Of a stretch of 64,000 nt of DNA, positions 1 to 64,000 are shown one piece after another. Under the pieces are notes generated by a model. It was not told the DNA's origin. It ran no database searches and saw only the letters and a list, made by a program, of their open reading frames with translations. The stretch's first letter is position 1. Every line of letters starts with the position of its first letter. Source of the stretch: an uncultured Gemmatimonadaceae bacterium (lineage in GTDB: Bacteria; Gemmatimonadota; Gemmatimonadetes; Gemmatimonadales; GWC2-71-9); NCBI GenBank assembly GCA_964647615.1, contig CAZYIV010000004.1, positions 6,236 to 70,235 of the forward strand, in the 5' to 3' direction. The translations under genes were made by a program, and so were the position numbers.

Positions 1-2
1 GC

Positions 3-152
3 GAGGTGGACGGGGCGCGCCGCACCGACACTCGGGCTGCGGAAGCGCGGCGGCTGGTCCGCGCGCTGGTGGCCGAGGCGGGCCGCCTCGGCCTGACGGG
101 CGAGGAGCTGCGGCGGGCGCTCGCGGCCGAGCTGGGGGAGGGTGGCGCATGA
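3..152 (+). CDS. C-terminal fragment of an upstream gene, function undeterminable
   Basis: The open frame runs off the 5' edge and ends ...AAELGEGGA. Its TGA at 150-152 overlaps the ATG at 149 of the next gene (ATGA coupling). Confidence 0.35.
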   Translation, partial: EVDGARRTDTRAAEARRLVRALVAEAGRLGLTGEELRRALAAELGEGGA

Positions 153-1051
153 CACTGGTGATCGAGACCAGGGGCCTGGGGTACCGGGCCGGGGCGCAGT
201 TCGCGCTGCAGGACGTGAACCTCAAGGTGCCGGCGGGCGCGGTGTACGGATTCCTCGGCCCCAACGGGTCCGGGAAGACCACGACCATCCGGCTGCTGCT
301 CGGCCTGCTGGCCCCGCAGGCCGGCACGATCACGGTGCTGGGCCGGGAGGTACCGCGCGAGGTTCCGGCCGTGCTGGCCCGCACCGGCTATGTGCCGGAG
401 CGGCCGCATCTCTACGCCACGCTGACCGTCGGGGAAAGCCTCGACTATCACCGGGCGTTCTTTCCCGCCTGGGATGCCCGCCGGGCGGACGAACTCGTGG
501 CCGGCTTCGGGCTGGACCGTGAGCGGGTCCTCTCCCGGCTCTCCAAGGGAGAAATGGGCAAGCTGCTGCTGCTCCTCGCGCTGGCGCAATCGCCGGAGCT
601 GCTGGTGCTGGATGAGCCGACCGACGGGCTGGACCCGGTCGTGCGGCGGGACGTGCTCTCCGCGCTGCTGGCGTACGTGGCGGAGCGGCAGGCGACGGTC
701 TTCATCTCCAGCCACCTGGTGCACGAGCTCGAGCGCATCTGCGACTGGGTGGGGCTGATGGACGCCGGACGGCTGGTCGCCGAGCTGCCGATGCTGGACT
801 TCAAGAACGGGATCAAGCGGCTGCACGTCGCCGGCATGCCAGCCGAGATCGGGGCGGCGCCGTTCAGCCTGCTGGGCCGCGAGGTGCACGACGGGCGGCA
901 CGAGACCTGGGTGGTCCGCGGCTGGCAGCCACCGATGCGGCAGTACGTGGAGGGGCTGGGTGGCACCCTGCGCGACGTGATTGACCTGGACCTGGAGGAG
1001 GGCTTCGTGGAGCTGCTGCGCACCGCCCGCAGCCGGGGAGGGAACTCGTGA
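149..1051 (+). CDS. ABC transporter ATP-binding protein
   Basis: 300-aa ORF with Walker A GPNGSGKTT, signature-like LSKGEMGKL and Walker B LLVLDEPT. Confidence 0.95.
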   Translation: MTLVIETRGLGYRAGAQFALQDVNLKVPAGAVYGFLGPNGSGKTTTIRLLLGLLAPQAGTITVLGREVPREVPAVLARTGYVPERPHLYATLTVGESLDYHRAFFPAWDARRADELVAGFGLDRERVLSRLSKGEMGKLLLLLALAQSPELLVLDEPTDGLDPVVRRDVLSALLAYVAERQATVFISSHLVHELERICDWVGLMDAGRLVAELPMLDFKNGIKRLHVAGMPAEIGAAPFSLLGREVHDGRHETWVVRGWQPPMRQYVEGLGGTLRDVIDLDLEEGFVELLRTARSRGGNS

Positions 1052-1704
1052 TGTTCCGCGCCGTGCTGTTCACCCAGTGGAAGTGGGCCCGGCTGACGCT
1101 ACTGGTCCTCGCGGTGCTGAGCTTCGGGCTGCCGCTGCTCTCGGTGCAGGGACTGCACCAGGTGGAAGAGGGGCTCCCGGCGGGGGTCTACTTGCAGGCG
1201 CAGACCCAGATGGGCTCGTTGTACCCGATGCTGGCCGCGTTGATCGCCGTGATGCTTGCCACTAGCACGTGGGCGGCAGATCACGCGGGGCGCCATGTGT
1301 ATGCCGGAGCCCTCCCGGTCCGCCGCTCGCGCTTCGTGGCGCTGCGCCTCGCCGCCGGCCTGGCGCTGCTGGCGGTTCCCGCCTTCACGCTGTGGATCGG
1401 TGGCCTGCTGGCGGCGGTGTCGTCCCCGCTCCCGCCGGGGCTGCAGGCCTATCCCAATCTCCTCGCGCTGCGCTTCCTGCTCGCGGCGCTGGTGGCGTTC
1501 GGGTTCTTCTTCGCGATCGCGAGCGGCACCGCGCGCACCGCGGGCTGGGTGCTCGGGCTGCTGGCCGCCTGGCTCCTGGCCCAGCTGCTGTTGAGCAGCG
1601 CCGGCTCCAAGGTGAACATCATCCTGCCGGTGATTGACTGGCTGGTGACCTGGCCCGGGCCGTTCGACATCTTCTCCGGTCACTGGGTGCTGATCGATGT
1701 GTAA
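1048..1704 (+). CDS. Putative ABC-2-type transporter permease (multi-pass membrane protein)
   Basis: 218-aa ORF overlapping the ATPase stop (GTG 1048 or ATG 1051). It has several long hydrophobic helices, and its position is typical of a permease partner. No named family recognised. Confidence 0.7.
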   Translation: MMFRAVLFTQWKWARLTLLVLAVLSFGLPLLSVQGLHQVEEGLPAGVYLQAQTQMGSLYPMLAALIAVMLATSTWAADHAGRHVYAGALPVRRSRFVALRLAAGLALLAVPAFTLWIGGLLAAVSSPLPPGLQAYPNLLALRFLLAALVAFGFFFAIASGTARTAGWVLGLLAAWLLAQLLLSSAGSKVNIILPVIDWLVTWPGPFDIFSGHWVLIDV

Positions 1705-2833
1705 GGCGCTCCGGATCCTGCGCCTGTTCGGGCTGGTGCTGCTCCCCGCCGGAGCGGCGCCGGCGCAGACGACGGCCGTGCTGCGGGCCCGGGTGGACTC
1801 GCTGCAGCGGGAGTACAACCGGCTGCAGGAGCAGCGGCATGCCGCGAACGCGGCGGCCGATTCCGCGATCGGCTGGCGCCGCTTCACCGTTGGGTCGCTG
1901 CGGCTGGATGTCGCTGGAGAGCTGGTGCGGACCGCCCCGGCGGAGCTGGCGGCCGCGCACGGCCGGCTGGAGGCGATCTTCGGGCCGGCGCTCGATGCCG
2001 GCGGCGTGATCCCGATTCGCGCCACGCCGCGCGTGCCCGGCGCGGGCGAACTGCCCGCGGCCCAGCGCCCGCTCGGCGTCTCGGTCCAGTACGACAGCCT
2101 CGGCCAGTGGGGCCAACCGGCGACGGCGCCCTTCGTGGCGGCGGGCGCCCCGCCGGGGCGGCTGGCGGATGCGATCATCCGGGTGGGATCCGAGGGACGC
2201 TGGTACCGGATCGACCGGGTGCTGGCCCGGTGGCATCCGTCGCCACCGGGCAGCATCGCCGACTCGGTGCTGGCGCGCGAGACGTTTGTCGAGCTGGCCA
2301 CCTCCACCGTCCCCGGCGGCGGCGCGTGCATCGGTGGCTCTCTGGATGCCTGTGCCCGGATGGTCGGGATGGTCGCCGATCCCACCGACCTGGTGGGAAG
2401 CTACGGCCCGGACGACCGGCGGGCGTTCGTCAGCCGGCTCATCGGTGGCTACCTCGGCCCGCTCTCGGCCCAGGCGGAGCGGTGCGTCACCGCCAAGAGC
2501 CTCGCAGCGTGCGACGCCGTGCTGCGGGGGCGTGAGTGGGGCGCTCTGGTGCCGCTGGGCGAGTCGCCCCGCGGGCTGCTGCTGGCGACGGCGCTGCACC
2601 TGGGCGGACCGGCGGCAGTGCAGCGCCTGCTCGCGCACCCCGACCTGCCGCTGGACCAGCGCCTGGCCGAGGCCGCCGGCGTCAGCCGCGACTCGCTGCT
2701 GAGTGCGTGGCGCGCCGCCGCGCTCTCGGCGCGCGAAGATCCCCGGGCCGAGCTGCCGCGGACCGCCATGGCGGCGGCCGGGTGGGGCCTGCTGATCTTC
2801 GCCCTGGCCATCGGAGGTGCGCGGTGGCGGTGA
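1697..2833 (+). CDS. Hypothetical exported protein with C-terminal membrane anchor
   Basis: 378 aa. ATG 1697 overlaps the permease gene by 8 nt. N-terminal signal-like LRLFGLVLLPAGAAPAQ and C-terminal TM AAAGWGLLIFALAIGG. Confidence 0.6.
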   Translation: MCKALRILRLFGLVLLPAGAAPAQTTAVLRARVDSLQREYNRLQEQRHAANAAADSAIGWRRFTVGSLRLDVAGELVRTAPAELAAAHGRLEAIFGPALDAGGVIPIRATPRVPGAGELPAAQRPLGVSVQYDSLGQWGQPATAPFVAAGAPPGRLADAIIRVGSEGRWYRIDRVLARWHPSPPGSIADSVLARETFVELATSTVPGGGACIGGSLDACARMVGMVADPTDLVGSYGPDDRRAFVSRLIGGYLGPLSAQAERCVTAKSLAACDAVLRGREWGALVPLGESPRGLLLATALHLGGPAAVQRLLAHPDLPLDQRLAEAAGVSRDSLLSAWRAAALSAREDPRAELPRTAMAAAGWGLLIFALAIGGARWR

Positions 2834-3984
2834 CGACGCGTCGCTGGTGGCTGGGGCTGCTGCTTGCGCTGGCCCTCGTCGGGGTACAACTCCTCCCCCC
2901 CTCGGGGTTCGACCCGACCGGCCTGCTGCCGCGCTGGCTCTGGCACGGGCCGCCCAGCATGCCGATGGACTCCCTGACGCGACAGCTCAGGCTGGTGGAC
3001 CGGGAGCTGAACCGGGCCCAGCAGCGGCTGGCCAGCCGCGAACTGCGCGACAGCCTGGCGCACTGGGCGCCTCCGGGCGGCCCCTCGGTCCGGCTGGTGC
3101 TGCAGGGTGAGGTGCCGGGTGCGGAGGCCACCCGTGCCCGCCAGCTCCACGCCTCCCTCCAGGCGGCGCTCGACTCCGCGGCTGCGCCGCCCGGACTGGT
3201 CGTGCTGGTGGTGCAGGGCGGGGCCCGCGCCACGTCGGCCCGGGACCTGGCGTCCCAGCTGGTCCTCCCCCCGGCCGGCGTCGCGGGGACCTGTGCGTTG
3301 AGCGTGCCGGCGCGGGTGCTGGCGCGGCCGGCCGGCGTGCACTGGGTGGAGGGCGCCATCGCGCCGTGCCTGTTCTACGCGGCCTACGGCCCACCGGGCC
3401 AGGAGGTCGAGCGATGGCTTGCCCGCCGGGGCTTCGACCTGGTGCGGCGGCCGGATCCACGGGGTCTGGTGCCGCCGCCCGCGGCGCCCGCCCTGGAGCT
3501 GATCACGGGCCGCTCGCCGCTGGCCGCGGCGATGCTGGGCCGGGACTGGCGCGACATCAACGCACTCGACCTGGTCGGTTGCCAGGCCGGGCAGCGCGCG
3601 CGCTGCGAGCCGGCGCTGCTGCAACCGCAGCCGCTGTTCGGCCGGCCGACCGGGCTCGACCGGACCCGGCGGTCCAGTTCGTTCGATTGGAGATTCTGGT
3701 CGGAGGACCAGGCCCGGGGCGACCTGCTCGGCAGCCTGGTGCGCGAGTTCGGCCCGGAGCGATTCCAGCACTTCTGGCGCTCGGCGGCGCCGGTGCCCGA
3801 GGCCTTCGAGGTGGCGTTCGGGGTGTCGTTCGAGGGCTGGGCCGCACGTTGGGTGCCGGAGCGGCTGGGGCGCACCGTGACCGGGCCCAGCCTGCGCTGG
3901 GCCGGGGTCACCGGCTGGTTGGGCCTCGCGGTCCTGGCGGTGCTCGCCGCCGCGTTCATGGCGGAGCGGCGCCGGGCCCGCTGA
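2830..3984 (+). CDS. Hypothetical membrane-anchored protein, paralogous C-terminal module to the preceding gene
   Basis: GTG 2830 overlaps the previous stop (GTGA). N-terminal TM WWLGLLLALALVGVQLL and C-terminal TM VTGWLGLAVLAVLAAAF. The longest ORF (from 2536) would overlap the previous gene by 300 nt. Confidence 0.6.
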   Translation: MTTRRWWLGLLLALALVGVQLLPPSGFDPTGLLPRWLWHGPPSMPMDSLTRQLRLVDRELNRAQQRLASRELRDSLAHWAPPGGPSVRLVLQGEVPGAEATRARQLHASLQAALDSAAAPPGLVVLVVQGGARATSARDLASQLVLPPAGVAGTCALSVPARVLARPAGVHWVEGAIAPCLFYAAYGPPGQEVERWLARRGFDLVRRPDPRGLVPPPAAPALELITGRSPLAAAMLGRDWRDINALDLVGCQAGQRARCEPALLQPQPLFGRPTGLDRTRRSSSFDWRFWSEDQARGDLLGSLVREFGPERFQHFWRSAAPVPEAFEVAFGVSFEGWAARWVPERLGRTVTGPSLRWAGVTGWLGLAVLAVLAAAFMAERRRAR

Positions 3985-3987
3985 CGC

Positions 3988-6531
3988 TCAGGCGGCGGCC
4001 AGCGCGGTGAGCCGCTGCTCCAGGACCCGCCGGGCACGGGTCAGCTCCACCTCGATCTCGCCCACCAGGCCCGCCGCGCCCTCCAGTGAGCCGTCGCGGG
4101 TGAGCTTCTCCAGCCTGCCGCACAGCCCCGACAGCCGCATGGCGCCGATGTTGCCCGCGCCGCCCTTCATCGCGTGGGCCGCGCGCATCACCCGGTTGGC
4201 GTCCCGCTCCGCCGTGCCGGTGCGCATGTGGTCCACCCGCGCGGGCGCCTCCCCGAAGAACAGCTCCACCAGCTCCCGCACCAGCGCCACGCCGCTCGCC
4301 GGCGCCACCTGGATGATGTCGTCGATGATCGTCTGGTCGAAGCCATCGGCATCCTCGACACCCGCCTCCGGTTCGGCGGGTGGGGTGGCCTCCGCGACCG
4401 GCTCGCCGTCCGCATCTTCCCAGCCCAGCCAGCGGGCCAGGGTGGCATAGAGCTCGGTGCTCCGGATCGGCTTGCTGATGTAGTCGTCCATGCCGGCGGC
4501 CAGGCAGCGCTCGCGATCGCCCTGCATGGCGTTGGCGGTCATCGCGACGATCGGGGTGTGCCGCGCCTCGCCCTCCAGCCGGCGGATCTCGGCCGTGGCG
4601 CCGTAGCCGTCCAGCTCCGGCATCTGGCAGTCCATCAGGATGATGTCGTACGGCAGCCGCGCCGCGGCGGCCACGCCCTCGACCCCGTTGCCCGCCAGGT
4701 CCACGAGGTAGCCCAACCGCTCCAGCATCTGGGTGGCGACCTTCTGGTTGACCGGGTTGTCCTCCACCAGCAGCACCCGGGCGCGGCCGCGGGGCCGCGC
4801 GTCGGGCGCGGGCAGCCCCTTGAGCAGCGCGCTGCGCCGCGCATGCCGCGGCTCCAGGCCGAGCGCCGTGCGCACGGCGTCGTGCAGGGCGCTGAGCCGC
4901 ACCGGCTTGGGCAGCGCGGCGGCGATGCCGGCCGCCTGCGCCTGCCGGGCATCGTGCAGCTCGGTGACCGGGCAGAGCACCACCACCTTCGTCCGGCGGA
5001 GCGGTTCGCTCTCCTGCACCGCGCGGGCCAGCTCCAGCCCGTCGGTGTCACCGAGGTCCGAGTCGAAGATGGCCAGGCGGATCGGCGCGTCCTCGTGCAC
5101 GCTGGCGCCGAGGCGGATGAGCGCCTCGGAGGCATCATCGGCGATCGCCACCCGGAGGCCGAGCGCCTCGAGATGGTCCACCAGCGCCAGCCGGGCGGTG
5201 GGGTGGCCGCTGGCGACCAGCACCCGCGTGCCTGCCAGCTCCTCGTCGGCCACGGTGCGCGGATCCGCCGGCGCCTCGGCCGGGTCCAGTCGCAGGGTGA
5301 ACCAGAAGGTGCTGCCCTGGCCCGGGACGCTCTCGACCCCCACCTCGCCGCGCATCAGCTCCACCAGCTGGCGGCAGATCGCGAGCCCGAGGCCGGTGCC
5401 GCCGTACTTGCGGGTGGTGGCGGTGTCGGCCTGGGAGAAGGGCTGGAACAGGCGGCCGCGCTGCTCCGGCGTGAGCCCGATCCCGGTGTCGCGCACTTCC
5501 CACCGCACCAGCACGCCCTCGCTCCCGGCCTCGGCCAGGCGGCAGTGCACCGTGACGGTGCCGCGCTCGGTGAACTTGATCGCGTTGGAGACCAGGTTGG
5601 TCAGCACCTGGCGCACCCGGGCCGGATCGCCGCGGAGGACCGCTGGCACGTCGCGCGCGACGTGGGCGGCGAGCTCGAGCTGCTTCACCGCCGCCTTCTC
5701 CGCCAGCAGGTCCAGGGTGTCCTCCAGCACCTCCTGCAGGGAGAAGTCCACCGTCTCCAGCGAGAGCCGTCCCGCCTCGATCTTGGAGAAGTCGAGGATG
5801 TCGTTGATGATCGTGAGCAGCGCCTCCCCGGAGGCGCGGACGGTCTCGACGTAGTTGCGCTGCTCCGGCGTGAGGGGGGTGTCGAGCAGGAGGCCCGTCA
5901 TGCCGATGACGCCGTTCATCGGGGTGCGGATCTCGTGGCTCATCATCGCGAAGAACGCCGACTTGACCCGCACCGACTCGAGCGCCTGGTCGCGCGCCTG
6001 CGCCAGCTCCTCGGCCTGCGTGGCCATGAGCGCGGCCTGTTCCTCCACCCGGAGGCGGGCGTCCTCGACGTCGAGTGAATAGCGGTAGAGATCCTCCTCC
6101 TGCCGCTTCCGGTCGGAGATGTCGGTCAGGGTGCCCACGTACGCGGTGGTGTGGCCCGCGGCGTCCAGCACCGCGCGCGCCGTCGCGCCCACCCAGCGGG
6201 CACTGCCCTCCGCGGACCGCACCCGGAATTCCGCCTGGAAGTCGCGCTGCTCCATGGCGGCGCTCTGCCACTCGGCCCGGACCGCCATGAGGTCCTCCGG
6301 CGCGATTGCCGACATCCACCCCGCGCCCATCGCCGCGGCTTCGTCGAGGCCGGTGAGCTCGCACCAGCGCGCGTTGGTGTAGCGGCAGCGTCCCGCCTCG
6401 TCGGTCTCGAAGATGCCGATCGGAGCGGACCGGCTGATCCGGGCGTAGCGCTCGGCCTCGTCTTCGCGATCCGACGCCGCGGCCACGGCCCGCCCACGGC
6501 GCGCGCTGCCCCAGCGGCCGAGGTGCTTCAT
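3988..6531 (-). CDS. Hybrid sensor histidine kinase (PAS-HisKA-HATPase-degenerate REC-REC-HPt)
   Basis: 847 aa. H-box [16 protein letters not shown]; N/G boxes NAIKFT, DTGIGL, GGTGLGL. Canonical receiver [10 protein letters not shown]...[10 protein letters not shown]...SKP. C-terminal HPt [13 protein letters not shown]. Confidence 0.95.
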
Positions 6532-9500
6532 GGCGCCTCTCCCGCCGTGGCGCGGTGTGCCGACAGCGCCCGCACCACCCGGTGCGCCTCCGCTTCCAGG
6601 GCACCGGCCGCGCGCGCCGCGGCGGCGAGGTCCGCCGCCCGGGCGGCGGTCTCCACCTCACGGCAGAGCCGGGCCAGTTCGCGGGCGCCGATGTAGGCCG
6701 CGCTGCTCTTGAGCGCATGGGCGGCCGCCCGGACCCGCTCCGGCTCCCCGGTGCCCAGCGCCACGACGATCGCCTCTCGCCGCGCGGGCAGGTCCTCGAG
6801 GAACAGGTCGATGAACTCGGTCACGACATCCGGGGCGCCCGGCTCCTGCAGCTGGCGGAAGCCCTCGAGCACCGCCGCATCCACCGTCTCGGGCGAGGGC
6901 GCATCGGCGGGCACCGGTTCCTGCGCCGCCGGGGTCACGGCGCCGCCCCCCGTCCACCGCTCCAGCACCCGCGCAAGCCGCCCGGCGTCCACCGGCTTGC
7001 TCAGGTAGTCATCCATCCCGGCGGCCAGGCAGCGCTCCCGGTCTCCCTGCATGGCATTGGCGGTCATCGCGATCACCGGCGTGCGCTGCCGGGGCTCCGG
7101 GAGGCGGCGGATCGCGGCGGTGGCTTCGTAGCCGTCCATCTCCGGCATCATGCAGTCCATGAAGACGGCGTCGTACGCGGTGCCGGTCACCATCTCCACC
7201 GCGGCGCGCCCGCCGTCCGCCAGCTCCACCCGGCAGCCCAGCCGGGCGAGCATCCGGGCGGCGACCTTCTGGTTGACCCGGTTGTCGTCCACCACCAGCA
7301 CCAGGGGACCGGCACCGTCCGGGTGGACCCGGGGTGCGAGCGCGACGATCGGGCCGCCGCCCTGCGAGGCGGGCGCCGGCGCCAGCACCAGCCGCATGGC
7401 GGCGGTGAGGTCCTGTCGCCGGACGGGCTTCCGCACCAGCGTGGCAAAGCCGTGATCCAGCAGCCAGCCGTCGGGCTGCGGGCCGAGCACCCCGCTCACC
7501 AGGATGAGCGGCAGGCCGGCAAAGCGCGGGTCGGCGCGGATGGCGCGCGCCACGTCGGCGCCGGTCTCCTGCTCCAGCGCGAAGTCGAGCAGCACCGCGT
7601 GGAACGGGCGCCCGGCCCCGTACTCCTGCGCCAGCACCGCCAGCGCCTCCGCGCCGGTGCCGACCGCCTCGACCTCGGCGCCCAGGGAGGTGAGCAGCTC
7701 ATGCACCGTCCGGCGCACCTGGGCCACGTCGTCCACCACCAGCAGGCGGGTGCCTGCGGGGCAGGGCGGGGCCGCCTCCCGCCCGGCGGACGGCGCGTCC
7801 CCGGCGACCGCGAGGGGCAGGGTGAACCAGAAGACGCTGCCCTCGCCCGGGGTGCTCTCCACCCCGATGGTGCCGTTCATCAGGCGCACCAGCTGGCGGC
7901 AGATGGTAAGCCCGAGGCCCGTCCCGCCGAAGCGCCGGGTGGTGGAGCTGTCGGCCTGGGTGAACTGCTCGAACACCGCCTCCAGCTTGTCGCTCGGGAT
8001 GCCGATGCCGGTGTCCCGCACCGCGAAGCGCAGCACCGGCCGGGCGCCGGTCGGGCTCTCGGTGGTCACCTCCAGCAGCACCTGGCCCCGGTCGGTGAAC
8101 TTCACCGCGTTGCCCAGCAGGTTGGTGAGGATCTGGCGCACCCGGCCCGCGTCGCCGACCACGTGCCGCGGCAGCTGCGGCTCCAGGTGCACCACCAGCT
8201 CCAGCTGCTTCTCCTGCGCCCGTGGCATGAGCAGGTCGGCCACGTCCTCGCACACCCGGGTGAGGTCGAACGGCGCCGCCTCGATGACCAGCTTGCCCGC
8301 CTCGATCTTGGAGACGTCGAGGATGTCGTTGATGATCGTGAGCAGGCTTTCGGCCGAGTTGCGGATGGTCTCGGCGCAGTCGCGCTGCTCCTCGCTGAGC
8401 GGGGTGGCGAGCAGCAGGCTGGTCATCCCGATCACCCCGTTCATCGGGGTGCGGATTTCGTGGCTCATGCTGGCCAGGAATTCCGACTTGAGCCGGGCGG
8501 AGTGGACCGCCTGCTGCCGGGCCCGGACCAGGTCATTGATCACCTGGGTGACCATCACGATGCCGCCCGGGGTCCCGTCGGTGCGCTGCCAGGGATGAAT
8601 GCCCCAGCGGAGGTGGACGCTCTCCCCGCTGGCCCGCTCGAACGCGTCCTCGGCGCACTCCAGCTGCTCTCCCGCGAGGGCGCGCCGGTGCAGCGCCTTC
8701 CACCGGTCGGGGACGTCGGGGAACACCTCGTAGTGGCTCAGGCCGCGCAGGTTGCGCTCGCCGAGCTGGTAGTCGGTCAGCCACTTCCCGCTCCAGGCGA
8801 CGTAGCGCATCTCGGTGTCGAGCATGGCCATCGCCACTGGGGCCTTGGCGATGCTCTCGGCGAGCACCGAGTTCTCCTGCTCCAGCACCTCCCGGGCGCG
8901 ACGCTGCTCGGTCACGTCCTGGCAGACCCCCACGTATCCGGCAAAGGTGCCGTCGGTGAGGTAGCGCGGTGCGCCGGTGCCGTGCATCCAGCGGTAGACC
9001 CCGTCGTGCCGCCGGAGCCGGAAGTGCACGTCCACCGGGTCGCGGCGGGCAAAGGCCGCGTGGTAGCTGTCGAGGCACTCCCGGGCATCCTCGCGATGCA
9101 GGCCGTCCAGCCACCCCTCGCCCAGTTCCTCCGCGAGGGACCGCCCGGTGAAGCGGAGCCAGCCGGCGTTGAAGTAGTGGCAGTGGGCGTCCGGCCCCGA
9201 CATCCACATCATCACCGGCGCCTGGTCGGCCATGGTGCGGAAGCGCTCCTCGCTCTCCCGCAGCCGCGACTCCCAGGCGCGGATGGCCTCCACCCGGTTG
9301 CGGTCGAGGGTGATGTCGCTCAGCGTGCCGGCCCAGGCGGTGCACCGGCCTGCGTCGTCGTGCCGCGGGGCAAAGTGGATCCGGAGCCAGCGGCCGGAGC
9401 CATCGGGATGCCGGCCGTGGAACTCGTCCGTGACCTCGTCGCCCCGCGCGAGGGCGTGCTGCCACCGCGACACGAGGCCGGCAGGGTCGCCGGCGGGGAG

Positions 9501-9655
9501 CACCTGCCACCAGCCGGTGCCGAGCGAGCTCTCGAGGTCGAGGCCGGTGAGCGCGGTCCAGCGCGGGTTCACGAAGGTGCACTCGCCCGCCGGGTCGCAC
9601 AGCAGCAGCGCAGCGGGCACGGCGCGGAGGATCTGGCTGGCGGCGGTCTCCGGCA

Positions 9656-9659
<4 letters not shown>
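6528..9659 (-). CDS. Hybrid sensor histidine kinase (3x PAS-HisKA-HATPase-degenerate REC-REC-HPt)
   Basis: 1043 aa with three PAS-like units before H-box [16 protein letters not shown]. HATPase DTGIGI/GGTGLGL, receiver VVDDNRVNQ...[10 protein letters not shown]...SKP, HPt [17 protein letters not shown] overlaps at both ends. Confidence 0.95.
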
Positions 9660-12049
<2,390 letters not shown>

Positions 12050-12294
12050 GCCCGACCCGACCTGGTCGGGGTCCGGCGACCGGGCTGGCGCAGGTCGCGA
12101 CTGGTGGCTGGGATGTCCGGGCGCGCCCGGCTGCTGCTGCGGTACATGAACGCCGCTCCGTGGCGCAATGGGCCCCGCCCCCCTCGGGGGCTGCGTCCCC
12201 CTAATGATCGGTCGGACCGGGCCGCTGCTTGAGCATCGGGCAGGGGCTGGCAAGCCGTTGCCGGGGAAAGGTTTGCCCCGAACCTCCCGGGTGG

Positions 12295-12321
12295 GGAAAC
12301 CCGACCCCGTGCGGCTCCGTT
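12295..12321 (+). promoter_or_regulatory. Candidate ECF-type promoter (GGAAAC-N17-CGTT) upstream of the ECF sigma gene
   Basis: GGAAAC at 12295-12300 and CGTT at 12318-12321, 37 nt before ATG 12358. This resembles the AAC / CGT ECF autoregulatory promoter pattern. Confidence 0.3.
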
Positions 12322-12357
12322 CCAACCGGGGAGCGGCCGGACTGTCCAATCCGGTGC

Positions 12358-12924
12358 ATGACGACCTCGACCGTGAGACCTCGACCCCTGCGGACCACCG
12401 ACACCCCGTCGCCCGACGCCGATGCCGTGGATGCCGCGCTCGCCGCGAGCGGCGATGCGCACGCCTTCGAGCGGTTGTATCGCCGCCACGTGGCGCGGAT
12501 CCACACCCTGGTGCGGCGGATGCTCGGGGAGGAGAACGAGGAGGTCACGCAGGAGGTGCTGATCCGCGCCTGGCGCAAGCTCGGCACCTTCCGGGGCGAG
12601 GCCGCCTTCGGCACCTGGTTGCACCGCCTGGCGGTGAACGTGATCCTGAACCACCGCACGGCGCGGGGCCGCTGGCGCAAGCTGTTCGTGGAGCCCGCGG
12701 CCGATGCGCCCGAGGCGCCGGCGCGCCCGGTCACCCCGGGGCACGGGGTGGACTTCGAGGTGGCGATGGCCCGGCTGTCGCCGGGGGCGCGCCAGGTGTT
12801 CGTGCTGCACGATGTGGAGGGGTACCGGCACGAGGAGGTGGCCGGCATGCTGGGAATCAGCGTGGGCACCTCCAAGTCCCAACTGCACTACGCGCGCATG
12901 GCCCTGCGCCGCGCGCTGGGGTGA
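12358..12924 (+). CDS. ECF (sigma-70 family) RNA polymerase sigma factor
   Basis: 188 aa. Region 2 FERLYRRHVARIHTLVRRML; region 4 VFVLHDVEGYRHEEVAGMLGISVGTSKSQLHYAR. Confidence 0.92.
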   Translation: MTTSTVRPRPLRTTDTPSPDADAVDAALAASGDAHAFERLYRRHVARIHTLVRRMLGEENEEVTQEVLIRAWRKLGTFRGEAAFGTWLHRLAVNVILNHRTARGRWRKLFVEPAADAPEAPARPVTPGHGVDFEVAMARLSPGARQVFVLHDVEGYRHEEVAGMLGISVGTSKSQLHYARMALRRALG

Positions 12925-13592
12925 TGACCATGACCGTGCATCCGCCGTCCCAGGAGCTGTCGGAGTACCTCGACGCCGAGCTGCCGCCGGAGCGGGCGGC
13001 ACAGGTGGAGCGTCACCTGCAGGAGTGCCCCGCCTGCGCGGCCGCGTACGAGGAGCTGCGGCGGGTGGTGGTGCGGGCTCAGGCGCTGGACGACCGGCCG
13101 CCACGCCGCGATCTCTGGCCCGGCGTGGCCGCGGCCATCGGTGCGGCGCCCGCGACCGACCGCCGGGTGACCCTCGGGCTCCCCACCCTGCTCGCGGCCA
13201 GCCTCGCCCTGATGCTCGGCTCCGGGGGCGCGGTGGTCCTGTGGCAGCGGGGCCATCCGGCCCCGGCTCCCGCGGTGGCGGCCGCGCCGCCGGTCGCGGT
13301 CCCGGAGAGCGTCCCCGCCCTGGTGGCCGCGCAACCCGCGGGCCGCGGCTACGCCGAGGCGGTGCGGGTGCTGGAACAGGAACTCGCGGCGCGCCGGGGG
13401 GCGCTCGATACCGCCACGGTGCGGGTGCTGGAGCAGAACCTGGCGCTGATTGACCGGGCCATCACCGAGGCCGAGCGCGCCCTGGCCGCCGATCCCGGTG
13501 ACGGTTACCTGGCGGGGCACCTCACCCAGACCCGCCTGCGCAAACTCGACCTGCTCCGCCGCGCGGCTGCGCTGAGCCGCGCGGAGAGCTGA
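12924..13592 (+). CDS. Anti-sigma factor, zf-HC2 type, single-pass membrane
   Basis: ATG 12924 overlaps the sigma stop by 1 nt. HLQECPAC zinc-finger motif; TM LGLPTLLAASLALMLGSGGAVVLW. Confidence 0.85.
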   Translation: MTMTVHPPSQELSEYLDAELPPERAAQVERHLQECPACAAAYEELRRVVVRAQALDDRPPRRDLWPGVAAAIGAAPATDRRVTLGLPTLLAASLALMLGSGGAVVLWQRGHPAPAPAVAAAPPVAVPESVPALVAAQPAGRGYAEAVRVLEQELAARRGALDTATVRVLEQNLALIDRAITEAERALAADPGDGYLAGHLTQTRLRKLDLLRRAAALSRAES

Positions 13593-13607
13593 CGGAAGGA
13601 CCGACCG

Positions 13608-14444
13608 ATGCTGTGGCTGATGCTGGCGCTGGCCGCGCCCCCGCAGGACACCGACACCACCGTGGCGCTGCAGGGTGCCACCCGGCTGGAGCTCTCGAGC
13701 TTCGAGGGGGACATCCGGGTCTCTACCTGGGACCGGCCCGCGGTCCGGATCCAGGCGGACCACGACGACGACACCCGGATCTCGGTCGAGACCGGGGGCC
13801 GGACCCTCAGGATCCACGCCCGCACCCGCGGCGGGCCTCCGGAAGTGCGCTGGCGGCTCACCGTGCCGGCCTCCCTCGTGCTCGATCTCTCCGCCCACAG
13901 CGGTGACGTCGAGGTGAGCGGCGTCCGCAGCGAGGTGCGGGTGAGCGCGGGCGAGGGGGACGTCACCGTCCGTGGCGGGCGGGGTTTCGTCGCGGTGCAG
14001 TCGGTGGAGGGCGCGGTCCTGCTGGAGGACGTGGACGGCGACGTCAGCGTCAGCTCCGTGGACGGGGCCATCACCGTCCGGCAGGCCCGGGGCGAGCTGT
14101 CGCTGAGCGCGGTGGACGGGGCGATCACCATGGAGGGGATCAGCGCCAGCCGGGTGGAGGCGAGCACCGTGGACGGCGAGGTCCGCTTCGACGGGGCGCT
14201 CCAGTCCGGCGGCCGCTACCGGCTCGCCTCGCACGACGGGGACGTGACCGTCACCGCCGCCGCGATCGATGCCGAGGTCTCGGTCTCCACCTTCAGCGGG
14301 GAGTTCGAGTCCGACTTTCCGGTGACCCTGCGCGGCACCGGCAACCGCCGCCGCCTGACGTTCACGCTCGGCCGGGGCGATGCCCGGCTCGAGCTCGAGT
14401 CCTTCGACGGTACCGTCGCGCTGCGGCGCGGTACCCGTCGCTGA
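13608..14444 (+). CDS. DUF4097-family beta-repeat protein (putative adhesin-like)
   Basis: 278 aa with repeated G(D/E)V.V / VDGAITV strands (SGDVEVSG, GDVTVRG, VDGAITVRQ, VDGAITMEG, VDGEVRF). Confidence 0.8.
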   Translation: MLWLMLALAAPPQDTDTTVALQGATRLELSSFEGDIRVSTWDRPAVRIQADHDDDTRISVETGGRTLRIHARTRGGPPEVRWRLTVPASLVLDLSAHSGDVEVSGVRSEVRVSAGEGDVTVRGGRGFVAVQSVEGAVLLEDVDGDVSVSSVDGAITVRQARGELSLSAVDGAITMEGISASRVEASTVDGEVRFDGALQSGGRYRLASHDGDVTVTAAAIDAEVSVSTFSGEFESDFPVTLRGTGNRRRLTFTLGRGDARLELESFDGTVALRRGTRR

Positions 14445-14473
14445 GTTCCCGACCCCGATCCCACGGAGCCGCC

Positions 14474-15238
14474 ATGCGCGCCCCTCTGCTCGCCCTTGCC
14501 CTTCCCGCCCTCCTGGCGCTGCCGCTCGCGGCGCAGGACTTCTCCTGGTCCGGCACTATCGCCCGGGGGAAGACCCTCGAGATCCGCGGCATCAACGGGC
14601 GGGTGCACGCCGTCGCCGCGCGGGGCGCGCAGGCGCGCGTCACCGCCACCAAGCACGCCCGCCGCAGCGACCCGGACGAGGTCGTGATCAAGGCGGTGGA
14701 GCACGAGGGCGGGGTCACGATCTGCGCCCTCTATCCCACCCGCCGCGGCGGCGACATGGAGTGCCGGCCGCACCGCGGCCAGGCCAACACCCGGGACAGC
14801 GATGTCGAGGTGGCCTTCGAGGTGGAGGTCCCGGCCGGGGTGACCTTCGCCGGCGCCACCGTCAACGGCGACATCAGCGCCCGGGACCTGCCGGGCGATG
14901 CCACGGTCTCGACCGTCAACGGGGACGTGGAGGTGAGCGCCGGCGGGGTGGTGGAGGCCGCCACCGTCAACGGCTCCATCGACGCGGAGATGGGGCGCCT
15001 GCCGGTCGAGGAGCCGGTCTCGCTCACCACGGTCAACGGCGGCATCACCCTGACGCTGAGCGGCACCCCGGGGATGGACCTCGAGGCGACCACGGTCAAT
15101 GGCGGCGTGGAAAGCGACTTCCCGATCACGGTCTCGGGACGGATGCGACCGAACTCGCTGCGGGGCAAGGTGGGCGATGGAGGACCGCGGGTGAAGCTCA
15201 CCACGGTCAACGGCGGGATCCAGCTGCGGAAGCGCTAG
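14474..15238 (+). CDS. DUF4097-family beta-repeat protein, secreted
   Basis: 254 aa. Signal peptide MRAPLLALALPALLALPLAAQ; repeats TVNGDISA, TVNGDVEVS, TVNGSIDA, TVNGGITL, TVNGGVES, TVNGGIQL. Confidence 0.85.
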   Translation: MRAPLLALALPALLALPLAAQDFSWSGTIARGKTLEIRGINGRVHAVAARGAQARVTATKHARRSDPDEVVIKAVEHEGGVTICALYPTRRGGDMECRPHRGQANTRDSDVEVAFEVEVPAGVTFAGATVNGDISARDLPGDATVSTVNGDVEVSAGGVVEAATVNGSIDAEMGRLPVEEPVSLTTVNGGITLTLSGTPGMDLEATTVNGGVESDFPITVSGRMRPNSLRGKVGDGGPRVKLTTVNGGIQLRKR

Positions 15239-15244
15239 GCGGCC

Positions 15245-17710
15245 TCAGGCGGGGCGCGGCCGGTCCAGCACTTCCCGGACCCGCCGCGCCAGCACCTCCG
15301 GCGTGAACGGCTTGGAGAGCAGGTCATGGCCCCGGAGCGGTCCGCCGGGGCCGTTGGTTTCCGGGGCCGGATAGCCGGACATGAAGAGCACCCGTGCCCG
15401 CGGCAGGAAGTTCGCCAGTGCCGCGACGGTCTCGGGTCCGGAGAGCCCGGGCATGACCACGTCGCTCAGCACCAGGGCCACCGCATCCGGGTGGTGTCGC
15501 ACGAGGGAGAGCGCCGCGGGCCCGCTCGGCGCCTCCAGCACGGTGTACCCCAGCTTGCGAAGCACCGATCCCGCCAGGCGCCGTACGGCATCCTCGTCTT
15601 CCACCAGCAGGATGGTCTCGGTCCCGCCGTAGAGCGCCTCGCGCGCCGCCGGGGTGCCGGGCCGCCCCGCAGGCGGGCGGCCCACCGGCAGGTAGATGTG
15701 GAACGCCGTGCCTACCCCCGGCGTGCTCTCCACCCGCACCCCGCCACCACTCTGCCGCACCACGCCATACACGGTCGCGAGCCCCAGCCCGGTGCCCTGA
15801 CCGACGTCCTTGGTGGTGAAGAACGGCTCGAAGATGTGATCCAGGGTGGCCTGGTCCATGCCCACCCCGGTATCGCGGATGGTCAGCCGGGCGTACGGCC
15901 CCGCACCCACCTCCACCAGTTCCGGCGGCAGCGCCTCGTCGGGGCCCGTCAGGCCGGTGCTCAGGGTGAGCACGCCGCCCTGGGGCATCGCATCACGGGC
16001 GTTCACCGCCAGGTTGATGATGACCTGTTCCAGCTGGCTCCGGTCGGCCCGGAGCCAGACCGGCCGCCCGGCGGGCCGGGTCTCCAGCCGGATGTGCTCC
16101 CCGATGAGCCGCGCGAGGAGGCTGCCCAGTTCGACCACGACCTGGTCCAGGTCGAGGTCGGTGAGCTGCTGCACCTGCTTCCGGCTGAAGGCCAGCAACT
16201 GGCTCGTCAGGCTCGCCGCGCGCTCCGCCGCCCGGCGGATCTCCGCCAGCTCGCCCTGGCGGGCGGCGTCCGGCATCTCGGCGGCCAGGAGGTCGGAATA
16301 GCCGACGATCGCGGTAAGCAGGTTGTTGAAGTCGTGCGCGATGCCGCCGGCGAGGCGGCCGACCGCCTCCATCTTGAGGGCCTGGCGGAGCTGTTCCTCC
16401 CGCTGCCGCAGCGCCTCCTCGGTGCGCTTCTGCTCGGTGATGTCCACCATCACCCCGTGCAGCCGCGGCGGCTGGCCCGAGGCCGGCGCGACGCTGGTGA
16501 AGTCGCGTACCCACACCACCCGCCCGTCGGACGCCAGCAGCCGGTAGTCGAGCTCGTGGTCCCGGCCCGCGAGCGCCTCCACCCGGCGCCGCGCCAGCAC
16601 CGCCTCACGGTCCTCCGGGTGGATGGCCCGGGACCAGAAGCCCGGCTCGAGCCAGGCGTCCACCGGATGGCCCAGCATCCGGTGCGCCTGGGGCGAGACG
16701 AAGCTGAACCGGCCGTCCGATGGGTCGGCCTCCCACACAATGCCGTTGATCGTGTGCACCAGCCCGCGGTAGCGATCCTGGGTGCGTGCCAGCTCCCGGG
16801 CGCTGGCCGCCAGGGCGGAGACATCCTGCAGCGCGCCGATCAGCCGCACCGGACGCCCCTCGGGGTCCCGGATCACCTGCCCGTGGTCCACCACCTCCGC
16901 CCAGCTCCCGTCGGCCCGCTGGAAGCGGTACTCGAACTGCCAGTGGGTTTCGGTGGAGGACTCGGTGCGGCGGTAGTCCTCGATCACCCGGCCGCGATCG
17001 TCGGGGTGCACCCGGTCGATCCACCAGGTCTCGCTGGTGCCGATGGCCCCTGGCGCGTAGCCGAAGAGCGTGGTGTAACCATCGCCCCGGCGGATGGTGC
17101 GGGTCGCGTAGTCCTCCACCCAGAGGGCCTCGCGCGAGAGCTCGAGCGCCACCCGGTGCAGCGTGTCGCTCTCGCGCAGCAGCGCCTCGCTGGCCCGGCG
17201 GTGTTCCACGTCCCGCTCGAGGGTTGCGACCGCCTCGGCCCGGCCGAATTCGGTCGAGGCGATCGCCGCCAGATCCTGCACCGCCTGCCGCTCCTCCGGG
17301 CTCCAGTCGCGGGGCACCCGGTCGAAGATCGTGACCGTGCCGATACAGTCGTTGGTGGCGAGCCGGATCGGGGCCGAGGCCAGTCCCCGGATGCCCAGCG
17401 CGCGGGTGAGCCCCAGGGGCCCGACGATCGGGTCGGCGGGGGCATCGGTCAGGAACACCGGCAGTCCCACCACCACCACCAGCGCGCAGGGGGTGTCCGC
17501 CGCCGGCGCGGAGTCCGGTGCGCCGTCGGCGAAGGCCGGGCCCGCCGCGGCGAGGAAGCGGAGGGTGGAGCCGTCCAGGAAGGTGACCACCGCGCCGGCC
17601 ACGCCGAGCAGGCTCGCCGCCACGCGCACCACGGGATCGAGCGCCTCCCGCGCAGGGAGCGCCGTGGATCGCCCGGTGCGGTCGTGGCTGGCGCGCAGGG
17701 TGGTGGGCAT
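15245..17710 (-). CDS. Hybrid sensor histidine kinase (GAF-PAS-PAS-HisKA-HATPase-REC)
   Basis: 821 aa. H-box GGIAHDFNNLLTAIVGY; HATPase DTGVGM/GTGLGLATVYG. C-terminal receiver ILLVEDEDAVR...SDVVMPGLSG...SKPF. Confidence 0.95.
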   Translation of the reverse strand: MPTTLRASHDRTGRSTALPAREALDPVVRVAASLLGVAGAVVTFLDGSTLRFLAAAGPAFADGAPDSAPAADTPCALVVVVGLPVFLTDAPADPIVGPLGLTRALGIRGLASAPIRLATNDCIGTVTIFDRVPRDWSPEERQAVQDLAAIASTEFGRAEAVATLERDVEHRRASEALLRESDTLHRVALELSREALWVEDYATRTIRRGDGYTTLFGYAPGAIGTSETWWIDRVHPDDRGRVIEDYRRTESSTETHWQFEYRFQRADGSWAEVVDHGQVIRDPEGRPVRLIGALQDVSALAASARELARTQDRYRGLVHTINGIVWEADPSDGRFSFVSPQAHRMLGHPVDAWLEPGFWSRAIHPEDREAVLARRRVEALAGRDHELDYRLLASDGRVVWVRDFTSVAPASGQPPRLHGVMVDITEQKRTEEALRQREEQLRQALKMEAVGRLAGGIAHDFNNLLTAIVGYSDLLAAEMPDAARQGELAEIRRAAERAASLTSQLLAFSRKQVQQLTDLDLDQVVVELGSLLARLIGEHIRLETRPAGRPVWLRADRSQLEQVIINLAVNARDAMPQGGVLTLSTGLTGPDEALPPELVEVGAGPYARLTIRDTGVGMDQATLDHIFEPFFTTKDVGQGTGLGLATVYGVVRQSGGGVRVESTPGVGTAFHIYLPVGRPPAGRPGTPAAREALYGGTETILLVEDEDAVRRLAGSVLRKLGYTVLEAPSGPAALSLVRHHPDAVALVLSDVVMPGLSGPETVAALANFLPRARVLFMSGYPAPETNGPGGPLRGHDLLSKPFTPEVLARRVREVLDRPRPA

Positions 17711-17761
17711 GGGACGTGGTTCGAGGAATCGGTGGCTGTGGTTCAGGGGCGGATAAATATG

Positions 17762-19111
17762 CTACCGCGGCGTGCTTCCCTCCATGCCGGAGCCCGACCG
17801 GCGCCGCCCCCAGAACAGGAAGACCGGGACGCCCAACAACAGAATTCCGACTCCGAGCAAAGCATTGCCGGGATTGGAGCGGATGGATCCGGCCACGACA
17901 TACAGGGCCGCGAGGATGAACAGCGCGGGCGTGACCGGCCACCCCGGGACCCGGAATGCGGCCGCGCGCCCCGCGCGCGCGTCCTGTCGCCGGATGCCGA
18001 ACAGCGCCACCACCGCCAGGCCGAAGAAGATCCAGTCGCAGAAGACGACGTAGTCCAGCAGCTGGCCGTAGCTCCCGGTGAACAGCAGCAGCAGCGCCCA
18101 GAGGCCCTGGAAGACGATCGCCGTCGTGGGGGTCCGGAAGTGCGGGTGCAGCCGGGCGAAGGCGGGGAAGAAGAGCCCGTCGGCCGCCATGGTCTGGTAC
18201 ACCCGGGGCGAAACCATGATCACCAGGTTGAGGAAGCCGAAGGCTGACGCCGTGATGCCGATGCTGATGATCAGCGCCCCGGTGGGACCCAGCACCTGGC
18301 GCATCGCGTCGGCGGCGGGTGCGGTGCTGGCGGCGAGGCCCGCCGGGCCAAGCTGCCGCAGGTAGGCCACGTTGGCCAGCAGGTACACCAGCACCACGAC
18401 CACCACCCCGAGCACCAGCGCCCGCGGCAGGTTCTTCTCCGGCGCGATGATCTCCTCCGCGATGAAGTTGGTCTGCTGCCAGCCGCCGTAGGAAAACAGC
18501 ACCGGCACCAGGGCCGCGGCCATCGCGCCGACCGGCTGCGCCGGTGCCACTGCCGGCGTCGTGCTCACCGCGGGCGTGCCGAGCGCCACGCCGACCGCGA
18601 TCAGGAAACCGAGCGCCGCCAGCTTGAGCAGGGTGAAGACGTTGGTGGTGAAGGCGCCCGGGCGGATGCCGATGTAGTTGACCGCGGTGAGTACCCCGAT
18701 CGCGGCGGCGGCGAGCGGCCGCCCCCACCGGGGATCGAGCCCGAGCAGCGGCACGGCGTAGCTGGCGAAGCTCACCGCCACCGCCGCGATGGCCCCGGTC
18801 GCGATGACCAGGAGGAGCGCCCAGGCGTAGAGGAAGGCCGGCAGCGGGCCCAGCCCGTCCCGCAGGTAGATGTAGCTGCCGCCGGCCTGCGGCCGGCGCT
18901 GGCCCAGTTCGCCGAAGCAGAACGCGCCGATCAGCGCCACCACCCCGCCCAGCACCCAGACGCTGAGCGTGAGGCCGCCGGTCCCGACGCGCTGGGCGAC
19001 GATCGCAGGATTGAGGAAGATGCCGGAGCCGATGATGCCGCCGACCACGGCCATGGTGCCGCTGAACAGGCCGAGGGTGCGGCGGTAGCTGACGGGAGGG
19101 GGAGGCGTCAT
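17762..19111 (-). CDS. Amino acid permease (APC superfamily)
   Basis: 449 aa, about 12 hydrophobic helices. N-terminal GLFSGTMAVVGGIIGSGIF motif typical of APC transporters. Confidence 0.9.
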   Translation of the reverse strand: MTPPPPVSYRRTLGLFSGTMAVVGGIIGSGIFLNPAIVAQRVGTGGLTLSVWVLGGVVALIGAFCFGELGQRRPQAGGSYIYLRDGLGPLPAFLYAWALLLVIATGAIAAVAVSFASYAVPLLGLDPRWGRPLAAAAIGVLTAVNYIGIRPGAFTTNVFTLLKLAALGFLIAVGVALGTPAVSTTPAVAPAQPVGAMAAALVPVLFSYGGWQQTNFIAEEIIAPEKNLPRALVLGVVVVVLVYLLANVAYLRQLGPAGLAASTAPAADAMRQVLGPTGALIISIGITASAFGFLNLVIMVSPRVYQTMAADGLFFPAFARLHPHFRTPTTAIVFQGLWALLLLFTGSYGQLLDYVVFCDWIFFGLAVVALFGIRRQDARAGRAAAFRVPGWPVTPALFILAALYVVAGSIRSNPGNALLGVGILLLGVPVFLFWGRRRSGSGMEGSTPR

Positions 19112-19144
19112 GGCCCCCCAATGTACCGGCGGAGGTGCGCGGCG

Positions 19145-20782
19145 CTACCCGGCCTGCAGCCCCTCGGTGAGTGGCACCCCGGCCACCGACGGCCGGCGCA
19201 GCAGCCGGCGGGCCCGTGCCACCAGCTCGCGGATGGTCACCGGCTTGGTGAGGTAGTCGTCGGCGCCCAGCTCGAAGGCCCGCACGATGTGGTTCTCGTC
19301 GCCGACGGCCGTCAGCATCATCACGGGGATGTGGCGGAACTCCGGCAGCTCGCGGAGTGCCCGGAGGAACTGCAGCCCGTCCATGCCGGGCATCTGGATG
19401 TCGCTGATCACCATGCTGGCCCCGCTGCCGGGCAGCGCCGCCAGGGCGCTTTCGCCGTCGCCACAGGCGATGACCTCGAAGCCCTCCCGGCGGAGTCCCT
19501 GGCTCACCATCCGGACCATGGCCGGATCGTCCTCGGCGAGGAGCACGCGGCGCACCGGCAGCGAGAGTCCCGACTCCCCGGCCAGCACGCGGTTCCGCCC
19601 GGACGCCTTGGCCACGTAGCACAGCCGGTCGGCGGTGGCGAAGCCCTCGTCCAGCGGCTGGCCGGTGACCAGGTCCGCGACGCCGGAGGAGAAGGTGACC
19701 GTGAGCGGCGCGCCACCGTCGGCCCGGAAGTCCACCCGGCGCAAGACCAGCCGCGCCTGGTCCACGATCGCGCCCGCCTCGGCGGCGGTGCGTCCCGCGA
19801 ACAGCGCGATGAACTCGGCCCCGTCCCACCGGGCAAAGACCGCCGCCTGCCGCAGCGCCATCGCCAGCCGGATACCGGCCCGGCGCAGCACGCTGTCGGC
19901 CAGCTGCCGGCCGTAGGTCTCCTCCACCCAGCGGAAGTGGTCCAGGTCCAGCACCGCCAGCGCGAACGGGGTGCCCGCGGGGCTGGTGTCGCGCAGGTGT
20001 TCCACCCGCTCCAGGAAGGCCGCCCGGTTGGGGAGCCCGGTGACGGGATCGCGGCGGGCCGCCTCGTGCTGCGAGGCCTGGCGCTCCAGCCGGGAGCTCA
20101 CCGCCACCCCGAAGGCCGCCATGTCCACCGGCTTCTCGAAGTAGGCATCGGCTCCCAGCGCGAAGCACTCCGACTTGGTATGCCCCCCGAGCTTGCAGGA
20201 GACCACGAACACCGGAATGCCGCTGGTGCGCGGATGGGAACGGAGCTCGAGCAGCAGGCTCCGGCCGTCGCCATCGGGGAGGATCAGGTCGAGGATCAGG
20301 AGGTCGACCGGCGTGCTCCGCAGCACCTCACGGGCGGCGTGCGCGTTCTCCGCCACCACCACCCGCCGGCCGTGCACCGCGAGCAGGGTCTCGAGCGAAC
20401 GGGCGAAGAGGAGGTCGTCCTCCACCACCAGGATCACGCCCGGGGGCCGCGCCATCGGCGCCTGCACTGCCCGCCGGAGCAGGCTCACCAGGCCGGCGGC
20501 CGCGGCGGGGAGCTGGCTGTCCTCCTGCAGCAGGACGGCCTCGGCGGCGGCCAGCTGCTCGGGCCGACCCTCCAGGGTCGTGCCCTCGCAGAGGGAGCGG
20601 GCGAGGCGGCGGATGCTCTCGCCGGCCTCGGCCTGCTCGTCAGGCAGGGCCAGGCGGGGCAGGGCCGTCTCGAGGGCCGCGAGCGCGGCGGTGACCGCCG
20701 CCCGGCGGGCGGAGGGCAGCCCGCGGGCAGGCTGGGGATCGGAGGGCGGCGGCGGGGCACTCATCGCCTCCAGTATCGGCAC
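19145..20782 (-). CDS. Response regulator REC-GGDEF(degenerate)-REC
   Basis: 545 aa. Receiver 1 ILVVEDD...LILDLILPDGDG; GGDEF fold PVTGLPNRAAF...LDLDHFRWVEETYG, but the active site reads RWDGAEF (19811-19825) instead of GG(D/E)EF. Receiver 2 VLLAEDDPAM...SDIQMPGMDG...TKP. Confidence 0.9.
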   Translation of the reverse strand: MPILEAMSAPPPPSDPQPARGLPSARRAAVTAALAALETALPRLALPDEQAEAGESIRRLARSLCEGTTLEGRPEQLAAAEAVLLQEDSQLPAAAAGLVSLLRRAVQAPMARPPGVILVVEDDLLFARSLETLLAVHGRRVVVAENAHAAREVLRSTPVDLLILDLILPDGDGRSLLLELRSHPRTSGIPVFVVSCKLGGHTKSECFALGADAYFEKPVDMAAFGVAVSSRLERQASQHEAARRDPVTGLPNRAAFLERVEHLRDTSPAGTPFALAVLDLDHFRWVEETYGRQLADSVLRRAGIRLAMALRQAAVFARWDGAEFIALFAGRTAAEAGAIVDQARLVLRRVDFRADGGAPLTVTFSSGVADLVTGQPLDEGFATADRLCYVAKASGRNRVLAGESGLSLPVRRVLLAEDDPAMVRMVSQGLRREGFEVIACGDGESALAALPGSGASMVISDIQMPGMDGLQFLRALRELPEFRHIPVMMLTAVGDENHIVRAFELGADDYLTKPVTIRELVARARRLLRRPSVAGVPLTEGLQAG

Positions 20783-20900
20783 GGGACGGCCCCGGATGAG
20801 CCCGACGATAGTGCTGCCATGTGGCTTGCCTGCCGACGATTATTCGGTAGATTGATTGCAGGACAGAATATTCAGTAGACCCCGGCAGTCTGGGTGCCCG

Positions 20901-21380
20901 ATGCTCGACCCCACCGATCTCGCCATCCTGGAACAGCTGCAGGCCAATGCCCGCACCAGCAACGCCGAGCTCGCCCGGCAGCTGGGCATGGCCCCGTCCG
21001 CCATCCTCGACCGCATCCGCAAGCTGGAGCAGCGCGGCGTGATCCTCGGCTACACCGCCCGGATCAATCCCGAGGCCGTCGGCCTCGGGCTCACCGCCTT
21101 CGTGCTGGTCCGGACCGAGGAGCGGGTGGGGCTCGGGACCATCGGGCAGGCCCTGTCCCGGATCCCGGAGGTGCTGGAGGTGCACCACGTGGCCGGCGAG
21201 GACTGCTACCTGGTGAAGGTCCGGGTCCCCGACACCGCGGCCCTCAGCCGGCTGCTCGGCGACCGCTTCGGCCGGCTCCGCGGGGTGCGCAACACCCGCA
21301 GCACGATCGTCCTGGCCACCGCCAAGGAGGGCGGGCCGTTGCCGCTCGCCAACGGGAAGGGGGACGACCGTGGCGCCTGA
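20901..21380 (+). CDS. Lrp/AsnC family transcriptional regulator
   Basis: 159 aa from ATG 20901. LDPTDLAILEQLQANARTSNAELARQLGMAPSAILDRIRKLEQRGVI HTH plus a C-terminal AsnC ligand domain. Confidence 0.9.
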   Translation: MLDPTDLAILEQLQANARTSNAELARQLGMAPSAILDRIRKLEQRGVILGYTARINPEAVGLGLTAFVLVRTEERVGLGTIGQALSRIPEVLEVHHVAGEDCYLVKVRVPDTAALSRLLGDRFGRLRGVRNTRSTIVLATAKEGGPLPLANGKGDDRGA

Positions 21381-22311
21381 GCTCGCCCGCCGGCATCGCC
21401 TCCTGCTGGGGCTCGCCTTTGCGGCGGTCTACATCATCTGGGGCAGCACCTACCTGGCGATCGCCTTCGCCATCCAGACCATTCCGCCCCTGCTCATGGC
21501 GGGGATGCGGTTCCTCATCGCCGGGGGCGCGCTGTACGCCTGGGCCCGGTGGCGGGGCGCGCCCCGCCCCCGCCCGGTGCAGTGGGGCTGGGCGTTCTTC
21601 CTGGGCGCGCTGTTCTTCCTGGTGGGGAACGGTGCGGTGGTCTGGGTGGAGCAGTCGGTCCCCTCGGGGCTGGTGGCGCTGATCGTGGCCCTGGTCTCGG
21701 TCTGGACCGCGCTGCTCGAGTGGGTCCGGCCCGGCGGGGCGCGGCCCAGCGGCATGGTGATGGGCGGGATCGTGCTGGGCTTCGGCGGGGTGGCGCTGCT
21801 GGTGCTGCCGGGGCAGGGAAGCGCCGGGCATGTGGCGCCGACGGGGGTCCTGCTGCTGATGGCCTCCACCTTCTGCTGGGCCCTGGCCTCGGTGCTGGCC
21901 CGGACGGCGGACCTGCCGCCCAGCGCGCCGCAGGTGAGCGGGATGGAGATGCTGGCCGGGGGGACCCTGCTCTTCGGGGCCAGCGTGCTCCACGGCGACC
22001 CGCAGCGGTTCGACCCGACCGGGGTGACCCTCCGCTCGGGGATCTCGCTGCTCTACCTGGTGATCTTCGGCTCGCTGGTGACCTTCACCGCCTTCGCCTG
22101 GCTGCTGCAGGTGAGCTCGCCCAGCAAGGTGGCCACGGCGGGGTACGTGAACCCCATGGTCGCGGTGGTGCTGGGGTGGGCCCTGGGCGGGGAATCGCTC
22201 ACCCCCCGGGCGGTGGCCGCTTCCCTTGTAATAGTGCTCGCGGTGGTCCTGATCATCACCGGGCGGGAATTCTCCCTGTCACGGTTGCGTCCGGCGGCGC
22301 GGCCACGTTGA
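21370..22311 (+). CDS. EamA/DMT family transporter
   Basis: 313 aa from GTG 21370, overlapping the lrp-like gene by 11 nt. About 10 TM helices; IIWGSTYLAI motif typical of EamA repeats. Confidence 0.9.
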   Translation: MAPELARRHRLLLGLAFAAVYIIWGSTYLAIAFAIQTIPPLLMAGMRFLIAGGALYAWARWRGAPRPRPVQWGWAFFLGALFFLVGNGAVVWVEQSVPSGLVALIVALVSVWTALLEWVRPGGARPSGMVMGGIVLGFGGVALLVLPGQGSAGHVAPTGVLLLMASTFCWALASVLARTADLPPSAPQVSGMEMLAGGTLLFGASVLHGDPQRFDPTGVTLRSGISLLYLVIFGSLVTFTAFAWLLQVSSPSKVATAGYVNPMVAVVLGWALGGESLTPRAVAASLVIVLAVVLIITGREFSLSRLRPAARPR

Positions 22312-22453
22312 CGCCGGCATCCCCCTCCCCTATCCTTGCGACCATGCAGACACGCTTGTCGCAGCGCCACGCCACCGCTCCCCGTAATCGTCGGGGTAAT
22401 CGGTTCCGCTGACCCGGAGCGTGGCCGGCGCTTGGCGCCATATGCGAAACCAG

Positions 22454-22481
22454 CGGCCCGCTCCCCCGAGCGGGCCGTTTT
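22454..22481 (+). terminator. Rho-independent terminator-like hairpin with T-tract
   Basis: Perfect 10-bp stem CGGCCCGCTC/GAGCGGGCCG, loop CCCC, followed by TTTTCGTAT. It lies 143 nt after the EamA stop and 23 nt before the activator ATG. Confidence 0.6.
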
Positions 22482-22503
22482 CGTATCCACCCCTGGAGGA
22501 GTC

Positions 22504-24042
22504 ATGTCATCGTCGGCACTCGCGTCCGCCTTTCCCTCCGGCCCGCCGGAGGAGCTGGTGGATCTCGGCACCCTCTTCGACGTCAGCGAGGCGCTGAGCG
22601 CCTCCGCCTCGCTGCACGACGCGCTGCGGGAGGTGATGACGCTCCTGCGGCGTCATCCCGGGGCGCTGCGCGGCGCGCTCACCCTGCTCGACACCGAGAC
22701 CGGGGAGCTCTACATCGAGGCCTCGCTCGATCTCTCCGCCGAGGCCCGGCTGGCCCGGTACCGGGTGGGGGAGGGCATCACCGGGGAGGTGGTCGCCACC
22801 GGCCGGCCGATCGTGGTACCGGACGTGGCCCGCGAGCCCCGCTTCCTGCACCGCACCGTCCGCCGGAGCGGCACCCCCGGCGAGGCGGTCACCTTCGCCT
22901 GCGTCCCCATCCTGGTGGACCTGCGGCCGGTCGGCGCGCTCTCGGTGGACCTGCCCCACCGGCCGGGGCAGGACACCGCGCCGCTGGTGAAGTTCCTGCA
23001 CGTGGTGGCGGCGCTGGTCGCCCTCCGGCTCAAGACCCAGCGCCCGCTGGAAGAGGAGAACCGCCTCCTCAAGCAGGAGCTCCGGGAGCGCTACGACTTC
23101 AGCCATCTCATCGGCACCAGCCGGCCCATGCGGGACGTGCTGGCCCAGGTAGCGCAGGTGGCCGCCACCCAGACTACCGTTCTCATCCGGGGGGAGTCGG
23201 GCACCGGCAAGGAGCTGATCGCCCACGCGCTGCACTACCACAGCCCCCGCGCGGCGGGCCCCTTCGTGAAGGTGAACTGCGCCGCCCTGCCGGAGACGCT
23301 CATGGAATCGGAGCTCTTCGGGCACGAGCGGGGCGCCTTCACCGGGGCCCTGGCCCGGAAGGCGGGCCGGTTCGAGCGCGCCAGCGGGGGGACGATCTTC
23401 CTCGATGAGATCGGGGAGCTCTCCCTCGCCACCCAGGCCAAGCTGCTCCGGGTGCTGCAGGAGCGGGAGTTCGAGCGGGTGGGCGGCACCGAGGCCCTCC
23501 CGGTGGACGTCCGGGTGATCGCCGCCACTCACCGGGACCTGGAGCAGAGCATCAAGCAGCGGGTGTTCCGGGAGGACCTGTACTACCGGCTCAACGTCTT
23601 CCCCCTCTTCCTGCCCCCGCTCCGCGACCGGAAGACCGACATCCTGCTGCTGGCCGACCACTTCATCGAGAAGTACGCCACCGCCCACCAGAAGCAGGTC
23701 ACCCGGCTTACCACCCCGGCGATCGACATGCTGATGCGCTACCACTGGCCCGGCAACGTCCGGGAGCTGGAGAACGTGCTGGAGCGGGCGGTGGTGGTGG
23801 CCGACGGCCCCGCCATCCACGGGCGGCACCTGCCGCCGACGCTGCAGACGCCCGAGATGGCCGGCCCGGTCCGCGGCCCGATGAAGGCGATGGTGGAGCG
23901 GTTCGAGGCCGACCTCCTCGTGGATGCCCTCAAGCAGTGCCGCGGCTCGGTGGCCGACGTGACCCGGATGCTCGGCAGCACCGAGCGGATCATCCGGTAC
24001 AAGCTGCGGAAGTACGGGATCAAGCCGGGCCGCTACAGCTGA
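22504..24042 (+). CDS. Sigma-54-dependent transcriptional activator (GAF-AAA+-HTH, NifA-like architecture)
   Basis: 512 aa from ATG 22504, with GGAGGA 4 nt upstream. Walker A GESGTGKE, sigma-54 contact loop ERGAFTGA, Walker [11 protein letters not shown]-terminal Fis-type HTH. Confidence 0.92.
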
Positions 24043-24215
24043 ATCGAGAGGACCGATCACCCCATTTCTGTGGAGTGCCGGTAGTCGAGCGACAAAATTG
24101 ATGGTGACGGGTTGCCAGGCCCGTCGACCATCGCCCTCCCCGCGGTTTCGCTAACTCCTTCCCGCCATAACGCTTCGCCTGTTGTCGCCGGCCCACCGCC
24201 GGGGGCCGATCCGCG

Positions 24216-24231
24216 CGGCACGCGACTTGTC
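24216..24231 (+). promoter_or_regulatory. Candidate sigma-54 (-24/-12) promoter
   Basis: cGGCACGcgacTTGTc versus consensus TGGCACG-N4-TTGC. Spacing is exact and the -12 reads GT instead of GC. It sits 34 nt upstream of ATG 24265 and overlaps the palindrome TGTCTAAGACA (24228-24238). Confidence 0.4.
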
Positions 24232-24264
24232 TAAGACATCGGGCAACACTCGCTGGGAGCACCG

Positions 24265-24852
24265 ATGCGTCACCCGTTCCGCGCCGTCCAGATCGCCCTG
24301 CCGCTGCTCGCCGCCGCGCCGCTCGCCGGCCAGGCGGAGGTGGCCTTCGCCCCGGCCACGGGGCCGGCGGCGGCCCCCCTCGCCAACCCCGCGCCCCGCT
24401 CGACGTGGACGGTGCGCCTCACCAGCGACTGGCCCCAGTACGAGAACGGGACCATGTGCGCCAACGGCGGCGAGGAGACCCTGAGCGGCACGCTGGCGCT
24501 GGATGCAGCCGGAGCCTACCGCGGCTTCCTCGAGCGCAAGGCGACCATCCGCTTCTGCGGCAAGCACGCCCACGCGGCCAAGGACTGCCACCTGACCCTG
24601 AACTCCACCGGCATGGTCGAGGCGACGGGCCGGGTCGAGGAGGGGGCGGCGCCGTTCCTCCTGCTGGCCTGGTCCACCCCGCCGGACAGCGCCTACGCCA
24701 CCGTGCAGGGGACCTGCCCGGCGGAGTTCCAGAAGGCGGTGCGGCAGCTCTACCTCTCGGTGGCGCACGCGGTCGAGGTCCCGCTGCCCGCCGCCGGAGA
24801 CACCCGGGCCATCCGGCTGGAGGACTACGGCTGGATCGCGGAGCTGCAGTGA
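24265..24852 (+). CDS. Hypothetical secreted protein with four cysteines
   Basis: 195 aa. Signal peptide MRHPFRAVQIALPLLAAAPLAGQA; GGGAG 8 nt upstream of the ATG. No family recognised. Confidence 0.65.
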   Translation: MRHPFRAVQIALPLLAAAPLAGQAEVAFAPATGPAAAPLANPAPRSTWTVRLTSDWPQYENGTMCANGGEETLSGTLALDAAGAYRGFLERKATIRFCGKHAHAAKDCHLTLNSTGMVEATGRVEEGAAPFLLLAWSTPPDSAYATVQGTCPAEFQKAVRQLYLSVAHAVEVPLPAAGDTRAIRLEDYGWIAELQ

Positions 24853-25179
24853 GCGCCCGCGTCGGTCTCTGGGCCCCAATCCAGGGCAACACCGCGCGCA
24901 GGCGCGCGCGCCGGCACCGGCGTGCTGGCGCCCGCTTGCCGCGGTCGCCCCGGGTGTGGTGGCCGGAACGCTGACGAGCGGGTGCCGGGCCCCGCGGCCC
25001 GGGGACGGCGTGGCAGGCAGGACAAGCTGAAGGTGGAAGGTGTGGCAGGCGGGTGAGGGACAGGCGGCGGTGCGGGGACCGTTCGTCCGGACCGCATCCG
25101 CCTGTCACATTTTTCCATGTTGACCGTCTCCGGGGCGACGACGATCTTGTGTCGTTTGCCCTTCCCGGAGCCATTCCCG

Positions 25180-28100
25180 ATGTGGTCCCCCCGAGTCCTC
25201 GCCGCGCTGGTGCTCGCCACCGCGGCCGCCGAGCCCTCCGCCCCGCTCGGCGTCCTGTCGTCGTCCCCCTCGGGGGAGGCGCCGCTCACCGCTCCGATCC
25301 AGGTGATCTTCGACCGGCCGGTGGCCGGGTCGCTCGACCGCACCGTGGATCCCGCCGGTCTCATCACCATCGCACCGGCGGTGCCGGGCCGGGCGGAGTG
25401 GCGCGACCCGGTGACGCTCCGGTTCCTGCCATCGGCGCCGCTCACCCCCGGGAAGCAGTACACCGTCACCGTGGCCAACAGCTTCACGGCGATGGACGGC
25501 ACCCGGCTGCCCGAACCGTTCAGCTACAGCTTCACCGTGCTGGGGCCCGCGCTGCTCACCGGGCTGCCGGTGAACGAGGGAGAGCACCCGCGGTTCCTGA
25601 CCCCCACCTCTACCTTCGAGGTGGTGTTCTCCGCCCCGGTCCCCACCGCCCAGCTGGCCAACCTCGGCTACCTGAGCTTCAGTTCCACCTGTTCCCGGCC
25701 CGGCGCCATCCCGCTCAACGCCCGGACCCAGCGCCCGATCGGCGATGACGACCCGTGGCAGTTCCAGGAGGCCGGGGGCTGGGACCGGGACCATGCCACC
25801 GACTCGCTGCGCCGGGTGGTGGAGCTGGTCCCCGCCTCGCCGCTGCCGCTGGACTGCTCCGCCGAGGTGGTGCTGCCGAGCAGCATCGACCCGGAGAACA
25901 CCCGGCCATTCGTGCGCTGGGGCTTTCAGACCTACGGACCGTTCCGGCTGGCGGACGCCAGCTGCGCCACCGGCAACATCTGCCCCGCCGGCGGGATCCG
26001 GGTGGAGTTCTCCACCCCGGTGAAGGGCGCCGAGGTGGAGCGGGCGATCTCCATCCTGCCGAAAGTGGCGTTCTCGGTCTCCGACACAGCCGAGACCTCC
26101 GAGCGCTGGTACCTGGAGACCACGCTGGCGCCACACACCGCCTATGCGGTCACGGCGGACACCTCGCTGCGGGACATCTTCGGCCAGCGGCTGGTGGGCA
26201 ACCCGGCCGGCGGCTTCCGCACCACCGGCTACGCCCCGCTGGTGGAGCACGAGTACGGCCGGATGACGGTGGAGCGGGCCTCGTTCCGCACCCTGGCGGT
26301 GAAGCACGTCAACGTGGACACCCTGCTGGTGACCACCGCGCCGGTGCCGTCGCGCCTCATCCCCGGTATCCTCGAGTACAACCGCTGGAACTCGGACGAT
26401 TCGGTGCTGGCGCTGGTGTTCAAGGGAGCCACCACCACGCGGGTGCCGGTCACCGGGGTCCGGGACCGGGTGCACATCTTCGGCGTGAAGCTGCCGCTCT
26501 ACAACATGTCGCGGCCCAGCGCGCCGCTGCTGCAGCTGGTGCGGGTGACCAGCCCCGAGCTGCCGGCGGAGTGGCAGGCCAACCAGCCGTTCGCGATCGT
26601 CCAGGTGACCGACCTGGCGGTCCATGCCAAGGTCGGGATGCAGGGCGGGGTGGTCTGGGTGACGGGCGTCTCCGACGGCAAGCCGCGCGCCGGCGCCACC
26701 GTCACCCTGTACTCCACCAAGGGGAAAGTGCGGGCCACCGCGCGCACCACCGCGGATGGCATCGCGGTGCTCGGTCCCTTCCCGGCGGACAGCACCTCGG
26801 AATGGGGCTTCCAGGGGTATGTCGTGGCCAGCGACGGCAACGACAAGGCACTCGCCAGCCTCTCCAGTTACGACCCCGACCTCTCGCCCTGGCGGTTCAA
26901 CGTCTCCGCCGCTTGGGGCAGCGACCGCTATCCGGTCGCGGCCGCGGTCTTCACCGAGCGGGGGATCTACCGCCCCGGCGAGGCGCTCTACGCCAAGGCC
27001 ATCGTCCGCAGCGGCAACCTCGGGTCCCTCACCGTCCCGGAGCGTGCTGACAGCCTGCACTGGGTGTTCGAGGACCGGGAAGGGGCACCGCTCCGCGAGG
27101 TGACCGAGGCGCTCTCCCGGTTCGGGACCGCGAGCCAGACGGTGACCCTGCCGGCGGGTGCAGCGCTGGGCGGGTACCAGGTGCGGCTGCAGTTGCGGCG
27201 CGCGGGGGAGTGGATCACCGTCGCGAGCACCGAGTACCGGGTGGCGGAGTACCGCCCGCCGGAGTTCCTGGTGCAGGCCACCACCGACACCACCCCCCGC
27301 TTCCCCGGTGATTCCGCCACGGCGAACGTGGAGGCGCGCTACCTCTTCGGCGCCCCGATGGCGCGCGCCGTGGTGACCTGGGCGGCGCGGCAGCGGCCGC
27401 TCTACTGGGGCGAGGTGGAGATCCCCGGGACCAACGGCTTCTTCTTCGGCGATGGCGGCTGGTGGTGGGAGGACGACGACACCGGGGGCCTCACCACCCT
27501 GGCCCAGGGAACGGACACCCTCGATGGCACCGGGCACGCCACGATCCGGTTCCCGCTGGGGCCGGCGGTGAAGGGCCGGCCGGCGCGGGCCACCCTCGAG
27601 GCGTCGGTCACCGACGTCAACCGCCAGTCGGTGGGGGCCAGCGCCGGGGTGCTGGTGCACCCCGCTTCCTTCTATATAGGTGCCAAGCCGCTGGGCCGGA
27701 GCTACTTCTGGACGGCGGGCCAGCCGCAGGCGGTGGGGCTGATCGCGGTGCAGCCGGACGGCAAGCGCCTGGCCGGGGTGGAGGTGACGGGGACCATCGT
27801 CCGCCGGGAATGGCACCGGGTGCACCGCACCCGCGGGGGCTACAGCGAGGTATACGGCGAGTGGGTGTCCGACACCGTCGCGCGTTGCGGGGTGAAGACG
27901 GTGGGCGCCACTCCCGTGGAGTGCCGCTTCACGCCGCCCGGCGGCGGGACGTACATCCTGACCTTCGAGGCCACCGACCGGCAGGGACGCGCGGTGTCCA
28001 CCAGCGTGTACCGCTGGGCCACCGGCAAGGACTTCGTGCCGTGGGATGACGAGAGCCAGTTCAAGATGGACGTCATCCCCGACCAGGCCCGCTACAGCGT

Positions 28101-30915
28101 CGGCGACACGGCGACCGTGCTCTTCGCCTCGCCGTTCACCGACGCCGACGCCTGGATCACGGTGGAGCGGGAGGGGCTGATCGAGCAACGACGGGTGCAC
28201 ATCACCAGCGGCTCGACCACGATCAAGTTCCCCGTGACCGAGGCGTGGGCACCGAACGCCTTCGTGTCCATTGTGGTCGCGCGGGGCCGCAGCGCGCCCC
28301 CGGGCCCGCTGGACGACCCGGGCCGGCCCACCATCCGGGTGGGTTACGCCAACCTGCGGGTGACGCCCGAGGTCAAGCGGCTGCGGGTGGCGGTGGCGCC
28401 GCTGCTCAAGGAGTACCGCCCGGGCGACACCGCGAAAGTCCGGCTCAAGGTCACCGACCAGGGCGGCCGGGGCCAGCGGACCGAGGTGACGCTCTGGGCG
28501 GTGGACGAGGGGGTCCTCTCCCTGACCGGCTACCGCACCCCCGACCCGCTCGACCTGCTGTACCGCGAGCGCGGCCTGGGGCTCAGGCTGGCGAGCAACC
28601 TGACCACCGTGGCGCCCCAGGTGCCCGAGGGGGAGAAGGGCGGCCGCGCCCCCGGTGGCGGCGGCGGCCAGGGCGAGAACGACCTGCTCCGCTCCCGCTT
28701 CAAGACGACCGCCTTCTTCCTCGGCAGCGTGATCACCGACGTGAACGGGGTCGCGACCGCGGCCGCGAAGCTGCCCGACAACCTCACCACCTTCCGGGTG
28801 ATGGCGGTGGCCGTCACTGCCGGTGACCGCTACGGCAGCGGGGAGTCGCCGATGCTGGTGACCCGCCCGCTGCTGGCGCGGCCGGCGCTGCCGCGCTTCG
28901 TGCGCGAGGGCGACACGTTCGACGCCGGGGTGGTGGTGAACCAGCGTGCCGGCGGCACCCCGACCGTCACCGTCACCGCGGAGCCGCGCGGCACGGAGCT
29001 GACGGGCCCCCGGCGGCAGACCGCCACCCTCGAGGCGGGCCGGGGCCGCGAGGTGCGCTTCGGGTTCCGCCAGCCGGGCACCGACCCGACCGGTGCCGCC
29101 GACAGCGTGGCCTTCCGCTTCGGGGTGACCGGCGCCGGCGATGCCGACCTGGTCGAGCAGCGGCTGGCGGTGCAGCCGGCGTTCCGCCCCCGGGCATGGA
29201 CCATCGCGGGGGTACTGCTCGACAGCGCCACCGCGCGCTTCACCCTCCCCGAGGGGCTCGACCTCGAGCGCTCGCGGCTGAGCTTCTCGGTGGGCAGCTC
29301 GCCGCTCAGCGTGGTGCGCGGGCTGGCCTGGGAGCTCCGGGTCTATCCGTACTTCTGCAGTGAACAGACCTCGAGCACCGCCCAGCCGCTGATCGCCCTC
29401 TACCGGGCGCAGAAGGAGGGCGGCCAGCCGCTGCTCCGCGGCAATCCGCGCCGCGAGATCGAGAAGGCGGTGGCGATCCTCAGCGGGCGGCAGCGCGCCG
29501 ACGGCGGGATCGGCTACTGGGGCAGCGGGGACTGGACCACGCCGTGGCTCAGCGCCTACGCCGGTGCCACCCTGCTCGACGCGAAGGCCGCCGGCATCGC
29601 CGTGGACGACAGCGTGCTCGCCCGGCTCGGCACCTACCTCCGGACCGCGCTCGACGACCCGCGCCCCATCGCCGCGCCGGTGATCGGCTGGTACGACCAG
29701 GTGCAGGTGCGCCTCGCCGACCAGGTCGCCGCGGTGGACTACCTCAGCCGCCTCGGCAAGGCGCACGTCGCCGCCGAGAACGAGCTGCTGCGCAACGCCG
29801 CCCAGCTTTCGTGGGAGGACCGCGTGCGCCTGGCGGAGGTGCTGGCCCGGCGTGGCGCCACGCGGGCCGCGCGCGGCCTGCTGGAGCCCGCCTGGAAGGC
29901 GGTGAAGGTCGAGGGACGCCGCGCCGTCGCCCCCGAGGTGGCGATGCGCCAGTTCCATTACTTCACCTCGCGCACCCGCCCCTACGGCCGCCTGCTGCAG
30001 GCCACGCTCGCGGTGGACTCCGCCAATCCCCTCATCGGGCCGCTGGTGGAGACCCTGGTGCAGCAGGGCCGCGCCGGCGTGCTGGAGTCGTGGAACACCC
30101 AGGACTACGCCGCGGTGGTCTCCGGCCTCACGGCGTTCGACCGCCGGCTGCGCGCGGCGGCGGCGCGGCCGTTCACGGTGCGGGGCGGCGGGCGCACCCT
30201 CTTCGCCGGGCGCGGCACCGCCGCGGGAGCGGCGGGAACCGCGGGTGCCGACAGCGTGGTGCCGCTCACGGGGCTGGTCCAGGGAAGCGACCTCGCCGTG
30301 CAGCTGGCGGCCTCCGGCGCCGGCGCCCCGGTCTACTACTACCTGACCGTGCACGAGGTTCCGAAGGCGCGGCCGGTCAACCCCGAGGATCAGGGCATCC
30401 GGGTCGAGCGCTGGTACGAGCGCTACGACAAGGCCGAGCCGATCACCACCGTGGCGGCCGGCCAGCTGGTGCGGGTGCGGCTCCGGATCACCGTCCCGGA
30501 GGAGCGCCAGTTCCTGGTGCTCGATGACGCGCTCCCGGCCGGCCTTGAGGCGGTGGACCTGAGCCTCCGCACCGCGAGCCTCACCCCGGGCCCCGGCGTG
30601 GACGAGGCCACGAGCTACCTCGCCCCCGAGCAGGCCGACGAGGAAGGCGTCGAGGAAGGCGACCACTACGCCCGCTGGTACTACGGCCGCTGGGAGGCCG
30701 GCTGGTGGTCGCCGTTCGAGCATCGGGAGCTGCGGGATGACCGGGTGGTGTACTCCGCCACGGTGCTCTGGCAGGGGACCTACACCCTGAGCTACATCGC
30801 GCGGGCCACCACGCCGGGAACGTTCGTGCGGCCGCCGGCGCACGCGGAGGAGATGTACAACCCGGCCGTCTACGGCCGGAGTGACGGCGGCACCTTCACC
30901 GTGACCGCCCCGTGA
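25180..30915 (+). CDS. Bacterial alpha-2-macroglobulin family protein (thioester-containing)
   Basis: About 1911 aa from ATG 25180 (the ORF is open from 25117). Signal peptide MWSPRVLAALVLATAAA. Thioester-type motif YPYFCSEQTSS (CSEQ at 29356-29367). It is followed by pbpC, as in the enterobacterial yfhM-pbpC pair. Confidence 0.92.
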   Translation: MWSPRVLAALVLATAAAEPSAPLGVLSSSPSGEAPLTAPIQVIFDRPVAGSLDRTVDPAGLITIAPAVPGRAEWRDPVTLRFLPSAPLTPGKQYTVTVANSFTAMDGTRLPEPFSYSFTVLGPALLTGLPVNEGEHPRFLTPTSTFEVVFSAPVPTAQLANLGYLSFSSTCSRPGAIPLNARTQRPIGDDDPWQFQEAGGWDRDHATDSLRRVVELVPASPLPLDCSAEVVLPSSIDPENTRPFVRWGFQTYGPFRLADASCATGNICPAGGIRVEFSTPVKGAEVERAISILPKVAFSVSDTAETSERWYLETTLAPHTAYAVTADTSLRDIFGQRLVGNPAGGFRTTGYAPLVEHEYGRMTVERASFRTLAVKHVNVDTLLVTTAPVPSRLIPGILEYNRWNSDDSVLALVFKGATTTRVPVTGVRDRVHIFGVKLPLYNMSRPSAPLLQLVRVTSPELPAEWQANQPFAIVQVTDLAVHAKVGMQGGVVWVTGVSDGKPRAGATVTLYSTKGKVRATARTTADGIAVLGPFPADSTSEWGFQGYVVASDGNDKALASLSSYDPDLSPWRFNVSAAWGSDRYPVAAAVFTERGIYRPGEALYAKAIVRSGNLGSLTVPERADSLHWVFEDREGAPLREVTEALSRFGTASQTVTLPAGAALGGYQVRLQLRRAGEWITVASTEYRVAEYRPPEFLVQATTDTTPRFPGDSATANVEARYLFGAPMARAVVTWAARQRPLYWGEVEIPGTNGFFFGDGGWWWEDDDTGGLTTLAQGTDTLDGTGHATIRFPLGPAVKGRPARATLEASVTDVNRQSVGASAGVLVHPASFYIGAKPLGRSYFWTAGQPQAVGLIAVQPDGKRLAGVEVTGTIVRREWHRVHRTRGGYSEVYGEWVSDTVARCGVKTVGATPVECRFTPPGGGTYILTFEATDRQGRAVSTSVYRWATGKDFVPWDDESQFKMDVIPDQARYSVGDTATVLFASPFTDADAWITVEREGLIEQRRVHITSGSTTIKFPVTEAWAPNAFVSIVVARGRSAPPGPLDDPGRPTIRVGYANLRVTPEVKRLRVAVAPLLKEYRPGDTAKVRLKVTDQGGRGQRTEVTLWAVDEGVLSLTGYRTPDPLDLLYRERGLGLRLASNLTTVAPQVPEGEKGGRAPGGGGGQGENDLLRSRFKTTAFFLGSVITDVNGVATAAAKLPDNLTTFRVMAVAVTAGDRYGSGESPMLVTRPLLARPALPRFVREGDTFDAGVVVNQRAGGTPTVTVTAEPRGTELTGPRRQTATLEAGRGREVRFGFRQPGTDPTGAADSVAFRFGVTGAGDADLVEQRLAVQPAFRPRAWTIAGVLLDSATARFTLPEGLDLERSRLSFSVGSSPLSVVRGLAWELRVYPYFCSEQTSSTAQPLIALYRAQKEGGQPLLRGNPRREIEKAVAILSGRQRADGGIGYWGSGDWTTPWLSAYAGATLLDAKAAGIAVDDSVLARLGTYLRTALDDPRPIAAPVIGWYDQVQVRLADQVAAVDYLSRLGKAHVAAENELLRNAAQLSWEDRVRLAEVLARRGATRAARGLLEPAWKAVKVEGRRAVAPEVAMRQFHYFTSRTRPYGRLLQATLAVDSANPLIGPLVETLVQQGRAGVLESWNTQDYAAVVSGLTAFDRRLRAAAARPFTVRGGGRTLFAGRGTAAGAAGTAGADSVVPLTGLVQGSDLAVQLAASGAGAPVYYYLTVHEVPKARPVNPEDQGIRVERWYERYDKAEPITTVAAGQLVRVRLRITVPEERQFLVLDDALPAGLEAVDLSLRTASLTPGPGVDEATSYLAPEQADEEGVEEGDHYARWYYGRWEAGWWSPFEHRELRDDRVVYSATVLWQGTYTLSYIARATTPGTFVRPPAHAEEMYNPAVYGRSDGGTFTVTAP

Positions 30916-33209
30916 CCACCGCGGCGGCGCCGCGCCGCCTCTGGCCCCGCCTCCTCGCCGCCACCGTCCTCGTCCCGGCGGCGATGGCCGCGGCCTGGGT
31001 GGCGCTGCCGGTGCCGCCGGCCCTGCTTCGGCCCGCCGCACAGCAGACCCTGCTGCTCGAAGACCGGCACGGGCTGTCGCTGCGCTCCACCCGCGCCGCC
31101 GATGGCACCCTGACCCGCTGGTTCCGGCTGGAGGAGATGGACCCCGACCTGCCCCGGGCCTTCGTGGCGGTGGAGGACCGGCGCTTCCACCAGCATCATG
31201 GCGTGGACCCGCGGGCGGTCGCCCGCGCGCTGCGCGACAACCTCACGCGGGGCCGGGTGGTCTCCGGCGCTTCCACGATCACCATGCAGCTGGCGCGCCT
31301 GCTCCGGCCGATCGGGCACGGCACGGGGGACAAGCTGGTGCAGGCCCTCTGGGCGCTCCGGCTGGAGGCGCACCTCTCCAAGTCGGAGATCCTGGAGCAG
31401 TACCTCAACCGGGTGCCGCTGGGCCAGGGCGCCGTCGGCGTCGCCGCGGCGGCGCGGCTCTACTTCGGGACCGCGCCGACCCAGGTGAGCCTGGGGCAGG
31501 CGGCGCTCCTCGCCGGGCTGGCGCGCGCACCGTCGAGCCAGAATCCGCTGGTGGACCCGGCCCGCGCCGCCGCGCGCCGGGACGCGGGCCTCGCGCGGCT
31601 CGCCGCCGACGGCTACGCCAGCGTGGAAGAGGTGGCCCGCGCGCGGCGTGAGCCGCTGCTCGGCACCGCCATCGGCCGGCCGTTCCTCGCGCCGCACTTC
31701 ACCAGCCGCATCCTCGCCGATGGTGAAGCGGCGGGCCGTCCCCTCACGGGGACCTGGCGCACCTCCCTCGACCTGGCGCTGCAGGGTCAGCTGGAAGAGG
31801 AGGTGCGCCACACCGTGCAGCAGCTGCGCGATCGGGGCGCGCGGCAGGCCGCCGTGGTGGTGCTCGACAACCCGACCGGCGAGGTGCTCGCGTGGGTGGG
31901 CAGCCCCGACTTCTGGGCCGACACCGCGGGGCAGGTCGACATGGTCACCAGCCCGCGCCAGCCGGGGTCGGCCCTCAAGCCGTTCCTGTATGCGCTCGCC
32001 TTCGACCGAGGCGTCACCGGTGCCACCGTCCTGGCCGATGTCCCCACCACCTTCCAGACCGGCAGCGGCCCCTACCACCCGCGCAACTACGACCGCTCCT
32101 ACCACGGACCGGTGCGCGCCCGCGAGGCGCTGGCGAGTTCCTACAACGTGCCCGCCGTGTCGCTGGCCGAGCGGATCGGCTACGGCACGCTGCTGCATGG
32201 CCTGCACGAGGCGGGTTTCGCCTCACTGGACCGCGCGGCGGAGCACTACGGCCTCGGCCTGGCGCTCGGCAACGGCGAGGTGAGCCTGCTCGAGCTGGCC
32301 AACGGCTACCGCGCGCTGGCCAATGGCGGGCGCTGGACCCCGAGCCGCTGGTGGCTGGGCGAGGCGGCCCAGCCGGCCGGGGCGGAGCACCGGCTGGTCT
32401 CGCCCCGGGCGGCGGCGCTGGTGCTCGACATCCTCGCCGACCCGGAAGCCCGGCTCCCCGCCTTCGGGCCCGCGACCCCATTCGACTGGCCCTTCCGCGC
32501 CGCCGCCAAGACCGGCACCAGCCGGCACTTCACCGACAACTGGGCAGTGGCGACTACCGCCGGCTTCACGGTGGCGGTGTGGGTCGGGAACTTCAGCGGG
32601 CGGCCGATGGAAGGCGTCAGCGGCATCACGGGCGCCGGGCCGCTGCTGCACCGGGCGATGCTCCTGACCAGCCGCATGTACCCGGCGGGGTCGCTCGGCC
32701 TGCCGGCCGAGGCGGGGCTGGTCCCGGCCCGGGTGTGCCGGGTCTCGGGCGAGCTGGCGGGCCCCGAGTGCCCCACGATGACCGAGTACTTCCTGCCCGG
32801 TACCGCGCCCACGGACACCTGCAGCTGGCACCGCGGCGGCGAGCTGCAGCTGCCGGCCGCCTACCACGAATGGCAGGCGACCACCCGCGGCACCGCGCGG
32901 CTGGCGACCGCGGTGCCCGGCTCGCCGGCGCCACGGCAGGCCACGCCCACCGCGCGGCTCACGATCACCTCCCCCGCCTCGGGCGATCACTACGAGATCC
33001 CGCCCGGCGTGGAGGCGCGCTACGCCACGATCGCCTTCCGCGCCGCCGGCGTCCCGGCCGGGGCCGCCGCCCGCTGGGAACTCGATGGCCGGCCGGTGCC
33101 GGCCGCGCGCTGGGCGCTGGTGCCGGGACGGCACCGGATCAGCGTGCAGGCCGGTGGGCAGCGGGACGAGGTGGTGATCACCGTCGGGAACGACACGCCT
33201 TCACGGTGA
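30912..33209 (+). CDS. pbpC: Penicillin-binding protein 1C (bifunctional glycosyltransferase/transpeptidase)
   Basis: 765 aa. GTG 30912 overlaps the A2M stop (GTGA). GT51 motifs EDRRFHQHHG and GASTITMQ. Transpeptidase motifs SALK, SYN, KTGTS; C-terminal PBP1C-type extension. Confidence 0.92.
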   Translation: MTTAAAPRRLWPRLLAATVLVPAAMAAAWVALPVPPALLRPAAQQTLLLEDRHGLSLRSTRAADGTLTRWFRLEEMDPDLPRAFVAVEDRRFHQHHGVDPRAVARALRDNLTRGRVVSGASTITMQLARLLRPIGHGTGDKLVQALWALRLEAHLSKSEILEQYLNRVPLGQGAVGVAAAARLYFGTAPTQVSLGQAALLAGLARAPSSQNPLVDPARAAARRDAGLARLAADGYASVEEVARARREPLLGTAIGRPFLAPHFTSRILADGEAAGRPLTGTWRTSLDLALQGQLEEEVRHTVQQLRDRGARQAAVVVLDNPTGEVLAWVGSPDFWADTAGQVDMVTSPRQPGSALKPFLYALAFDRGVTGATVLADVPTTFQTGSGPYHPRNYDRSYHGPVRAREALASSYNVPAVSLAERIGYGTLLHGLHEAGFASLDRAAEHYGLGLALGNGEVSLLELANGYRALANGGRWTPSRWWLGEAAQPAGAEHRLVSPRAAALVLDILADPEARLPAFGPATPFDWPFRAAAKTGTSRHFTDNWAVATTAGFTVAVWVGNFSGRPMEGVSGITGAGPLLHRAMLLTSRMYPAGSLGLPAEAGLVPARVCRVSGELAGPECPTMTEYFLPGTAPTDTCSWHRGGELQLPAAYHEWQATTRGTARLATAVPGSPAPRQATPTARLTITSPASGDHYEIPPGVEARYATIAFRAAGVPAGAAARWELDGRPVPAARWALVPGRHRISVQAGGQRDEVVITVGNDTPSR

Positions 33210-33223
33210 CTGCCGGATGCACA

Positions 33224-33256
33224 GCGCCCCCCGCCAGGCACGCTGGCGGGGGGCGC
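33224..33256. terminator. Bidirectional terminator-like hairpin between convergent genes
   Basis: Perfect 14-bp stem GCGCCCCCCGCCAG/CTGGCGGGGGGCGC with a 5-nt loop. It lies between the pbpC stop (33209) and the lipoprotein stop (33275). No T-tract. Confidence 0.5.
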
Positions 33257-33274
33257 GGTGCATTCGGCGGGGGG

Positions 33275-33742
33275 TTACTTGACCTCGAACTCCGCCGGCT
33301 GGGCCGCGACGCCGTTGAGCGACACGGTCACTCGGTACTTCCCGGCCGGCCAGGGCGACGCCTTGGCGATCTGGAAGGCGGTATAGTCCGAGCCGCCGCC
33401 GTTGGTGGTGATCGTCTGGGAGGACTCGTTCACCTTCACGGTGCTGCCGTCCGCCTTGACGAACTCCCAGATGGCGCCGATGGTCGCGTTCTCGCCCTTG
33501 CCGGTGGTCGTCACCGAGGCGTAGATCGTGTCCCGGGTGCCGAGGGTGGTCATCGGCGTCATGACCATGTTCATCCTGTCCACCTTGTTGCCGATGGTGA
33601 TCGCGCTGACCGCAAGCGGCGCGGGTGCCGGGGCGGGGGTGGCGGTTTCCGCCGGGGGCGGCGGGGGTTCCTTCTTCTTGCAGCCGGTCACGGCGCCCAG
33701 GGCCAGGCCGAGGGCGAGCAGGGTGCGGAAGCGGTGGGTCAT
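33275..33742 (-). CDS. Hypothetical lipoprotein
   Basis: 155 aa. Lipobox LGAVTGC followed by a KKKEPPPPP linker. Confidence 0.7.
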   Translation of the reverse strand: MTHRFRTLLALGLALGAVTGCKKKEPPPPPAETATPAPAPAPLAVSAITIGNKVDRMNMVMTPMTTLGTRDTIYASVTTTGKGENATIGAIWEFVKADGSTVKVNESSQTITTNGGGSDYTAFQIAKASPWPAGKYRVTVSLNGVAAQPAEFEVK

Positions 33743-33758
33743 GGGGAGCCCTCCTGGC

Positions 33759-33992
33759 TCAGGCGTCGGGGATCTTGATGACCTGGCCGGGGAAGATCAG
33801 GTCCGGGTTCTTGATGATGTCCTTGTTGGCTTCGTGGATCTTCCGCCACTGCTTCGCGTCGCCGTAGAACTTCTTGGCGATCTTCGAGAGGCTGTCACCC
33901 TTGGCGATGGTGTAGGTGCGGCCGCCCTTGGCGTCGGCGGTGGATGAGCTGCCACCGGTCACGTCGGAGAAATCGGGATCATCGGAAGTCAT
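33759..33992 (-). CDS. LysM domain-containing small protein
   Basis: 77 aa. YTIAKGDSLSKIAKKFYGDAKQWRKIHEANKDIIKNPDLIFPGQVIKIP is a canonical LysM fold sequence. Confidence 0.85.
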   Translation of the reverse strand: MTSDDPDFSDVTGGSSSTADAKGGRTYTIAKGDSLSKIAKKFYGDAKQWRKIHEANKDIIKNPDLIFPGQVIKIPDA

Positions 33993-34073
33993 GGCGCCCT
34001 CCAGGGAGATGGGCCGGGAGCCGGCCTCCTGCCGGGTCCGGAAACCGGGGGGAGTCTAGTCCGGGCGACCCCC

Positions 34074-34108
34074 TTGCGCCAGAAGTTGCATACTGCATAT
34101 TTATCCCG
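34074..34108 (+). promoter_or_regulatory. Candidate arg operon promoter with ArgR-operator-like AT-rich element
   Basis: TTGCGC (34074-34079), about 17-18 nt, then ATATTTA (34097-34103). Tandem TGCATA-C-TGCATA (34087-34099) lies in the spacer. This is the only AT-rich island in the region and ends 5 nt before the argG ATG. Confidence 0.3.
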
Positions 34109-35290
34109 ATGAAGACCTGCATCCTCGCCTTCTCCGGCGGGCTGGACACTTCCTTCTGCGTGCCGCACCTCGCGGAGCAGGGCTGGGCCGTCCACACCGC
34201 CTACGTCAACACCGGCGGCGCCACCCCGGCCGAGCTGGAGACCATCGCCCGGCAGGCGGCCGCCGTCGGCGCGGTGCAGCACCACGCCGTGGACGCCCGG
34301 CAGGCGGTCTACGATCGCTTCGTCCGCTACCTGATCCAGGGCAACATCCTCCGGGGCGACGTCTATCCCCTCTCCGTCGCGGCCGAGCGTACCCAGCAGG
34401 CGCTCTCCGCGGTGGAGGTGGCGCGGGCCGTCGGGGCCACCGCGGTGGCCCACGGCTCGACCGGTGCCGGCAACGACCAGGTGCGGTTCGACATCGCCCT
34501 CCGGGTGCTGGCGCCGGAGCTCGAGATCCTCACCCCCATCCGCGAGCTGGGCCTCAAGCGCGAGGAGGCGATCGCCTACCTGCAGGCCCGGAAGCTTCCG
34601 GTGCCGCCCAAGGCGGGGGCCTACTCCATCAACCGCGGCCTCTGGGGCACCACCTGGGGCGGGGGCTGGACCCATGACACCTGGGCCGGGCCGCCCGCCG
34701 AGCTGGTGGATCCGCCGGCCGGCGCGCCGGCGCCGCGGGAGATCGTCCTCGCCTGGCGCGCGGGGCTGCCGGTGTCGCTGGATGGCGCGGCGCTCGAGGG
34801 GCCGGAACTGATCCGCCAGCTGGGTGACCTGGGCGAGGCCTACGGCTTCGGCCGGAACATCCACGTGGGCGAGACCGCGCTCGGCATCAAGGGCCGGATC
34901 GGGTTCGAGGCCGGCGCGGCGCTGCTGCTGATCGCTGCCCACCGCGAGCTGGAAAAGCTGGTGCTCACCAAGTGGCAGGCGTTCTGGAAGGACCAGGTGG
35001 CGAAGTTCTACGGCGACCGGCTGCACGAGGGGCATTACTTCGACCCCGCGCTGCGCGACATCGAGGCGCTGCTCACCAGCAGCCAGGGGCGGGTGACCGG
35101 CGAGACCCGGGTGCGGCTCGCGCCCGGGCGGTTCCAGGTGGTCGGCACCCGGAGCCCGCACTCGATGATGGATCCGAGCGTCGCCACCTACGGGGAAGAG
35201 AACCGCCTGTGGACCGGCGAGGAGGCGCGCGCCTTCAGCCGGGTCTCCGCCATTCCCGAACTGCTCGCCGAACGGGCCGGCCGCCGCTAG
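34109..35290 (+). CDS. argG: Argininosuccinate synthase
   Basis: 393 aa from ATG 34109. ATP-binding motif LAFSGGLDTS; conserved ...GSTGAGNDQVRF... Confidence 0.95.
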   Translation: MKTCILAFSGGLDTSFCVPHLAEQGWAVHTAYVNTGGATPAELETIARQAAAVGAVQHHAVDARQAVYDRFVRYLIQGNILRGDVYPLSVAAERTQQALSAVEVARAVGATAVAHGSTGAGNDQVRFDIALRVLAPELEILTPIRELGLKREEAIAYLQARKLPVPPKAGAYSINRGLWGTTWGGGWTHDTWAGPPAELVDPPAGAPAPREIVLAWRAGLPVSLDGAALEGPELIRQLGDLGEAYGFGRNIHVGETALGIKGRIGFEAGAALLLIAAHRELEKLVLTKWQAFWKDQVAKFYGDRLHEGHYFDPALRDIEALLTSSQGRVTGETRVRLAPGRFQVVGTRSPHSMMDPSVATYGEENRLWTGEEARAFSRVSAIPELLAERAGRR

Positions 35291-35332
35291 CGCGGCCGGC
35301 ACCCTCCCGTCGCCGCCCCGGAGAACCCCTCC

Positions 35333-36412
35333 ATGGTCAAGACCACCCGCCTCCGGCTCGACAAGATCTCGTCGAGCACCCGGAACGCCCACCTCACCCC
35401 CGAGGTGATCCTCGGCGACGAGATCGTCGCCGCCGAGGGCTACGTGCTGGCCGTGCGCATCCTGCACGACAAGCCGAGCTACAACACCATCGAGGACCTG
35501 ACGGGGCGGATGGTCTCGCTCCGGGCCGGCGACGTGCTGGCCGGGACGTTGGGGCACCGGCGAGCACTGCGGGGCTACGCCGGCGTGGTGCCGTCGCACA
35601 TCGCGGTCGGCGACACCATCGACGTGCTCAACCTCGGCGGCATCCTGGGGCAGTGCACCTCCGCCAACCCGGAGAACGGGAAGCCGTTCCAGGCCGAGGT
35701 GCTGGGCGCCATCCTGACCTTTCCGGCGCTGGGCGACCGGATCGGCCACCCGGCGCACATCCGTGACCATGCCGTCCCGGTGGCGGAGCGGCTGGAGAGC
35801 CAGGTCCCGGTGGTGTACATCGCCGGCACCTGCATGAACGCCGGCAAGACGGTCGCGGCCACCGAGCTGGTCCGCGGCCTGGCGCGGTCCGGGCTCCGGG
35901 TGGCGGCGAGCAAGCTGACCGGCGTGTCCCTGATGCGCGACTCGCTCGCCATGCTCGACGCCGGCGCGATCGCGGCGCTCACCTTCAACGACATCGGCAT
36001 CGCCACCACCCGCGCGGGCCTCACCGTGCCGGCGGCGAAGGGGATCTTCAACCGCCTGGCGCAGAGCAAGCCGGACGTGATCGTGGCGGAGCTGGGCGAC
36101 GGCATCCTGGGCGAGTACGGGGTGCAGGACATCCTGCGCGACCCGGAACTCACCGGGGTGGGCGCGGCGTACGTGATGGCGGCGCCGGACCCCGTCGGCT
36201 GCTGGGGCTCGGTGACCCTCATGCGCGACATGTTCCACCTCCCGGTCACGGTGCTCACCGGCCCGGCGACCGACAACGAGGTGGGCCGCGACTACGTGCG
36301 GGCCGAGCTGCAGCTGCCGGCCCACAACGCCCTGCGCGACGCGCCGGCGCTGGTGGCCATTGTGCGCCAGGCGCTGGAGCAGCGGGCCCCCGCGTCACTG
36401 GCCGCGGTCTAG
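35333..36412 (+). CDS. Uncharacterised P-loop protein embedded in the arginine operon (BioD-like/DUF1611-like by motif, tentative)
   Basis: 359 aa. P-loop-like VVYIAGTCMNAGKTVAATELV followed by DVIVAELGDGILGEYG (Walker-B-like). There is a 42-nt gap (35291-35332) after argG and a 5-nt gap (36413-36417) before argC. Confidence 0.75.
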   Translation: MVKTTRLRLDKISSSTRNAHLTPEVILGDEIVAAEGYVLAVRILHDKPSYNTIEDLTGRMVSLRAGDVLAGTLGHRRALRGYAGVVPSHIAVGDTIDVLNLGGILGQCTSANPENGKPFQAEVLGAILTFPALGDRIGHPAHIRDHAVPVAERLESQVPVVYIAGTCMNAGKTVAATELVRGLARSGLRVAASKLTGVSLMRDSLAMLDAGAIAALTFNDIGIATTRAGLTVPAAKGIFNRLAQSKPDVIVAELGDGILGEYGVQDILRDPELTGVGAAYVMAAPDPVGCWGSVTLMRDMFHLPVTVLTGPATDNEVGRDYVRAELQLPAHNALRDAPALVAIVRQALEQRAPASLAAV

Positions 36413-36417
36413 CGCCG

Positions 36418-37464
36418 ATGGCCCTCCGTGTCGCGGTGATCGGGGCCGCCGGCTACGTCGGCGGCGAGCTGCTTCGACTGTTGCTGGACCATCCCGAGGT
36501 CGAGTCGCTCGTCGCCACCAGCCGGAGCCAGGCGGGGGCGCCGGTGGCCGCGGTGCATCCGCACCTCGCCGCGCTCACCGACGTGCGCTTCAGCGGCCTG
36601 GCCCCGGGCGAGGCGGCCCGCGATGCCGACGTGGTGTTCCTGGCGCTGGAGCATGGCGAGTCCTCCAAGGTGGCGGGCGAGATCCTCGAGGTGGGCCCCG
36701 GCCTGGTGGTGGACCTCGCCGCCGACTTCCGGGTGCAGGATTTCGACCTGTACGCCCGCTACTACGGCGCCCACCCGGCGCCGGACCTGGTGCCGCGCTT
36801 CACCTATGCCCTGGCCGACGTGCTGGGCGAGGCGCTGCATGGCCGTACCGCCCTAGCCGCGCCCGGCTGCTTCGCGACGGCAGCGGCGCTGGCGCTCTAT
36901 CCCTTCGGGCCGGTGGGGGGGGCGGCACTGCCCGCGCTGTTCGGGGTGACCGGCTCGAGCGGCAGCGGCGTGCACCCGAAGCCCACCACGCACCACCCGG
37001 CGCGGGCGCACAATCTCTTCGCCTACTCCGTGCTGGGCCACCGGCACGAGGCCGAGATCCTGGAGCGATGGCGCGCCTGGACCGGTGCGCCGGCGGCGCG
37101 GGCGCGGCTCATGACCCACTCCGGCCCGTTCGTGCGTGGCATCCACCTGACGCTGCACCTGGACCTGGCTCCCGCGCTGGCGGCGCACGGCGCCGTGGAC
37201 GCGAAGGCGCTCTTCCGCGCCGCGTACGCCGACCGTCCCTTCGTGCGGCTGGTGGACCAGGCGCCGGAGCTCACCCACGTGATCGGGACCAACTACGCCC
37301 ACATCCACGCCGCGCAGTCGGCGGACGGCCGCGAGGCCCAGGTGATGGTCGTGGTGGACAACCTGGTGAAGGGCGCCGGTGGCCAGGCGATCCAGGCGAT
37401 GAACCTGGCGCTCGGCCTGCCGGAGACGACCGGCCTCCGCTTCGGGGGGCTCTTCCCGTGCTGA
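36418..37464 (+). CDS. argC: N-acetyl-gamma-glutamyl-phosphate reductase
   Basis: 348 aa. NAD-binding VAVIGAAGYVGGELLRLL; active-site APGCFATAA. Confidence 0.95.
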   Translation: MALRVAVIGAAGYVGGELLRLLLDHPEVESLVATSRSQAGAPVAAVHPHLAALTDVRFSGLAPGEAARDADVVFLALEHGESSKVAGEILEVGPGLVVDLAADFRVQDFDLYARYYGAHPAPDLVPRFTYALADVLGEALHGRTALAAPGCFATAAALALYPFGPVGGAALPALFGVTGSSGSGVHPKPTTHHPARAHNLFAYSVLGHRHEAEILERWRAWTGAPAARARLMTHSGPFVRGIHLTLHLDLAPALAAHGAVDAKALFRAAYADRPFVRLVDQAPELTHVIGTNYAHIHAAQSADGREAQVMVVVDNLVKGAGGQAIQAMNLALGLPETTGLRFGGLFPC

Positions 37465-38609
37465 ACGCCACCGCCGATGCACTGCTCCCGGTCTACGCCC
37501 AATTTCCGGTGCGGCCGGTCTCGGGCCGCGGCTGCTGGCTCACCGACGAGGCCGGGGACCGCTGGCTCGACGCCTATGGCGGGCACGCGGTCAGTGCCAC
37601 CGGGCACAGTCACCCCACGGTGGTGCAGGCCATCGCGGCTCAGGCGGAACAGCTGCTCTTCTATTCCACCGTGTTGCCGCACCCCACGCGCGAGCGGCTC
37701 GCGGCGCGGTTGGTCGCGCTCGCGCCGGCCCCGCTCCGCCGGGTCTTCTTCTGCAACACCGGCGCGGAGGCCAACGAGAACGCGCTGCACCTGGCGCGGA
37801 AGTTCACCGGCCGCCGGGCGCTGGTCTCGGTGACCGGCGGCTGGCACGGGCGGACGGTGGGGTGCCTGGCCGTCACCGACGGCGCCAGGTACGAGGACGG
37901 CGCCACCCGCGCCGGGATGCCGCTCTCCCGGAAGATCCCGTTCAATGAGGATGCCGGGCTGGAGCGGGCCATCAACCCCACGGTGGCCGCCGTGATCCTC
38001 GAGCCGGTGCAGGGGATGTCAGGGGCGCGCGCCGTGGACCGCGCCTGGCTCGTGCGGGTGCGCGAGCTCTGCACCGAGCATGGGGTGCAGCTCATCTTCG
38101 ATGAGGTGCAGTGCGGCGTGGGCCGGCTGGGGACCTTCACCGCCGCCGAGAGCTTCGGGGTGACACCGGACCTGCTGACGCTCGCCAAGGGGCTGGCATC
38201 GGGGCTCCCGATCGGCGCCGTGCTGGTCAGCGAGGCGATCGCGGCCACGGTGCACACCGGCGATCTGGGCAGCACCTTCGGCGGCGGGCCGGTGCCCTGC
38301 GCCGCGGCGCTCGCCACGCTCGACGTGATCGAATCCGAGGGGCTGCTCGCGAACGCGCGCGAGACCGGGGCGTACCTTGCCGCCCAGGCCGCCGCCCTGC
38401 CGGGCGTGCGCGGGATCGAGGGCCGCGGCCTGCTGCTCGGCCTCCGGCTCTCGGGGCCGGCCGGCGAGGTCCAGCGGGCGCTGTTCGGCCGGCGGATCCT
38501 CACCGGTACCGCGAGCGACCCCTCCATCCTGCGGCTCATCCCGCCGCTCACGTTCGGGCGCGCGGAGGCCGACCTGCTCCTCGCCGCCCTGAAGGAGGTG
38601 CTGGCGTGA
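37458..38609 (+). CDS. argD: Acetylornithine aminotransferase (class III PLP aminotransferase)
   Basis: 383 aa from GTG 37458 (7-nt overlap with argC). LIFDEVQCGVGRLG and PLP-lysine context LTLAKGLASG. Confidence 0.92.
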   Translation: MLNATADALLPVYAQFPVRPVSGRGCWLTDEAGDRWLDAYGGHAVSATGHSHPTVVQAIAAQAEQLLFYSTVLPHPTRERLAARLVALAPAPLRRVFFCNTGAEANENALHLARKFTGRRALVSVTGGWHGRTVGCLAVTDGARYEDGATRAGMPLSRKIPFNEDAGLERAINPTVAAVILEPVQGMSGARAVDRAWLVRVRELCTEHGVQLIFDEVQCGVGRLGTFTAAESFGVTPDLLTLAKGLASGLPIGAVLVSEAIAATVHTGDLGSTFGGGPVPCAAALATLDVIESEGLLANARETGAYLAAQAAALPGVRGIEGRGLLLGLRLSGPAGEVQRALFGRRILTGTASDPSILRLIPPLTFGRAEADLLLAALKEVLA

Positions 38610-39625
38610 CCAAGCGCGATTTCGTCACGGTCGAGGACTGGCCGGCGGAGGAGATTGACGGGCTGCTGGAGCTGGCGGGCCGCATCAAGCGGGGCGAGGT
38701 GACCGGCGGGCTCGAGCGGAAGCTCATGGCCATGGTGTTCATGGACCCGAGCATGCGCACCCGCACCAGCTTCGAGACCGCCATGTTCCTGCACGGCGGC
38801 CACGCGGTGGTGCTGGAGCCGGGCCGGAGCAGCTGGGCCCTCGAGACCGAGGAGGGCGCGGTGATGGATGGCACCACCGTCGAGCACCTCAAGGATGCCG
38901 CGCGGGTCCTGGGCCGCTACGCCGATGTCGTCGGCGTGCGCTCCTTTCCGCGGGGCTCCGACTGGGCCAGCGTCCGGGACGACCACATCATCCGCGACTT
39001 CGCCCGGTTCTGCGAGAAGCCCGTCATCAACCTGGAGAGCACCCGGCGCCATCCCTGCCAGCAGCTGGCCGACGCGCTCACCCTGCGGGAGAAGCTGGGC
39101 CGGCCCCAGGGGAAGCGGTTCGTGCTGCTGTGGGCCTGGCACCCCAAGGCGCTGCCGACGGCGGTGCCGGCCAGCGCGGCGCTGGCGGCGGCGCACGAGG
39201 GGATGGAGATCGTCATCGCGCGGCCCGACGGGTACGAGTTGGACCCGGAGGACACCGCGCTCATCCGCCACATCGCGCAGGAGCGGGGCGGCGAGTTCGT
39301 GCACATCATCAACGACCCGGACGAGGCCATGGTCGGGGCCGACGTGGTGTACGTGAAGTCCTGGGGCTCGGTGAAGCACTTCGGGCAGCCGGAGGCGGAG
39401 CTGCAGCTGCGCCAGGGGCTGCGCGACTGGCGGCTCACCGCTACCCGGCTGCGCTCCACCCGCGACGGCAGCGCCCAGGTGATGCACTGCCTCCCGGTGC
39501 GCCGCAACGTCGAGATCGACGACGCCGTCCTCGACGGCCCGACCTCCGCCGTCGTCGACGAGGCCGAGAACCGGCTCCACGTCCAGCGCGCGCTGCTGCT
39601 GGCCCTGCTCGGCGCGCGGGCCTGA
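38606..39625 (+). CDS. argF': N-acyl-L-ornithine carbamoyltransferase (ArgF' type, probably N-acetylornithine)
   Basis: 339 aa; GTG 38606 overlaps the argD stop. SMRTRTSFE (not STRTR), HPCQQLAD, HCLPVRRN and AENRLHVQ match my recollection of Xanthomonas/Bacteroides ArgF' rather than classical OTC. Confidence 0.88.
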   Translation: MTKRDFVTVEDWPAEEIDGLLELAGRIKRGEVTGGLERKLMAMVFMDPSMRTRTSFETAMFLHGGHAVVLEPGRSSWALETEEGAVMDGTTVEHLKDAARVLGRYADVVGVRSFPRGSDWASVRDDHIIRDFARFCEKPVINLESTRRHPCQQLADALTLREKLGRPQGKRFVLLWAWHPKALPTAVPASAALAAAHEGMEIVIARPDGYELDPEDTALIRHIAQERGGEFVHIINDPDEAMVGADVVYVKSWGSVKHFGQPEAELQLRQGLRDWRLTATRLRSTRDGSAQVMHCLPVRRNVEIDDAVLDGPTSAVVDEAENRLHVQRALLLALLGARA

Positions 39626-39667
39626 CCGCGCGCCCTTCCTTCATCTCCTTCCTCACGACGGGCAGCC

Positions 39668-40603
39668 ATGTCGATTGATACGTCCAAGGGCATCACCGGC
39701 CTCAAGGGGGCGCTGCGCTACGTGCGCGCCTACCGCGACCATGTCTTCGTGGTGAAGCTGGGCGGGGACGTCCTCGCCGACGACGAGGCGCTGGACCGGG
39801 TGGCCGGGCAGGTGGGCCTGCTCTCCTCGCTCAGCATCCGGATGGTGCTGGTCCACGGCGGTGGTCCCCAGGCCACGGCGCTCTCCCGCCGCCTGGGGCA
39901 CGAGCCCACGATCATCGCCGGCCGGCGGGTCACCGACGACACCGCGCTGGACGTGGCGAAGATGGTCTACGGCGGCACCCTGAACACCGACCTGCTGGCG
40001 TCGCTGCGCGCCCACCAGGTGCAGGCGGTGGGGCTCTCGGGCGTGGACGCCGACCTGATCACCGCGCGCCGGCGCCCGCCGGTCTCGGTGGTGGACGACG
40101 CCGGCGTCACCCGCACCGTGGACTACGGCCACGTGGGCGACGTGGACCGGGTGGACCCGCGGGTGCTGAGCACCCTGCTGGACAACCGGTTCGTGCCGGT
40201 GGTGGCGAGCCTGGCCGGCGACGGCGAGGGCAACGTGTACAACGTCAACGCCGACACGGTGGCCGAGTCGCTGGCGGTGGCGCTGCAGGCGCAGAAGCTG
40301 CTCTTCCTGACCGGTGCGCCGGGCGTGCTGCGCGACCGGAACGACCCCGCAACCCTCGTCACCTTCGCCGACCCGGATGACCTCGCCGCGCTGATGGCCA
40401 GCGGGGCGATCGCCGGCGGGATGCGGCCCAAGGTGGAGGCCTGCATCCGGGCCGCGACCGGCGGCGTGGAGCGCACCCACATCATCGACGGCCGGCTGCC
40501 GGACTCGCTCCTGCTGGAGGTGTTCACCGGCGCGGGCTGCGGAACCATGATCGTCGGCCGCAAGGAAAAGGCGACCTACCTTGGCGTGGACCTCGCGACC
40601 TGA
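39668..40603 (+). CDS. argB: Acetylglutamate kinase (kinase-only length)
   Basis: 311 aa. FVVKLGGDVL and LVHGGGPQ motifs; no C-terminal GNAT extension. Confidence 0.95.
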   Translation: MSIDTSKGITGLKGALRYVRAYRDHVFVVKLGGDVLADDEALDRVAGQVGLLSSLSIRMVLVHGGGPQATALSRRLGHEPTIIAGRRVTDDTALDVAKMVYGGTLNTDLLASLRAHQVQAVGLSGVDADLITARRRPPVSVVDDAGVTRTVDYGHVGDVDRVDPRVLSTLLDNRFVPVVASLAGDGEGNVYNVNADTVAESLAVALQAQKLLFLTGAPGVLRDRNDPATLVTFADPDDLAALMASGAIAGGMRPKVEACIRAATGGVERTHIIDGRLPDSLLLEVFTGAGCGTMIVGRKEKATYLGVDLAT

Positions 40604-41657
40604 GATCGCGCTGCTCCGCGACCTGGTCGCGATCCCCTCGGTGAGCGGCACCGAGGAAGGGATCGCGCGCTGGGTGGTGGAGTGGGCGGAGGCGGCGGGC
40701 CTCGCGGCCCGTCGCGACGACGCGGCGGTGAGCGTCGAGGTCCCGGGCCGCGCCCCGGGCCCGACGCTCGCGTTCGTCTCCCACCTCGACACCGTGCCCG
40801 CGGGCGAGGGGTGGACCCGGGCCCCGTTCGCTCCGACCCTCGAGGGCGACAAACTCTACGGCCGGGGCAGCGGGGACGCCAAGGCCTCGGTGGCCGCGAT
40901 GCTGATGGCCGCGCGCGACCTCGCCGAGGCCGGCGGCCCCCCGCGCGGCCGGCTGCTCGTCATCCTGGGCTACGAGGAAGAGACCAAGCACACCACCATG
41001 GGCACCGCGGTGGAGCGCCTCGGCCCGATCGACGCCGCGGTGGTCGGCGAGCCGACCAACCTGGAGCCGGCCATCGCGCAGCGCGGGCTGATGATGGCGG
41101 ACCTGGTGGCCCGCGGGGTGCAGCGCCATGCCGGGTACGCCGCGGACAACCCCGACTTCACCAACGCGATCGTCGAACTGAGCCGCAACGTGGCGCGGCT
41201 CCCCGAGCTCTTCCGCGACCGGGTGCACCCGATCCTCGGCGTGGCGACCGCCACGCCCACCATGCTGGAGGGCGGGGTGAGCCGGAACGTGACTCCGCCG
41301 GTGGCGCGGGCGGTGCTGGATGTCCGGAGCACCCCCAGCTGGACCCACGCCGAGCTGGCCGAGGCGCTGCGTGCGGCACTGGACGTGGAGGTGGTCATCA
41401 CCTCCGACCGGCTGGTGCCGTGCGAAACCCCGGCCGGGTCCCGGCTGCTGGCCCTGGCCCGGGCGGTCCGCCCCGAAGGGAAGCCGTTCGGTTCTCCCAC
41501 CTGCTCCGACTGGGTATTCTTGCGGGACAGGGATGCCATCAAGTGCGGGCCCGGCACCAGCCGCCGGTCCCATACCCCGGACGAACACGTGGACCTCCCC
41601 GAGGTCAGCGCCGCCCGGGACTTCTATCGCCTCCTCGCCCAGGCCTACCTCGCATGA
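40581..41657 (+). CDS. argE: M20-family metallohydrolase, probable acetylornithine/acetylcitrulline deacetylase
   Basis: 358 aa from TTG 40581 (start uncertain). LVAIPSVSGTEEG and FVSHLDTVPAGEGW are M20 motifs. The symbol is assigned from operon context only. Confidence 0.75.
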   Translation: MAWTSRPEIALLRDLVAIPSVSGTEEGIARWVVEWAEAAGLAARRDDAAVSVEVPGRAPGPTLAFVSHLDTVPAGEGWTRAPFAPTLEGDKLYGRGSGDAKASVAAMLMAARDLAEAGGPPRGRLLVILGYEEETKHTTMGTAVERLGPIDAAVVGEPTNLEPAIAQRGLMMADLVARGVQRHAGYAADNPDFTNAIVELSRNVARLPELFRDRVHPILGVATATPTMLEGGVSRNVTPPVARAVLDVRSTPSWTHAELAEALRAALDVEVVITSDRLVPCETPAGSRLLALARAVRPEGKPFGSPTCSDWVFLRDRDAIKCGPGTSRRSHTPDEHVDLPEVSAARDFYRLLAQAYLA

Positions 41658-43081
41658 GCAAGACCCCTCGTCGCCGCCCGAGCCAGGGCCGGCGGACCGC
41701 CGCCCCGATCACCCCGACCACCCTCTGGGTCGCGGGTGCCGCGCTCGACCGCCAGATGCTCGACTACACCGCCGCCGAAGACCGGCTGTGGGACGGGCGC
41801 CTGATCGCCTGGGACATCCTCGGCAGCCTGGGCCACATCGAGGGCCTGCGTGCCTCCCGCCTGCTCAGCAACTCCGAGTACCTGCGGCTGCGGGCCGGCC
41901 TCCGCCTCGCGCTGCGTGAAGTGGACGCCGGCAAGCTGCGGGTGGGGCCGGAGCACGAGGACGTCCACACCTGTGTCGAGGACTGGCTGGTGCGGCGGGT
42001 CGGGGTGAGCGGGGAACGGCTGCACACCGGCCGCTCGCGCAATGACCAGGTGGCCTGTGACCTGCGGCTGTACCTGAAGGACCGGCTGCTGCTGCTCGCC
42101 GGCGAGGCACTGGACCTCGCGGAGAGCCTGCTGGTGTTCGCCGGCCGCTACCAGAAGGTGCTGTGGCCCGGCTACACCCACACCCGCCGCGCCATGCCCT
42201 CGAGCGCGGGGCTGTGGGCCGCCTCCTACGCCGAGGGGGTGCTCGACGTGGTGGAGGCGCTCCCCGCGGTATGGCAGCGGGTGGACCGCTCCCCGCTGGG
42301 CAGCGCCGCCGGCTACGGCGTGCCCCTGCCGCTCAAGCGGGAAGCGGCCGCGCGGGCGCTCGGCTTCGGCGGGCTGGTGCACAACGTGGCCCTGGTGCAG
42401 AACGGGCGCGGCAAGCTGGAGGCGCTGGTGCTGTTCTGGTGCGTGCAGCTGGGGCACGAACTCGGCAAGCTGTCCACCGACGTCATCACCTACAGCGCGG
42501 ACGAGTACGGCTTCCTGATCCTCCCGCCCGACCTGGCCACCGGCAGCAGCATCATGCCGCACAAGCGGAACCCGGACCTGTTCGAGCTGACCCGGGGGCG
42601 TGCCGCGGCGCTCGAAGGCGAGCTGCTCACCGTGCTGCAGGTGAAGGGCAAGCTCGGCAGCGGCTACCACCGCGACTTCCAGCTGCTCAAGGAGCCGCTG
42701 ATGCGGGGCGTGGACCGGCTGGAGGGGATGCTCTCCATGCTGGCGGTGTCGGTCCCCCGGCTTACGGTGGACGCCGACATCGGACGACTGATCCTCTCCG
42801 GCGGGCCGCTGGCCACCGACGAGGTGATGCGCCGGGTGGAGGGCGGCCGCGCCTTCCGGTCGGCCTACCGCGAGGTCGCCGCCGCCATCAAGGAAGGCGA
42901 CTGGTGGCGCGAACCCTCCACGCCGGAGATCATCGGGCGGCGCAAGAGCACCGGCGGGCTGGGCAACCTGGGGCTGCCGCAGGTGCGGGCCCGGCTGCGG
43001 GCCTGCCGCCGCTGGGCCGATCGTGAGCGGCGCCGGTTCGACAGCGCGATGGACGGCCTCGCCGGCCGCGGGCGCGGATGA
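41654..43081 (+). CDS. argH: Argininosuccinate lyase
   Basis: 475 aa; ATG 41654 overlaps the previous stop (ATGA). Fumarate-lyase signature GSSIMPHKRNPD. Confidence 0.95.
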   Translation: MSKTPRRRPSQGRRTAAPITPTTLWVAGAALDRQMLDYTAAEDRLWDGRLIAWDILGSLGHIEGLRASRLLSNSEYLRLRAGLRLALREVDAGKLRVGPEHEDVHTCVEDWLVRRVGVSGERLHTGRSRNDQVACDLRLYLKDRLLLLAGEALDLAESLLVFAGRYQKVLWPGYTHTRRAMPSSAGLWAASYAEGVLDVVEALPAVWQRVDRSPLGSAAGYGVPLPLKREAAARALGFGGLVHNVALVQNGRGKLEALVLFWCVQLGHELGKLSTDVITYSADEYGFLILPPDLATGSSIMPHKRNPDLFELTRGRAAALEGELLTVLQVKGKLGSGYHRDFQLLKEPLMRGVDRLEGMLSMLAVSVPRLTVDADIGRLILSGGPLATDEVMRRVEGGRAFRSAYREVAAAIKEGDWWREPSTPEIIGRRKSTGGLGNLGLPQVRARLRACRRWADRERRRFDSAMDGLAGRGRG

Positions 43082-43533
43082 GCGGGGACCGCCGCAAGCG
43101 GCTGCTCAAGATCCTGGAACTGATCAGCACCCGGCCGATCCGCACCCAGGAGGAACTGGCCGACGCGCTCGCCGCCGAGGGGTGGAAGGTCACCCAGAGC
43201 TCGGTGAGCCGGGACATCTCGGCCCTCCGGCTGGTGAAGGTGGAGGGCGCCTACCAGCGGCCGGCGCGGGTCGCCGCCGACCCGGAGCACCCCGACGAGC
43301 GGCGCATCGCGGACGGGGTCCTGACCGCGGACGCGGCCGGCGACGCCCTGATCGTCCTGCACACCCCACCCGGCGAGGCCAACCGCGTTGCCGTGGCCAT
43401 TGACCGCCTGGCCTGGCCCGACGTGATCGGGTCCATCGCCGGGGACGACACCCTCTTCCTCGCGGTGAAGCATGCGGCGGCGCAGCAGCGGGTGCTGCGC
43501 CAGCTGCGCCGCCTCGCCGACGCGCGGGCCTAG
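43078..43533 (+). CDS. argR: Arginine repressor
   Basis: 151 aa with an ATGA overlap with argH. Winged-helix IRTQEELADAL...VTQSSVSRDISAL; C-terminal GSIAGDDT arginine-binding motif. Confidence 0.92.
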   Translation: MSGDRRKRLLKILELISTRPIRTQEELADALAAEGWKVTQSSVSRDISALRLVKVEGAYQRPARVAADPEHPDERRIADGVLTADAAGDALIVLHTPPGEANRVAVAIDRLAWPDVIGSIAGDDTLFLAVKHAAAQQRVLRQLRRLADARA

Positions 43534-43542
43534 GAGCGTCCC

Positions 43543-46062
43543 GTGCCGATCCCGCCCGCCGCGCGCGCCGCCCGCTGGAAGACCGGGGCGGTCGCGGGCG
43601 TGGCCCTCGCCTACCTCGCCTGCGCCTTCCTGCTGGACCACGATTCCTGGGCGTGGACCGACATCAGCTACCTGCTGTTCGCCCTGCTCGGGTTCCTCGC
43701 CGGCTGGGCGGCGCTGGCGGCGGCACGGGCCACGACCGATCCGGGCCTGAGCATCGGGCTCCGGTTCTACGCCGCCTCGCATGCCTGCACCGCCGTGGGC
43801 AATCTCGCGTGGCTCGGCATTCAGCTCGCGGGGGGCGACCCCACCTACTCCTGGGCCAACCTGCTCTACCTCGTCAGCTACCCGATGGTGGTGGCGGGCG
43901 TGCTCTCGTTCCCGCGGCAGCGGCACCGGGCGGTGGAACGCTGGCGCATCGTGACTGATGGCGCCATCGCGGTGCTGGCAGGCATCATCCTCACCTGGCT
44001 GCTCGTGGTGCAGCCGCTGGGCGCCGGCGAGCCCGACCTGTTCCGGCGGGCGCTGCTCTTCGCCTACCCGGTGGGCGACCTGCTGATCTTCGTGGTGCTC
44101 ATCCCGTTCCTCCTCGACCCGGTGACGCCGGCATCCGGCGCGGTGCTGCCCCGCCTCGCGGTGGGGCAGGTGCTCTACCTCACCGGGGACCTGGGCTACG
44201 TCCTCGGCGCGGGCGGGCCCGCCTGGCTCCGGGTGGACTGGCCCGACCTGCTCTCCATGGCGGGCTATCTCGGGATGACCTGGGCGATGGAAGCGGTGTT
44301 CCAGCCCCACCCCGGCCCGGTGGAGCCGCGGCGCCGGGTGACCCGGAGCCCGGTGCCGTTCCTGCTTGGCGCCGCGGTGTACCTCATGCTGCTGTACGAG
44401 GCGTGGGACGCCGCGGTCCCCGGCATGCTCACCCTGGCGCTGGTGATGGGGATGGTGACCCTGCTCATCCTGATGCGGGAACGGTTCACCGAGCAGGAGA
44501 ACCTGCGGCTGACGGGCGCCCTCGAGGTCGCGCGGGCCGAGGCAAGGTTCCGCGCGGTGATCGAGCACCTGAGCGTCGGGGTGGTGGTGCAGGATCTCGC
44601 CACTGGGGTCGCGCTCGCCAATCCTGCGGCACTCCGGCTCCTGGGGGTGACCCTGGAGGAACTCCAGCGTCGTCCCCTGGGTGAGCCTGGCTGGGACGTC
44701 GTCCGGGAGGATGGGACCCAGATCCTGCCGGCCGATCGTCCGGTGGTCCAGGCGGTCACGACGGGCCGGCCGGTCACCAACACGGTGCTCGGCGTGAGCC
44801 AGCCACCGGGGGCGCCGAGGGTCTGGCTGCTGGTGAGTGCCAACCCCCTCGTCGACGCCGACGGCCGGCTCGCCGAGGTCCTGGTCGGATTCCAGGACAT
44901 CACCGAGCGGCGCGACCTCGAGGGACGGCTGCGCCAGGCCCAGCGGATGGAGGCGGTGGGCCAGCTGGCGGGCGGCGTCGCGCACGACTTCAACAACCTC
45001 CTCACCGCCATCATCGGGTACTCCTCGGTGGTGCAGCGCGACCTGATGGAAGACGGCGCGCGGATGGAGGATGTCGCCGAGATCCGGGCCGCCGCGGAGC
45101 GCGCCGCCGCACTCACCCAGCAGCTGCTCGCCTTCGGCCGGCGCCAGCTGCTGCAGCCCGAGGTGCTCAGCATCAACGACGTGGTCCGCGACGCGGAGCG
45201 GCTGCTGCGCCGCCTGCTGGGCGAGGATATCCGCATCGTGAGCCGCCTCGCGCCCAACCTCCCGGCGGTGCGGGTGGACCGGGGCCAGCTGGAGCAGGTG
45301 ATCATCAACCTGGCCGTGAACGCGCGCGACGCGATGCCCCAGGGTGGCGAGCTGACCCTGCACACCACGACCGAGGACGGCGGCGGGCCCGGCGACGCCA
45401 CCTGGGCCCCGCCGGCGGGCGCGGTGCTGCTCAGCGTGCACGACACCGGCCACGGCATGGACGAGATGACCCGGGCCCAGGCCTTCGATCCGTTCTTCAC
45501 CACCAAGCCGGTGGGGAAGGGCACCGGCCTCGGGCTCTCCACGGTGTACGGCATCGTGCGGCAGAGCGGAGGGGAGGTGCGGCTGGAGAGCGAGCCGGGC
45601 CTGGGGACCACCGTGCGGCTCTGGCTGCCGGCGGCCGAGGCCGTGCCCGAGGCACGGGAGACGACGCCGGTCCCGCTGCCCCCGCCAGGCCGGGAGACGA
45701 TCCTCGTGGTGGAGGACGAGCCGGCGCTGCTCCGGGTCATGCAGCGCACGCTCGAATCGCGGGGCTACGAGGTCCACGTGGCGGCCTCGCCGGCGGCGGC
45801 GCGCGCCTGGCTGGCCGAGCACCCCCGCGGGCCCGACCTGCTGCTGACCGACGTCGTCATGCCGGGCGGCAGCGGCCCCGAGCTCGCGGCGGAACTGCAT
45901 CGCGCGCTCCCCGGGCTGCCCACGCTCTTCATCAGTGGCTACGCCGACGAGGCCACCCTCCGGTATGGCCTCGACCAGGAGAACGCCACGCTGCTGTCCA
46001 AGCCCTTCTCCCCGGATGCACTGGCGGCGCGGGTCCGCGCCGTGCTCGATCAGGCCGGCTGA
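43543..46062 (+). CDS. Membrane-bound hybrid sensor histidine kinase (multi-TM sensor-PAS-HisKA-HATPase-REC)
   Basis: 839 aa. About 8-10 hydrophobic helices in the first 300 aa. H-box GGVAHDFNNLLTAIIGY; DTGHGM/GTGLGLSTVYG. Receiver ILVVEDEPALL...TDVVMPGGSG...SKPF. Confidence 0.92.
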   Translation: MPIPPAARAARWKTGAVAGVALAYLACAFLLDHDSWAWTDISYLLFALLGFLAGWAALAAARATTDPGLSIGLRFYAASHACTAVGNLAWLGIQLAGGDPTYSWANLLYLVSYPMVVAGVLSFPRQRHRAVERWRIVTDGAIAVLAGIILTWLLVVQPLGAGEPDLFRRALLFAYPVGDLLIFVVLIPFLLDPVTPASGAVLPRLAVGQVLYLTGDLGYVLGAGGPAWLRVDWPDLLSMAGYLGMTWAMEAVFQPHPGPVEPRRRVTRSPVPFLLGAAVYLMLLYEAWDAAVPGMLTLALVMGMVTLLILMRERFTEQENLRLTGALEVARAEARFRAVIEHLSVGVVVQDLATGVALANPAALRLLGVTLEELQRRPLGEPGWDVVREDGTQILPADRPVVQAVTTGRPVTNTVLGVSQPPGAPRVWLLVSANPLVDADGRLAEVLVGFQDITERRDLEGRLRQAQRMEAVGQLAGGVAHDFNNLLTAIIGYSSVVQRDLMEDGARMEDVAEIRAAAERAAALTQQLLAFGRRQLLQPEVLSINDVVRDAERLLRRLLGEDIRIVSRLAPNLPAVRVDRGQLEQVIINLAVNARDAMPQGGELTLHTTTEDGGGPGDATWAPPAGAVLLSVHDTGHGMDEMTRAQAFDPFFTTKPVGKGTGLGLSTVYGIVRQSGGEVRLESEPGLGTTVRLWLPAAEAVPEARETTPVPLPPPGRETILVVEDEPALLRVMQRTLESRGYEVHVAASPAAARAWLAEHPRGPDLLLTDVVMPGGSGPELAAELHRALPGLPTLFISGYADEATLRYGLDQENATLLSKPFSPDALAARVRAVLDQAG

Positions 46063-46077
46063 CTCCCGGGGCCGCCG

Positions 46078-48123
46078 ATGCACGCCCTCGAACATTTCCT
46101 GCGGGACCTCGCCGTCGTGCTGGTGACGGCGGGCGCGACCACGGTGCTGTTCCAGCGCCTGCGCTGGCCGGTGGTGGCCGGGTACCTGGTGGCGGGCGTC
46201 ATCGTCGGCCCGAGCGTCCCGCCGAACTGGGTCTCCGACGAGACCACCATCCGCCTGCTCTCCGAGCTGGGCGTCATCCTGCTGATGTTCAGCATCGGGC
46301 TCGAGTTCCGCCTCGGACGGCTGGCCCGCGCCGGCGGCCGGGGGCTGGTCGCGGCGACGGTGGAGATCGGGCTCACTCTGGCGCTGGGGTTCGCGGTGGG
46401 GCGCGCCTTCGGCCTGAGCCAGGTGGGCAGCCTCTTCGTCGGCGGCGCGGTGGCCGCCAGCAGCACCATGATCCTCGCCAAGGTGCTGGAGGAGCACCCG
46501 GTCGAGCCCGGCCTGCGGGAGAGCGTCTTCGGGCTGATGCTGTTCGAGGACCTGGGCGCGATGCTCATCATCGCGCTGCTCACGGCGGCCGCCTCCGGAG
46601 CGGGCCTCACCGGCGCGGCGCTGGCCACCACGGTCGGCCGGCTGGTCGGCGTGCTGGCGCTGTTCCTGGTGGCCGGGCTCGCGGTGGTGCCGCGAGCGGC
46701 CCACGCGGTGATCGGGCTCCGGAAGCCCGAGACCACGCTCGTGAGCATGGTCGGCTTCGCCTTCGGGATGTCGTTCCTCGCCGCCGCCGCCGGGTTCTCC
46801 GTGGCCCTCGGCGCCTTCCTGGCGGGACTGCTCGTGGCGGAGTCCGGCGCCGGCCGGCTGGTCGAGGAAGAGGTCCGCCCGCTGCGCGACATGTTCGGCG
46901 CGATCTTCTTCGTCGCGACCGGCATGCAGCTCGACGTCCGGTTGCTGCCGGCGGCCTGGCCGCTGGTTCTCGGGTTGCTGCTCGTGGTGCTGGTGGGCCG
47001 GCCGGTGGCGGTGACCCTCGGGGTGTTCCTCTCGGGGCGCTCGCTCCGCACCGCGGTCCGCTCCGGCTTCCTGGTGTCCCAGATCGGCGAGTTCTCCTTC
47101 ATCCTCGCCGCGGTGGGGGTGCAGTTCGGGGTGGTCCCGGAGGCCTTCGTGGCCGCGGCGGTGGCGGCCGCGATCGTGAGCGCCCTGCTCGCCACCCGCC
47201 TGGCCCGCGCCGGCGACCCGGTGGCGGAATGGCTCGACGCCCGCCTGCCGCACCGGGTCCAGATGCTGGTGTCGCTGTACGGTGCATGGGTGGAGGCGCT
47301 CCGCACCGCGCCGCGGGAGCGCTCGCCCTGGGCCCCGGTGCGGCGCACGGCGCGGTGGCTGGTGACCGACGCCCTCGTCGTCGCGGGGCTCGTGATCCTG
47401 GGCTCGACGGTGCGCAACCGGCTGGTGGACCTGCTGCTCGCCCGGGGCGTGGCGCCCGCGCTGGTGAGCTGGGTGGTGGGCGTGGTGACGGCGGTGCTGG
47501 TCAGCCCGTTCCTGTTCGGGATCGTGCGACTGGCGCGGACGGTCGGTGAGGAGCTCGCCGAGGTGGCGATTCCCTCGCCGGTGGGCAGGCGGGTGGACAA
47601 CGGACGCGCCCCGCGGCGGGCGCTCGGTGTCCTGGCCTGGATCGTGGCGCTGCTGGTGGTGGGGGCGCCGCTGGTGGCCGTCACCCAGCCCTTCCTGCCA
47701 CCGCTCTCCGGCCTGCTGGTGCTGGGCGCGATCCTGACCCTGCTGCTCGGCATCCTCTGGCGCCGGGCCACCGACCTGTTCGGCCACATGCAGGCCGGTG
47801 CCGAGGTGGTGGTGGCGATGCTGGCCCGGCAGTCGCACGCGGAGGACCCGCGCGTGGCCATGGTGCGCCAGCTGCTGCCCGGGCTCGGCGACTTCGAGCC
47901 GGTCCGCGTCGGCCCGGCGAGCAGCTGCGCCGGGCGTACGCTCGGCGCCCTCAACCTGCGCGGGCGGACCGGCGCCACCGTGGTGGGGCTGCTGCGCGGC
48001 GACCGCCAGGTGGCCTGGCCCGAGGCCGGCGAAGTGCTCCAGGCGGGCGACCTCGTCGCCCTCACCGGCAGTCACGAGGCGATCGCCGCCGCGACCGCCA
48101 TGCTCAGCGGAGACCCGACATGA
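46078..48123 (+). CDS. Cation:proton antiporter (CPA2/Kef-type) with C-terminal TrkA-C (RCK_C) domain
   Basis: 681 aa. N-terminus LAVVLVTAGATTVLFQRLRWPVVAGYLVAGVIVGPS is typical of Kef/YbaL. C-terminal GRTLGALNLRGRTGATVVGLLRGD...GDLVALTG. Confidence 0.92.
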   Translation: MHALEHFLRDLAVVLVTAGATTVLFQRLRWPVVAGYLVAGVIVGPSVPPNWVSDETTIRLLSELGVILLMFSIGLEFRLGRLARAGGRGLVAATVEIGLTLALGFAVGRAFGLSQVGSLFVGGAVAASSTMILAKVLEEHPVEPGLRESVFGLMLFEDLGAMLIIALLTAAASGAGLTGAALATTVGRLVGVLALFLVAGLAVVPRAAHAVIGLRKPETTLVSMVGFAFGMSFLAAAAGFSVALGAFLAGLLVAESGAGRLVEEEVRPLRDMFGAIFFVATGMQLDVRLLPAAWPLVLGLLLVVLVGRPVAVTLGVFLSGRSLRTAVRSGFLVSQIGEFSFILAAVGVQFGVVPEAFVAAAVAAAIVSALLATRLARAGDPVAEWLDARLPHRVQMLVSLYGAWVEALRTAPRERSPWAPVRRTARWLVTDALVVAGLVILGSTVRNRLVDLLLARGVAPALVSWVVGVVTAVLVSPFLFGIVRLARTVGEELAEVAIPSPVGRRVDNGRAPRRALGVLAWIVALLVVGAPLVAVTQPFLPPLSGLLVLGAILTLLLGILWRRATDLFGHMQAGAEVVVAMLARQSHAEDPRVAMVRQLLPGLGDFEPVRVGPASSCAGRTLGALNLRGRTGATVVGLLRGDRQVAWPEAGEVLQAGDLVALTGSHEAIAAATAMLSGDPT

Positions 48124-48536
48124 CGCGCATCCTTCCCCTGCTGCTCCTCCTCGCCGCCTGTCAGGCCGGGACCCACACCCTCGCCGCCGACCAGGCCCAG
48201 CGGTTCCAGGCCGAGGGCGTCATCCGCCAGGCCGACGACCAGGTGTTCCGCTACACCTACTACTCACGCAGCACGCGGGGCAATCGCTGGGAGGACCGCG
48301 ACGCCTCGATCCTGGTGACGCCGCACTCGGTGTTCATCCACAAGAACGGGAAGGTGGGGCTGGACCTGACGCCGGCGAGCCGGAAGGAGAACGACGTGCG
48401 GCGGGACGGCGACCGGGTGATCATCAGCTCCGGCAGCGGGCAGAGCCGGGTGTCGTGGTCGTTCCGCCCGCCGGCGGATGCCCCCGGCTGGACCGAGGAC
48501 ATCCGCAAGGTACTGGAGGGAACCGGGGCGCCCTGA
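48120..48536 (+). CDS. Hypothetical lipoprotein
   Basis: 138 aa. ATGA overlap with the antiporter gene; lipobox LLLLAAC. Confidence 0.65.
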   Translation: MTRILPLLLLLAACQAGTHTLAADQAQRFQAEGVIRQADDQVFRYTYYSRSTRGNRWEDRDASILVTPHSVFIHKNGKVGLDLTPASRKENDVRRDGDRVIISSGSGQSRVSWSFRPPADAPGWTEDIRKVLEGTGAP

Positions 48537-48545
48537 GGGCGCCCC
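48525..48545. terminator. Palindromic hairpin spanning a stop codon between convergent genes
   Basis: GGGGCGCCC-TGA-GGGCGCCCC, a perfect 9-bp stem. The loop is the lipoprotein stop codon. The convergent permease gene ends at 48549. Confidence 0.4.
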
Positions 48546-48548
48546 GCC

Positions 48549-51041
48549 TCATTCGTAGCGCAGCGCCTGGACCGGGTCCACCTGGCTGGCACGCCGCGCC
48601 GGGAGGTAGGCGGCGGCGAGGGCCACCACCGCCAGCATCGCGAGCGAGAGCCCGAACACCACCGGGTCGTGCCCCTGCAGGCCGTAGAGCAGTGACTGCG
48701 CGGCCCGCCCGGCCCCGAGTGCCGCGACCGCGCCGGTCAGCCCGCCGATCACCAGCATGACCATCACCTGCCGCACCACCAGGGCCCGCACCCGGCCGGC
48801 ATCCGCGCCGAGCGCCATCCGCACGCCGATCTCCCGGGTGCGCTGGGCCACGGTGTAGGCCAGCACGCCGTAGAGGCCCACCGCGGCCAGCAGGGTGGCG
48901 AGTGCCGCGAACGCCGCCGACAGGATGCTGATGGTGCGGTCGAGGGAGATATTCTCCCGCACCTGCTGCGGCATGGTCTTGAGGTCCTCGATCGGGACCG
49001 ACGGATCAATGGCCTTGAGCACCGGCGGGATCGCCCGGAGCAGCTGGTCGCCCGGCAGGTTGGAGCGGATGTAGTAGTACAGGTGCCCGACGTCGGTGTC
49101 CTGCCGCCAGGGGCGGAAGAACAGCGGCGGCACCTCGTCCTTCACCTGGCTGTACTTGGCGTCCTGCACCAGGCCGACGATCTCGATGTCGAGCGAGTCC
49201 GGGCCCCGGTCGGACATGTACTTGCCGACGGCGTCCTGGCCCAGGTTGAACTTCTTCGCGAACGCCTGGTTCACCACCGCGACCTTGTGGCCGCCCTGCA
49301 GGTCCTGCAGGGTGAACTCGCGCCCCGCGACGACCGGCGTCCCGAACAGCGCGAAGTAGCCCTCGCCCACCTCGTTGTAGCGCGAGTTGTTGTCCACGTC
49401 GGGCCCCTCGGGGAAGCCCTGCACGTGCACGTCGGTGCCCCAGTTGCTCCCGGCGAGCAGCGGCACCAGGCTGGCCGAGACGGCGTTGACGCCGGGGATC
49501 GCCTCCAGCGACTCCTGGACCCGGGCGTAGAGCTGGCCCGCGCGGAGGCTGTCGTAGCCGGCGCGGCTCGGGGCAATGCTGAAGGTCACCACCTGGTCCA
49601 GCTTCACGCCCAGGTCGGTGCGGGTGACGTTCACCAGGCTCTTGAGGAAGAGGCCGGCGCAGATGAGCAGCGCCGAGGCCAGCGCGATCTGCACCGTCAC
49701 CAGCACCGCGCGGAACCGCGCCGCGCCCCGGTGCCCCAGGATCTGGCCCGCCCCGGCGCGGATGGCGGTGATGAGATCCGCCCGGGTGTTGTGGAAGGCG
49801 GGGAACAGCCCGAACAGCAGCCCGGTGGCCACCGACAGCAGTCCCGCGAACAGCAGCACCGAGGGCTGCAGCGTGAAGATCAGCGAGGACGCGGCCTCCG
49901 GTGGCACCAGCGAGGCGATGCCGTCCAGCGTCCACCGTGCCACCAGCAGGCTCGCGGTGCCCCCCATCAGCGCCAGCATCACCGCCTCGGTGAGCAGCTG
50001 CAGCACCAGCTGGCGCCGGCCCGCGCCGAGCGCCAGCCGCACCCCCATCTCGGTGGCCCGGCCGGCGCCCCGCGCCAGCAGCAGGTTGGCGATGTTGGCG
50101 CAGGCGATCAGCAGCACGATTCCGGTCACGCTGAAGAGCAGCAGCAGCGGGGTCCGCGCCTCCTTGTGGACGCTGCTCTGCCCGTGGGCCCCGGGGTTCA
50201 CCCCGACCTTCTTGGCCTTGAACCGCGCCAGCGTCGCGTCGCTCATCCCCTTCTGCAGCGGCGCCTCGACGTCGGCGAGGATCGGGGTGTAGATGCCGTT
50301 GAGCGCGGCGGAGGCCTGGTCCAGGGTGACCCCGGGCTTGAGCCGGCCGAAGAGGTACAGCCAGTACACCCGCCGGTTCTCGTAGCGGCCGAAGCTGCCG
50401 AGGGTCTCGCTCATGGTGAGCGGGACGTACACCAGCGGCCGGGAGCCGAGGGTCGTGCCCTCGAAGCCCTGCGGGGCCACGCCCACCACCTGCATGGATT
50501 TGCCGTTGATGATGAAGGTCTGCCCCAGCACCCCCGGGTCCCCGCCGAAGTGCCCCTGCCAGTAGGCATAGCTGAGCACCGCGACGTAGTTGCCGGCCAC
50601 CGGCTCGTCATCGGCGGGGCCGAGCAGCCGGCCCAGCGCCGGCCGGATGCCGAGGGTCGGGAAGTAGGAGCCGGAGACGAAGACCCCGTCGCCGGTGTGG
50701 GGCTCGTTCTTGACCGAGAAGCTGGCGTTGAAGAGCCGGTGGGCCGCCAGGCCGGTGAGGACCTTCTGTTCCCGTTCCAGGTCCCGGAACATCGGGTAGG
50801 TGAAGACCTCGTCGCAGTCGCCGGCCTGGTTGCAGGACTGGGAGCCCGGGTTGGGGCCCGGCGCGGTGAGCTGGATCAGCTCCCCCGGGTCGGGCACCGG
50901 GAGCGGCTGCAGCAGCATCTGGTCGAAGAGGGAGTAGATCGCGGCGTTGGCCCCGATCCCGAGCGCCAGCGACAGCACCGCGACCGCGGTCACGAAGGGC
51001 GTCTTGAACAGGGTACGGAAGGCGAGCTTGACGTGGCGCAT
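48549..51041 (-). CDS. ADOP-family duplicated FtsX/MacB-type ABC permease (orphan, no adjacent ATPase)
   Basis: 830 aa. N-terminus LAFRTLFKTPFVTAVAVLSLALGIGANAAIYSLFDQMLLQPLP is characteristic of the duplicated orphan permease family. Two FtsX-type 4-TM modules are present. Confidence 0.92.
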   Translation of the reverse strand: MRHVKLAFRTLFKTPFVTAVAVLSLALGIGANAAIYSLFDQMLLQPLPVPDPGELIQLTAPGPNPGSQSCNQAGDCDEVFTYPMFRDLEREQKVLTGLAAHRLFNASFSVKNEPHTGDGVFVSGSYFPTLGIRPALGRLLGPADDEPVAGNYVAVLSYAYWQGHFGGDPGVLGQTFIINGKSMQVVGVAPQGFEGTTLGSRPLVYVPLTMSETLGSFGRYENRRVYWLYLFGRLKPGVTLDQASAALNGIYTPILADVEAPLQKGMSDATLARFKAKKVGVNPGAHGQSSVHKEARTPLLLLFSVTGIVLLIACANIANLLLARGAGRATEMGVRLALGAGRRQLVLQLLTEAVMLALMGGTASLLVARWTLDGIASLVPPEAASSLIFTLQPSVLLFAGLLSVATGLLFGLFPAFHNTRADLITAIRAGAGQILGHRGAARFRAVLVTVQIALASALLICAGLFLKSLVNVTRTDLGVKLDQVVTFSIAPSRAGYDSLRAGQLYARVQESLEAIPGVNAVSASLVPLLAGSNWGTDVHVQGFPEGPDVDNNSRYNEVGEGYFALFGTPVVAGREFTLQDLQGGHKVAVVNQAFAKKFNLGQDAVGKYMSDRGPDSLDIEIVGLVQDAKYSQVKDEVPPLFFRPWRQDTDVGHLYYYIRSNLPGDQLLRAIPPVLKAIDPSVPIEDLKTMPQQVRENISLDRTISILSAAFAALATLLAAVGLYGVLAYTVAQRTREIGVRMALGADAGRVRALVVRQVMVMLVIGGLTGAVAALGAGRAAQSLLYGLQGHDPVVFGLSLAMLAVVALAAAYLPARRASQVDPVQALRYE

Positions 51042-51179
51042 CGGCGGCTCGTCGAGGGGGAGGGGACCGGGTCAGTGTTTGATCCTGCCCTGACTGCCCT
51101 TCGGGCCGCCAGGTTTCAGGTTGGACACCGTGTCACCCGGAAGGGTTGCAGCCCCCGTCCGCCCGGGGCCGCGCCGGCC

Positions 51180-51560
51180 TCAGGCCCCCGGCCCCAGCTG
51201 TTCGGCGATGGTCCGGGTCCGGTCGGTCACCACTTCGCCGGTGTGGGCGGTGGCGGCCGGCTCGAACAGCGCCAGCCAGCACTCCTCCTCCGCCACCGGG
51301 CAGTGACGGACGCCCCGCGGCACCACCACGCACTCGCCGGGATGCAGCACCACGTCGCCCTCCTCGAACCGGATCCGCAGGCTGCCGCGCAGCACCAGGA
51401 ACAGCTCATCCTCCCGCTCGTGCTGGTGCCAGATGAACTCGCCCTGGACCCGCACCACCTTCACGTACTGGCCGTTGAGCTCGGCCACGACGCGCGGCGA
51501 CCACTGGTCGGTGAGTTCGGCGATGCGCCGCTCGAGGTGGATCGGCGTGGGGAGGGACAT
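51180..51560 (-). CDS. Cupin domain protein
   Basis: 126 aa from ATG 51560. WHQHEREDELFLVLRG...GECVVVPRGVRH cupin motifs. The longer ORF to 52133 overlaps the next gene. Confidence 0.85.
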   Translation of the reverse strand: MSLPTPIHLERRIAELTDQWSPRVVAELNGQYVKVVRVQGEFIWHQHEREDELFLVLRGSLRIRFEEGDVVLHPGECVVVPRGVRHCPVAEEECWLALFEPAATAHTGEVVTDRTRTIAEQLGPGA

Positions 51561-51595
51561 GCGGCGCGCTCCAGGGAGGGGGGCTGGGGCCAAAG

Positions 51596-52015
51596 CTAGG
51601 CGGGGCCATCCCCGCGGTCCATTGCCGCGTCTTCCTCCCGCAGCGCGGTGAGCCAGGCGTGCCACTCTTCCGGGGCCTCGGGCTGTGCCGCGATCGCGGC
51701 TTCCGCCAGTCCCCGCACCCGCCGCCGGGTGGCGAGCGCGGCGGCGGCGTTCCCCTCGGCCTGCTCCAGCGCGGCGCGGAGCGCCAGGAGGCGCGCCAGC
51801 CCGTAGAGCCGGTCCGGGTCGCGGATCAGGGCCACGGCGCTCTCGACATCGAGCCGGGGGAGCAGCGCGTTGAGCGGGCCGAGGTGCTGGGCCAGGGCAT
51901 CCTCGATGGCCTCCCGTGCCTCGACCAGGTCCACCGGACCGGGGCCGTAGAGCAGCCGCGCGATCACCCGCGACACCTGTTCGATCCAGCGCAGCACCAC
52001 GTCGCGCTGGGTCAT
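51596..52015 (-). CDS. Hypothetical helical protein
   Basis: 139 aa from ATG 52015. The alternative GTG 52111 would give a GTGA overlap with the upstream gene. No family recognised. Confidence 0.5.
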   Translation of the reverse strand: MTQRDVVLRWIEQVSRVIARLLYGPGPVDLVEAREAIEDALAQHLGPLNALLPRLDVESAVALIRDPDRLYGLARLLALRAALEQAEGNAAAALATRRRVRGLAEAAIAAQPEAPEEWHAWLTALREEDAAMDRGDGPA

Positions 52016-52107
52016 GCGAACAGTTTCTCCGAGCTCGGGCACCGGTGCACCCCGGGAAGGTGGGTCCCCCTCCGGGCCGGGGCAAGCGGCGCGCGGCCGA
52101 TGGCGGC

Positions 52108-52530
52108 TCACTCCACCTCGGGCGCCCCCACATCGGGCTGGCCCTGGCGCAGCTCCTCGCGTGCCTGCCGCGCGAGCCGCGCGTAGCGCTCGCGGATGGC
52201 GTCGAGCTCCCGTTCCTCCAGCTCCTCCAGGTCGAGCAGCGCGTTGTGCGCCCCCTGCGTCGCCCGCAGCAGCTCGTCCAGCTTCACCTGCACCGCCTCG
52301 GCGTCGCGGTTCTGGGTGTTCTGGATCAGGAAGACCATGAGGAACGTGATCACCGTGGTGCCGGTGTTGATCACCAGCTGCCAGGTGTCACTGAAGCCGA
52401 AGAGCGGTCCGGTCGCGAGCCACAGCGCGACGATCAGCACCGCGGTCACGAAGGCCACGGGCCGGCCGGCCCAGCGGGACATTCCCTTCGCGAACCGGGA
52501 GAAACGGGAACGGGGCTGCGGGGCGAGCAT
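52108..52530 (-). CDS. Low-affinity iron permease family (Fet4-like) small membrane protein
   Basis: 140 aa. FSDTWQLVINTGTTVITFLMVFLIQNTQNRD is the typical core of this family. Confidence 0.85.
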   Translation of the reverse strand: MLAPQPRSRFSRFAKGMSRWAGRPVAFVTAVLIVALWLATGPLFGFSDTWQLVINTGTTVITFLMVFLIQNTQNRDAEAVQVKLDELLRATQGAHNALLDLEELEERELDAIRERYARLARQAREELRQGQPDVGAPEVE

Positions 52531-52718
52531 GACAAGACCCTCGGCAAGGGCGACAGGGCCAAGCTAGTGCCCGCCGGCTGAAGTCCCGATGAGCGGGGGA
52601 TGACGTCCGCGGCCGGAACGTGACCGCCCCCTGACACAGCCGCCTTTGACGGCCCGTCGTGCGAGGGGCAACTTCGTGAGTTGCCGCGCCGAACGCATCT
52701 TCTCCGAGGAGGTCACCC

Positions 52719-53486
52719 ATGCCGACCGGGCCCCGCCAGCCAGGCGAGTTCTGCTGGTTCAACTTGCTCACCGCCGACCCCGAGGCGGCGAAGACGTTCT
52801 TTTCCGGCGTGCTGGGTTGGACCTACGGGGAGATCCCGGGGATGGGGTGGCTCATCAAGGTGGGAGGCCAGGACGTCGGGGGGCTGTTCGACCTGTACGG
52901 GCCCGGCACGCCCCCCGGGCTGCCACCCGCCATCACGGTGATGATCCAGGCCGCCAGCGCCGACGCCACGGCCGATGCGGTCCGCGCCAGCGGTGGGCGC
53001 GCGGCCCCGCCGTTCGACGTGATGCAGAACGGGCGGATGGCCGTCTGCCACGACCCGGCGGGCGCGGCGTTCGACCTGTGGCAGCCGCTGGCCCAGCCGG
53101 GCACCACGGTGGACAGCCGCGCCACCGGGGCCCCGAGCTGGTTCGAGCTGCTCACCACCGACGTCGAGGGGGCGCGGACGTTCTACCGCCAGGTGTTCGG
53201 GTGGGCGTCGGAGACCATGCCGATGCCCGGACTCGACTACACCGTGTTCCGGCGGGGGAACGAGCCGCTCGCCGGGATGATGGCGATCACGCCGGCGATC
53301 GGCGGCATCCCGCCGTGCTGGTGCACCTACTTCACCGTGGAAGCCGTGGACCGGACCGTCGCGGAGGCGGTACGGGCGGGCGGCACCGTGGTGGTGCCGG
53401 CGGAGGATGTGCCGGGGGTGGGGCGGTTCGCGGGGCTGCTCTCGCCGCAGCAGGTGTTCTTCTTCGTGATCACCTACGCCGGCTGA
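52719..53486 (+). CDS. VOC (glyoxalase/bleomycin-resistance) family protein, two-domain
   Basis: 255 aa with two repeats beginning FCWFNLLTADPEAAKTFFSGVLGW and SWFELLTTDVEGARTFYRQVFGW. GAGGAGG lies upstream of the ATG. Confidence 0.88.
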   Translation: MPTGPRQPGEFCWFNLLTADPEAAKTFFSGVLGWTYGEIPGMGWLIKVGGQDVGGLFDLYGPGTPPGLPPAITVMIQAASADATADAVRASGGRAAPPFDVMQNGRMAVCHDPAGAAFDLWQPLAQPGTTVDSRATGAPSWFELLTTDVEGARTFYRQVFGWASETMPMPGLDYTVFRRGNEPLAGMMAITPAIGGIPPCWCTYFTVEAVDRTVAEAVRAGGTVVVPAEDVPGVGRFAGLLSPQQVFFFVITYAG

Positions 53487-53502
53487 GGCGGGGCCGCCTC
53501 AG
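53483..53502. terminator. Palindromic hairpin spanning both stop codons of convergent genes
   Basis: CTGAGGCGG-GG-CCGCCTCAG, perfect 9-nt arms. It contains the TGA of the VOC gene and the TCA (complement of the stop) of the GNAT gene. Confidence 0.4.
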
Positions 53503-53933
53503 CTGGCGGGGAGGCGGAAGGTGAACATCGCCGGCGGGTCGGTGAGCCGCCGGCCGCCGATGGCCTCGTAGAGCTTCATCGCGCCCTGGTTGGCGGGGCT
53601 GGTGAGCACCCACGCCTCGCGGCAGCCAAGCCGCTGGCCCTCCGCGAAGAGCGCCTGGAGCATCTTCTGGCCCAGCCCCTGGCGCCGGTGGGTCGGCGCC
53701 ACCCCCACCTCGTTCACCCACAATTCGGCCGGCTTGTCGGGGTGGATGTAGTGCACCGCCGAGGCAAAGCCCACCACCCGACCGCCATCCACCGCAACGG
53801 CGAGGTGGTGGCGCGGGTCGCGCAGGAATTCCTCCGTCAGCTTCAGGTCCACGTCGTGGTCGAACACGTCGTCGGCGACCTGGCGGAGGACGGCGCTGTC
53901 GCTGGCGCCCAGCAGGCGGATGGTGACGCTCAC
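53499..53933 (-). CDS. GNAT family N-acetyltransferase
   Basis: 144 aa. Acetyl-CoA motif VAPTHRRQGLGQKMLQAL. Confidence 0.9.
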   Translation of the reverse strand: MSVTIRLLGASDSAVLRQVADDVFDHDVDLKLTEEFLRDPRHHLAVAVDGGRVVGFASAVHYIHPDKPAELWVNEVGVAPTHRRQGLGQKMLQALFAEGQRLGCREAWVLTSPANQGAMKLYEAIGGRRLTDPPAMFTFRLPAS

Positions 53934-54022
53934 CGGATGACCTCGTGCAGAGTGGCGGGGCCGGGGGAACTGGCCCGTAAGGTGGAGTCCCCGGGAACTG
54001 CGGGCAAGGCGCGGGCGGCCGG

Positions 54023-54559
54023 TCAGGCGCCGGGGTCGGGATCGTCCCCGTCCGCCCCCGCGGCGCGCCAGGCGGCGACCTGGGCCTCGGTGGCGGGGCG
54101 GACCTTGAGCACCCGTTCCTTCCGGACGCTGACGGTCCCGGGCGGGGCGCCCCCGGGCTTGGAGACATGCCGGGCCTCGGTGCAGGTCACCGGCACGGTC
54201 CCGGCGCCGCGGGCCTTGCTGTGGTAGGCGGCGAGGGAGGCCGCCGTTTCGATCACGTCCCGGCCGGGGGCGGCCGGGCCGGGCACCCGGAGGACCACAT
54301 GGCTCCCGGGCATCCCCCGGATGTGGAACCAGAGGTCGGCGGGGTGGGCCAGCCGGAGGCTCAGCCGGTCGTTGGCCTGGTCGGTCCGGCCGGCGAGGAC
54401 CACCCAGTCCCCGGGGAGGCGGTAGGCGAGGATGTCGGGCAGGCGGGCTCCCGGGGCTGGCGGCCGGACGGGGGTGGCCGGCGTCGGGTCTAATGATAGC
54501 AGGCGCCGCGGCGGGGCCGGGTGGCCAAGGCGAAGGTCTCGTTCCCGATTGTGGTGCAT
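54023..54559 (-). CDS. DUF814 / NFACT-R-type RNA-binding domain protein
   Basis: The C-terminal part WVVLAGRTDQANDRLSL...DLWFHIRGMPGSHVVLR...AASLAAYHSKAR matches the DUF814 pattern. Start ATG 54559 chosen. The 870-aa ORF extension upstream is antisense to susC-like and is rejected. Confidence 0.7.
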   Translation of the reverse strand: MHHNRERDLRLGHPAPPRRLLSLDPTPATPVRPPAPGARLPDILAYRLPGDWVVLAGRTDQANDRLSLRLAHPADLWFHIRGMPGSHVVLRVPGPAAPGRDVIETAASLAAYHSKARGAGTVPVTCTEARHVSKPGGAPPGTVSVRKERVLKVRPATEAQVAAWRAAGADGDDPDPGA

Positions 54560-54692
54560 ATCACGCCAATTCAGTGGCGCATTATCGGCCTGTCGCTGTA
54601 GCGCGGCGAGAGGTCCAAGCGGATCCCCGCCAATTCTGTAACTCCATGGAATATCGTTACCCTGCGCCATGCCTGTGGCTTGCGAACCACTC

Positions 54693-54721
54693 TTGACGCG
54701 CCCCCAAATCTGTGCCACAAT
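54693..54721 (+). promoter_or_regulatory. Candidate sigma-70-type promoter (TTGACG-N17-CACAAT)
   Basis: TTGACG at 54693-54698 and CACAAT at 54716-54721 with a 17-nt spacer. The imperfect inverted repeat GTGCCAC-aatc-GTGTCAC overlaps the -10. Confidence 0.4.
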
Positions 54722-54994
54722 CGTGTCACCAACGCGGGGGTTAGAGCCAGCGACCCGCTCGCTGCCACGGCTCCACGGCCACCGCGCTTCCTTCTTGAGA
54801 GAACACGCATTGTCGGCCCCCGGCGGCATTGTCCCCACCGGCCCGGGCTGGCGCCCAGCCATCACCGTGCCGGTGATGCGCGCAGGCCGCCCTGGCTCCC
54901 CCGGATCCGCGCAAGGCTCCCTTGTCCGGAACACTTCGGCGCCCAACGCCTGGCCGCAGGCGTTCGGGCTGTCGTCGCTCGCTGGCTTTTTCCC

Positions 54995-55027
54995 GCGCCC
55001 CGGCCCTGCAGTTGCCGGGGCGCTTTT
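54995..55027 (+). terminator. Terminator/attenuator-like hairpin in the susC-like leader
   Basis: Perfect 10-bp stem GCGCCCCGGC/GCCGGGGCGC, 9-nt loop, followed by TTTTCGC. It ends 30 nt before ATG 55058. Confidence 0.55.
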
Positions 55028-55057
55028 CGCAGTCCGTACCTGAAAGGACCCCCGCAT

Positions 55058-58033
55058 ATGAAGTGGCTTCGCTTCTGTCTGGGTGTGCTGGTCACGACAC
55101 TCGCCGCCGGGCCGCTCGTGGCGCAGGAACCCACGGGTGCCATCCGCGGCACCATCACCGACGAGACCTCGCAGCGGCCGGTGGCCGGCGCGACGGTCAC
55201 CTACGGCGGCCGGACCACGGTGAGCCGGGCCGACGGCGTGTACCACATGCTCGCGGTGCCAGCCGGCAGCGGCACCCTGCGCATCCGAGTGATCGGCTTC
55301 GCCCCGAAGGACCTCGAGGTGCAGGTGGACGCCGGCACCACGCTGCAGCAGGACGTGGCGCTCACTCCGCAGGCGGTGGACCTGTCCGAAATGGTCGTGG
55401 TGGGCTACGGCGAACAGGCCGCCGGCAACATCATCGGCGCCGTCACCAATGTCACCTCGGAGAACTTCAACACCGGCCGCATCATCACCCCGACCGAGCT
55501 GATCCGCAGCAAGACGGCCGGCGTGCAGGTGGTGGACAACAACGAGCCGGGCGGCGGGACCACCATCCGGATCCGCGGCGCAACCTCCATCAATGCCAGC
55601 AGCGACCCGCTGATCGTGGTGGACGGTGTGCCGCTCGGCACCGGCTCGGGCAGCGGGATCAGCGTGGGCCGTGACGCGCTCAACTTCATCAACTCCGAGG
55701 ACATCGAGAGCATCACGGTGCTGCGCGACGCCTCGGCGGCGGCGATCTACGGCGCCAACGCCGCCAACGGCGTGGTGCTGATCACCACCAAGCGGGGCAC
55801 CGGCCGTACTTCGCCGCGGTTCGAGTACAGCGGCAGCTTCTCGGCCTCCACCGTGACCAAGCTGCCCTCGATGCTCAACGCGGCCCAGTTCCGGGCGGCG
55901 GTGACCCAGTACGCGCCGCGCAACGTGGCCCAGCTGGGCACCACGAACACCAACTGGTTCGACCTGGTGGACCGCACCGGGTACGGCCAGGAGCAGAACT
56001 TCGCCTTGTCGGGCGGCGGCAACAGCAACAACTACCGCCTGTCGGCCAACTACCTGGACCAGAAGGGCGTCATCGGCGGCACCCAGGCCCAGCGGCTGGC
56101 GCTGGGGCTCAACTACAACCAGCTGCTGCTGGGCGACCGGCTGAGCATCCAGACCAGCCTGCGCGGCTCGCGGCAGCGGGACAACTTCACCCCGGGCGGC
56201 GTGGTCTCCAACGCGGCGCAGATGGGCCCCACCCAGCCGGTGAGGGACACGGCCTCGACCACCGGCTTCTTCAACTGGACCGGCGGCATCCAGTCGGCCG
56301 ACAACCCGGTCGAGATCCTCAACCTGGCCAAGGATGAGGCGACCACCTACCGGGGCATCGGCAGCGTGCAGGGGGGCTACCAGCTTCCCTGGATCCAGGG
56401 GCTCGAGGCCAACCTCCGGCTCGGCTTCGACGTGACCCGGGCCGACCGGGTCCAGTTCAGCCCCAGCGTGCTGCACAGCGAGATCAAGAACTCGCAGCAC
56501 GGCGGCAACTACTTCCGGCAGAACCCGACGCAGCAGAACGGCCTGCTGGAGGCGTTCCTGAACTACGCCATCCCGCAGTCGATCGGCCCGGGTGCGCTCG
56601 ACCTCACGGCCGGCTACTCGTTCTCCAAGTCGCACAACGAGTTCCCCACGGTGCAGGCGGAAGGCCTCAGCACCGACCTGCTGGGGGTCAACGGCGTGCC
56701 CTCGGCCAAGACCACCACCGCCCGGCTGTTCGTGAACGACTCGCGGCTGGTCTCGTGGTTCGGGCGGGCGAACTACAACGTGAACGACAAGTACCTGGCC
56801 GCCTTCACCCTGCGGCGCGATGGCTCATCCCGGTTCGGCGCCGCCAACCAGTGGGGCACCTTCCCCTCGGTCGCGGTGGCGTGGCGTGTCTCCGAGGAGC
56901 CGTTCCTCAAGGGCCGCTGGGGGCTGTCGGACCTGAAGCTCCGCGGTTCCTGGGCCCGGACCGGCAACCAGTCGTTCTCGGACTACCTGTTCCAGTCCAC
57001 CTACACCGTGGGTGACGCGCAGGCGCAGTACTGGATGGGCAACGGCTTCGTCACCACCATCCGGCCCAGCGCGGTGGATCCGAACATCAAGTGGGAAGCC
57101 ACCCGCTCCTTCGACCTGGGGCTGGACTACGGCTTCAACAACCAGCGCGTCACCGGTGCCATTGACTGGTACGACAAGAAGACCACGGACCTGATCTTCT
57201 CGGTCCCCGCGGCGGCCGGCACGGTGCCGGGCGACTTCGTGACCACCAACATCGGCAGCATGCGGAACCGCGGCATCGAGTTCAGCCTGAGCGCCAAGGT
57301 GCTGCAGGGCGGCGGCGACCCGAACGGGCTGCACTGGACCGCGGACATCACCGCGGCGCACAACAAGAACGAGCTGCTCACCATCACCCCCTACGGCGGC
57401 GCTGCCCAGCAGGTCCTGGTCGGCGGCATCGCCGGCGGCGTGGGCAACACCATCGAGGTGCTGCGCCCGGGCGTGCCGATCAACTCGTTCTTCGTGTTCA
57501 AGCAGCTGTACCAGAACGGCAAGCCGCTCGAGGGCCAGTACAAGGACTTCAACAACGACGGCATCATCAACGACAGCGACAAGCGGCCGTTCCACGATCC
57601 GGCCCCGAAGTGGATCCTGGGCCACTCGTCCTATGTGACCTACGGCAAGCTGGACCTGAGCTTCACCCTGCGGGCCTACCTGGGGAACTACGTGTACAAC
57701 AACGTGGCCTCCAACCTGGGCACCTACTCGGAGGTGACGCGCGGCTCGCCCTACAACCTGCACAGCTCGGTGCTGGAGACCGGCTTCCAGACCGCCCAGT
57801 ACTTCTCCGACTACTACGTGGAGAAGGCGTCGTTCCTGCGGATGGACAACATCACCGTCGGCTACTCCTTCGACCTGCAGGGGCAGGCGGCGCGGGTGTA
57901 CGGTACGGTGCAGAACGCGTTCACCATCACCGGCTACAGCGGGGTGGACCCGACCGCCGGCCTCAACGGCATTGACAACAACCTCTATCCGCGCTCCCGC
58001 ACCTTCCTGGGCGGGCTGAGCCTGCGGTTCTAA
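55058..58033 (+). CDS. SusC/RagA-family TonB-dependent outer-membrane transporter
   Basis: 991 aa from ATG 55058. Signal peptide; carboxypeptidase-regulatory-like domain (IRGTITDETSQRPVAGATVTY). TonB-box/plug region VVVGYGEQ...ITVLRDASAAAIYGANAANGVVLITTKRG; C-terminal ...LSLRF. Confidence 0.95.
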   Translation: MKWLRFCLGVLVTTLAAGPLVAQEPTGAIRGTITDETSQRPVAGATVTYGGRTTVSRADGVYHMLAVPAGSGTLRIRVIGFAPKDLEVQVDAGTTLQQDVALTPQAVDLSEMVVVGYGEQAAGNIIGAVTNVTSENFNTGRIITPTELIRSKTAGVQVVDNNEPGGGTTIRIRGATSINASSDPLIVVDGVPLGTGSGSGISVGRDALNFINSEDIESITVLRDASAAAIYGANAANGVVLITTKRGTGRTSPRFEYSGSFSASTVTKLPSMLNAAQFRAAVTQYAPRNVAQLGTTNTNWFDLVDRTGYGQEQNFALSGGGNSNNYRLSANYLDQKGVIGGTQAQRLALGLNYNQLLLGDRLSIQTSLRGSRQRDNFTPGGVVSNAAQMGPTQPVRDTASTTGFFNWTGGIQSADNPVEILNLAKDEATTYRGIGSVQGGYQLPWIQGLEANLRLGFDVTRADRVQFSPSVLHSEIKNSQHGGNYFRQNPTQQNGLLEAFLNYAIPQSIGPGALDLTAGYSFSKSHNEFPTVQAEGLSTDLLGVNGVPSAKTTTARLFVNDSRLVSWFGRANYNVNDKYLAAFTLRRDGSSRFGAANQWGTFPSVAVAWRVSEEPFLKGRWGLSDLKLRGSWARTGNQSFSDYLFQSTYTVGDAQAQYWMGNGFVTTIRPSAVDPNIKWEATRSFDLGLDYGFNNQRVTGAIDWYDKKTTDLIFSVPAAAGTVPGDFVTTNIGSMRNRGIEFSLSAKVLQGGGDPNGLHWTADITAAHNKNELLTITPYGGAAQQVLVGGIAGGVGNTIEVLRPGVPINSFFVFKQLYQNGKPLEGQYKDFNNDGIINDSDKRPFHDPAPKWILGHSSYVTYGKLDLSFTLRAYLGNYVYNNVASNLGTYSEVTRGSPYNLHSSVLETGFQTAQYFSDYYVEKASFLRMDNITVGYSFDLQGQAARVYGTVQNAFTITGYSGVDPTAGLNGIDNNLYPRSRTFLGGLSLRF

Positions 58034-58072
58034 GACGCCAACCGACGAACCTCTGCGAAGGGACGAAGCGAT

Positions 58073-59641
58073 ATGAACCGCCCAATGCGAACTCTGATCG
58101 CCGGGACCGTGGCCCTGCTGGGCCTCGGCCTTGGCGGCTGCACCGACCCGGCCGTGGCGCCGGTGAGCACCGTCAGCACGGAGAAGATCTTCAAGGACCC
58201 GTCGTCGTATCAGGCGTTCCTGGCCAAGATCTACGCCGGATTCTCCACCACCGGGCAGCAGGGCCCGGCGGGAAACACCGACATCCAGACCATCAATGAC
58301 GAGGGCTTCTCGCAGTACATGCGCCTCTACTGGGAGAGCCAGGAGCTGCCGACCGACGAGGCGGTGCTGGCCTGGGATGACGGCTCGGTGCAGGACTTCA
58401 ACGGCCAGAACTGGAGCGCCGGCAACTCCTTCCTGGGCGCGATGTTCTCCCGCATCTACCTGGAAGTGACCTGGACCAACGAGTTCCTGACGCAGACCTC
58501 CGACGCGGCACTCTCCTCCCGCGGCGTGAGTGCCGCCCTCAGGACCCAGATCCAGCAGTTCCGGGCCGAGGCGCGCTTCCTCCGGGCGCTGGCGTACTGG
58601 CACGGCGTGGATCTCTTCGGGCCGATCCCGATCGTGACCGTCAACAACCCGACCCCGCCCAAGCAGAACACCCGGGCCGAAGTGTACGACTTCATCGTGA
58701 GCGAGCTGACGGCCATCCGGCCGGAGCTGCCGCTGGCCGGGCCGGGCAACTACGGCCGGGCCACGCAGGAAGCGGCCTCGATGCTGCTGGCCAAGGTGTA
58801 CATGAACGCCGAGGTCTACACCGGCACGCCGCACTACGACCAGGCGCTGGCCGAGCTCACCAACGTGATCAATGGACCGTTCTCCATTGACCCGAGCTAT
58901 GCCCACCTGTTCCAGGCGGACAACAACACCTCGCCCGAGATCATCTTCCCGATCGTGCAGGACGGGATCCACTCGAAGAGCTACGGCGGCACGACCTTCC
59001 TCATCCATGCCTCCTGCGGCAATCAGATGGACCCTGCGGCGTACGGCGTGGACGGCTGCTGGTGGGGGCTGCGGCTCAAGCCCGAGGCGTATAATCTCGT
59101 CGTGGGCGACCCGCGGGCCTCGTACCTGTTCACCGACAGCCAGACCGTGGCGATCGCCGACCTGAAGGCGTTCAGCCAGGGCATCGCGGCGCCCAAGTTC
59201 ACCAACCTCAAGTCCGGCGGCGGGCACGGCTCCGACCTGGGCTTCCCGGACACCGACTTCCCGCTGTTCCGCCTGGGCGACGCCTACCTGATGTACGCCG
59301 AGTGCTTCCTCCGGGGCGGTGGCGGGTCCCAGCAGCAGGCGCTGACTTACGTCAACGACCTGCGCGAGCGGGCCTTCGGCGATACCACCGGCAACATCAC
59401 CGCCGGCCAGCTGACCCTGCCGTTCATCCTGAATGAGCGGGCCCGCGAGCTGCTCTGGGAAGCCCACCGCCGGACCGACCTTGTTCGGTACGGTCTGTTC
59501 ACCGGTGGCGGCTACATCTGGTCCTGGAAGGGCGGTCACCAGCAGGCTGGGGAATCCACCGACGGGCACCTGGACCTGTACCCGATCCCAGCCACCCAGC
59601 TGTCAGCCAACCCGTTCCTGAAGCAGAACCCGGGCTACTAG
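58073..59641 (+). CDS. SusD/RagB-family outer-membrane lipoprotein
   Basis: 522 aa. Lipobox LGLGLGGC. It lies immediately downstream of the SusC-like gene, with TPR-like SusD hallmarks (FLRALAYWHGVDLFG, FRLGDAYLMYAEC, ERARELLWEAHRRTDLVRYG). Confidence 0.92.
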   Translation: MNRPMRTLIAGTVALLGLGLGGCTDPAVAPVSTVSTEKIFKDPSSYQAFLAKIYAGFSTTGQQGPAGNTDIQTINDEGFSQYMRLYWESQELPTDEAVLAWDDGSVQDFNGQNWSAGNSFLGAMFSRIYLEVTWTNEFLTQTSDAALSSRGVSAALRTQIQQFRAEARFLRALAYWHGVDLFGPIPIVTVNNPTPPKQNTRAEVYDFIVSELTAIRPELPLAGPGNYGRATQEAASMLLAKVYMNAEVYTGTPHYDQALAELTNVINGPFSIDPSYAHLFQADNNTSPEIIFPIVQDGIHSKSYGGTTFLIHASCGNQMDPAAYGVDGCWWGLRLKPEAYNLVVGDPRASYLFTDSQTVAIADLKAFSQGIAAPKFTNLKSGGGHGSDLGFPDTDFPLFRLGDAYLMYAECFLRGGGGSQQQALTYVNDLRERAFGDTTGNITAGQLTLPFILNERARELLWEAHRRTDLVRYGLFTGGGYIWSWKGGHQQAGESTDGHLDLYPIPATQLSANPFLKQNPGY

Positions 59642-59668
59642 GCCCGGGCAGTACCACACGGTCGCGTT

Positions 59669-59702
59669 CCGCGGCTCCGCCGTCTCGGCGACGGAGCCGC
59701 GG
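59669..59702 (+). other. Intercistronic stem-loop between susD-like and amylase genes
   Basis: 11-bp arms CCGCGGCTCCG/CGGAGCCGCGG with a 12-nt interior, followed by TTCGTGT. Confidence 0.45.
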
Positions 59703-59729
59703 TTCGTGTCCGGCCTCCCGGATCGTCCG

Positions 59730-61325
59730 ATGTCCCAGTCTCCCCTGCGTCTCCTCCTCCCCTGCCTCGTGGTGCCGGCCCTGCTGGCCTGCGGCGGGGG
59801 CAACGACCAGTCCACGGGGCCGGGCGGGGGTGGCACACCACCCCCCGGCCGCCCCACCCTCCCCTCCAGCTACCGCCCCACGGGGCACATGGCGGCGGGT
59901 GACGTGGCGGTGCACCTGTTCGACTGGCCCTGGCCCGATATCGCCACCGAGTGCGAGAACGTGCTCGGCCCCGCCGGAGTCCGGGCGGTGCAGGTCTCGC
60001 CGCCCAACGAGCACAGCATCACCCCGACTCACGACTGGAGCGAACGCTACCAGCCGGTGAGCTACAGCCTGGCCCGGAGCCGCTCGGGGACGGGCACCGA
60101 GTTCGCCGACATGGTCACCCGCTGCCATGCCGCGGGGGTGGACATCATCGTGGACGCGGTGATCAACCACATGACCAACTTCCCGAGCCCGGGAGTGGGC
60201 AGCAACGGCACCGCCTACTCCAAGTACGACTATCCCGGGCTCTGGACCCAGGCTGACTTCCACTCGCCCTGCACGGTCACCAACTACCAGAGCGCCGCCA
60301 ACGTGCAGGACTGCGAGCTGCTCGGCCTGCCCGACCTCAACACCGGTCTGCCGGCCGTACGGCAGACCCTCGCCAACTATCTCCTGGCCCTGATGGACGT
60401 GGGGGTCGCCGGATTCCGGATTGATGCCGCCAAGCACATCCAGCAGGTGGAACTGGACGACATCCTCGCCCGGGTCAACCAGGCCCGCACCGCGGCGGGC
60501 AAGTCGCTGCCGTACGTCTATCTCGAGGTGATCGGCGGGAACGGCGAGGCCCTGGGCCCCGGCGACTACTTCGGCGAGGGGTACGCCTCGGGTGGCGCGG
60601 CGGACATCACCGAGTTCACGGTGACCGGCGTGGGCAACAAGTTTCTCAATGCCAACGGGGAGCACATCAGCCAGCTGAACCCGACCGGCCCCCCGGGTGC
60701 CCGGTTCTCCGAGACCGCCTGGGGTCTCATGCCGAGCAACAAGGCGGTGGTGTTCCTGGAGAACCACGACACCCAGCACAACTGCGGGCTGAGCTACCGC
60801 GACGGCGACCGCTTCCGGCTGGCCAACGTCTGGCTGCTGGCCCAGCCGTATGGCTACCCGCTGATCCTCTCCAGCTTTGCCTTCAGCTGCCCGGGCGGGA
60901 ACAGCATGGGCCCCCCCTCCGACGGCAACGGCTGGACCCTGCCGGTCACCTGCGCCACCAGCCTGGAGACGGCGGTGGTGGGGCAGTTCGTCTGCGAGCA
61001 TCGCGACCCGGCCATCCTCACCATGGTCCGCTTCCGGAAGCTCGTCGCCGGCACCCCGGTGACCCACTGGTGGGACAACGGGGCCAATGCCATCGCCTTT
61101 GCGCGCGGGAGCGTGGGCTTCGTGGCGATCAACCGCGAGCCCGACAGCCTCAACGTGACCCTCCCGACCGGGCTGGTGCCCGGCACCTACTGCGACCGCA
61201 TTTCCGGCGGCCCCGGGGCGGGGAGCTGCGTGGGGACCACGCTGGTGGTGGATTCCACCGGGCAGCTGCCGCTCCAGCTCCCGCCGATGACGGCCATCGC
61301 GATTGACTCGGCCACGCGGATGTAG
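59730..61325 (+). CDS. Alpha-amylase (GH13), lipoprotein
   Basis: 531 aa from ATG 59730 (GTG 59706 also possible). Lipobox PALLAC. GH13 regions DAVINH, GFRIDAAKH, EVIG, FLENHD. Confidence 0.93.
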   Translation: MSQSPLRLLLPCLVVPALLACGGGNDQSTGPGGGGTPPPGRPTLPSSYRPTGHMAAGDVAVHLFDWPWPDIATECENVLGPAGVRAVQVSPPNEHSITPTHDWSERYQPVSYSLARSRSGTGTEFADMVTRCHAAGVDIIVDAVINHMTNFPSPGVGSNGTAYSKYDYPGLWTQADFHSPCTVTNYQSAANVQDCELLGLPDLNTGLPAVRQTLANYLLALMDVGVAGFRIDAAKHIQQVELDDILARVNQARTAAGKSLPYVYLEVIGGNGEALGPGDYFGEGYASGGAADITEFTVTGVGNKFLNANGEHISQLNPTGPPGARFSETAWGLMPSNKAVVFLENHDTQHNCGLSYRDGDRFRLANVWLLAQPYGYPLILSSFAFSCPGGNSMGPPSDGNGWTLPVTCATSLETAVVGQFVCEHRDPAILTMVRFRKLVAGTPVTHWWDNGANAIAFARGSVGFVAINREPDSLNVTLPTGLVPGTYCDRISGGPGAGSCVGTTLVVDSTGQLPLQLPPMTAIAIDSATRM

Positions 61326-61392
61326 CCCGCCGCGGGGGCGGCGCCCCCGCCCCCCGCGCCGGGCCGACCCACCTACCGAAGGAGCACCACCG

Positions 61393-62745
61393 ATGCGGAC
61401 CCAGCTCGCGGCCGTGGTCACCGGGATCGCCCTCGAGGCCGGCACCCTCGCCGCACCGCACCCGCTCGCCGCCCAGGACGCCTCCTGGGTGGCGCGGAGC
61501 GCGCTCTACGAGGTCTTCATCCAGGATTTCTCCACCCGGGGGGATCTCGAGGGCGTCCGGGAGGGGCTGGCCCGGATCGAGGCCACCGGCGCCAACGTGG
61601 TCTGGCTGATGCCGGTGCATCCGATCGGGGTGAAGGAACGGAAGGGCGTCCTGGGGTCGCCCTACGCCGCCCAGGACTACCGGGCCATCAACCCGAGCTA
61701 CGGCACCGCCGCGGACTTCAAGCGGCTGGTGGACGCCGCCCACACCCGCGGCCTGAAGGTCATACTCGACTGGGTCCCCGACCACACCGCGGTGGACCAC
61801 CCCTGGGTGACCCAGCACCCCGACTGGTACTTCCACACCGCCGACGGTGGGCTCGCCACCCCGCGTGACACCGACGGCAAGCTCACCGACTGGACCGACG
61901 TGGCCCAGCTCGACTACGGCAACCCGGCGGTGCGGCAGGAGATGATCGCCACCATGCGCTGGTGGCTGACCGAGTTCGGGCTGGACGGCTTCCGGGTGGA
62001 CGTCGCGGGGTTCGTGCCCTACGACTTCTGGAGCGAGGCGATCCCCCAGCTCCGGGCCAGCGTGCCGCGGCGGCTGCTGCTGCTCGCCGAATGGGGCGAC
62101 ACCGAGCTCAACCGCCGCGGCTTCGACCTGGTCTACGCGTGGGACTCCTACAAGCGGGTGAAGGCGGTGTGGCGGGGCGACAGTGCCGCCGGCTTCATCC
62201 CCGGCGAGATCGCCGACCTGGTGGTGATGCCCCCGGGCGGGATGAAGATGCGCTTCAGCACCAATCACGACGAAACCGCGTGGGATGCGCCGCCCGTCAA
62301 GATCTTCGGCGGGGGCCCCGGGGCCCGGGCGGGCTTCGCGGCGATGGCCTTCCTGCCGGGGCGGCCGCTGCTCTACAACGGGCAGGAGGTCGAGAGCGGG
62401 CAGCAATTGCCGCTGTTCGAGCGGGAGCTGATCCAGTGGAACCAGCCCCACGCCGAGGCGGCGCGGGCCTTCTACCGGAAGGTGATGCAGCTCTGCCGCA
62501 CCGAACCCGACCTGCTCGGCGCCGACCTCGCCGACGTGGAGACCAGCGCCCCCGCCGACGTGATCGCCTTCCGGCGCGGGGATCTGGTGGTGCTGGTGAA
62601 CAGCCGCGATCGCGGGATGATGGTTTCCCTGCCGGGGACCGACGTCGCCGGATCCCGGAACCTGCTCACCGGCCGGACCCTCCGGGGCAACAGCCTGCGC
62701 CTGGCGCCCTACGGCGTGGTGCTGCTCAAGCCCCGGGGCAAGTAG
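61393..62745 (+). CDS. GH13 alpha-amylase family glycosidase, secreted
   Basis: 450 aa from ATG 61393, with AAGGAG upstream. Regions ILDWVPDH, GFRVDVAGF, LLAEWG, FSTNHDE. Confidence 0.9.
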   Translation: MRTQLAAVVTGIALEAGTLAAPHPLAAQDASWVARSALYEVFIQDFSTRGDLEGVREGLARIEATGANVVWLMPVHPIGVKERKGVLGSPYAAQDYRAINPSYGTAADFKRLVDAAHTRGLKVILDWVPDHTAVDHPWVTQHPDWYFHTADGGLATPRDTDGKLTDWTDVAQLDYGNPAVRQEMIATMRWWLTEFGLDGFRVDVAGFVPYDFWSEAIPQLRASVPRRLLLLAEWGDTELNRRGFDLVYAWDSYKRVKAVWRGDSAAGFIPGEIADLVVMPPGGMKMRFSTNHDETAWDAPPVKIFGGGPGARAGFAAMAFLPGRPLLYNGQEVESGQQLPLFERELIQWNQPHAEAARAFYRKVMQLCRTEPDLLGADLADVETSAPADVIAFRRGDLVVLVNSRDRGMMVSLPGTDVAGSRNLLTGRTLRGNSLRLAPYGVVLLKPRGK

Positions 62746-62747
62746 TC

Positions 62748-64000
62748 ATGCCGGCCACCATCCGCCCTCTGGCGGCGCTGGTCGTGCTGGGCACGCTGGC
62801 GGCGGCTCCCGCCGCGGCGCAGCGCCAGCGGCTCAGCCTCGACGCCGGGTGGCAGTTCACCCTCGGCGACCCGGCGGGCGCCGAGGTGCCCGGCTTCGAC
62901 GCCCGAAACTGGCGCACCCTCGACCTGCCACACGACTGGAGCATCGAGGGCACACCCGCGGAAGATGCACCGGGGGGCGGCCGGATCGGGTTCTTCCCGA
63001 CCGGTATCGGCTGGTACCGGAAGGTGTTCCGGCTGCCGCGCACTGCGAAGGGCCAGCAGGTCTCGGTCGAGTTCGACGGGATCTACATGAACAGCGACGT
63101 GTGGCTCAACGGCGTGCACCTCGGCCAGCGGCCGTACGGCTACATCAGCCTCGCCTACGACCTCACGCCGCACCTCAAGCCGGGCGACAACGTGCTCGCG
63201 GTGCGGGTGGACAATTCGGCCCAGCCCAGCTCCCGGTGGTACACCGGCAGCGGCATCTACCGCCACACCTGGCTCACGATCACCGACCCGCTGCACCTGG
63301 AACGCTGGGGGACCTGGGTCGCCACGCCGAGCGCCGACACCACCCGCGGGGTGGTGGTGGTCCGCGGCGGTGTGCGGAATGACGGGGTGCGTGCCCGCGA
63401 GGCCACACTCCGGTGGCTGCTGCTCGATCCCCAAGGCGCCGAGGTGGGGCGGGTGGAGCAGCCGTTCTCGCTCGCGCCCGGCAGCGACACCACCCTGGAG
63501 CGGGCGGTGGAACTGACCCGCCCCCGGCTCTGGTCCCCGGCGGACCCGGCGCTCTACACCCTGCGCTCCGAGGTGGTCGAGGGGCGCCGCGTCACCGATG
63601 CGACCGAGACGACCTTCGGAGTGCGCACCGCCGCCTTCGACGCCGATCGCGGCTTCCTGCTCAACGGCGAGCGGGTCAAGCTCCGCGGGGTGAACCTGCA
63701 CCACGAGGCCGGCGCGCTCGGCGCGGCGGTGCCGGAGCGGGTGTGGGAGGTCCGGCTGCAGGCACTCCAGGCGATGGGCGTCAATGCCATCCGCACCTCG
63801 CACAATCCCCCCGCGCCCGAGTTCCTCGACCTGTGCGACCGCCTGGGCCTCATGGTGATGGACGAGGCCTTCGACGAGTGGACCCTCGGCAAGGTGCCGG
63901 CGGGCTACCACAACTACTTCGACGAGTGGGCCGACCGGGACGTGACCGACATGGTGCGCCGGGACCGGGGCCACCCCTCGGTGGTGCTGTGGAGCGCCGG
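62748..64000 (+). CDS. Glycoside hydrolase family 2 (beta-galactosidase-like), 5' partial, continues past the window
   Basis: Not in the ORF track because it is open-ended. My translation from ATG 62748 gives MPATIRPLAALVVLGTLAAAPAAAQRQRLSLDAGWQFTLGD...WRTLDLPHDWSIEG...GVNAIRTSHNPPAPEFLDLCDRLGLMVMDEAFDEW. Confidence 0.9.
   Translation, partial: MPATIRPLAALVVLGTLAAAPAAAQRQRLSLDAGWQFTLGDPAGAEVPGFDARNWRTLDLPHDWSIEGTPAEDAPGGGRIGFFPTGIGWYRKVFRLPRTAKGQQVSVEFDGIYMNSDVWLNGVHLGQRPYGYISLAYDLTPHLKPGDNVLAVRVDNSAQPSSRWYTGSGIYRHTWLTITDPLHLERWGTWVATPSADTTRGVVVVRGGVRNDGVRAREATLRWLLLDPQGAEVGRVEQPFSLAPGSDTTLERAVELTRPRLWSPADPALYTLRSEVVEGRRVTDATETTFGVRTAAFDADRGFLLNGERVKLRGVNLHHEAGALGAAVPERVWEVRLQALQAMGVNAIRTSHNPPAPEFLDLCDRLGLMVMDEAFDEWTLGKVPAGYHNYFDEWADRDVTDMVRRDRGHPSVVLWSA

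What the first reader, a model, noticed from the sequence alone, without database searches (positions are those of the whole stretch)
3988..12349. Three translationally coupled giant hybrid kinase-REC-REC-HPt genes with no output regulator
Three consecutive minus-strand genes (about 800, 1043 and 847 aa) share the same C-terminal layout: DHp-CA, a degenerate receiver, a canonical receiver and an HPt domain. Their sensor modules differ: HNOBA-like, 3x PAS and 1x PAS. Their junctions are exact ATGA overlaps at 9656-9659 and 6528-6531. No DNA-binding or enzymatic response regulator is encoded in the unit, so three HPt outputs converge on an unknown target. Stoichiometric co-translation of three paralogous phosphorelay proteins suggests a hetero-oligomeric or branched signal-integration device. 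This is not a standard two-component pair.
Basis: partly seen in the sequence, partly recalled or inferred. Interest (0 to 1): 0.6.

Follow-up and report, generated by a model that had tools for sequence, protein, structure and literature searches.

The report
Tandem hybrid kinases, one kinase-dead
Three adjacent signalling-kinase genes in a Gemmatimonadota genome are a conserved two-kinase pair plus a third, optional kinase that once partnered a nitric-oxide sensor and has here lost that sensor and its own catalytic histidine, so this is an ordinary phosphorelay locus with one modestly interesting decayed member.

Summary
The three minus-strand genes, their domain layouts and both ATGA overlaps are real. 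Two corrections apply.

- Gene C (9656-12049, 797 aa) is not a competent kinase. Its H-box reads LNRDLRGP instead of MSHEIRTP, and its F/G2 ATP-lid motifs are gone.
- B's first receiver is canonical, not degenerate.

Synteny in eight other Gemmatimonadota assemblies (two may be one species) shows that the triad is not a conserved unit. A is present in all of them and B in all but one. They always abut (-4 to +12 nt) and always face a divergent ECF sigma/anti-sigma/DUF4097 cluster.

C occurs elsewhere only in one other cluster, covering three assemblies. There it has a canonical H-box and follows an hnoX (H-NOX) gene. C's sensor matches the solved H-NOXA domain of the Nostoc kinase (2P04). The window has no hnoX.

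C's DHp has decayed selectively: 40% identity to its orthologue, against 82-93% for B and A, with Gly/Ala/Arg/Pro content rising from 21% to 49%. Its second receiver and HPt remain as conserved as in A and B.

My best reading is that B and A are ordinary cytoplasmic PAS hybrid kinases, and C is an orphaned H-NOX-type pseudokinase that may still act as a REC-HPt acceptor. The likeliest output is the syntenic REC-GGDEF(DGAEF)-REC protein. Known kind; low to moderate interest.

The parts
3988..6531 (-). Gene A, 847 aa. A cytoplasmic unorthodox hybrid kinase. Domains: PAS (6103-6453), DHp with H-box [12 protein letters not shown] (5746-5994), CA (5278-5649), pseudo-receiver REC1 (4864-5232, acidic pair lost), canonical REC2 (4423-4782), HPt HAMKG (4012-4299).
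   Evidence: Pfam; motif table; no TM segment. Orthologues of 59-76% identity occur in all nine loci examined.
6528..9659 (-). Gene B, 1043 aa. A cytoplasmic hybrid kinase. Domains: three PAS (8535-9629), DHp [12 protein letters not shown] (8271-8519), CA (7803-8174), canonical REC1 (7380-7754), canonical REC2 (6954-7307), HPt HALKS (6555-6842).
   Evidence: Pfam; motifs. B orthologues lie directly upstream of A in 7 of the 8 other loci whose sequence reaches that position. They are reduced to REC-HPt in L091 and lack HPt in L088.
9656..12049 (-). Gene C, 797 aa, GTG start. An H-NOXA/HNOBA-sensor hybrid pseudokinase. Domains: sensor (11555-12049), decayed DHp (11312-11545) with H-box FLARLNRDLRGP (11489-11524; Arg182 codon 11504-11506 replaces the phospho-His), CA with N and G1 boxes kept but F/G2 lost (10850-11215), pseudo-receiver REC1 (10451-10807), canonical REC2 (10049-10405), HPt HTLKS (9680-9982).
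   Evidence: the sensor matches PDB 2P04/2P08 and sGC H-NOXA domains.
9656..9659 (-). ATGA stop/start overlap between C and B, preceded by GGGAGG.
6528..6531 (-). ATGA stop/start overlap between B and A, preceded by GGGAGAGG.
12050..12357 (.). A 308-bp divergent intergenic region between C and the ECF sigma gene. This is where relatives carry hnoX. No H-NOX remnant is detectable here.
   Evidence: tblastn with H-NOX at E<=10 finds no credible hit anywhere in the 64 kb and nothing in this interval. blastn of the interval against L001/L082/L083 aligns only the sigma 5' end and the 5' end of C.
12358..12924 (+). ECF sigma factor (188 aa), divergent from the kinase operon. It is conserved in this position in all nine loci.
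   Evidence: Pfam; start fixed; synteny.
12924..13592 (+). zf-HC2 anti-sigma factor (222 aa).
   Evidence: Pfam; gene call in the identical-strain locus L084; translation.
13608..15238 (+). Two DUF4097 (toastrack) genes, 13608-14444 and 14474-15238, that complete the sigma cluster.
   Evidence: Pfam; conserved synteny.
15245..17710 (-). Gene G, a GAF-PAS-PAS-HisKA-HATPase-REC hybrid kinase without HPt. It is found at this position only in the window and in L091.
   Evidence: Pfam.
19145..20782 (-). REC-GGDEF-REC protein, the candidate terminal acceptor. Both receivers are canonical. The GGDEF motif is RWDGAEF (degenerate) and there is no RxxD I-site.
   Evidence: Pfam; sequence. The motif is conserved in all 7 orthologues. 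It is the only non-kinase receiver protein found in the window.

Best explanation
The locus is a Gemmatimonadota signalling island. Its conserved core is two adjacent cytoplasmic PAS-sensing unorthodox hybrid kinases, B then A. Each runs an internal His->Asp->His relay that ends on its own HPt domain. They are transcribed divergently from an ECF sigma/anti-sigma/DUF4097 cluster.

Gene C is an older third paralogue. It belongs to an H-NOX-partnered kinase type: H-NOXA sensor, HK, pseudo-REC, REC, HPt. In relatives it is co-encoded with, and presumably regulated by, an H-NOX haem protein.

In this strain hnoX has been deleted. C has then lost its phospho-acceptor His (now Arg182), picked up Pro/Gly in DHp helix 1, and lost its ATP-lid F/G2 motifs. 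It therefore cannot autophosphorylate. Its second receiver and HPt domain are kept under constraint.

Inferred, not shown:
- C now works only as a REC-HPt phospho-acceptor, shuttle or sink. It would be fed in trans by A, B or the HPt-less hybrid kinases nearby.
- The HPt domains deliver phosphate to an unlinked receiver. The best candidate is the syntenic REC-GGDEF(DGAEF)-REC protein.
For: Shown:
- Domain content.
- H-box and G2 motifs are canonical in 18 of 19 kinases of the three orthologue clades and aberrant only in the window's C.
- C orthologues in L001/L082/L083 have MSHEIRTP and GGTGLGL and lie immediately downstream of an hnoX gene (PF07700). In L001 the two genes overlap by 19 nt.
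- A more distant full-length relative (P0005, 35% identical) is also preceded by hnoX.
- C's sensor matches the H-NOXA domain structures 2P04/2P08 (E 2e-12) and sGC alpha/beta PAS domains.
- There is no hnoX in the 64-kb window.
- Identity by domain to the orthologue. DHp: A 93%, B 82%, C about 30% (local alignment) or 40% (global alignment). REC2: 70%, 69%, 71-73%. HPt: 50%, 58%, 55-59%.
- Gly/Ala/Arg/Pro content of C's DHp is 0.49 against 0.21 in the orthologue. It is unchanged in REC2 (0.40 vs 0.39) and HPt (0.44 vs 0.44).
- win_C sits on the longest branch of its clade.
- B-A adjacency is kept in all loci examined, while C is absent from six.
- L091 carries a B-derived stand-alone REC-HPt gene overlapping A by 4 nt. 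A kinase-less REC-HPt module therefore occurs a second time at this locus.

Precedent for the proposed output: the Silicibacter H-NOX -> hybrid HK -> Hpt -> REC-GGDEF relay (PMC4436077).
Against: - No experiment or expression data exist, and promoter/terminator scans were empty.
- C's kinase loss is seen in one strain lineage only (window = L084 = L085). It could be recent decay rather than a maintained new role.
- An intact ORF is weak evidence at 74% GC, where antisense ORFs of over 1000 codons occur by chance.
- An hnoX gene could exist elsewhere in the genome, outside the window.
- The proposed acceptor has a degenerate GGDEF motif, so the output chemistry is unknown.
- Its linkage is by synteny only. 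It is separated from the kinases by the sigma cluster and lies further off in L089/L090.
Confidence: 0.6

Rival explanations
1. C is simply a gene in the course of being lost. After the hnoX deletion it became useless. A and B work independently of it, and conservation of its REC2/HPt only reflects how recent the inactivation is.
For: - The hnoX-C module is dispensable. It is absent from L086-L091, and hnoX carries an in-frame internal deletion in L082.
- C has lost catalytic motifs and shows a GARP drift in its DHp.
- Its branch is long.
- Its whole-protein GARP is 0.45, against 0.37 for A and B.
Against: - Decay is sharply domain-specific. The DHp fell to 40% identity, while REC2 (73%) and all DD/D/T/K and HxxKS residues are intact.
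- There is no frameshift or stop in 797 codons, in three independent assemblies.
- GC3 is 0.92.
- The B start codon and its Shine-Dalgarno-like run are embedded in C's 3' end.
Confidence: 0.28
2. A, B and C are co-translated in fixed stoichiometry and assemble into a hetero-oligomeric, branched signal-integration device with three equivalent HPt outputs.
For: - ATGA overlaps are present at both junctions.
- The DHp of A and B are 74% identical, so heterodimers are conceivable.
- B-A adjacency is conserved everywhere.
Against: - The triad is absent from six of the eight other loci, including the closest relative.
- C lacks the phospho-His, and its DHp, the dimerisation element, is the most decayed part and carries Pro/Gly in helix 1.
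- C's DHp is only 33-34% identical to those of A and B.
- Junction geometry is not conserved for C-B.
Confidence: 0.07
3. C is a RetS-like modulator. It would be a kinase-independent hybrid protein that binds the DHp of A or B and blocks or redirects their phosphorylation.
For: - C has a His-independent architecture with two tandem receivers, as RetS does (own knowledge of the GacS/RetS network).
- C is co-encoded with A and B.
Against: - RetS-type control needs a dimerisation-competent DHp. C's DHp is the least conserved region and is enriched in helix breakers.
- The orthologous C' is a normal kinase.
Confidence: 0.05

Closest known systems
H-NOX-associated hybrid histidine kinases: V. fischeri HnoX/HahK feeding the SypF HPt, V. 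harveyi and V. parahaemolyticus H-NOX/HqsK feeding LuxU, and the Silicibacter sp. TrichCH4B relay H-NOX -> SiliHK -> SiliHpt -> SiliDGC (PMC12369376, PMC6759604, PMC4436077)
   Same: - C's orthologues are hybrid kinases encoded directly after an hnoX gene.
- Several hybrid kinases act in parallel in one network.
- A REC-GGDEF protein is a documented end point in Silicibacter, and one sits in synteny here.
   Different: - C carries its own HPt and an N-terminal H-NOXA domain.
- In the window hnoX is absent and the phospho-His is Arg.
- The syntenic GGDEF protein has a degenerate DGAEF motif and a second receiver.
Nostoc punctiforme signal-transduction histidine kinase H-NOXA domain (PDB 2P04/2P08) and the sGC alpha1/beta1 H-NOXA (PAS) domains
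   Same: Residues 1-117 of C align to 2P04 over its whole length (E 2.4e-12) and to the sGC PAS domains (E about 1e-6). Pfam also gives HNOBA.
   Different: In sGC, H-NOX is fused to H-NOXA. In this family it is a separate gene, and in the window it is missing altogether.
Unorthodox (tripartite) sensor kinases: ArcB, BvgS, EvgS, TorS, BarA/GacS
   Same: A and B have HisKA, HATPase_c, REC and HPt in one polypeptide, with all catalytic residues present.
   Different: - There is an extra receiver between CA and the relay receiver. It is a pseudo-receiver in A and canonical in B.
- The sensors are soluble PAS domains rather than periplasmic ones.
- There is no adjacent cognate regulator.
Histidine pseudokinases: Caulobacter DivL and Streptomyces PsmA, a hybrid HK-like protein lacking the catalytic His (PMC12963549, PMC4211667)
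   Same: C has a histidine-kinase fold without the phospho-acceptor His.
   Different: PsmA and DivL are conserved as pseudokinases across genera. C's loss is confined to one strain lineage, and its orthologue is a normal kinase. C also keeps an apparently competent REC-HPt pair.
Pseudomonas aeruginosa GacS/RetS/LadS/PA1611-HptB multikinase network
   Same: Several hybrid kinases converge on shared downstream components, and one member (RetS, with two receivers) acts without needing its own kinase chemistry.
   Different: Those genes are dispersed and their products are membrane-bound. Here the genes are tandem and the products cytoplasmic. No evidence for DHp heterodimerisation was obtained.

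Membership tests
Unorthodox hybrid sensor kinase (HisKA-HATPase_c-REC-HPt) | DHp (HisKA) with a phospho-acceptor His in an H-box | tested here: met
   Met for A ([12 protein letters not shown]) and B ([12 protein letters not shown]). Not met for C (FLARLNRDLRGP, HisKA only 23 bits, below Pfam's cutoff of 26.9).
Unorthodox hybrid sensor kinase (HisKA-HATPase_c-REC-HPt) | CA domain with N, G1, F and G2 boxes | tested here: met
   A and B have all four boxes. C keeps N (SNGIRFT) and G1 (DTGPGI) but has lost F/G2 (FELAGRAGADPAPV--ASGFGL).
Unorthodox hybrid sensor kinase (HisKA-HATPase_c-REC-HPt) | Relay receiver with the acidic pair, phospho-Asp, T/S and K, followed by an HPt with HxxK[G/S] | tested here: met
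   REC2 (EDN/DDN, MDC, MTAN, KP) and HPt (HAMKG, HALKS, HTLKS) are canonical in A, B and C.
H-NOX-associated histidine kinase | An hnoX (PF07700) gene adjacent to or in an operon with the kinase | tested here: not met
   No H-NOX coding potential is found in the 64-kb window or in the 308-bp region upstream of C. The feature is met in the orthologous loci L001 and L083, partly in L082, and in the distant relative L092.
H-NOX-associated histidine kinase | H-NOXA/HNOBA sensor domain | tested here: met
   Pfam HNOBA E 5.7e-13. PDB 2P04 E 2.4e-12 and sGC PAS domains E about 1e-6.
H-NOX-associated histidine kinase | NO/H-NOX-controlled autophosphorylation | not testable with these tools
   This needs biochemistry. 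The sequence predicts no autophosphorylation, because the His and the ATP lid are lost.
Histidine pseudokinase | HK fold retained but the phospho-acceptor His replaced | tested here: met
   HATPase_c E 7e-24 with His -> Arg182. The same sequence appears in independent assemblies.
Histidine pseudokinase | The protein is maintained by selection in its kinase-dead state | tested here: inconclusive
   REC2 and HPt are as conserved as in A and B while the DHp has decayed. Only one strain lineage carries the dead form, and no relative is close enough for dN/dS: L084/L085 are 99.96% identical and the next relative is 52% identical at the protein level.
   C-B-A is present in the window and in the L082/L083 cluster (L001 is cut off after C'). 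L086, L087, L088, L089 and L090 have B-A only, and L091 has REC-HPt plus A.
   ATGA overlaps are present in the window. In relatives the B-A junction ranges from -4 to +12 nt, and C'-B' is a 26-nt overlap. Actual coupling needs expression data.

The most novel reading that the evidence does not exclude
At this Gemmatimonadota locus, hybrid kinases are repeatedly stripped down to kinase-less REC-HPt modules. In the window this happened by point decay of C after loss of its H-NOX partner. In L091 it happened by truncation of B to a 274-aa REC-HPt gene. Both genomes, and only these two, also carry the extra HPt-less GAF-PAS hybrid kinase G at the same site. On this reading the REC-HPt remnants are selected as phosphotransfer hubs. 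They would collect phosphate from HPt-less hybrid kinases and from A, and pass it to the conserved REC-GGDEF(DGAEF)-REC protein, all in functional association with the invariant divergent ECF sigma cluster.
Probability: 0.2. Interest if true: 0.45.

Novelty: new member of a known kind. Interest (0 to 1): 0.27.

Why it matters
The locus offers a small natural experiment in how phosphorelays are remodelled. A nitric-oxide-sensor kinase lost its sensor partner, and then selectively lost the kinase half of the protein while keeping the relay half.

If C is functional, it would be an example of a sensor kinase turning into a pure phosphotransfer component. It would also point to the conserved B-A pair, the ECF sigma cluster and the degenerate GGDEF double-receiver protein as one untested signalling module in a poorly studied phylum.

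If C is merely decaying, the locus is an ordinary tandem of hybrid kinases.

Tried and rejected
- **Genome-collection scan with C.** The back-translated pattern MDCQMPVM hit generic hybrid kinases from many phyla. None of the 80 loci (L002-L081) contained H-NOX or C's sensor. Context came from exact-protein look-ups instead.
- **Look-up of P0001.** It was not on record, so the window's own contig could not be extended to search for hnoX beyond the 64 kb.
- **dN/dS for C.** This was abandoned. L084/L085 are the same strain, with 3 mismatches in about 7 kb. The next relative is about 50% identical at the protein level, so synonymous sites are saturated.
- **Promoter and terminator scan of 3600-12700.** It found nothing on either strand, which is uninformative at 74% GC and for a phylum with unknown promoter rules. 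Rfam found nothing in 1-24000.
- **Gene G as a split-off N-terminal half of an ancestral long B.** Rejected. G's kinase core is only about 27% identical to the A/B cores and lacks their H-box pattern.
- **Upstream extension 12050-12349 as part of C or an H-NOX relic.** Rejected by homology.
- **Structure prediction of C.** Not run, because the motif-level and PDB-sequence evidence already answered the domain questions.

Full report
**1. What is in the sequence**

The window has about 74% G+C. ORF listing and a codon-position GC filter single out three consecutive minus-strand genes with GC3 of 0.92-0.95:
- A, 3988-6531, 847 aa.
- B, 6528-9659, 1043 aa.
- C, within the ORF 9656-12349.

Pfam results:
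- A is PAS-HisKA-HATPase_c-REC-REC-Hpt.
- B is three PAS domains plus the same core.
- C is HNOBA, a sub-threshold HisKA (23.4 bits against a cutoff of 26.9), HATPase_c, REC-REC and Hpt.

Both junctions are exact ATGA overlaps at the coordinates given, each with a purine-rich GGGAGG-type run a few bases upstream.

C starts at GTG 12049, giving 797 aa. That product is identical to a deposited protein (P0001), and similarity to orthologues begins at residue 2. The upstream 300 nt of the maximal ORF is intergenic DNA facing the sigma gene, which starts at ATG 12358.

None of the three proteins has a hydrophobic stretch compatible with a membrane helix.

Two independent Logan assemblies are 99.96% identical to the window across 6.9-7.5 kb of this region (L084: 15833-8317; L085: 15311-8440) and encode the same C. 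The features below are therefore not assembly errors.

**2.

Alignment of the three proteins, and of 19 kinases from the orthologous loci, gives this picture:

| Motif | 18 other kinases | Window's C |
|---|---|---|
| H-box | [FL]xA[MSN]MSHEIRTP | FLARLNRDLRGP (phospho-acceptor His is Arg182, codon 11504-11506) |
| F/G2 ATP lid | FxxFxQADxSTTRxxGG[TS]GLGL | FELAGRAGADPAPV--ASGFGL |
| N and G1 boxes | present | retained |

C is therefore predicted to be unable to autophosphorylate.

The "degenerate first receiver" is true only for clades A and C. Clade A lacks the acidic pair. Clade C also lacks the T/S and the Lys. B's first receiver has DD, D, S and K in all seven B orthologues.

The second receiver and the HPt motif (HxxK[G/S]) are canonical in every protein, including C.

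**3. Related loci and the test of the triad**

The nearest relative of C is a 90%-identity cluster (P0002/P0125/P0128, 52% identical). One member is labelled Gemmatimonadota. Its loci (L001, L082, L083) share the window's neighbourhood: AsnC regulator, EamA, REC-GGDEF-REC, amino-acid permease, two DUF4097 genes, zf-HC2 anti-sigma and a divergent ECF sigma.

tblastn shows the same order C'-B'-A' in L082 and L083, at 51%, 54% and 67% identity. L001 ends shortly after C'.

These loci differ from the window in two ways:
- C' is preceded by a 183-aa H-NOX gene, which overlaps it by 19 nt in L001.
- C' has a canonical H-box and G2 box.

The H-NOX protein has the expected proximal His and the Y-x-S-x-R motif (read from the sequence; these features are named from my own knowledge of the family).

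A has about 28 orthologues at 59-76% identity. I looked up the context of six of them:
- All six keep the divergent sigma cluster.
- L086, L087, L088, L089 and L090 have only a B-type gene directly followed by A, with junctions from -4 to +7 nt.
- L091 has a 274-aa REC-HPt gene overlapping A by 4 nt. This small gene is 59-61% identical to the REC2-HPt end of B proteins, so it is a truncated B.
- None of the six has hnoX or a C-type gene.

L086 is the closest relative (A about 74% identical). It is sister to the window in both the A and B clades of a neighbour-joining tree and shares the window's downstream ABC-transporter genes. It lacks C entirely.

The three kinases form three old paralogue clades, and the window's C sits on a long branch.

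The conserved unit is therefore B-A plus the sigma cluster. hnoX-C is an accessory module.

**4. What C is**

Its N-terminal 117 residues align end to end with the solved H-NOXA domain of the Nostoc punctiforme signal-transduction kinase (2P04, E 2.4e-12; 2P08). They also align with the PAS/H-NOXA domains of soluble guanylate cyclase alpha and beta subunits.

A more distant full-length relative (P0005, 35% identical) is again encoded immediately after an hnoX gene, next to a single-domain receiver. Partnership with H-NOX is thus the norm for this kinase type.

In the window there is no H-NOX coding potential anywhere in the 64 kb (tblastn at E<=10). The 308-bp interval where hnoX sits in relatives shows no nucleotide similarity to it.

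**5. Decay is domain-specific**

Identity to the L082 or L001 orthologue, and Gly+Ala+Arg+Pro content:

| Measure | A | B | C |
|---|---|---|---|
| DHp identity | 93% | 82% | about 30% (local) or 40% (global) |
| REC2 identity | 70% | 69% | 71-73% |
| HPt identity | 50% | 58% | 55-59% |

| C domain | GARP, orthologue | GARP, window |
|---|---|---|
| DHp | 0.21 | 0.49 |
| REC2 | 0.39 | 0.40 |
| HPt | 0.44 | 0.44 |

The GARP rise in the DHp includes prolines and glycines inside helix 1 (LRGPAEALAAPLARLLDHAGLGP).

This is the pattern expected if the kinase half was released from selection after the H-NOX input was lost, drifting under GC pressure, while the relay half stayed constrained. The caveat is that only one strain lineage shows it and no codon-level selection test is possible.

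In L082 the hnoX gene itself has an in-frame internal deletion: only residues 1-35 and 143-179 remain. This suggests the NO input is being shed more than once in this group.

**6. Likely mechanism**

Shown: A and B have every residue needed for His->Asp->His relay. C has only the Asp and second His stations.

Inferred:
- A and B sense cytoplasmic signals through PAS domains and load their own HPt.
- C can be phosphorylated only in trans. The source could be A or B, back-transfer from an HPt, or the two HPt-less hybrid kinases in the window (G at 15245-17710 and the gene at 43543-46062). C would then act as an extra shuttle or a sink.

The only non-kinase receiver protein in the window is the REC-GGDEF-REC gene at 19145-20782. 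It is syntenic in seven of the nine loci. Both of its receivers are canonical. Its cyclase motif is RWDGAEF in all seven orthologues and there is no RxxD I-site. It is probably not a cyclase but a phosphorylation-controlled adaptor.

A REC-GGDEF protein is the proven end point of the Silicibacter H-NOX/hybrid-kinase/Hpt relay (PMC4436077), which makes it the best candidate here. This is synteny-level evidence only.

**7. Comparison with known systems**

- A and B are ordinary members of the very large class of unorthodox hybrid kinases. One search returned 7460 proteins at E<=1e-100 among the 8000 candidates scored, most with the same Pfam string.
- C belongs by descent to the H-NOX-associated kinases (HahK, HqsK, SiliHK, Nostoc STHK). 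It fails two of their defining features here: an adjacent hnoX and a phospho-His.
- As a His-less hybrid kinase it resembles pseudokinases such as PsmA (PMC12963549) and DivL. Unlike them, it is not conserved in that state.
- The multi-kinase layout recalls the Vibrio LuxN/LuxQ/CqsS/HqsK and Pseudomonas GacS/RetS networks (own knowledge, plus PMC6759604 and PMC12369376).

**8. Verdict**

The proposed three-protein stoichiometric device is not supported.

What is there is a conserved pair of tandem hybrid kinases plus an orphaned, kinase-dead H-NOX-type paralogue. This is a new member of known kinds. The domain-selective decay of C, and the parallel REC-HPt remnant in L091, are the only mildly unusual points. 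Interest is low to moderate.

Noticed in passing
window 19145-20782 (-): The REC-GGDEF-REC protein has a degenerate cyclase motif, RWDGAEF instead of GG[DE]EF, and no RxxD I-site. The motif is identical in all seven syntenic orthologues. It is therefore a conserved, probably non-catalytic GGDEF flanked by two canonical receivers.
   Followed up: partly
L082 9669-10004: The hnoX gene of this relative carries an in-frame internal deletion. Only H-NOX residues 1-35 and 143-179 remain, so the haem-binding core is removed, while the downstream kinase C' is still canonical. This could be a second, independent loss of the NO sensor, or an assembly artefact.
   Followed up: partly
L091 9180-10004: A stand-alone 274-aa REC-HPt gene derived from the C-terminus of a B-type kinase (59-61% identity) replaces B and overlaps the start of A by 4 nt.
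   Followed up: partly
window 12358-15238 (+); all related loci: An ECF sigma, zf-HC2 anti-sigma and two DUF4097 genes lie divergent from the kinase operon in all nine loci. L086-L091 also carry a second, paralogous cluster a few kb downstream of A: sigma, anti-sigma, a roughly 295-aa DUF4097-like gene and a PAS hybrid kinase. This hints at a recurring link between ECF sigma modules and hybrid kinases in this phylum.
   Followed up: no
window 15245-17710 (-); L091 3196-5997: An extra GAF-PAS-PAS-HK-REC hybrid kinase without HPt sits between the permease and the DUF4097 genes. It does so only in the window and in L091, the two genomes that also have a kinase-less REC-HPt module beside A.
   Followed up: no
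L092 4905-8899 / L093 2675-6669: A distant relative of C (P0005, 1140 aa) follows an hnoX gene. It carries weak hits to haem-oxygenase-like families (TENA_THI-4, Haem_oxygenas_2) in addition to HNOBA-HK-REC-HPt. A single-domain receiver gene lies divergent from it.
   Followed up: no
L082 12438-18884; L083 12375-18753: The B' and A' genes of these MAGs are broken into several ORFs by frameshifts, although tblastn shows continuous similarity. These are probably assembly indel errors rather than pseudogenes.
   Followed up: partly
L082 18936-20321; L088 12695-14137; L091 12559-14016: A Ser/Thr protein kinase gene follows A on the same strand in three relatives but not in the window. In the window, A is followed by convergent genes of unknown function and an ABC transporter.
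   Followed up: no
window 6555-10106 (+), 9743-12232 (+), 4174-6078 (+): Very long antisense ORFs (up to 1183 codons) overlie the kinase genes. Their codon-position GC does not look coding. They are a by-product of 74% G+C, and they show that an open frame alone is weak evidence here.
   Followed up: yes
window 25117-33209 (+); 33944-43533 (+); 43543-46062 (+): The rest of the window holds a bacterial alpha-2-macroglobulin gene followed by a transglycosylase/transpeptidase penicillin-binding-protein gene carrying a PBP C-terminal (BiPBP_C) domain, arginine-biosynthesis-type genes with an ArgR repressor, and a fifth hybrid kinase (PAS-HK-REC, no HPt).
   Followed up: no

Follow-up and report, generated by a model that had tools for sequence, protein, structure and literature searches.

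How is a starch uptake operon switched when no gene for a carbohydrate regulator is found in its surroundings? SusC/SusD loci are switched by proteins (SusR, hybrid two-component systems, pairs of ECF sigma and anti-sigma factors) and in Bacteroides also by antisense small RNAs. We know of nothing on the control of such loci in the Gemmatimonadota, an abundant but little-studied soil phylum, and a literature search found no paper on Gemmatimonadota leaders and none on riboswitch-type control of polysaccharide utilization loci. The locus considered here lies in a 64-kb stretch of DNA from an uncultured Gemmatimonadaceae bacterium (64,000 nt, hereafter the window) and comprises, on the + strand and as judged by Pfam domains, a susC-like gene for a TonB-dependent receptor (55058-58033; CarboxypepD_reg, Plug and barrel domains), a susD-like gene (58073-59641) and two genes of the GH13 alpha-amylase family (59706-61325 and 61303-62745). 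This susC-susD-GH13-GH13 order is that of a starch or alpha-glucan utilization operon (55058-62745, +), which on the strength of its Pfam domains and of the gene order in related loci is predicted to be under the control of the leader described below. No carbohydrate regulator gene was found among the proteins of the window; around the operon lie genes for a GNAT acetyltransferase, a glyoxalase, an iron permease and a MacB-type transporter, together with arginine genes and several hybrid histidine kinases. The upstream neighbour of the operon is a small divergent gene on the - strand for an NFACT-R (DUF814) domain protein, which starts at about 54500-54560 and ends at 54023, and the intergenic gap before susC (54500-55057) measures some 500 nt or more. 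It is into this gap that a preliminary reading of the sequence (the original prediction) had placed a promoter, a long structured leader and a terminator-like hairpin.

Orthologs of susC were assembled in three sets, with 27 loci from the GTDB collection (one genome per species), 80 loci from JGI metagenomes and 7 loci obtained via protein look-ups. The close relatives are all Gemmatimonadales, and about 24 loci with SusC identities of 59-81% have the upstream architecture of the window and are referred to as group A. In these Gemmatimonadales loci promoter, leader and hairpin are conserved together and stay with susC, which bears out the anatomy originally proposed; the leader, whose lack of conservation had been named as grounds for abandoning the idea, is conserved across all of these roughly 24 orthologous loci. 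A sequence profile of the leader (nhmmer) finds matches solely upstream of susC in the window and the 114 fetched loci, and loci outside the seed of the profile match at E = 1e-13 to 1e-34. The genes upstream of the leader vary in identity and strand among loci and the element is therefore to be assigned to susC. In every relative susC is preceded by at least 400 nt without genes, and in the group-A loci with sufficient contig the leader is followed by genes in the order of the window, namely susC, susD and one or both of the GH13 genes. On this comparison promoter, leader and hairpin constitute a single conserved unit that belongs to the susC operon and is under selection as such, and it is the conservation among orthologs, and not the statistics of any single sequence, that provides the real evidence beyond chance.

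The promoter that had been predicted some 330 nt before the susC ATG, TTGACG-N17-CACAAT at 54693-54721, is present and constitutes the sole sigma-70-like match between positions 44001 and 64000, where 0.5 matches are expected. Scan match and orthologs both support its -35 hexamer TTGACG (54693-54698, +), which is preceded by a conserved CyC, and its -10 hexamer CACAAT (54716-54721, +), which follows after a 17-nt spacer. A TTGACG-like -35 box, a spacer of 16-17 nt (17 nt in 20 loci, 16 nt in 3) and an nAnnnT -10 hexamer (AATATT, CACAAT, CAAAAT or GATATT) are present in 23 of the 24 group-A loci, and the -35 variants among the 24 are TTGACG in 20, TTGACT in 2 and TTGTCG in 1. The predicted distance to the gene also holds in this comparison, with the promoter located 252-414 nt (median 347) upstream of the ATG in the 23 loci. 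The orthologs become alignable at CyCTTGACG, that is at the -35 box, and are not alignable before it. Transcription would be expected to start near 54728.

From this putative start to the susC ATG extends a predicted untranslated leader of about 330 nt (54728-55057, +), a designation that rests on the nhmmer profile, the lack of a conserved ORF and the lack of an Rfam family. That the leader is non-coding, as initially claimed, needs qualification, since two ORFs do cross it, an ATG ORF of 124 aa at 54669-55043 and an extension of the susC frame upstream to TTG 54680; neither, however, is conserved in position or frame, and to that extent the claim stands. No conserved small ORF was found in the leaders of the orthologs, where ATG ORFs differ in position, frame and sequence (the leader of L009 contains none) and where the reading frames relative to the conserved leader blocks disagree. 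An AGAF similarity among the leader ORFs corresponds to the conserved terminator arm read in one frame. Translation from ATG 55058 yields a protein with a normal signal peptide ahead of its CarboxypepD_reg, Plug and barrel domains. It was observed in passing that gene callers place spurious ORFs on the leader. An attenuator operating through a leader peptide was rejected because no conserved short ORF exists in the ortholog leaders.

Searches of Rfam gave no match for the whole 64-kb window at the gathering threshold, for positions 53500-55500 at E<=10 or for the leaders of seven ortholog loci at E<=1. Membership of any Rfam 15 family was rejected as no covariance model matched window or orthologs, in agreement with the original prediction, which had recognised no known RNA family here; even the permissive limit of E<=10 left this unchanged. 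The leader appears to represent a previously undescribed family of cis-regulatory leaders.

Immediately before the gene, the perfect 10-bp hairpin with TTTT that had been claimed at 54995-55027, about 30 nt before the ATG, is present as described. Its stem, GCGCCCCGGC / GCCGGGGCGC, pairs 54995-55004 with 55014-55023 (+) across a 9-nt loop and is followed by TTTT at 55024-55027, and in the window it folds with -24 kcal/mol (z = -3.05). A pyrimidine block, UUUUUCCC (54987-54994, +), adjoins the hairpin on its 5' side and its UUyCCC is conserved in the alignments. Among 27 distinct sequences 78.5% of the stem positions are paired, compared to 30-54% with offset partner columns, and each of the seven core stem pairs is formed in 19 to 24 of the 27. 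Double-sided changes occur in 13 cells, more than in any of 500 shuffles. At the second core pair 15 sequences have U·G, 5 have C-G and 3 have U-A, and because this conserved U·G alternates with Watson-Crick pairs the hairpin is an RNA helix of the + strand; on the opposite strand the U·G would read as a C·A mismatch. The local folding z at the hairpin averages -2.9 and is below -2 in 13 of 19 cases, and the loop varies from 3 to 12 nt without conserved bases. This hairpin is the only strongly supported structure of the leader and is an RNA-level feature of the + strand.

Its RNA-level conserved GC stem-loop and the U tract directly 3' of the stem are the features of an intrinsic terminator. 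The tail contains on average 4.2 T per 8 nt, against 1.6 expected, in the 27 sequences; several orthologs (L007, L052, L002 and L089) have poor U runs of 2-3 T. The hairpin is missing from the list produced by a terminator scan of the window because its loop has 9 nt and its tail only 4 T. Convergent gene ends in the window have perfect GC hairpins with an even weaker T run, and the leader hairpin is therefore at least as terminator-like as those that the genome itself uses. The susC ATG at 55058 lies 34 nt past the stem and 30 nt past the T run, a gap too small for a promoter, so that every susC transcript must pass the hairpin. The distance from hairpin end to ATG is 32-41 nt in most loci and is kept in L086, L076 and L087, where the sequence of the stem is entirely different. 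Within this interval lies the translation-initiation region (55030-55057, +), with a Shine-Dalgarno-like GAAAGGA at 55042-55048, which is recognised by its conservation among orthologs: group A has a nearly invariant CUGAAAGGAC, and GAGAGGAC is found in more distant orthologs. The stretch from hairpin to ATG is the most strongly conserved part of the region. The conservation of the stem sequence, which goes far beyond the needs of a simple terminator, and the fixed distance to the ATG are not accounted for by such a terminator, and it is these two properties that keep a role in stability or translation, or recognition by a protein or a ligand, under consideration. The TGAAAGGA box has one occurrence. 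Loose matches to the arm motif (CCGG, 5-16 nt, CCGGRG) number 75 in the window against 58 expected, an excess that is not significant (2 of 100 shuffles reach 75), and the idea of a repeated element was rejected on this ground.

Upstream of the hairpin several further structures were predicted. The first of these is D1, a three-tier 5' stem-loop domain (54733-54786, +) that is based on predicted folds and on the pairing test described below. It comprises an outer stem CGCGG / CCGCG (54733-54737 with 54782-54786, +), a middle stem GAGCC / GGCUC inside it (+) and an apical hairpin CAGCGA / UCGCUG (54748-54753 with 54759-54764, +), all three from the predicted fold. Almost all orthologs are predicted to form this three-tier hairpin, with apical sequences that differ. 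The outer stem alone is 72% paired in the alignment, which is not above column shuffles, and its pairing was dropped as alignment evidence because the column composition explains it. Conserved alignment columns at 54782-54816 (+) mark two apparently unpaired blocks, CCGCGCUUCC and UGAGAnACnGCAUyGUCGG, and conserved blocks without apparent pairing are, besides CCGCGCUUCC, UGAGAnACnGCAUCGUC, a C-rich block, UUGUCCGG and UUUCCC. The linker here shows no folding signal (z = +0.2) and no pairing signal. Further downstream the internal hairpin H3, CAUCACCG-UGC-CGGUGAUG (54860-54878, +), has a perfect 8-bp stem and a local z of -3.4, and in orthologs its site carries different stems, for example in L021 (CCGAUCGC / GCGAUCGG) and L009 (UCCGAUCGC / GCGGUCGGA). 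The hairpin CGCCTG/CAGGCG of the original prediction is real; its size of 6 bp was an underestimate, as these strands (54947-54952 and 54957-54962) form the upper part of a stem of 12 bp capped by a GCCG loop, H5 (54941-54969, +; -22.7 kcal/mol and z = -4.6 in the window). Many orthologs have a variable hairpin at the position of H5.

Pairing was assessed by a self-versus-cross test, in which the pairing of each 5' half with its own 3' half is compared to that with the 3' halves of other orthologs and judged by permutation. With 25 sequences the terminator-like hairpin gives z -3.9 (p <=0.0002; -3.9 to -5.1 over runs) and D1 and H3 each give z -2.9 (p 0.003); over runs H3 ranges from z -2.9 to -3.0 (p = 0.001-0.003). 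No comparable signal is obtained with the 25 sequences for H2 (z -1.2, p 0.12), H5 (z -1.2, p 0.11), H4 (z +0.4, p 0.64) or the A-rich linker (z 0.0, p 0.49), and the covariation support for H5 is weak throughout (p = 0.03 with 19 sequences, 0.11 with 25). Reversing the 3' halves removes the signals of D1 and H3. The shuffled controls of the test have a small negative bias, and for this reason the covariation support for D1 and H3 is rated as moderate. An all-against-all scan of 686 segment pairs left the terminator arms alone after correction for multiple testing. It contained no second significant pairing of the kind expected of an antiterminator, and the best partner of the terminator 5' arm lies at different leader positions in each ortholog; the arm hardly varies, which limits the power of both searches. 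RNAalifold, applied to MAFFT alignments of the whole leader and of sub-domains, gave no consensus structure, as these alignments do not bring the variable stems into register. The folding energy of the whole leader, with z = -3.4 to -4.9 in the window, a mean of -1.3 in the orthologs and -0.4 in coding controls, was dropped as evidence since the orthologs are unremarkable. The original description of a structured leader accordingly holds firmly for the terminator-like hairpin and moderately for D1 and H3; the other proposed stems and the energy of the leader as a whole do not stand out among the orthologs. Covariation among orthologs, the check proposed for it, is likewise strong at the terminator-like hairpin, moderate at D1 and H3 and lacking in support at H2, H4 and H5. 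For the remainder of the leader, the sequence is conserved but no structure could be demonstrated.

Leaders are remodelled in the more distant susC orthologs, whose identity is 56-62% over the N-terminal 420 residues used in the search. In one group the leader measures about 150 nt and carries a short hairpin, UCGCGGAGCAC-loop-GUGCCCGCUU, which resembles a minimal D1 and is followed by a similar GC hairpin, and in another the leader is only about 65 nt long and has no hairpin. A small divergent gene was seen on reading the sequence of the short-leader relatives. In some distant orthologs (L044, L029) the hairpin appears to lie close to a putative promoter read by eye, and an upstream sensor could not fit there. 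The hairpin and the ribosome-binding stretch CUGA(A/G)AGGAC are older than the long leader.

It is proposed, tentatively and with somewhat less than an even chance of being correct, that the element is a new leader that controls the alpha-glucan uptake operon in cis, by attenuation. Transcription would start near 54728 from the housekeeping-type promoter at 54693-54721, and the first 270 nt or so of RNA would form D1 and at least one further conserved hairpin and expose several conserved unpaired blocks. The transcript would then meet the strong GC hairpin and U-rich stretch 34 nt before the start codon, which as an intrinsic terminator may stop most transcripts by default. Read-through into susC in the presence of alpha-glucan would be permitted by an effector that targets the upstream leader or the conserved stem; this effector would most likely be an RNA-binding protein or other trans-acting factor and less likely a small molecule. 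Attenuation is supported because promoter, leader and T-rich hairpin are conserved and linked only to susC. Against it stand the tail of only 4 U in the window and the poor U runs of several orthologs, the lack of a conserved antiterminator, the unremarkable folding energy of the ortholog leaders, the lack of covariation support for H2, H4 and H5 and the arrangement that seems to hold in L044 and L029. The conserved stem sequence and near-fixed distance to the ATG, moreover, would suit a function in the stability or translation of the mRNA no less than one in termination.

The rival explanations are, in decreasing order of likelihood, a stem-loop for stability or translation, a metabolite riboswitch, a small RNA of about 300 nt and a set of DNA operators. 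According to the first, which is unlikely although the likeliest of the four, the hairpin is no terminator: it would guard the 5' end of the mature susC mRNA after processing of the leader or position the ribosome-binding region, and the long leader would be a processed or dispensable 5' UTR. The nearly fixed 32-41 nt between hairpin and ATG, even with the different stems of L086, L076 and L087, is what such a function predicts, as are the outstanding conservation of the stretch in between, the persistence of the hairpin in clades with short or different leaders and a weak signal (p = 0.01) of self-pairing of the tail with the Shine-Dalgarno region. A protective stem-loop does not need the conserved T-rich tail, however, and the conserved promoter and 270 nt of upstream leader would be left unexplained. 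The second rival is a riboswitch, in which the leader or the terminator stem is an aptamer for a breakdown product of alpha-glucan or a carbon-status signal and ligand binding decides whether the terminator forms. The succession of promoter, long conserved leader, terminator and gene is the classic layout of riboswitches, conserved unpaired blocks alternate with variable hairpins, D1 and H3 show moderate covariation signals (p ~0.003 by self-versus-cross pairing, and none once the 3' halves are reversed), the window encodes no protein regulator nearby, and the stem, in the unusual conservation of its sequence, is reminiscent of aptamers embedded in terminators such as HMP-PP (thiS). This reading is nonetheless rather improbable: no Rfam class matches, no multi-helix junction with significant covariation can be defined, RNAalifold finds nothing on the MAFFT alignments and the leader is remodelled between clades (330, 150 and 65 nt), which is unusual for an aptamer; moreover, we know of no riboswitch for a neutral sugar or carbohydrate. 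Its boldest form, a new riboswitch class that senses an alpha-glucan-derived sugar or carbon-status metabolite and has replaced SusR-type regulators in this clade, is a shade less probable again.

The two remaining explanations have little going for them. An independent small RNA of about 300 nt, running from the conserved promoter to the hairpin and acting in trans with susC expressed as a by-product of read-through, would account for the promoter of its own, the terminator-like 3' end and the non-coding sequence, and premature termination in 5' UTRs is known to give rise to small RNAs in other bacteria. The element is however always immediately upstream of susC and co-oriented with it, the 34-nt gap leaves no separate promoter for susC, neither the window nor the 114 fetched loci contain a further copy and no conserved accessible seed region was identified in it, which makes this a poor candidate. 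Least probable of all is control at the level of DNA, with the conserved blocks as operators for activators or roadblock repressors and the hairpin as a palindromic operator. The arms of the stem are indeed conserved in sequence and nearly palindromic (CTCCGGCC / GGCCGGGG), and several conserved blocks lack a signal of RNA structure. The spacing of the arms nevertheless ranges between 3 and 12 nt, which a dimeric operator does not allow and which rules out one of fixed spacing; the conserved T·G would be a mismatch in a DNA palindrome and is a good wobble in RNA, where it changes to T-A or C-G; and completely different stems occupy the same place in L086, L076 and L087.

The presence of a conserved leader that contains its own terminator, together with the lack of a regulator gene nearby, points to control of starch uptake at the RNA level in this group, and the leader of about 330 nt is a concrete, compact and testable element. 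Should the leader prove to be a riboswitch it would be the first RNA sensor over a SusC/SusD polysaccharide utilization locus, and direct binding of a sugar would fill the long-noted gap of a neutral-carbohydrate riboswitch. If it does not bind sugar, it would be one more attenuator-type leader and useful mainly for annotation.

Among known systems, RNA-level regulators at the 5' end of susC homologues are represented by the DonS-family RNAs, which are 78-128 nt in length, are encoded divergently to susC as antisense RNAs and repress it, and long 5' UTRs have been noted in Bacteroides thetaiotaomicron (PMC7366714). The present element differs in being about 330 nt long and located in cis, with its promoter and the wobbles of its hairpin on the sense strand. 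There is no T run on the minus strand, and a DonS-like antisense RNA was rejected given the sense-strand promoter and the C·A that would replace U·G on the minus strand.

Carbohydrate operons are also controlled via a leader terminator in the BglG/LicT-RAT and ANTAR-type systems, whose RNA-binding proteins recognise a conserved RNA element that overlaps the terminator. We know of no members of these antitermination families in the Gemmatimonadota. In contrast to these systems, the leader has no RAT-like sequence and no pair of small hairpins with hexaloops, and no antiterminator gene was found among the proteins of the window; a RAT or ANTAR target was rejected on account of the loops of 3-12 nt without conserved bases and of the lack of a cognate gene in the window. 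In the HMP-PP or thiS-motif riboswitch the aptamer is reportedly embedded in the terminator stem. The susC leader has no sequence or Rfam similarity to it and differs in the long conserved leader that precedes the stem; it shares with it a terminator stem that is conserved in sequence, and not just in pairing, directly upstream of the regulated gene.

From the attenuators and riboswitch expression platforms that rely on intrinsic terminators the element is set apart by the lack of a detected antiterminator pairing, leader peptide or known aptamer and by the unusual conservation of its stem sequence and ATG distance. It resembles them in its promoter, its long non-coding leader and its GC hairpin with a U-rich tail, in the position of this hairpin a few tens of nucleotides before the first catabolic or transport gene, and in the conservation of the leader hairpin at the level of RNA.

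The DNA 5' of the susC promoter (TTGACG-N17-CACAAT, window 54693-54721) contains a direct repeat, CGCCAATTC(A/T)GT, whose two copies at 54564-54578 and 54628-54642 lie 64 nt apart. A 16-nt inverted repeat has its arms at 54546-54561 and 54708-54723. One arm of the inverted repeat overlaps the -10 box CACAAT (54716-54721), and the other also contains CACAAT when read on the minus strand, which is why this second arm might form part of a promoter for the divergent gene. In the ortholog alignments the region upstream of the susC promoter could not be aligned across orthologs. The divergent gene itself (window 54023-~54560, minus strand) is small, encodes a protein with an NFACT-R (DUF814) RNA-binding domain and adjoins the leader on its upstream side. 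Its position as a neighbour is not conserved at the other susC ortholog loci, and it is therefore probably unrelated to the leader.

On the downstream side of the leader, the SusC protein (P0001, window 55058-58033) has a 100% identical protein recorded at NCBI, and a genome scan found no locus identical to the window's susC among species-representative genomes. In the ORF tool's listing, the two GH13 amylase ORFs that complete the operon, 59706-61325 and 61303-62745, share 23 nt (window 61303-61325). The second of them also runs into the 3' end of a 421-aa ORF (62709-63974, minus strand) that converges on it and has no Pfam match. Elsewhere the window carries many genes for hybrid histidine kinases, whose domains include PAS, GAF and Hpt, and also encodes a sigma-54 activator and a gene pair for alpha-2-macroglobulin and PBP1C; jointly these genes occupy 3988-9683, 15245-17761, 22312-24042, 25057-33209 and 43537-46062, and none of them shows a link to the leader. 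Perfect GC hairpins, one of 14 bp (33226-33258) and one of 9 bp (48526-48546), mark convergent gene ends, each with a T run that is essentially absent. The terminators of this high-GC genome may belong to a U-tract-poor type.

At the ortholog loci, a public gene call at L108 puts a 238-aa ORF (L108:284-1000, minus strand) precisely on top of the leader but on the other strand. This ORF has no Pfam match and is probably an artefact of gene calling in GC-rich non-coding DNA. At another ortholog locus, several microRNA precursor models weakly matched a long hairpin that lies upstream of the promoter (L114:316-499; E = 0.002-0.9); these are almost certainly chance matches to a long inverted repeat.

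Other susC orthologs are preceded by leaders of other types. One group (L040, L054, L057-L060, L071, L085, L100 and others) has a leader of only 65 nt, with CCTTGACAC situated ~65 nt before the susC ATG. These loci have a divergent gene too, which encodes a protein of ~100 aa with the N-terminus MRYDAFRKRL and has its start some 100 nt ahead of the susC ATG. Another leader, different from that of the window and shorter than it, is common to more distant orthologs (L031, L033, L039, L046, L049, L051, L064, L083, L086, L087 and L102). In it, the conserved hairpin UCGCGGAGCAC-loop-GUGCCCGCUU(U) precedes a second, GC hairpin, the elements lying ~60-110 nt upstream of the susC ATG. This short form may represent a minimal version of the window's 5' domain (stem-loop D1, 54733-54786) together with the terminator-like hairpin (54995-55027).
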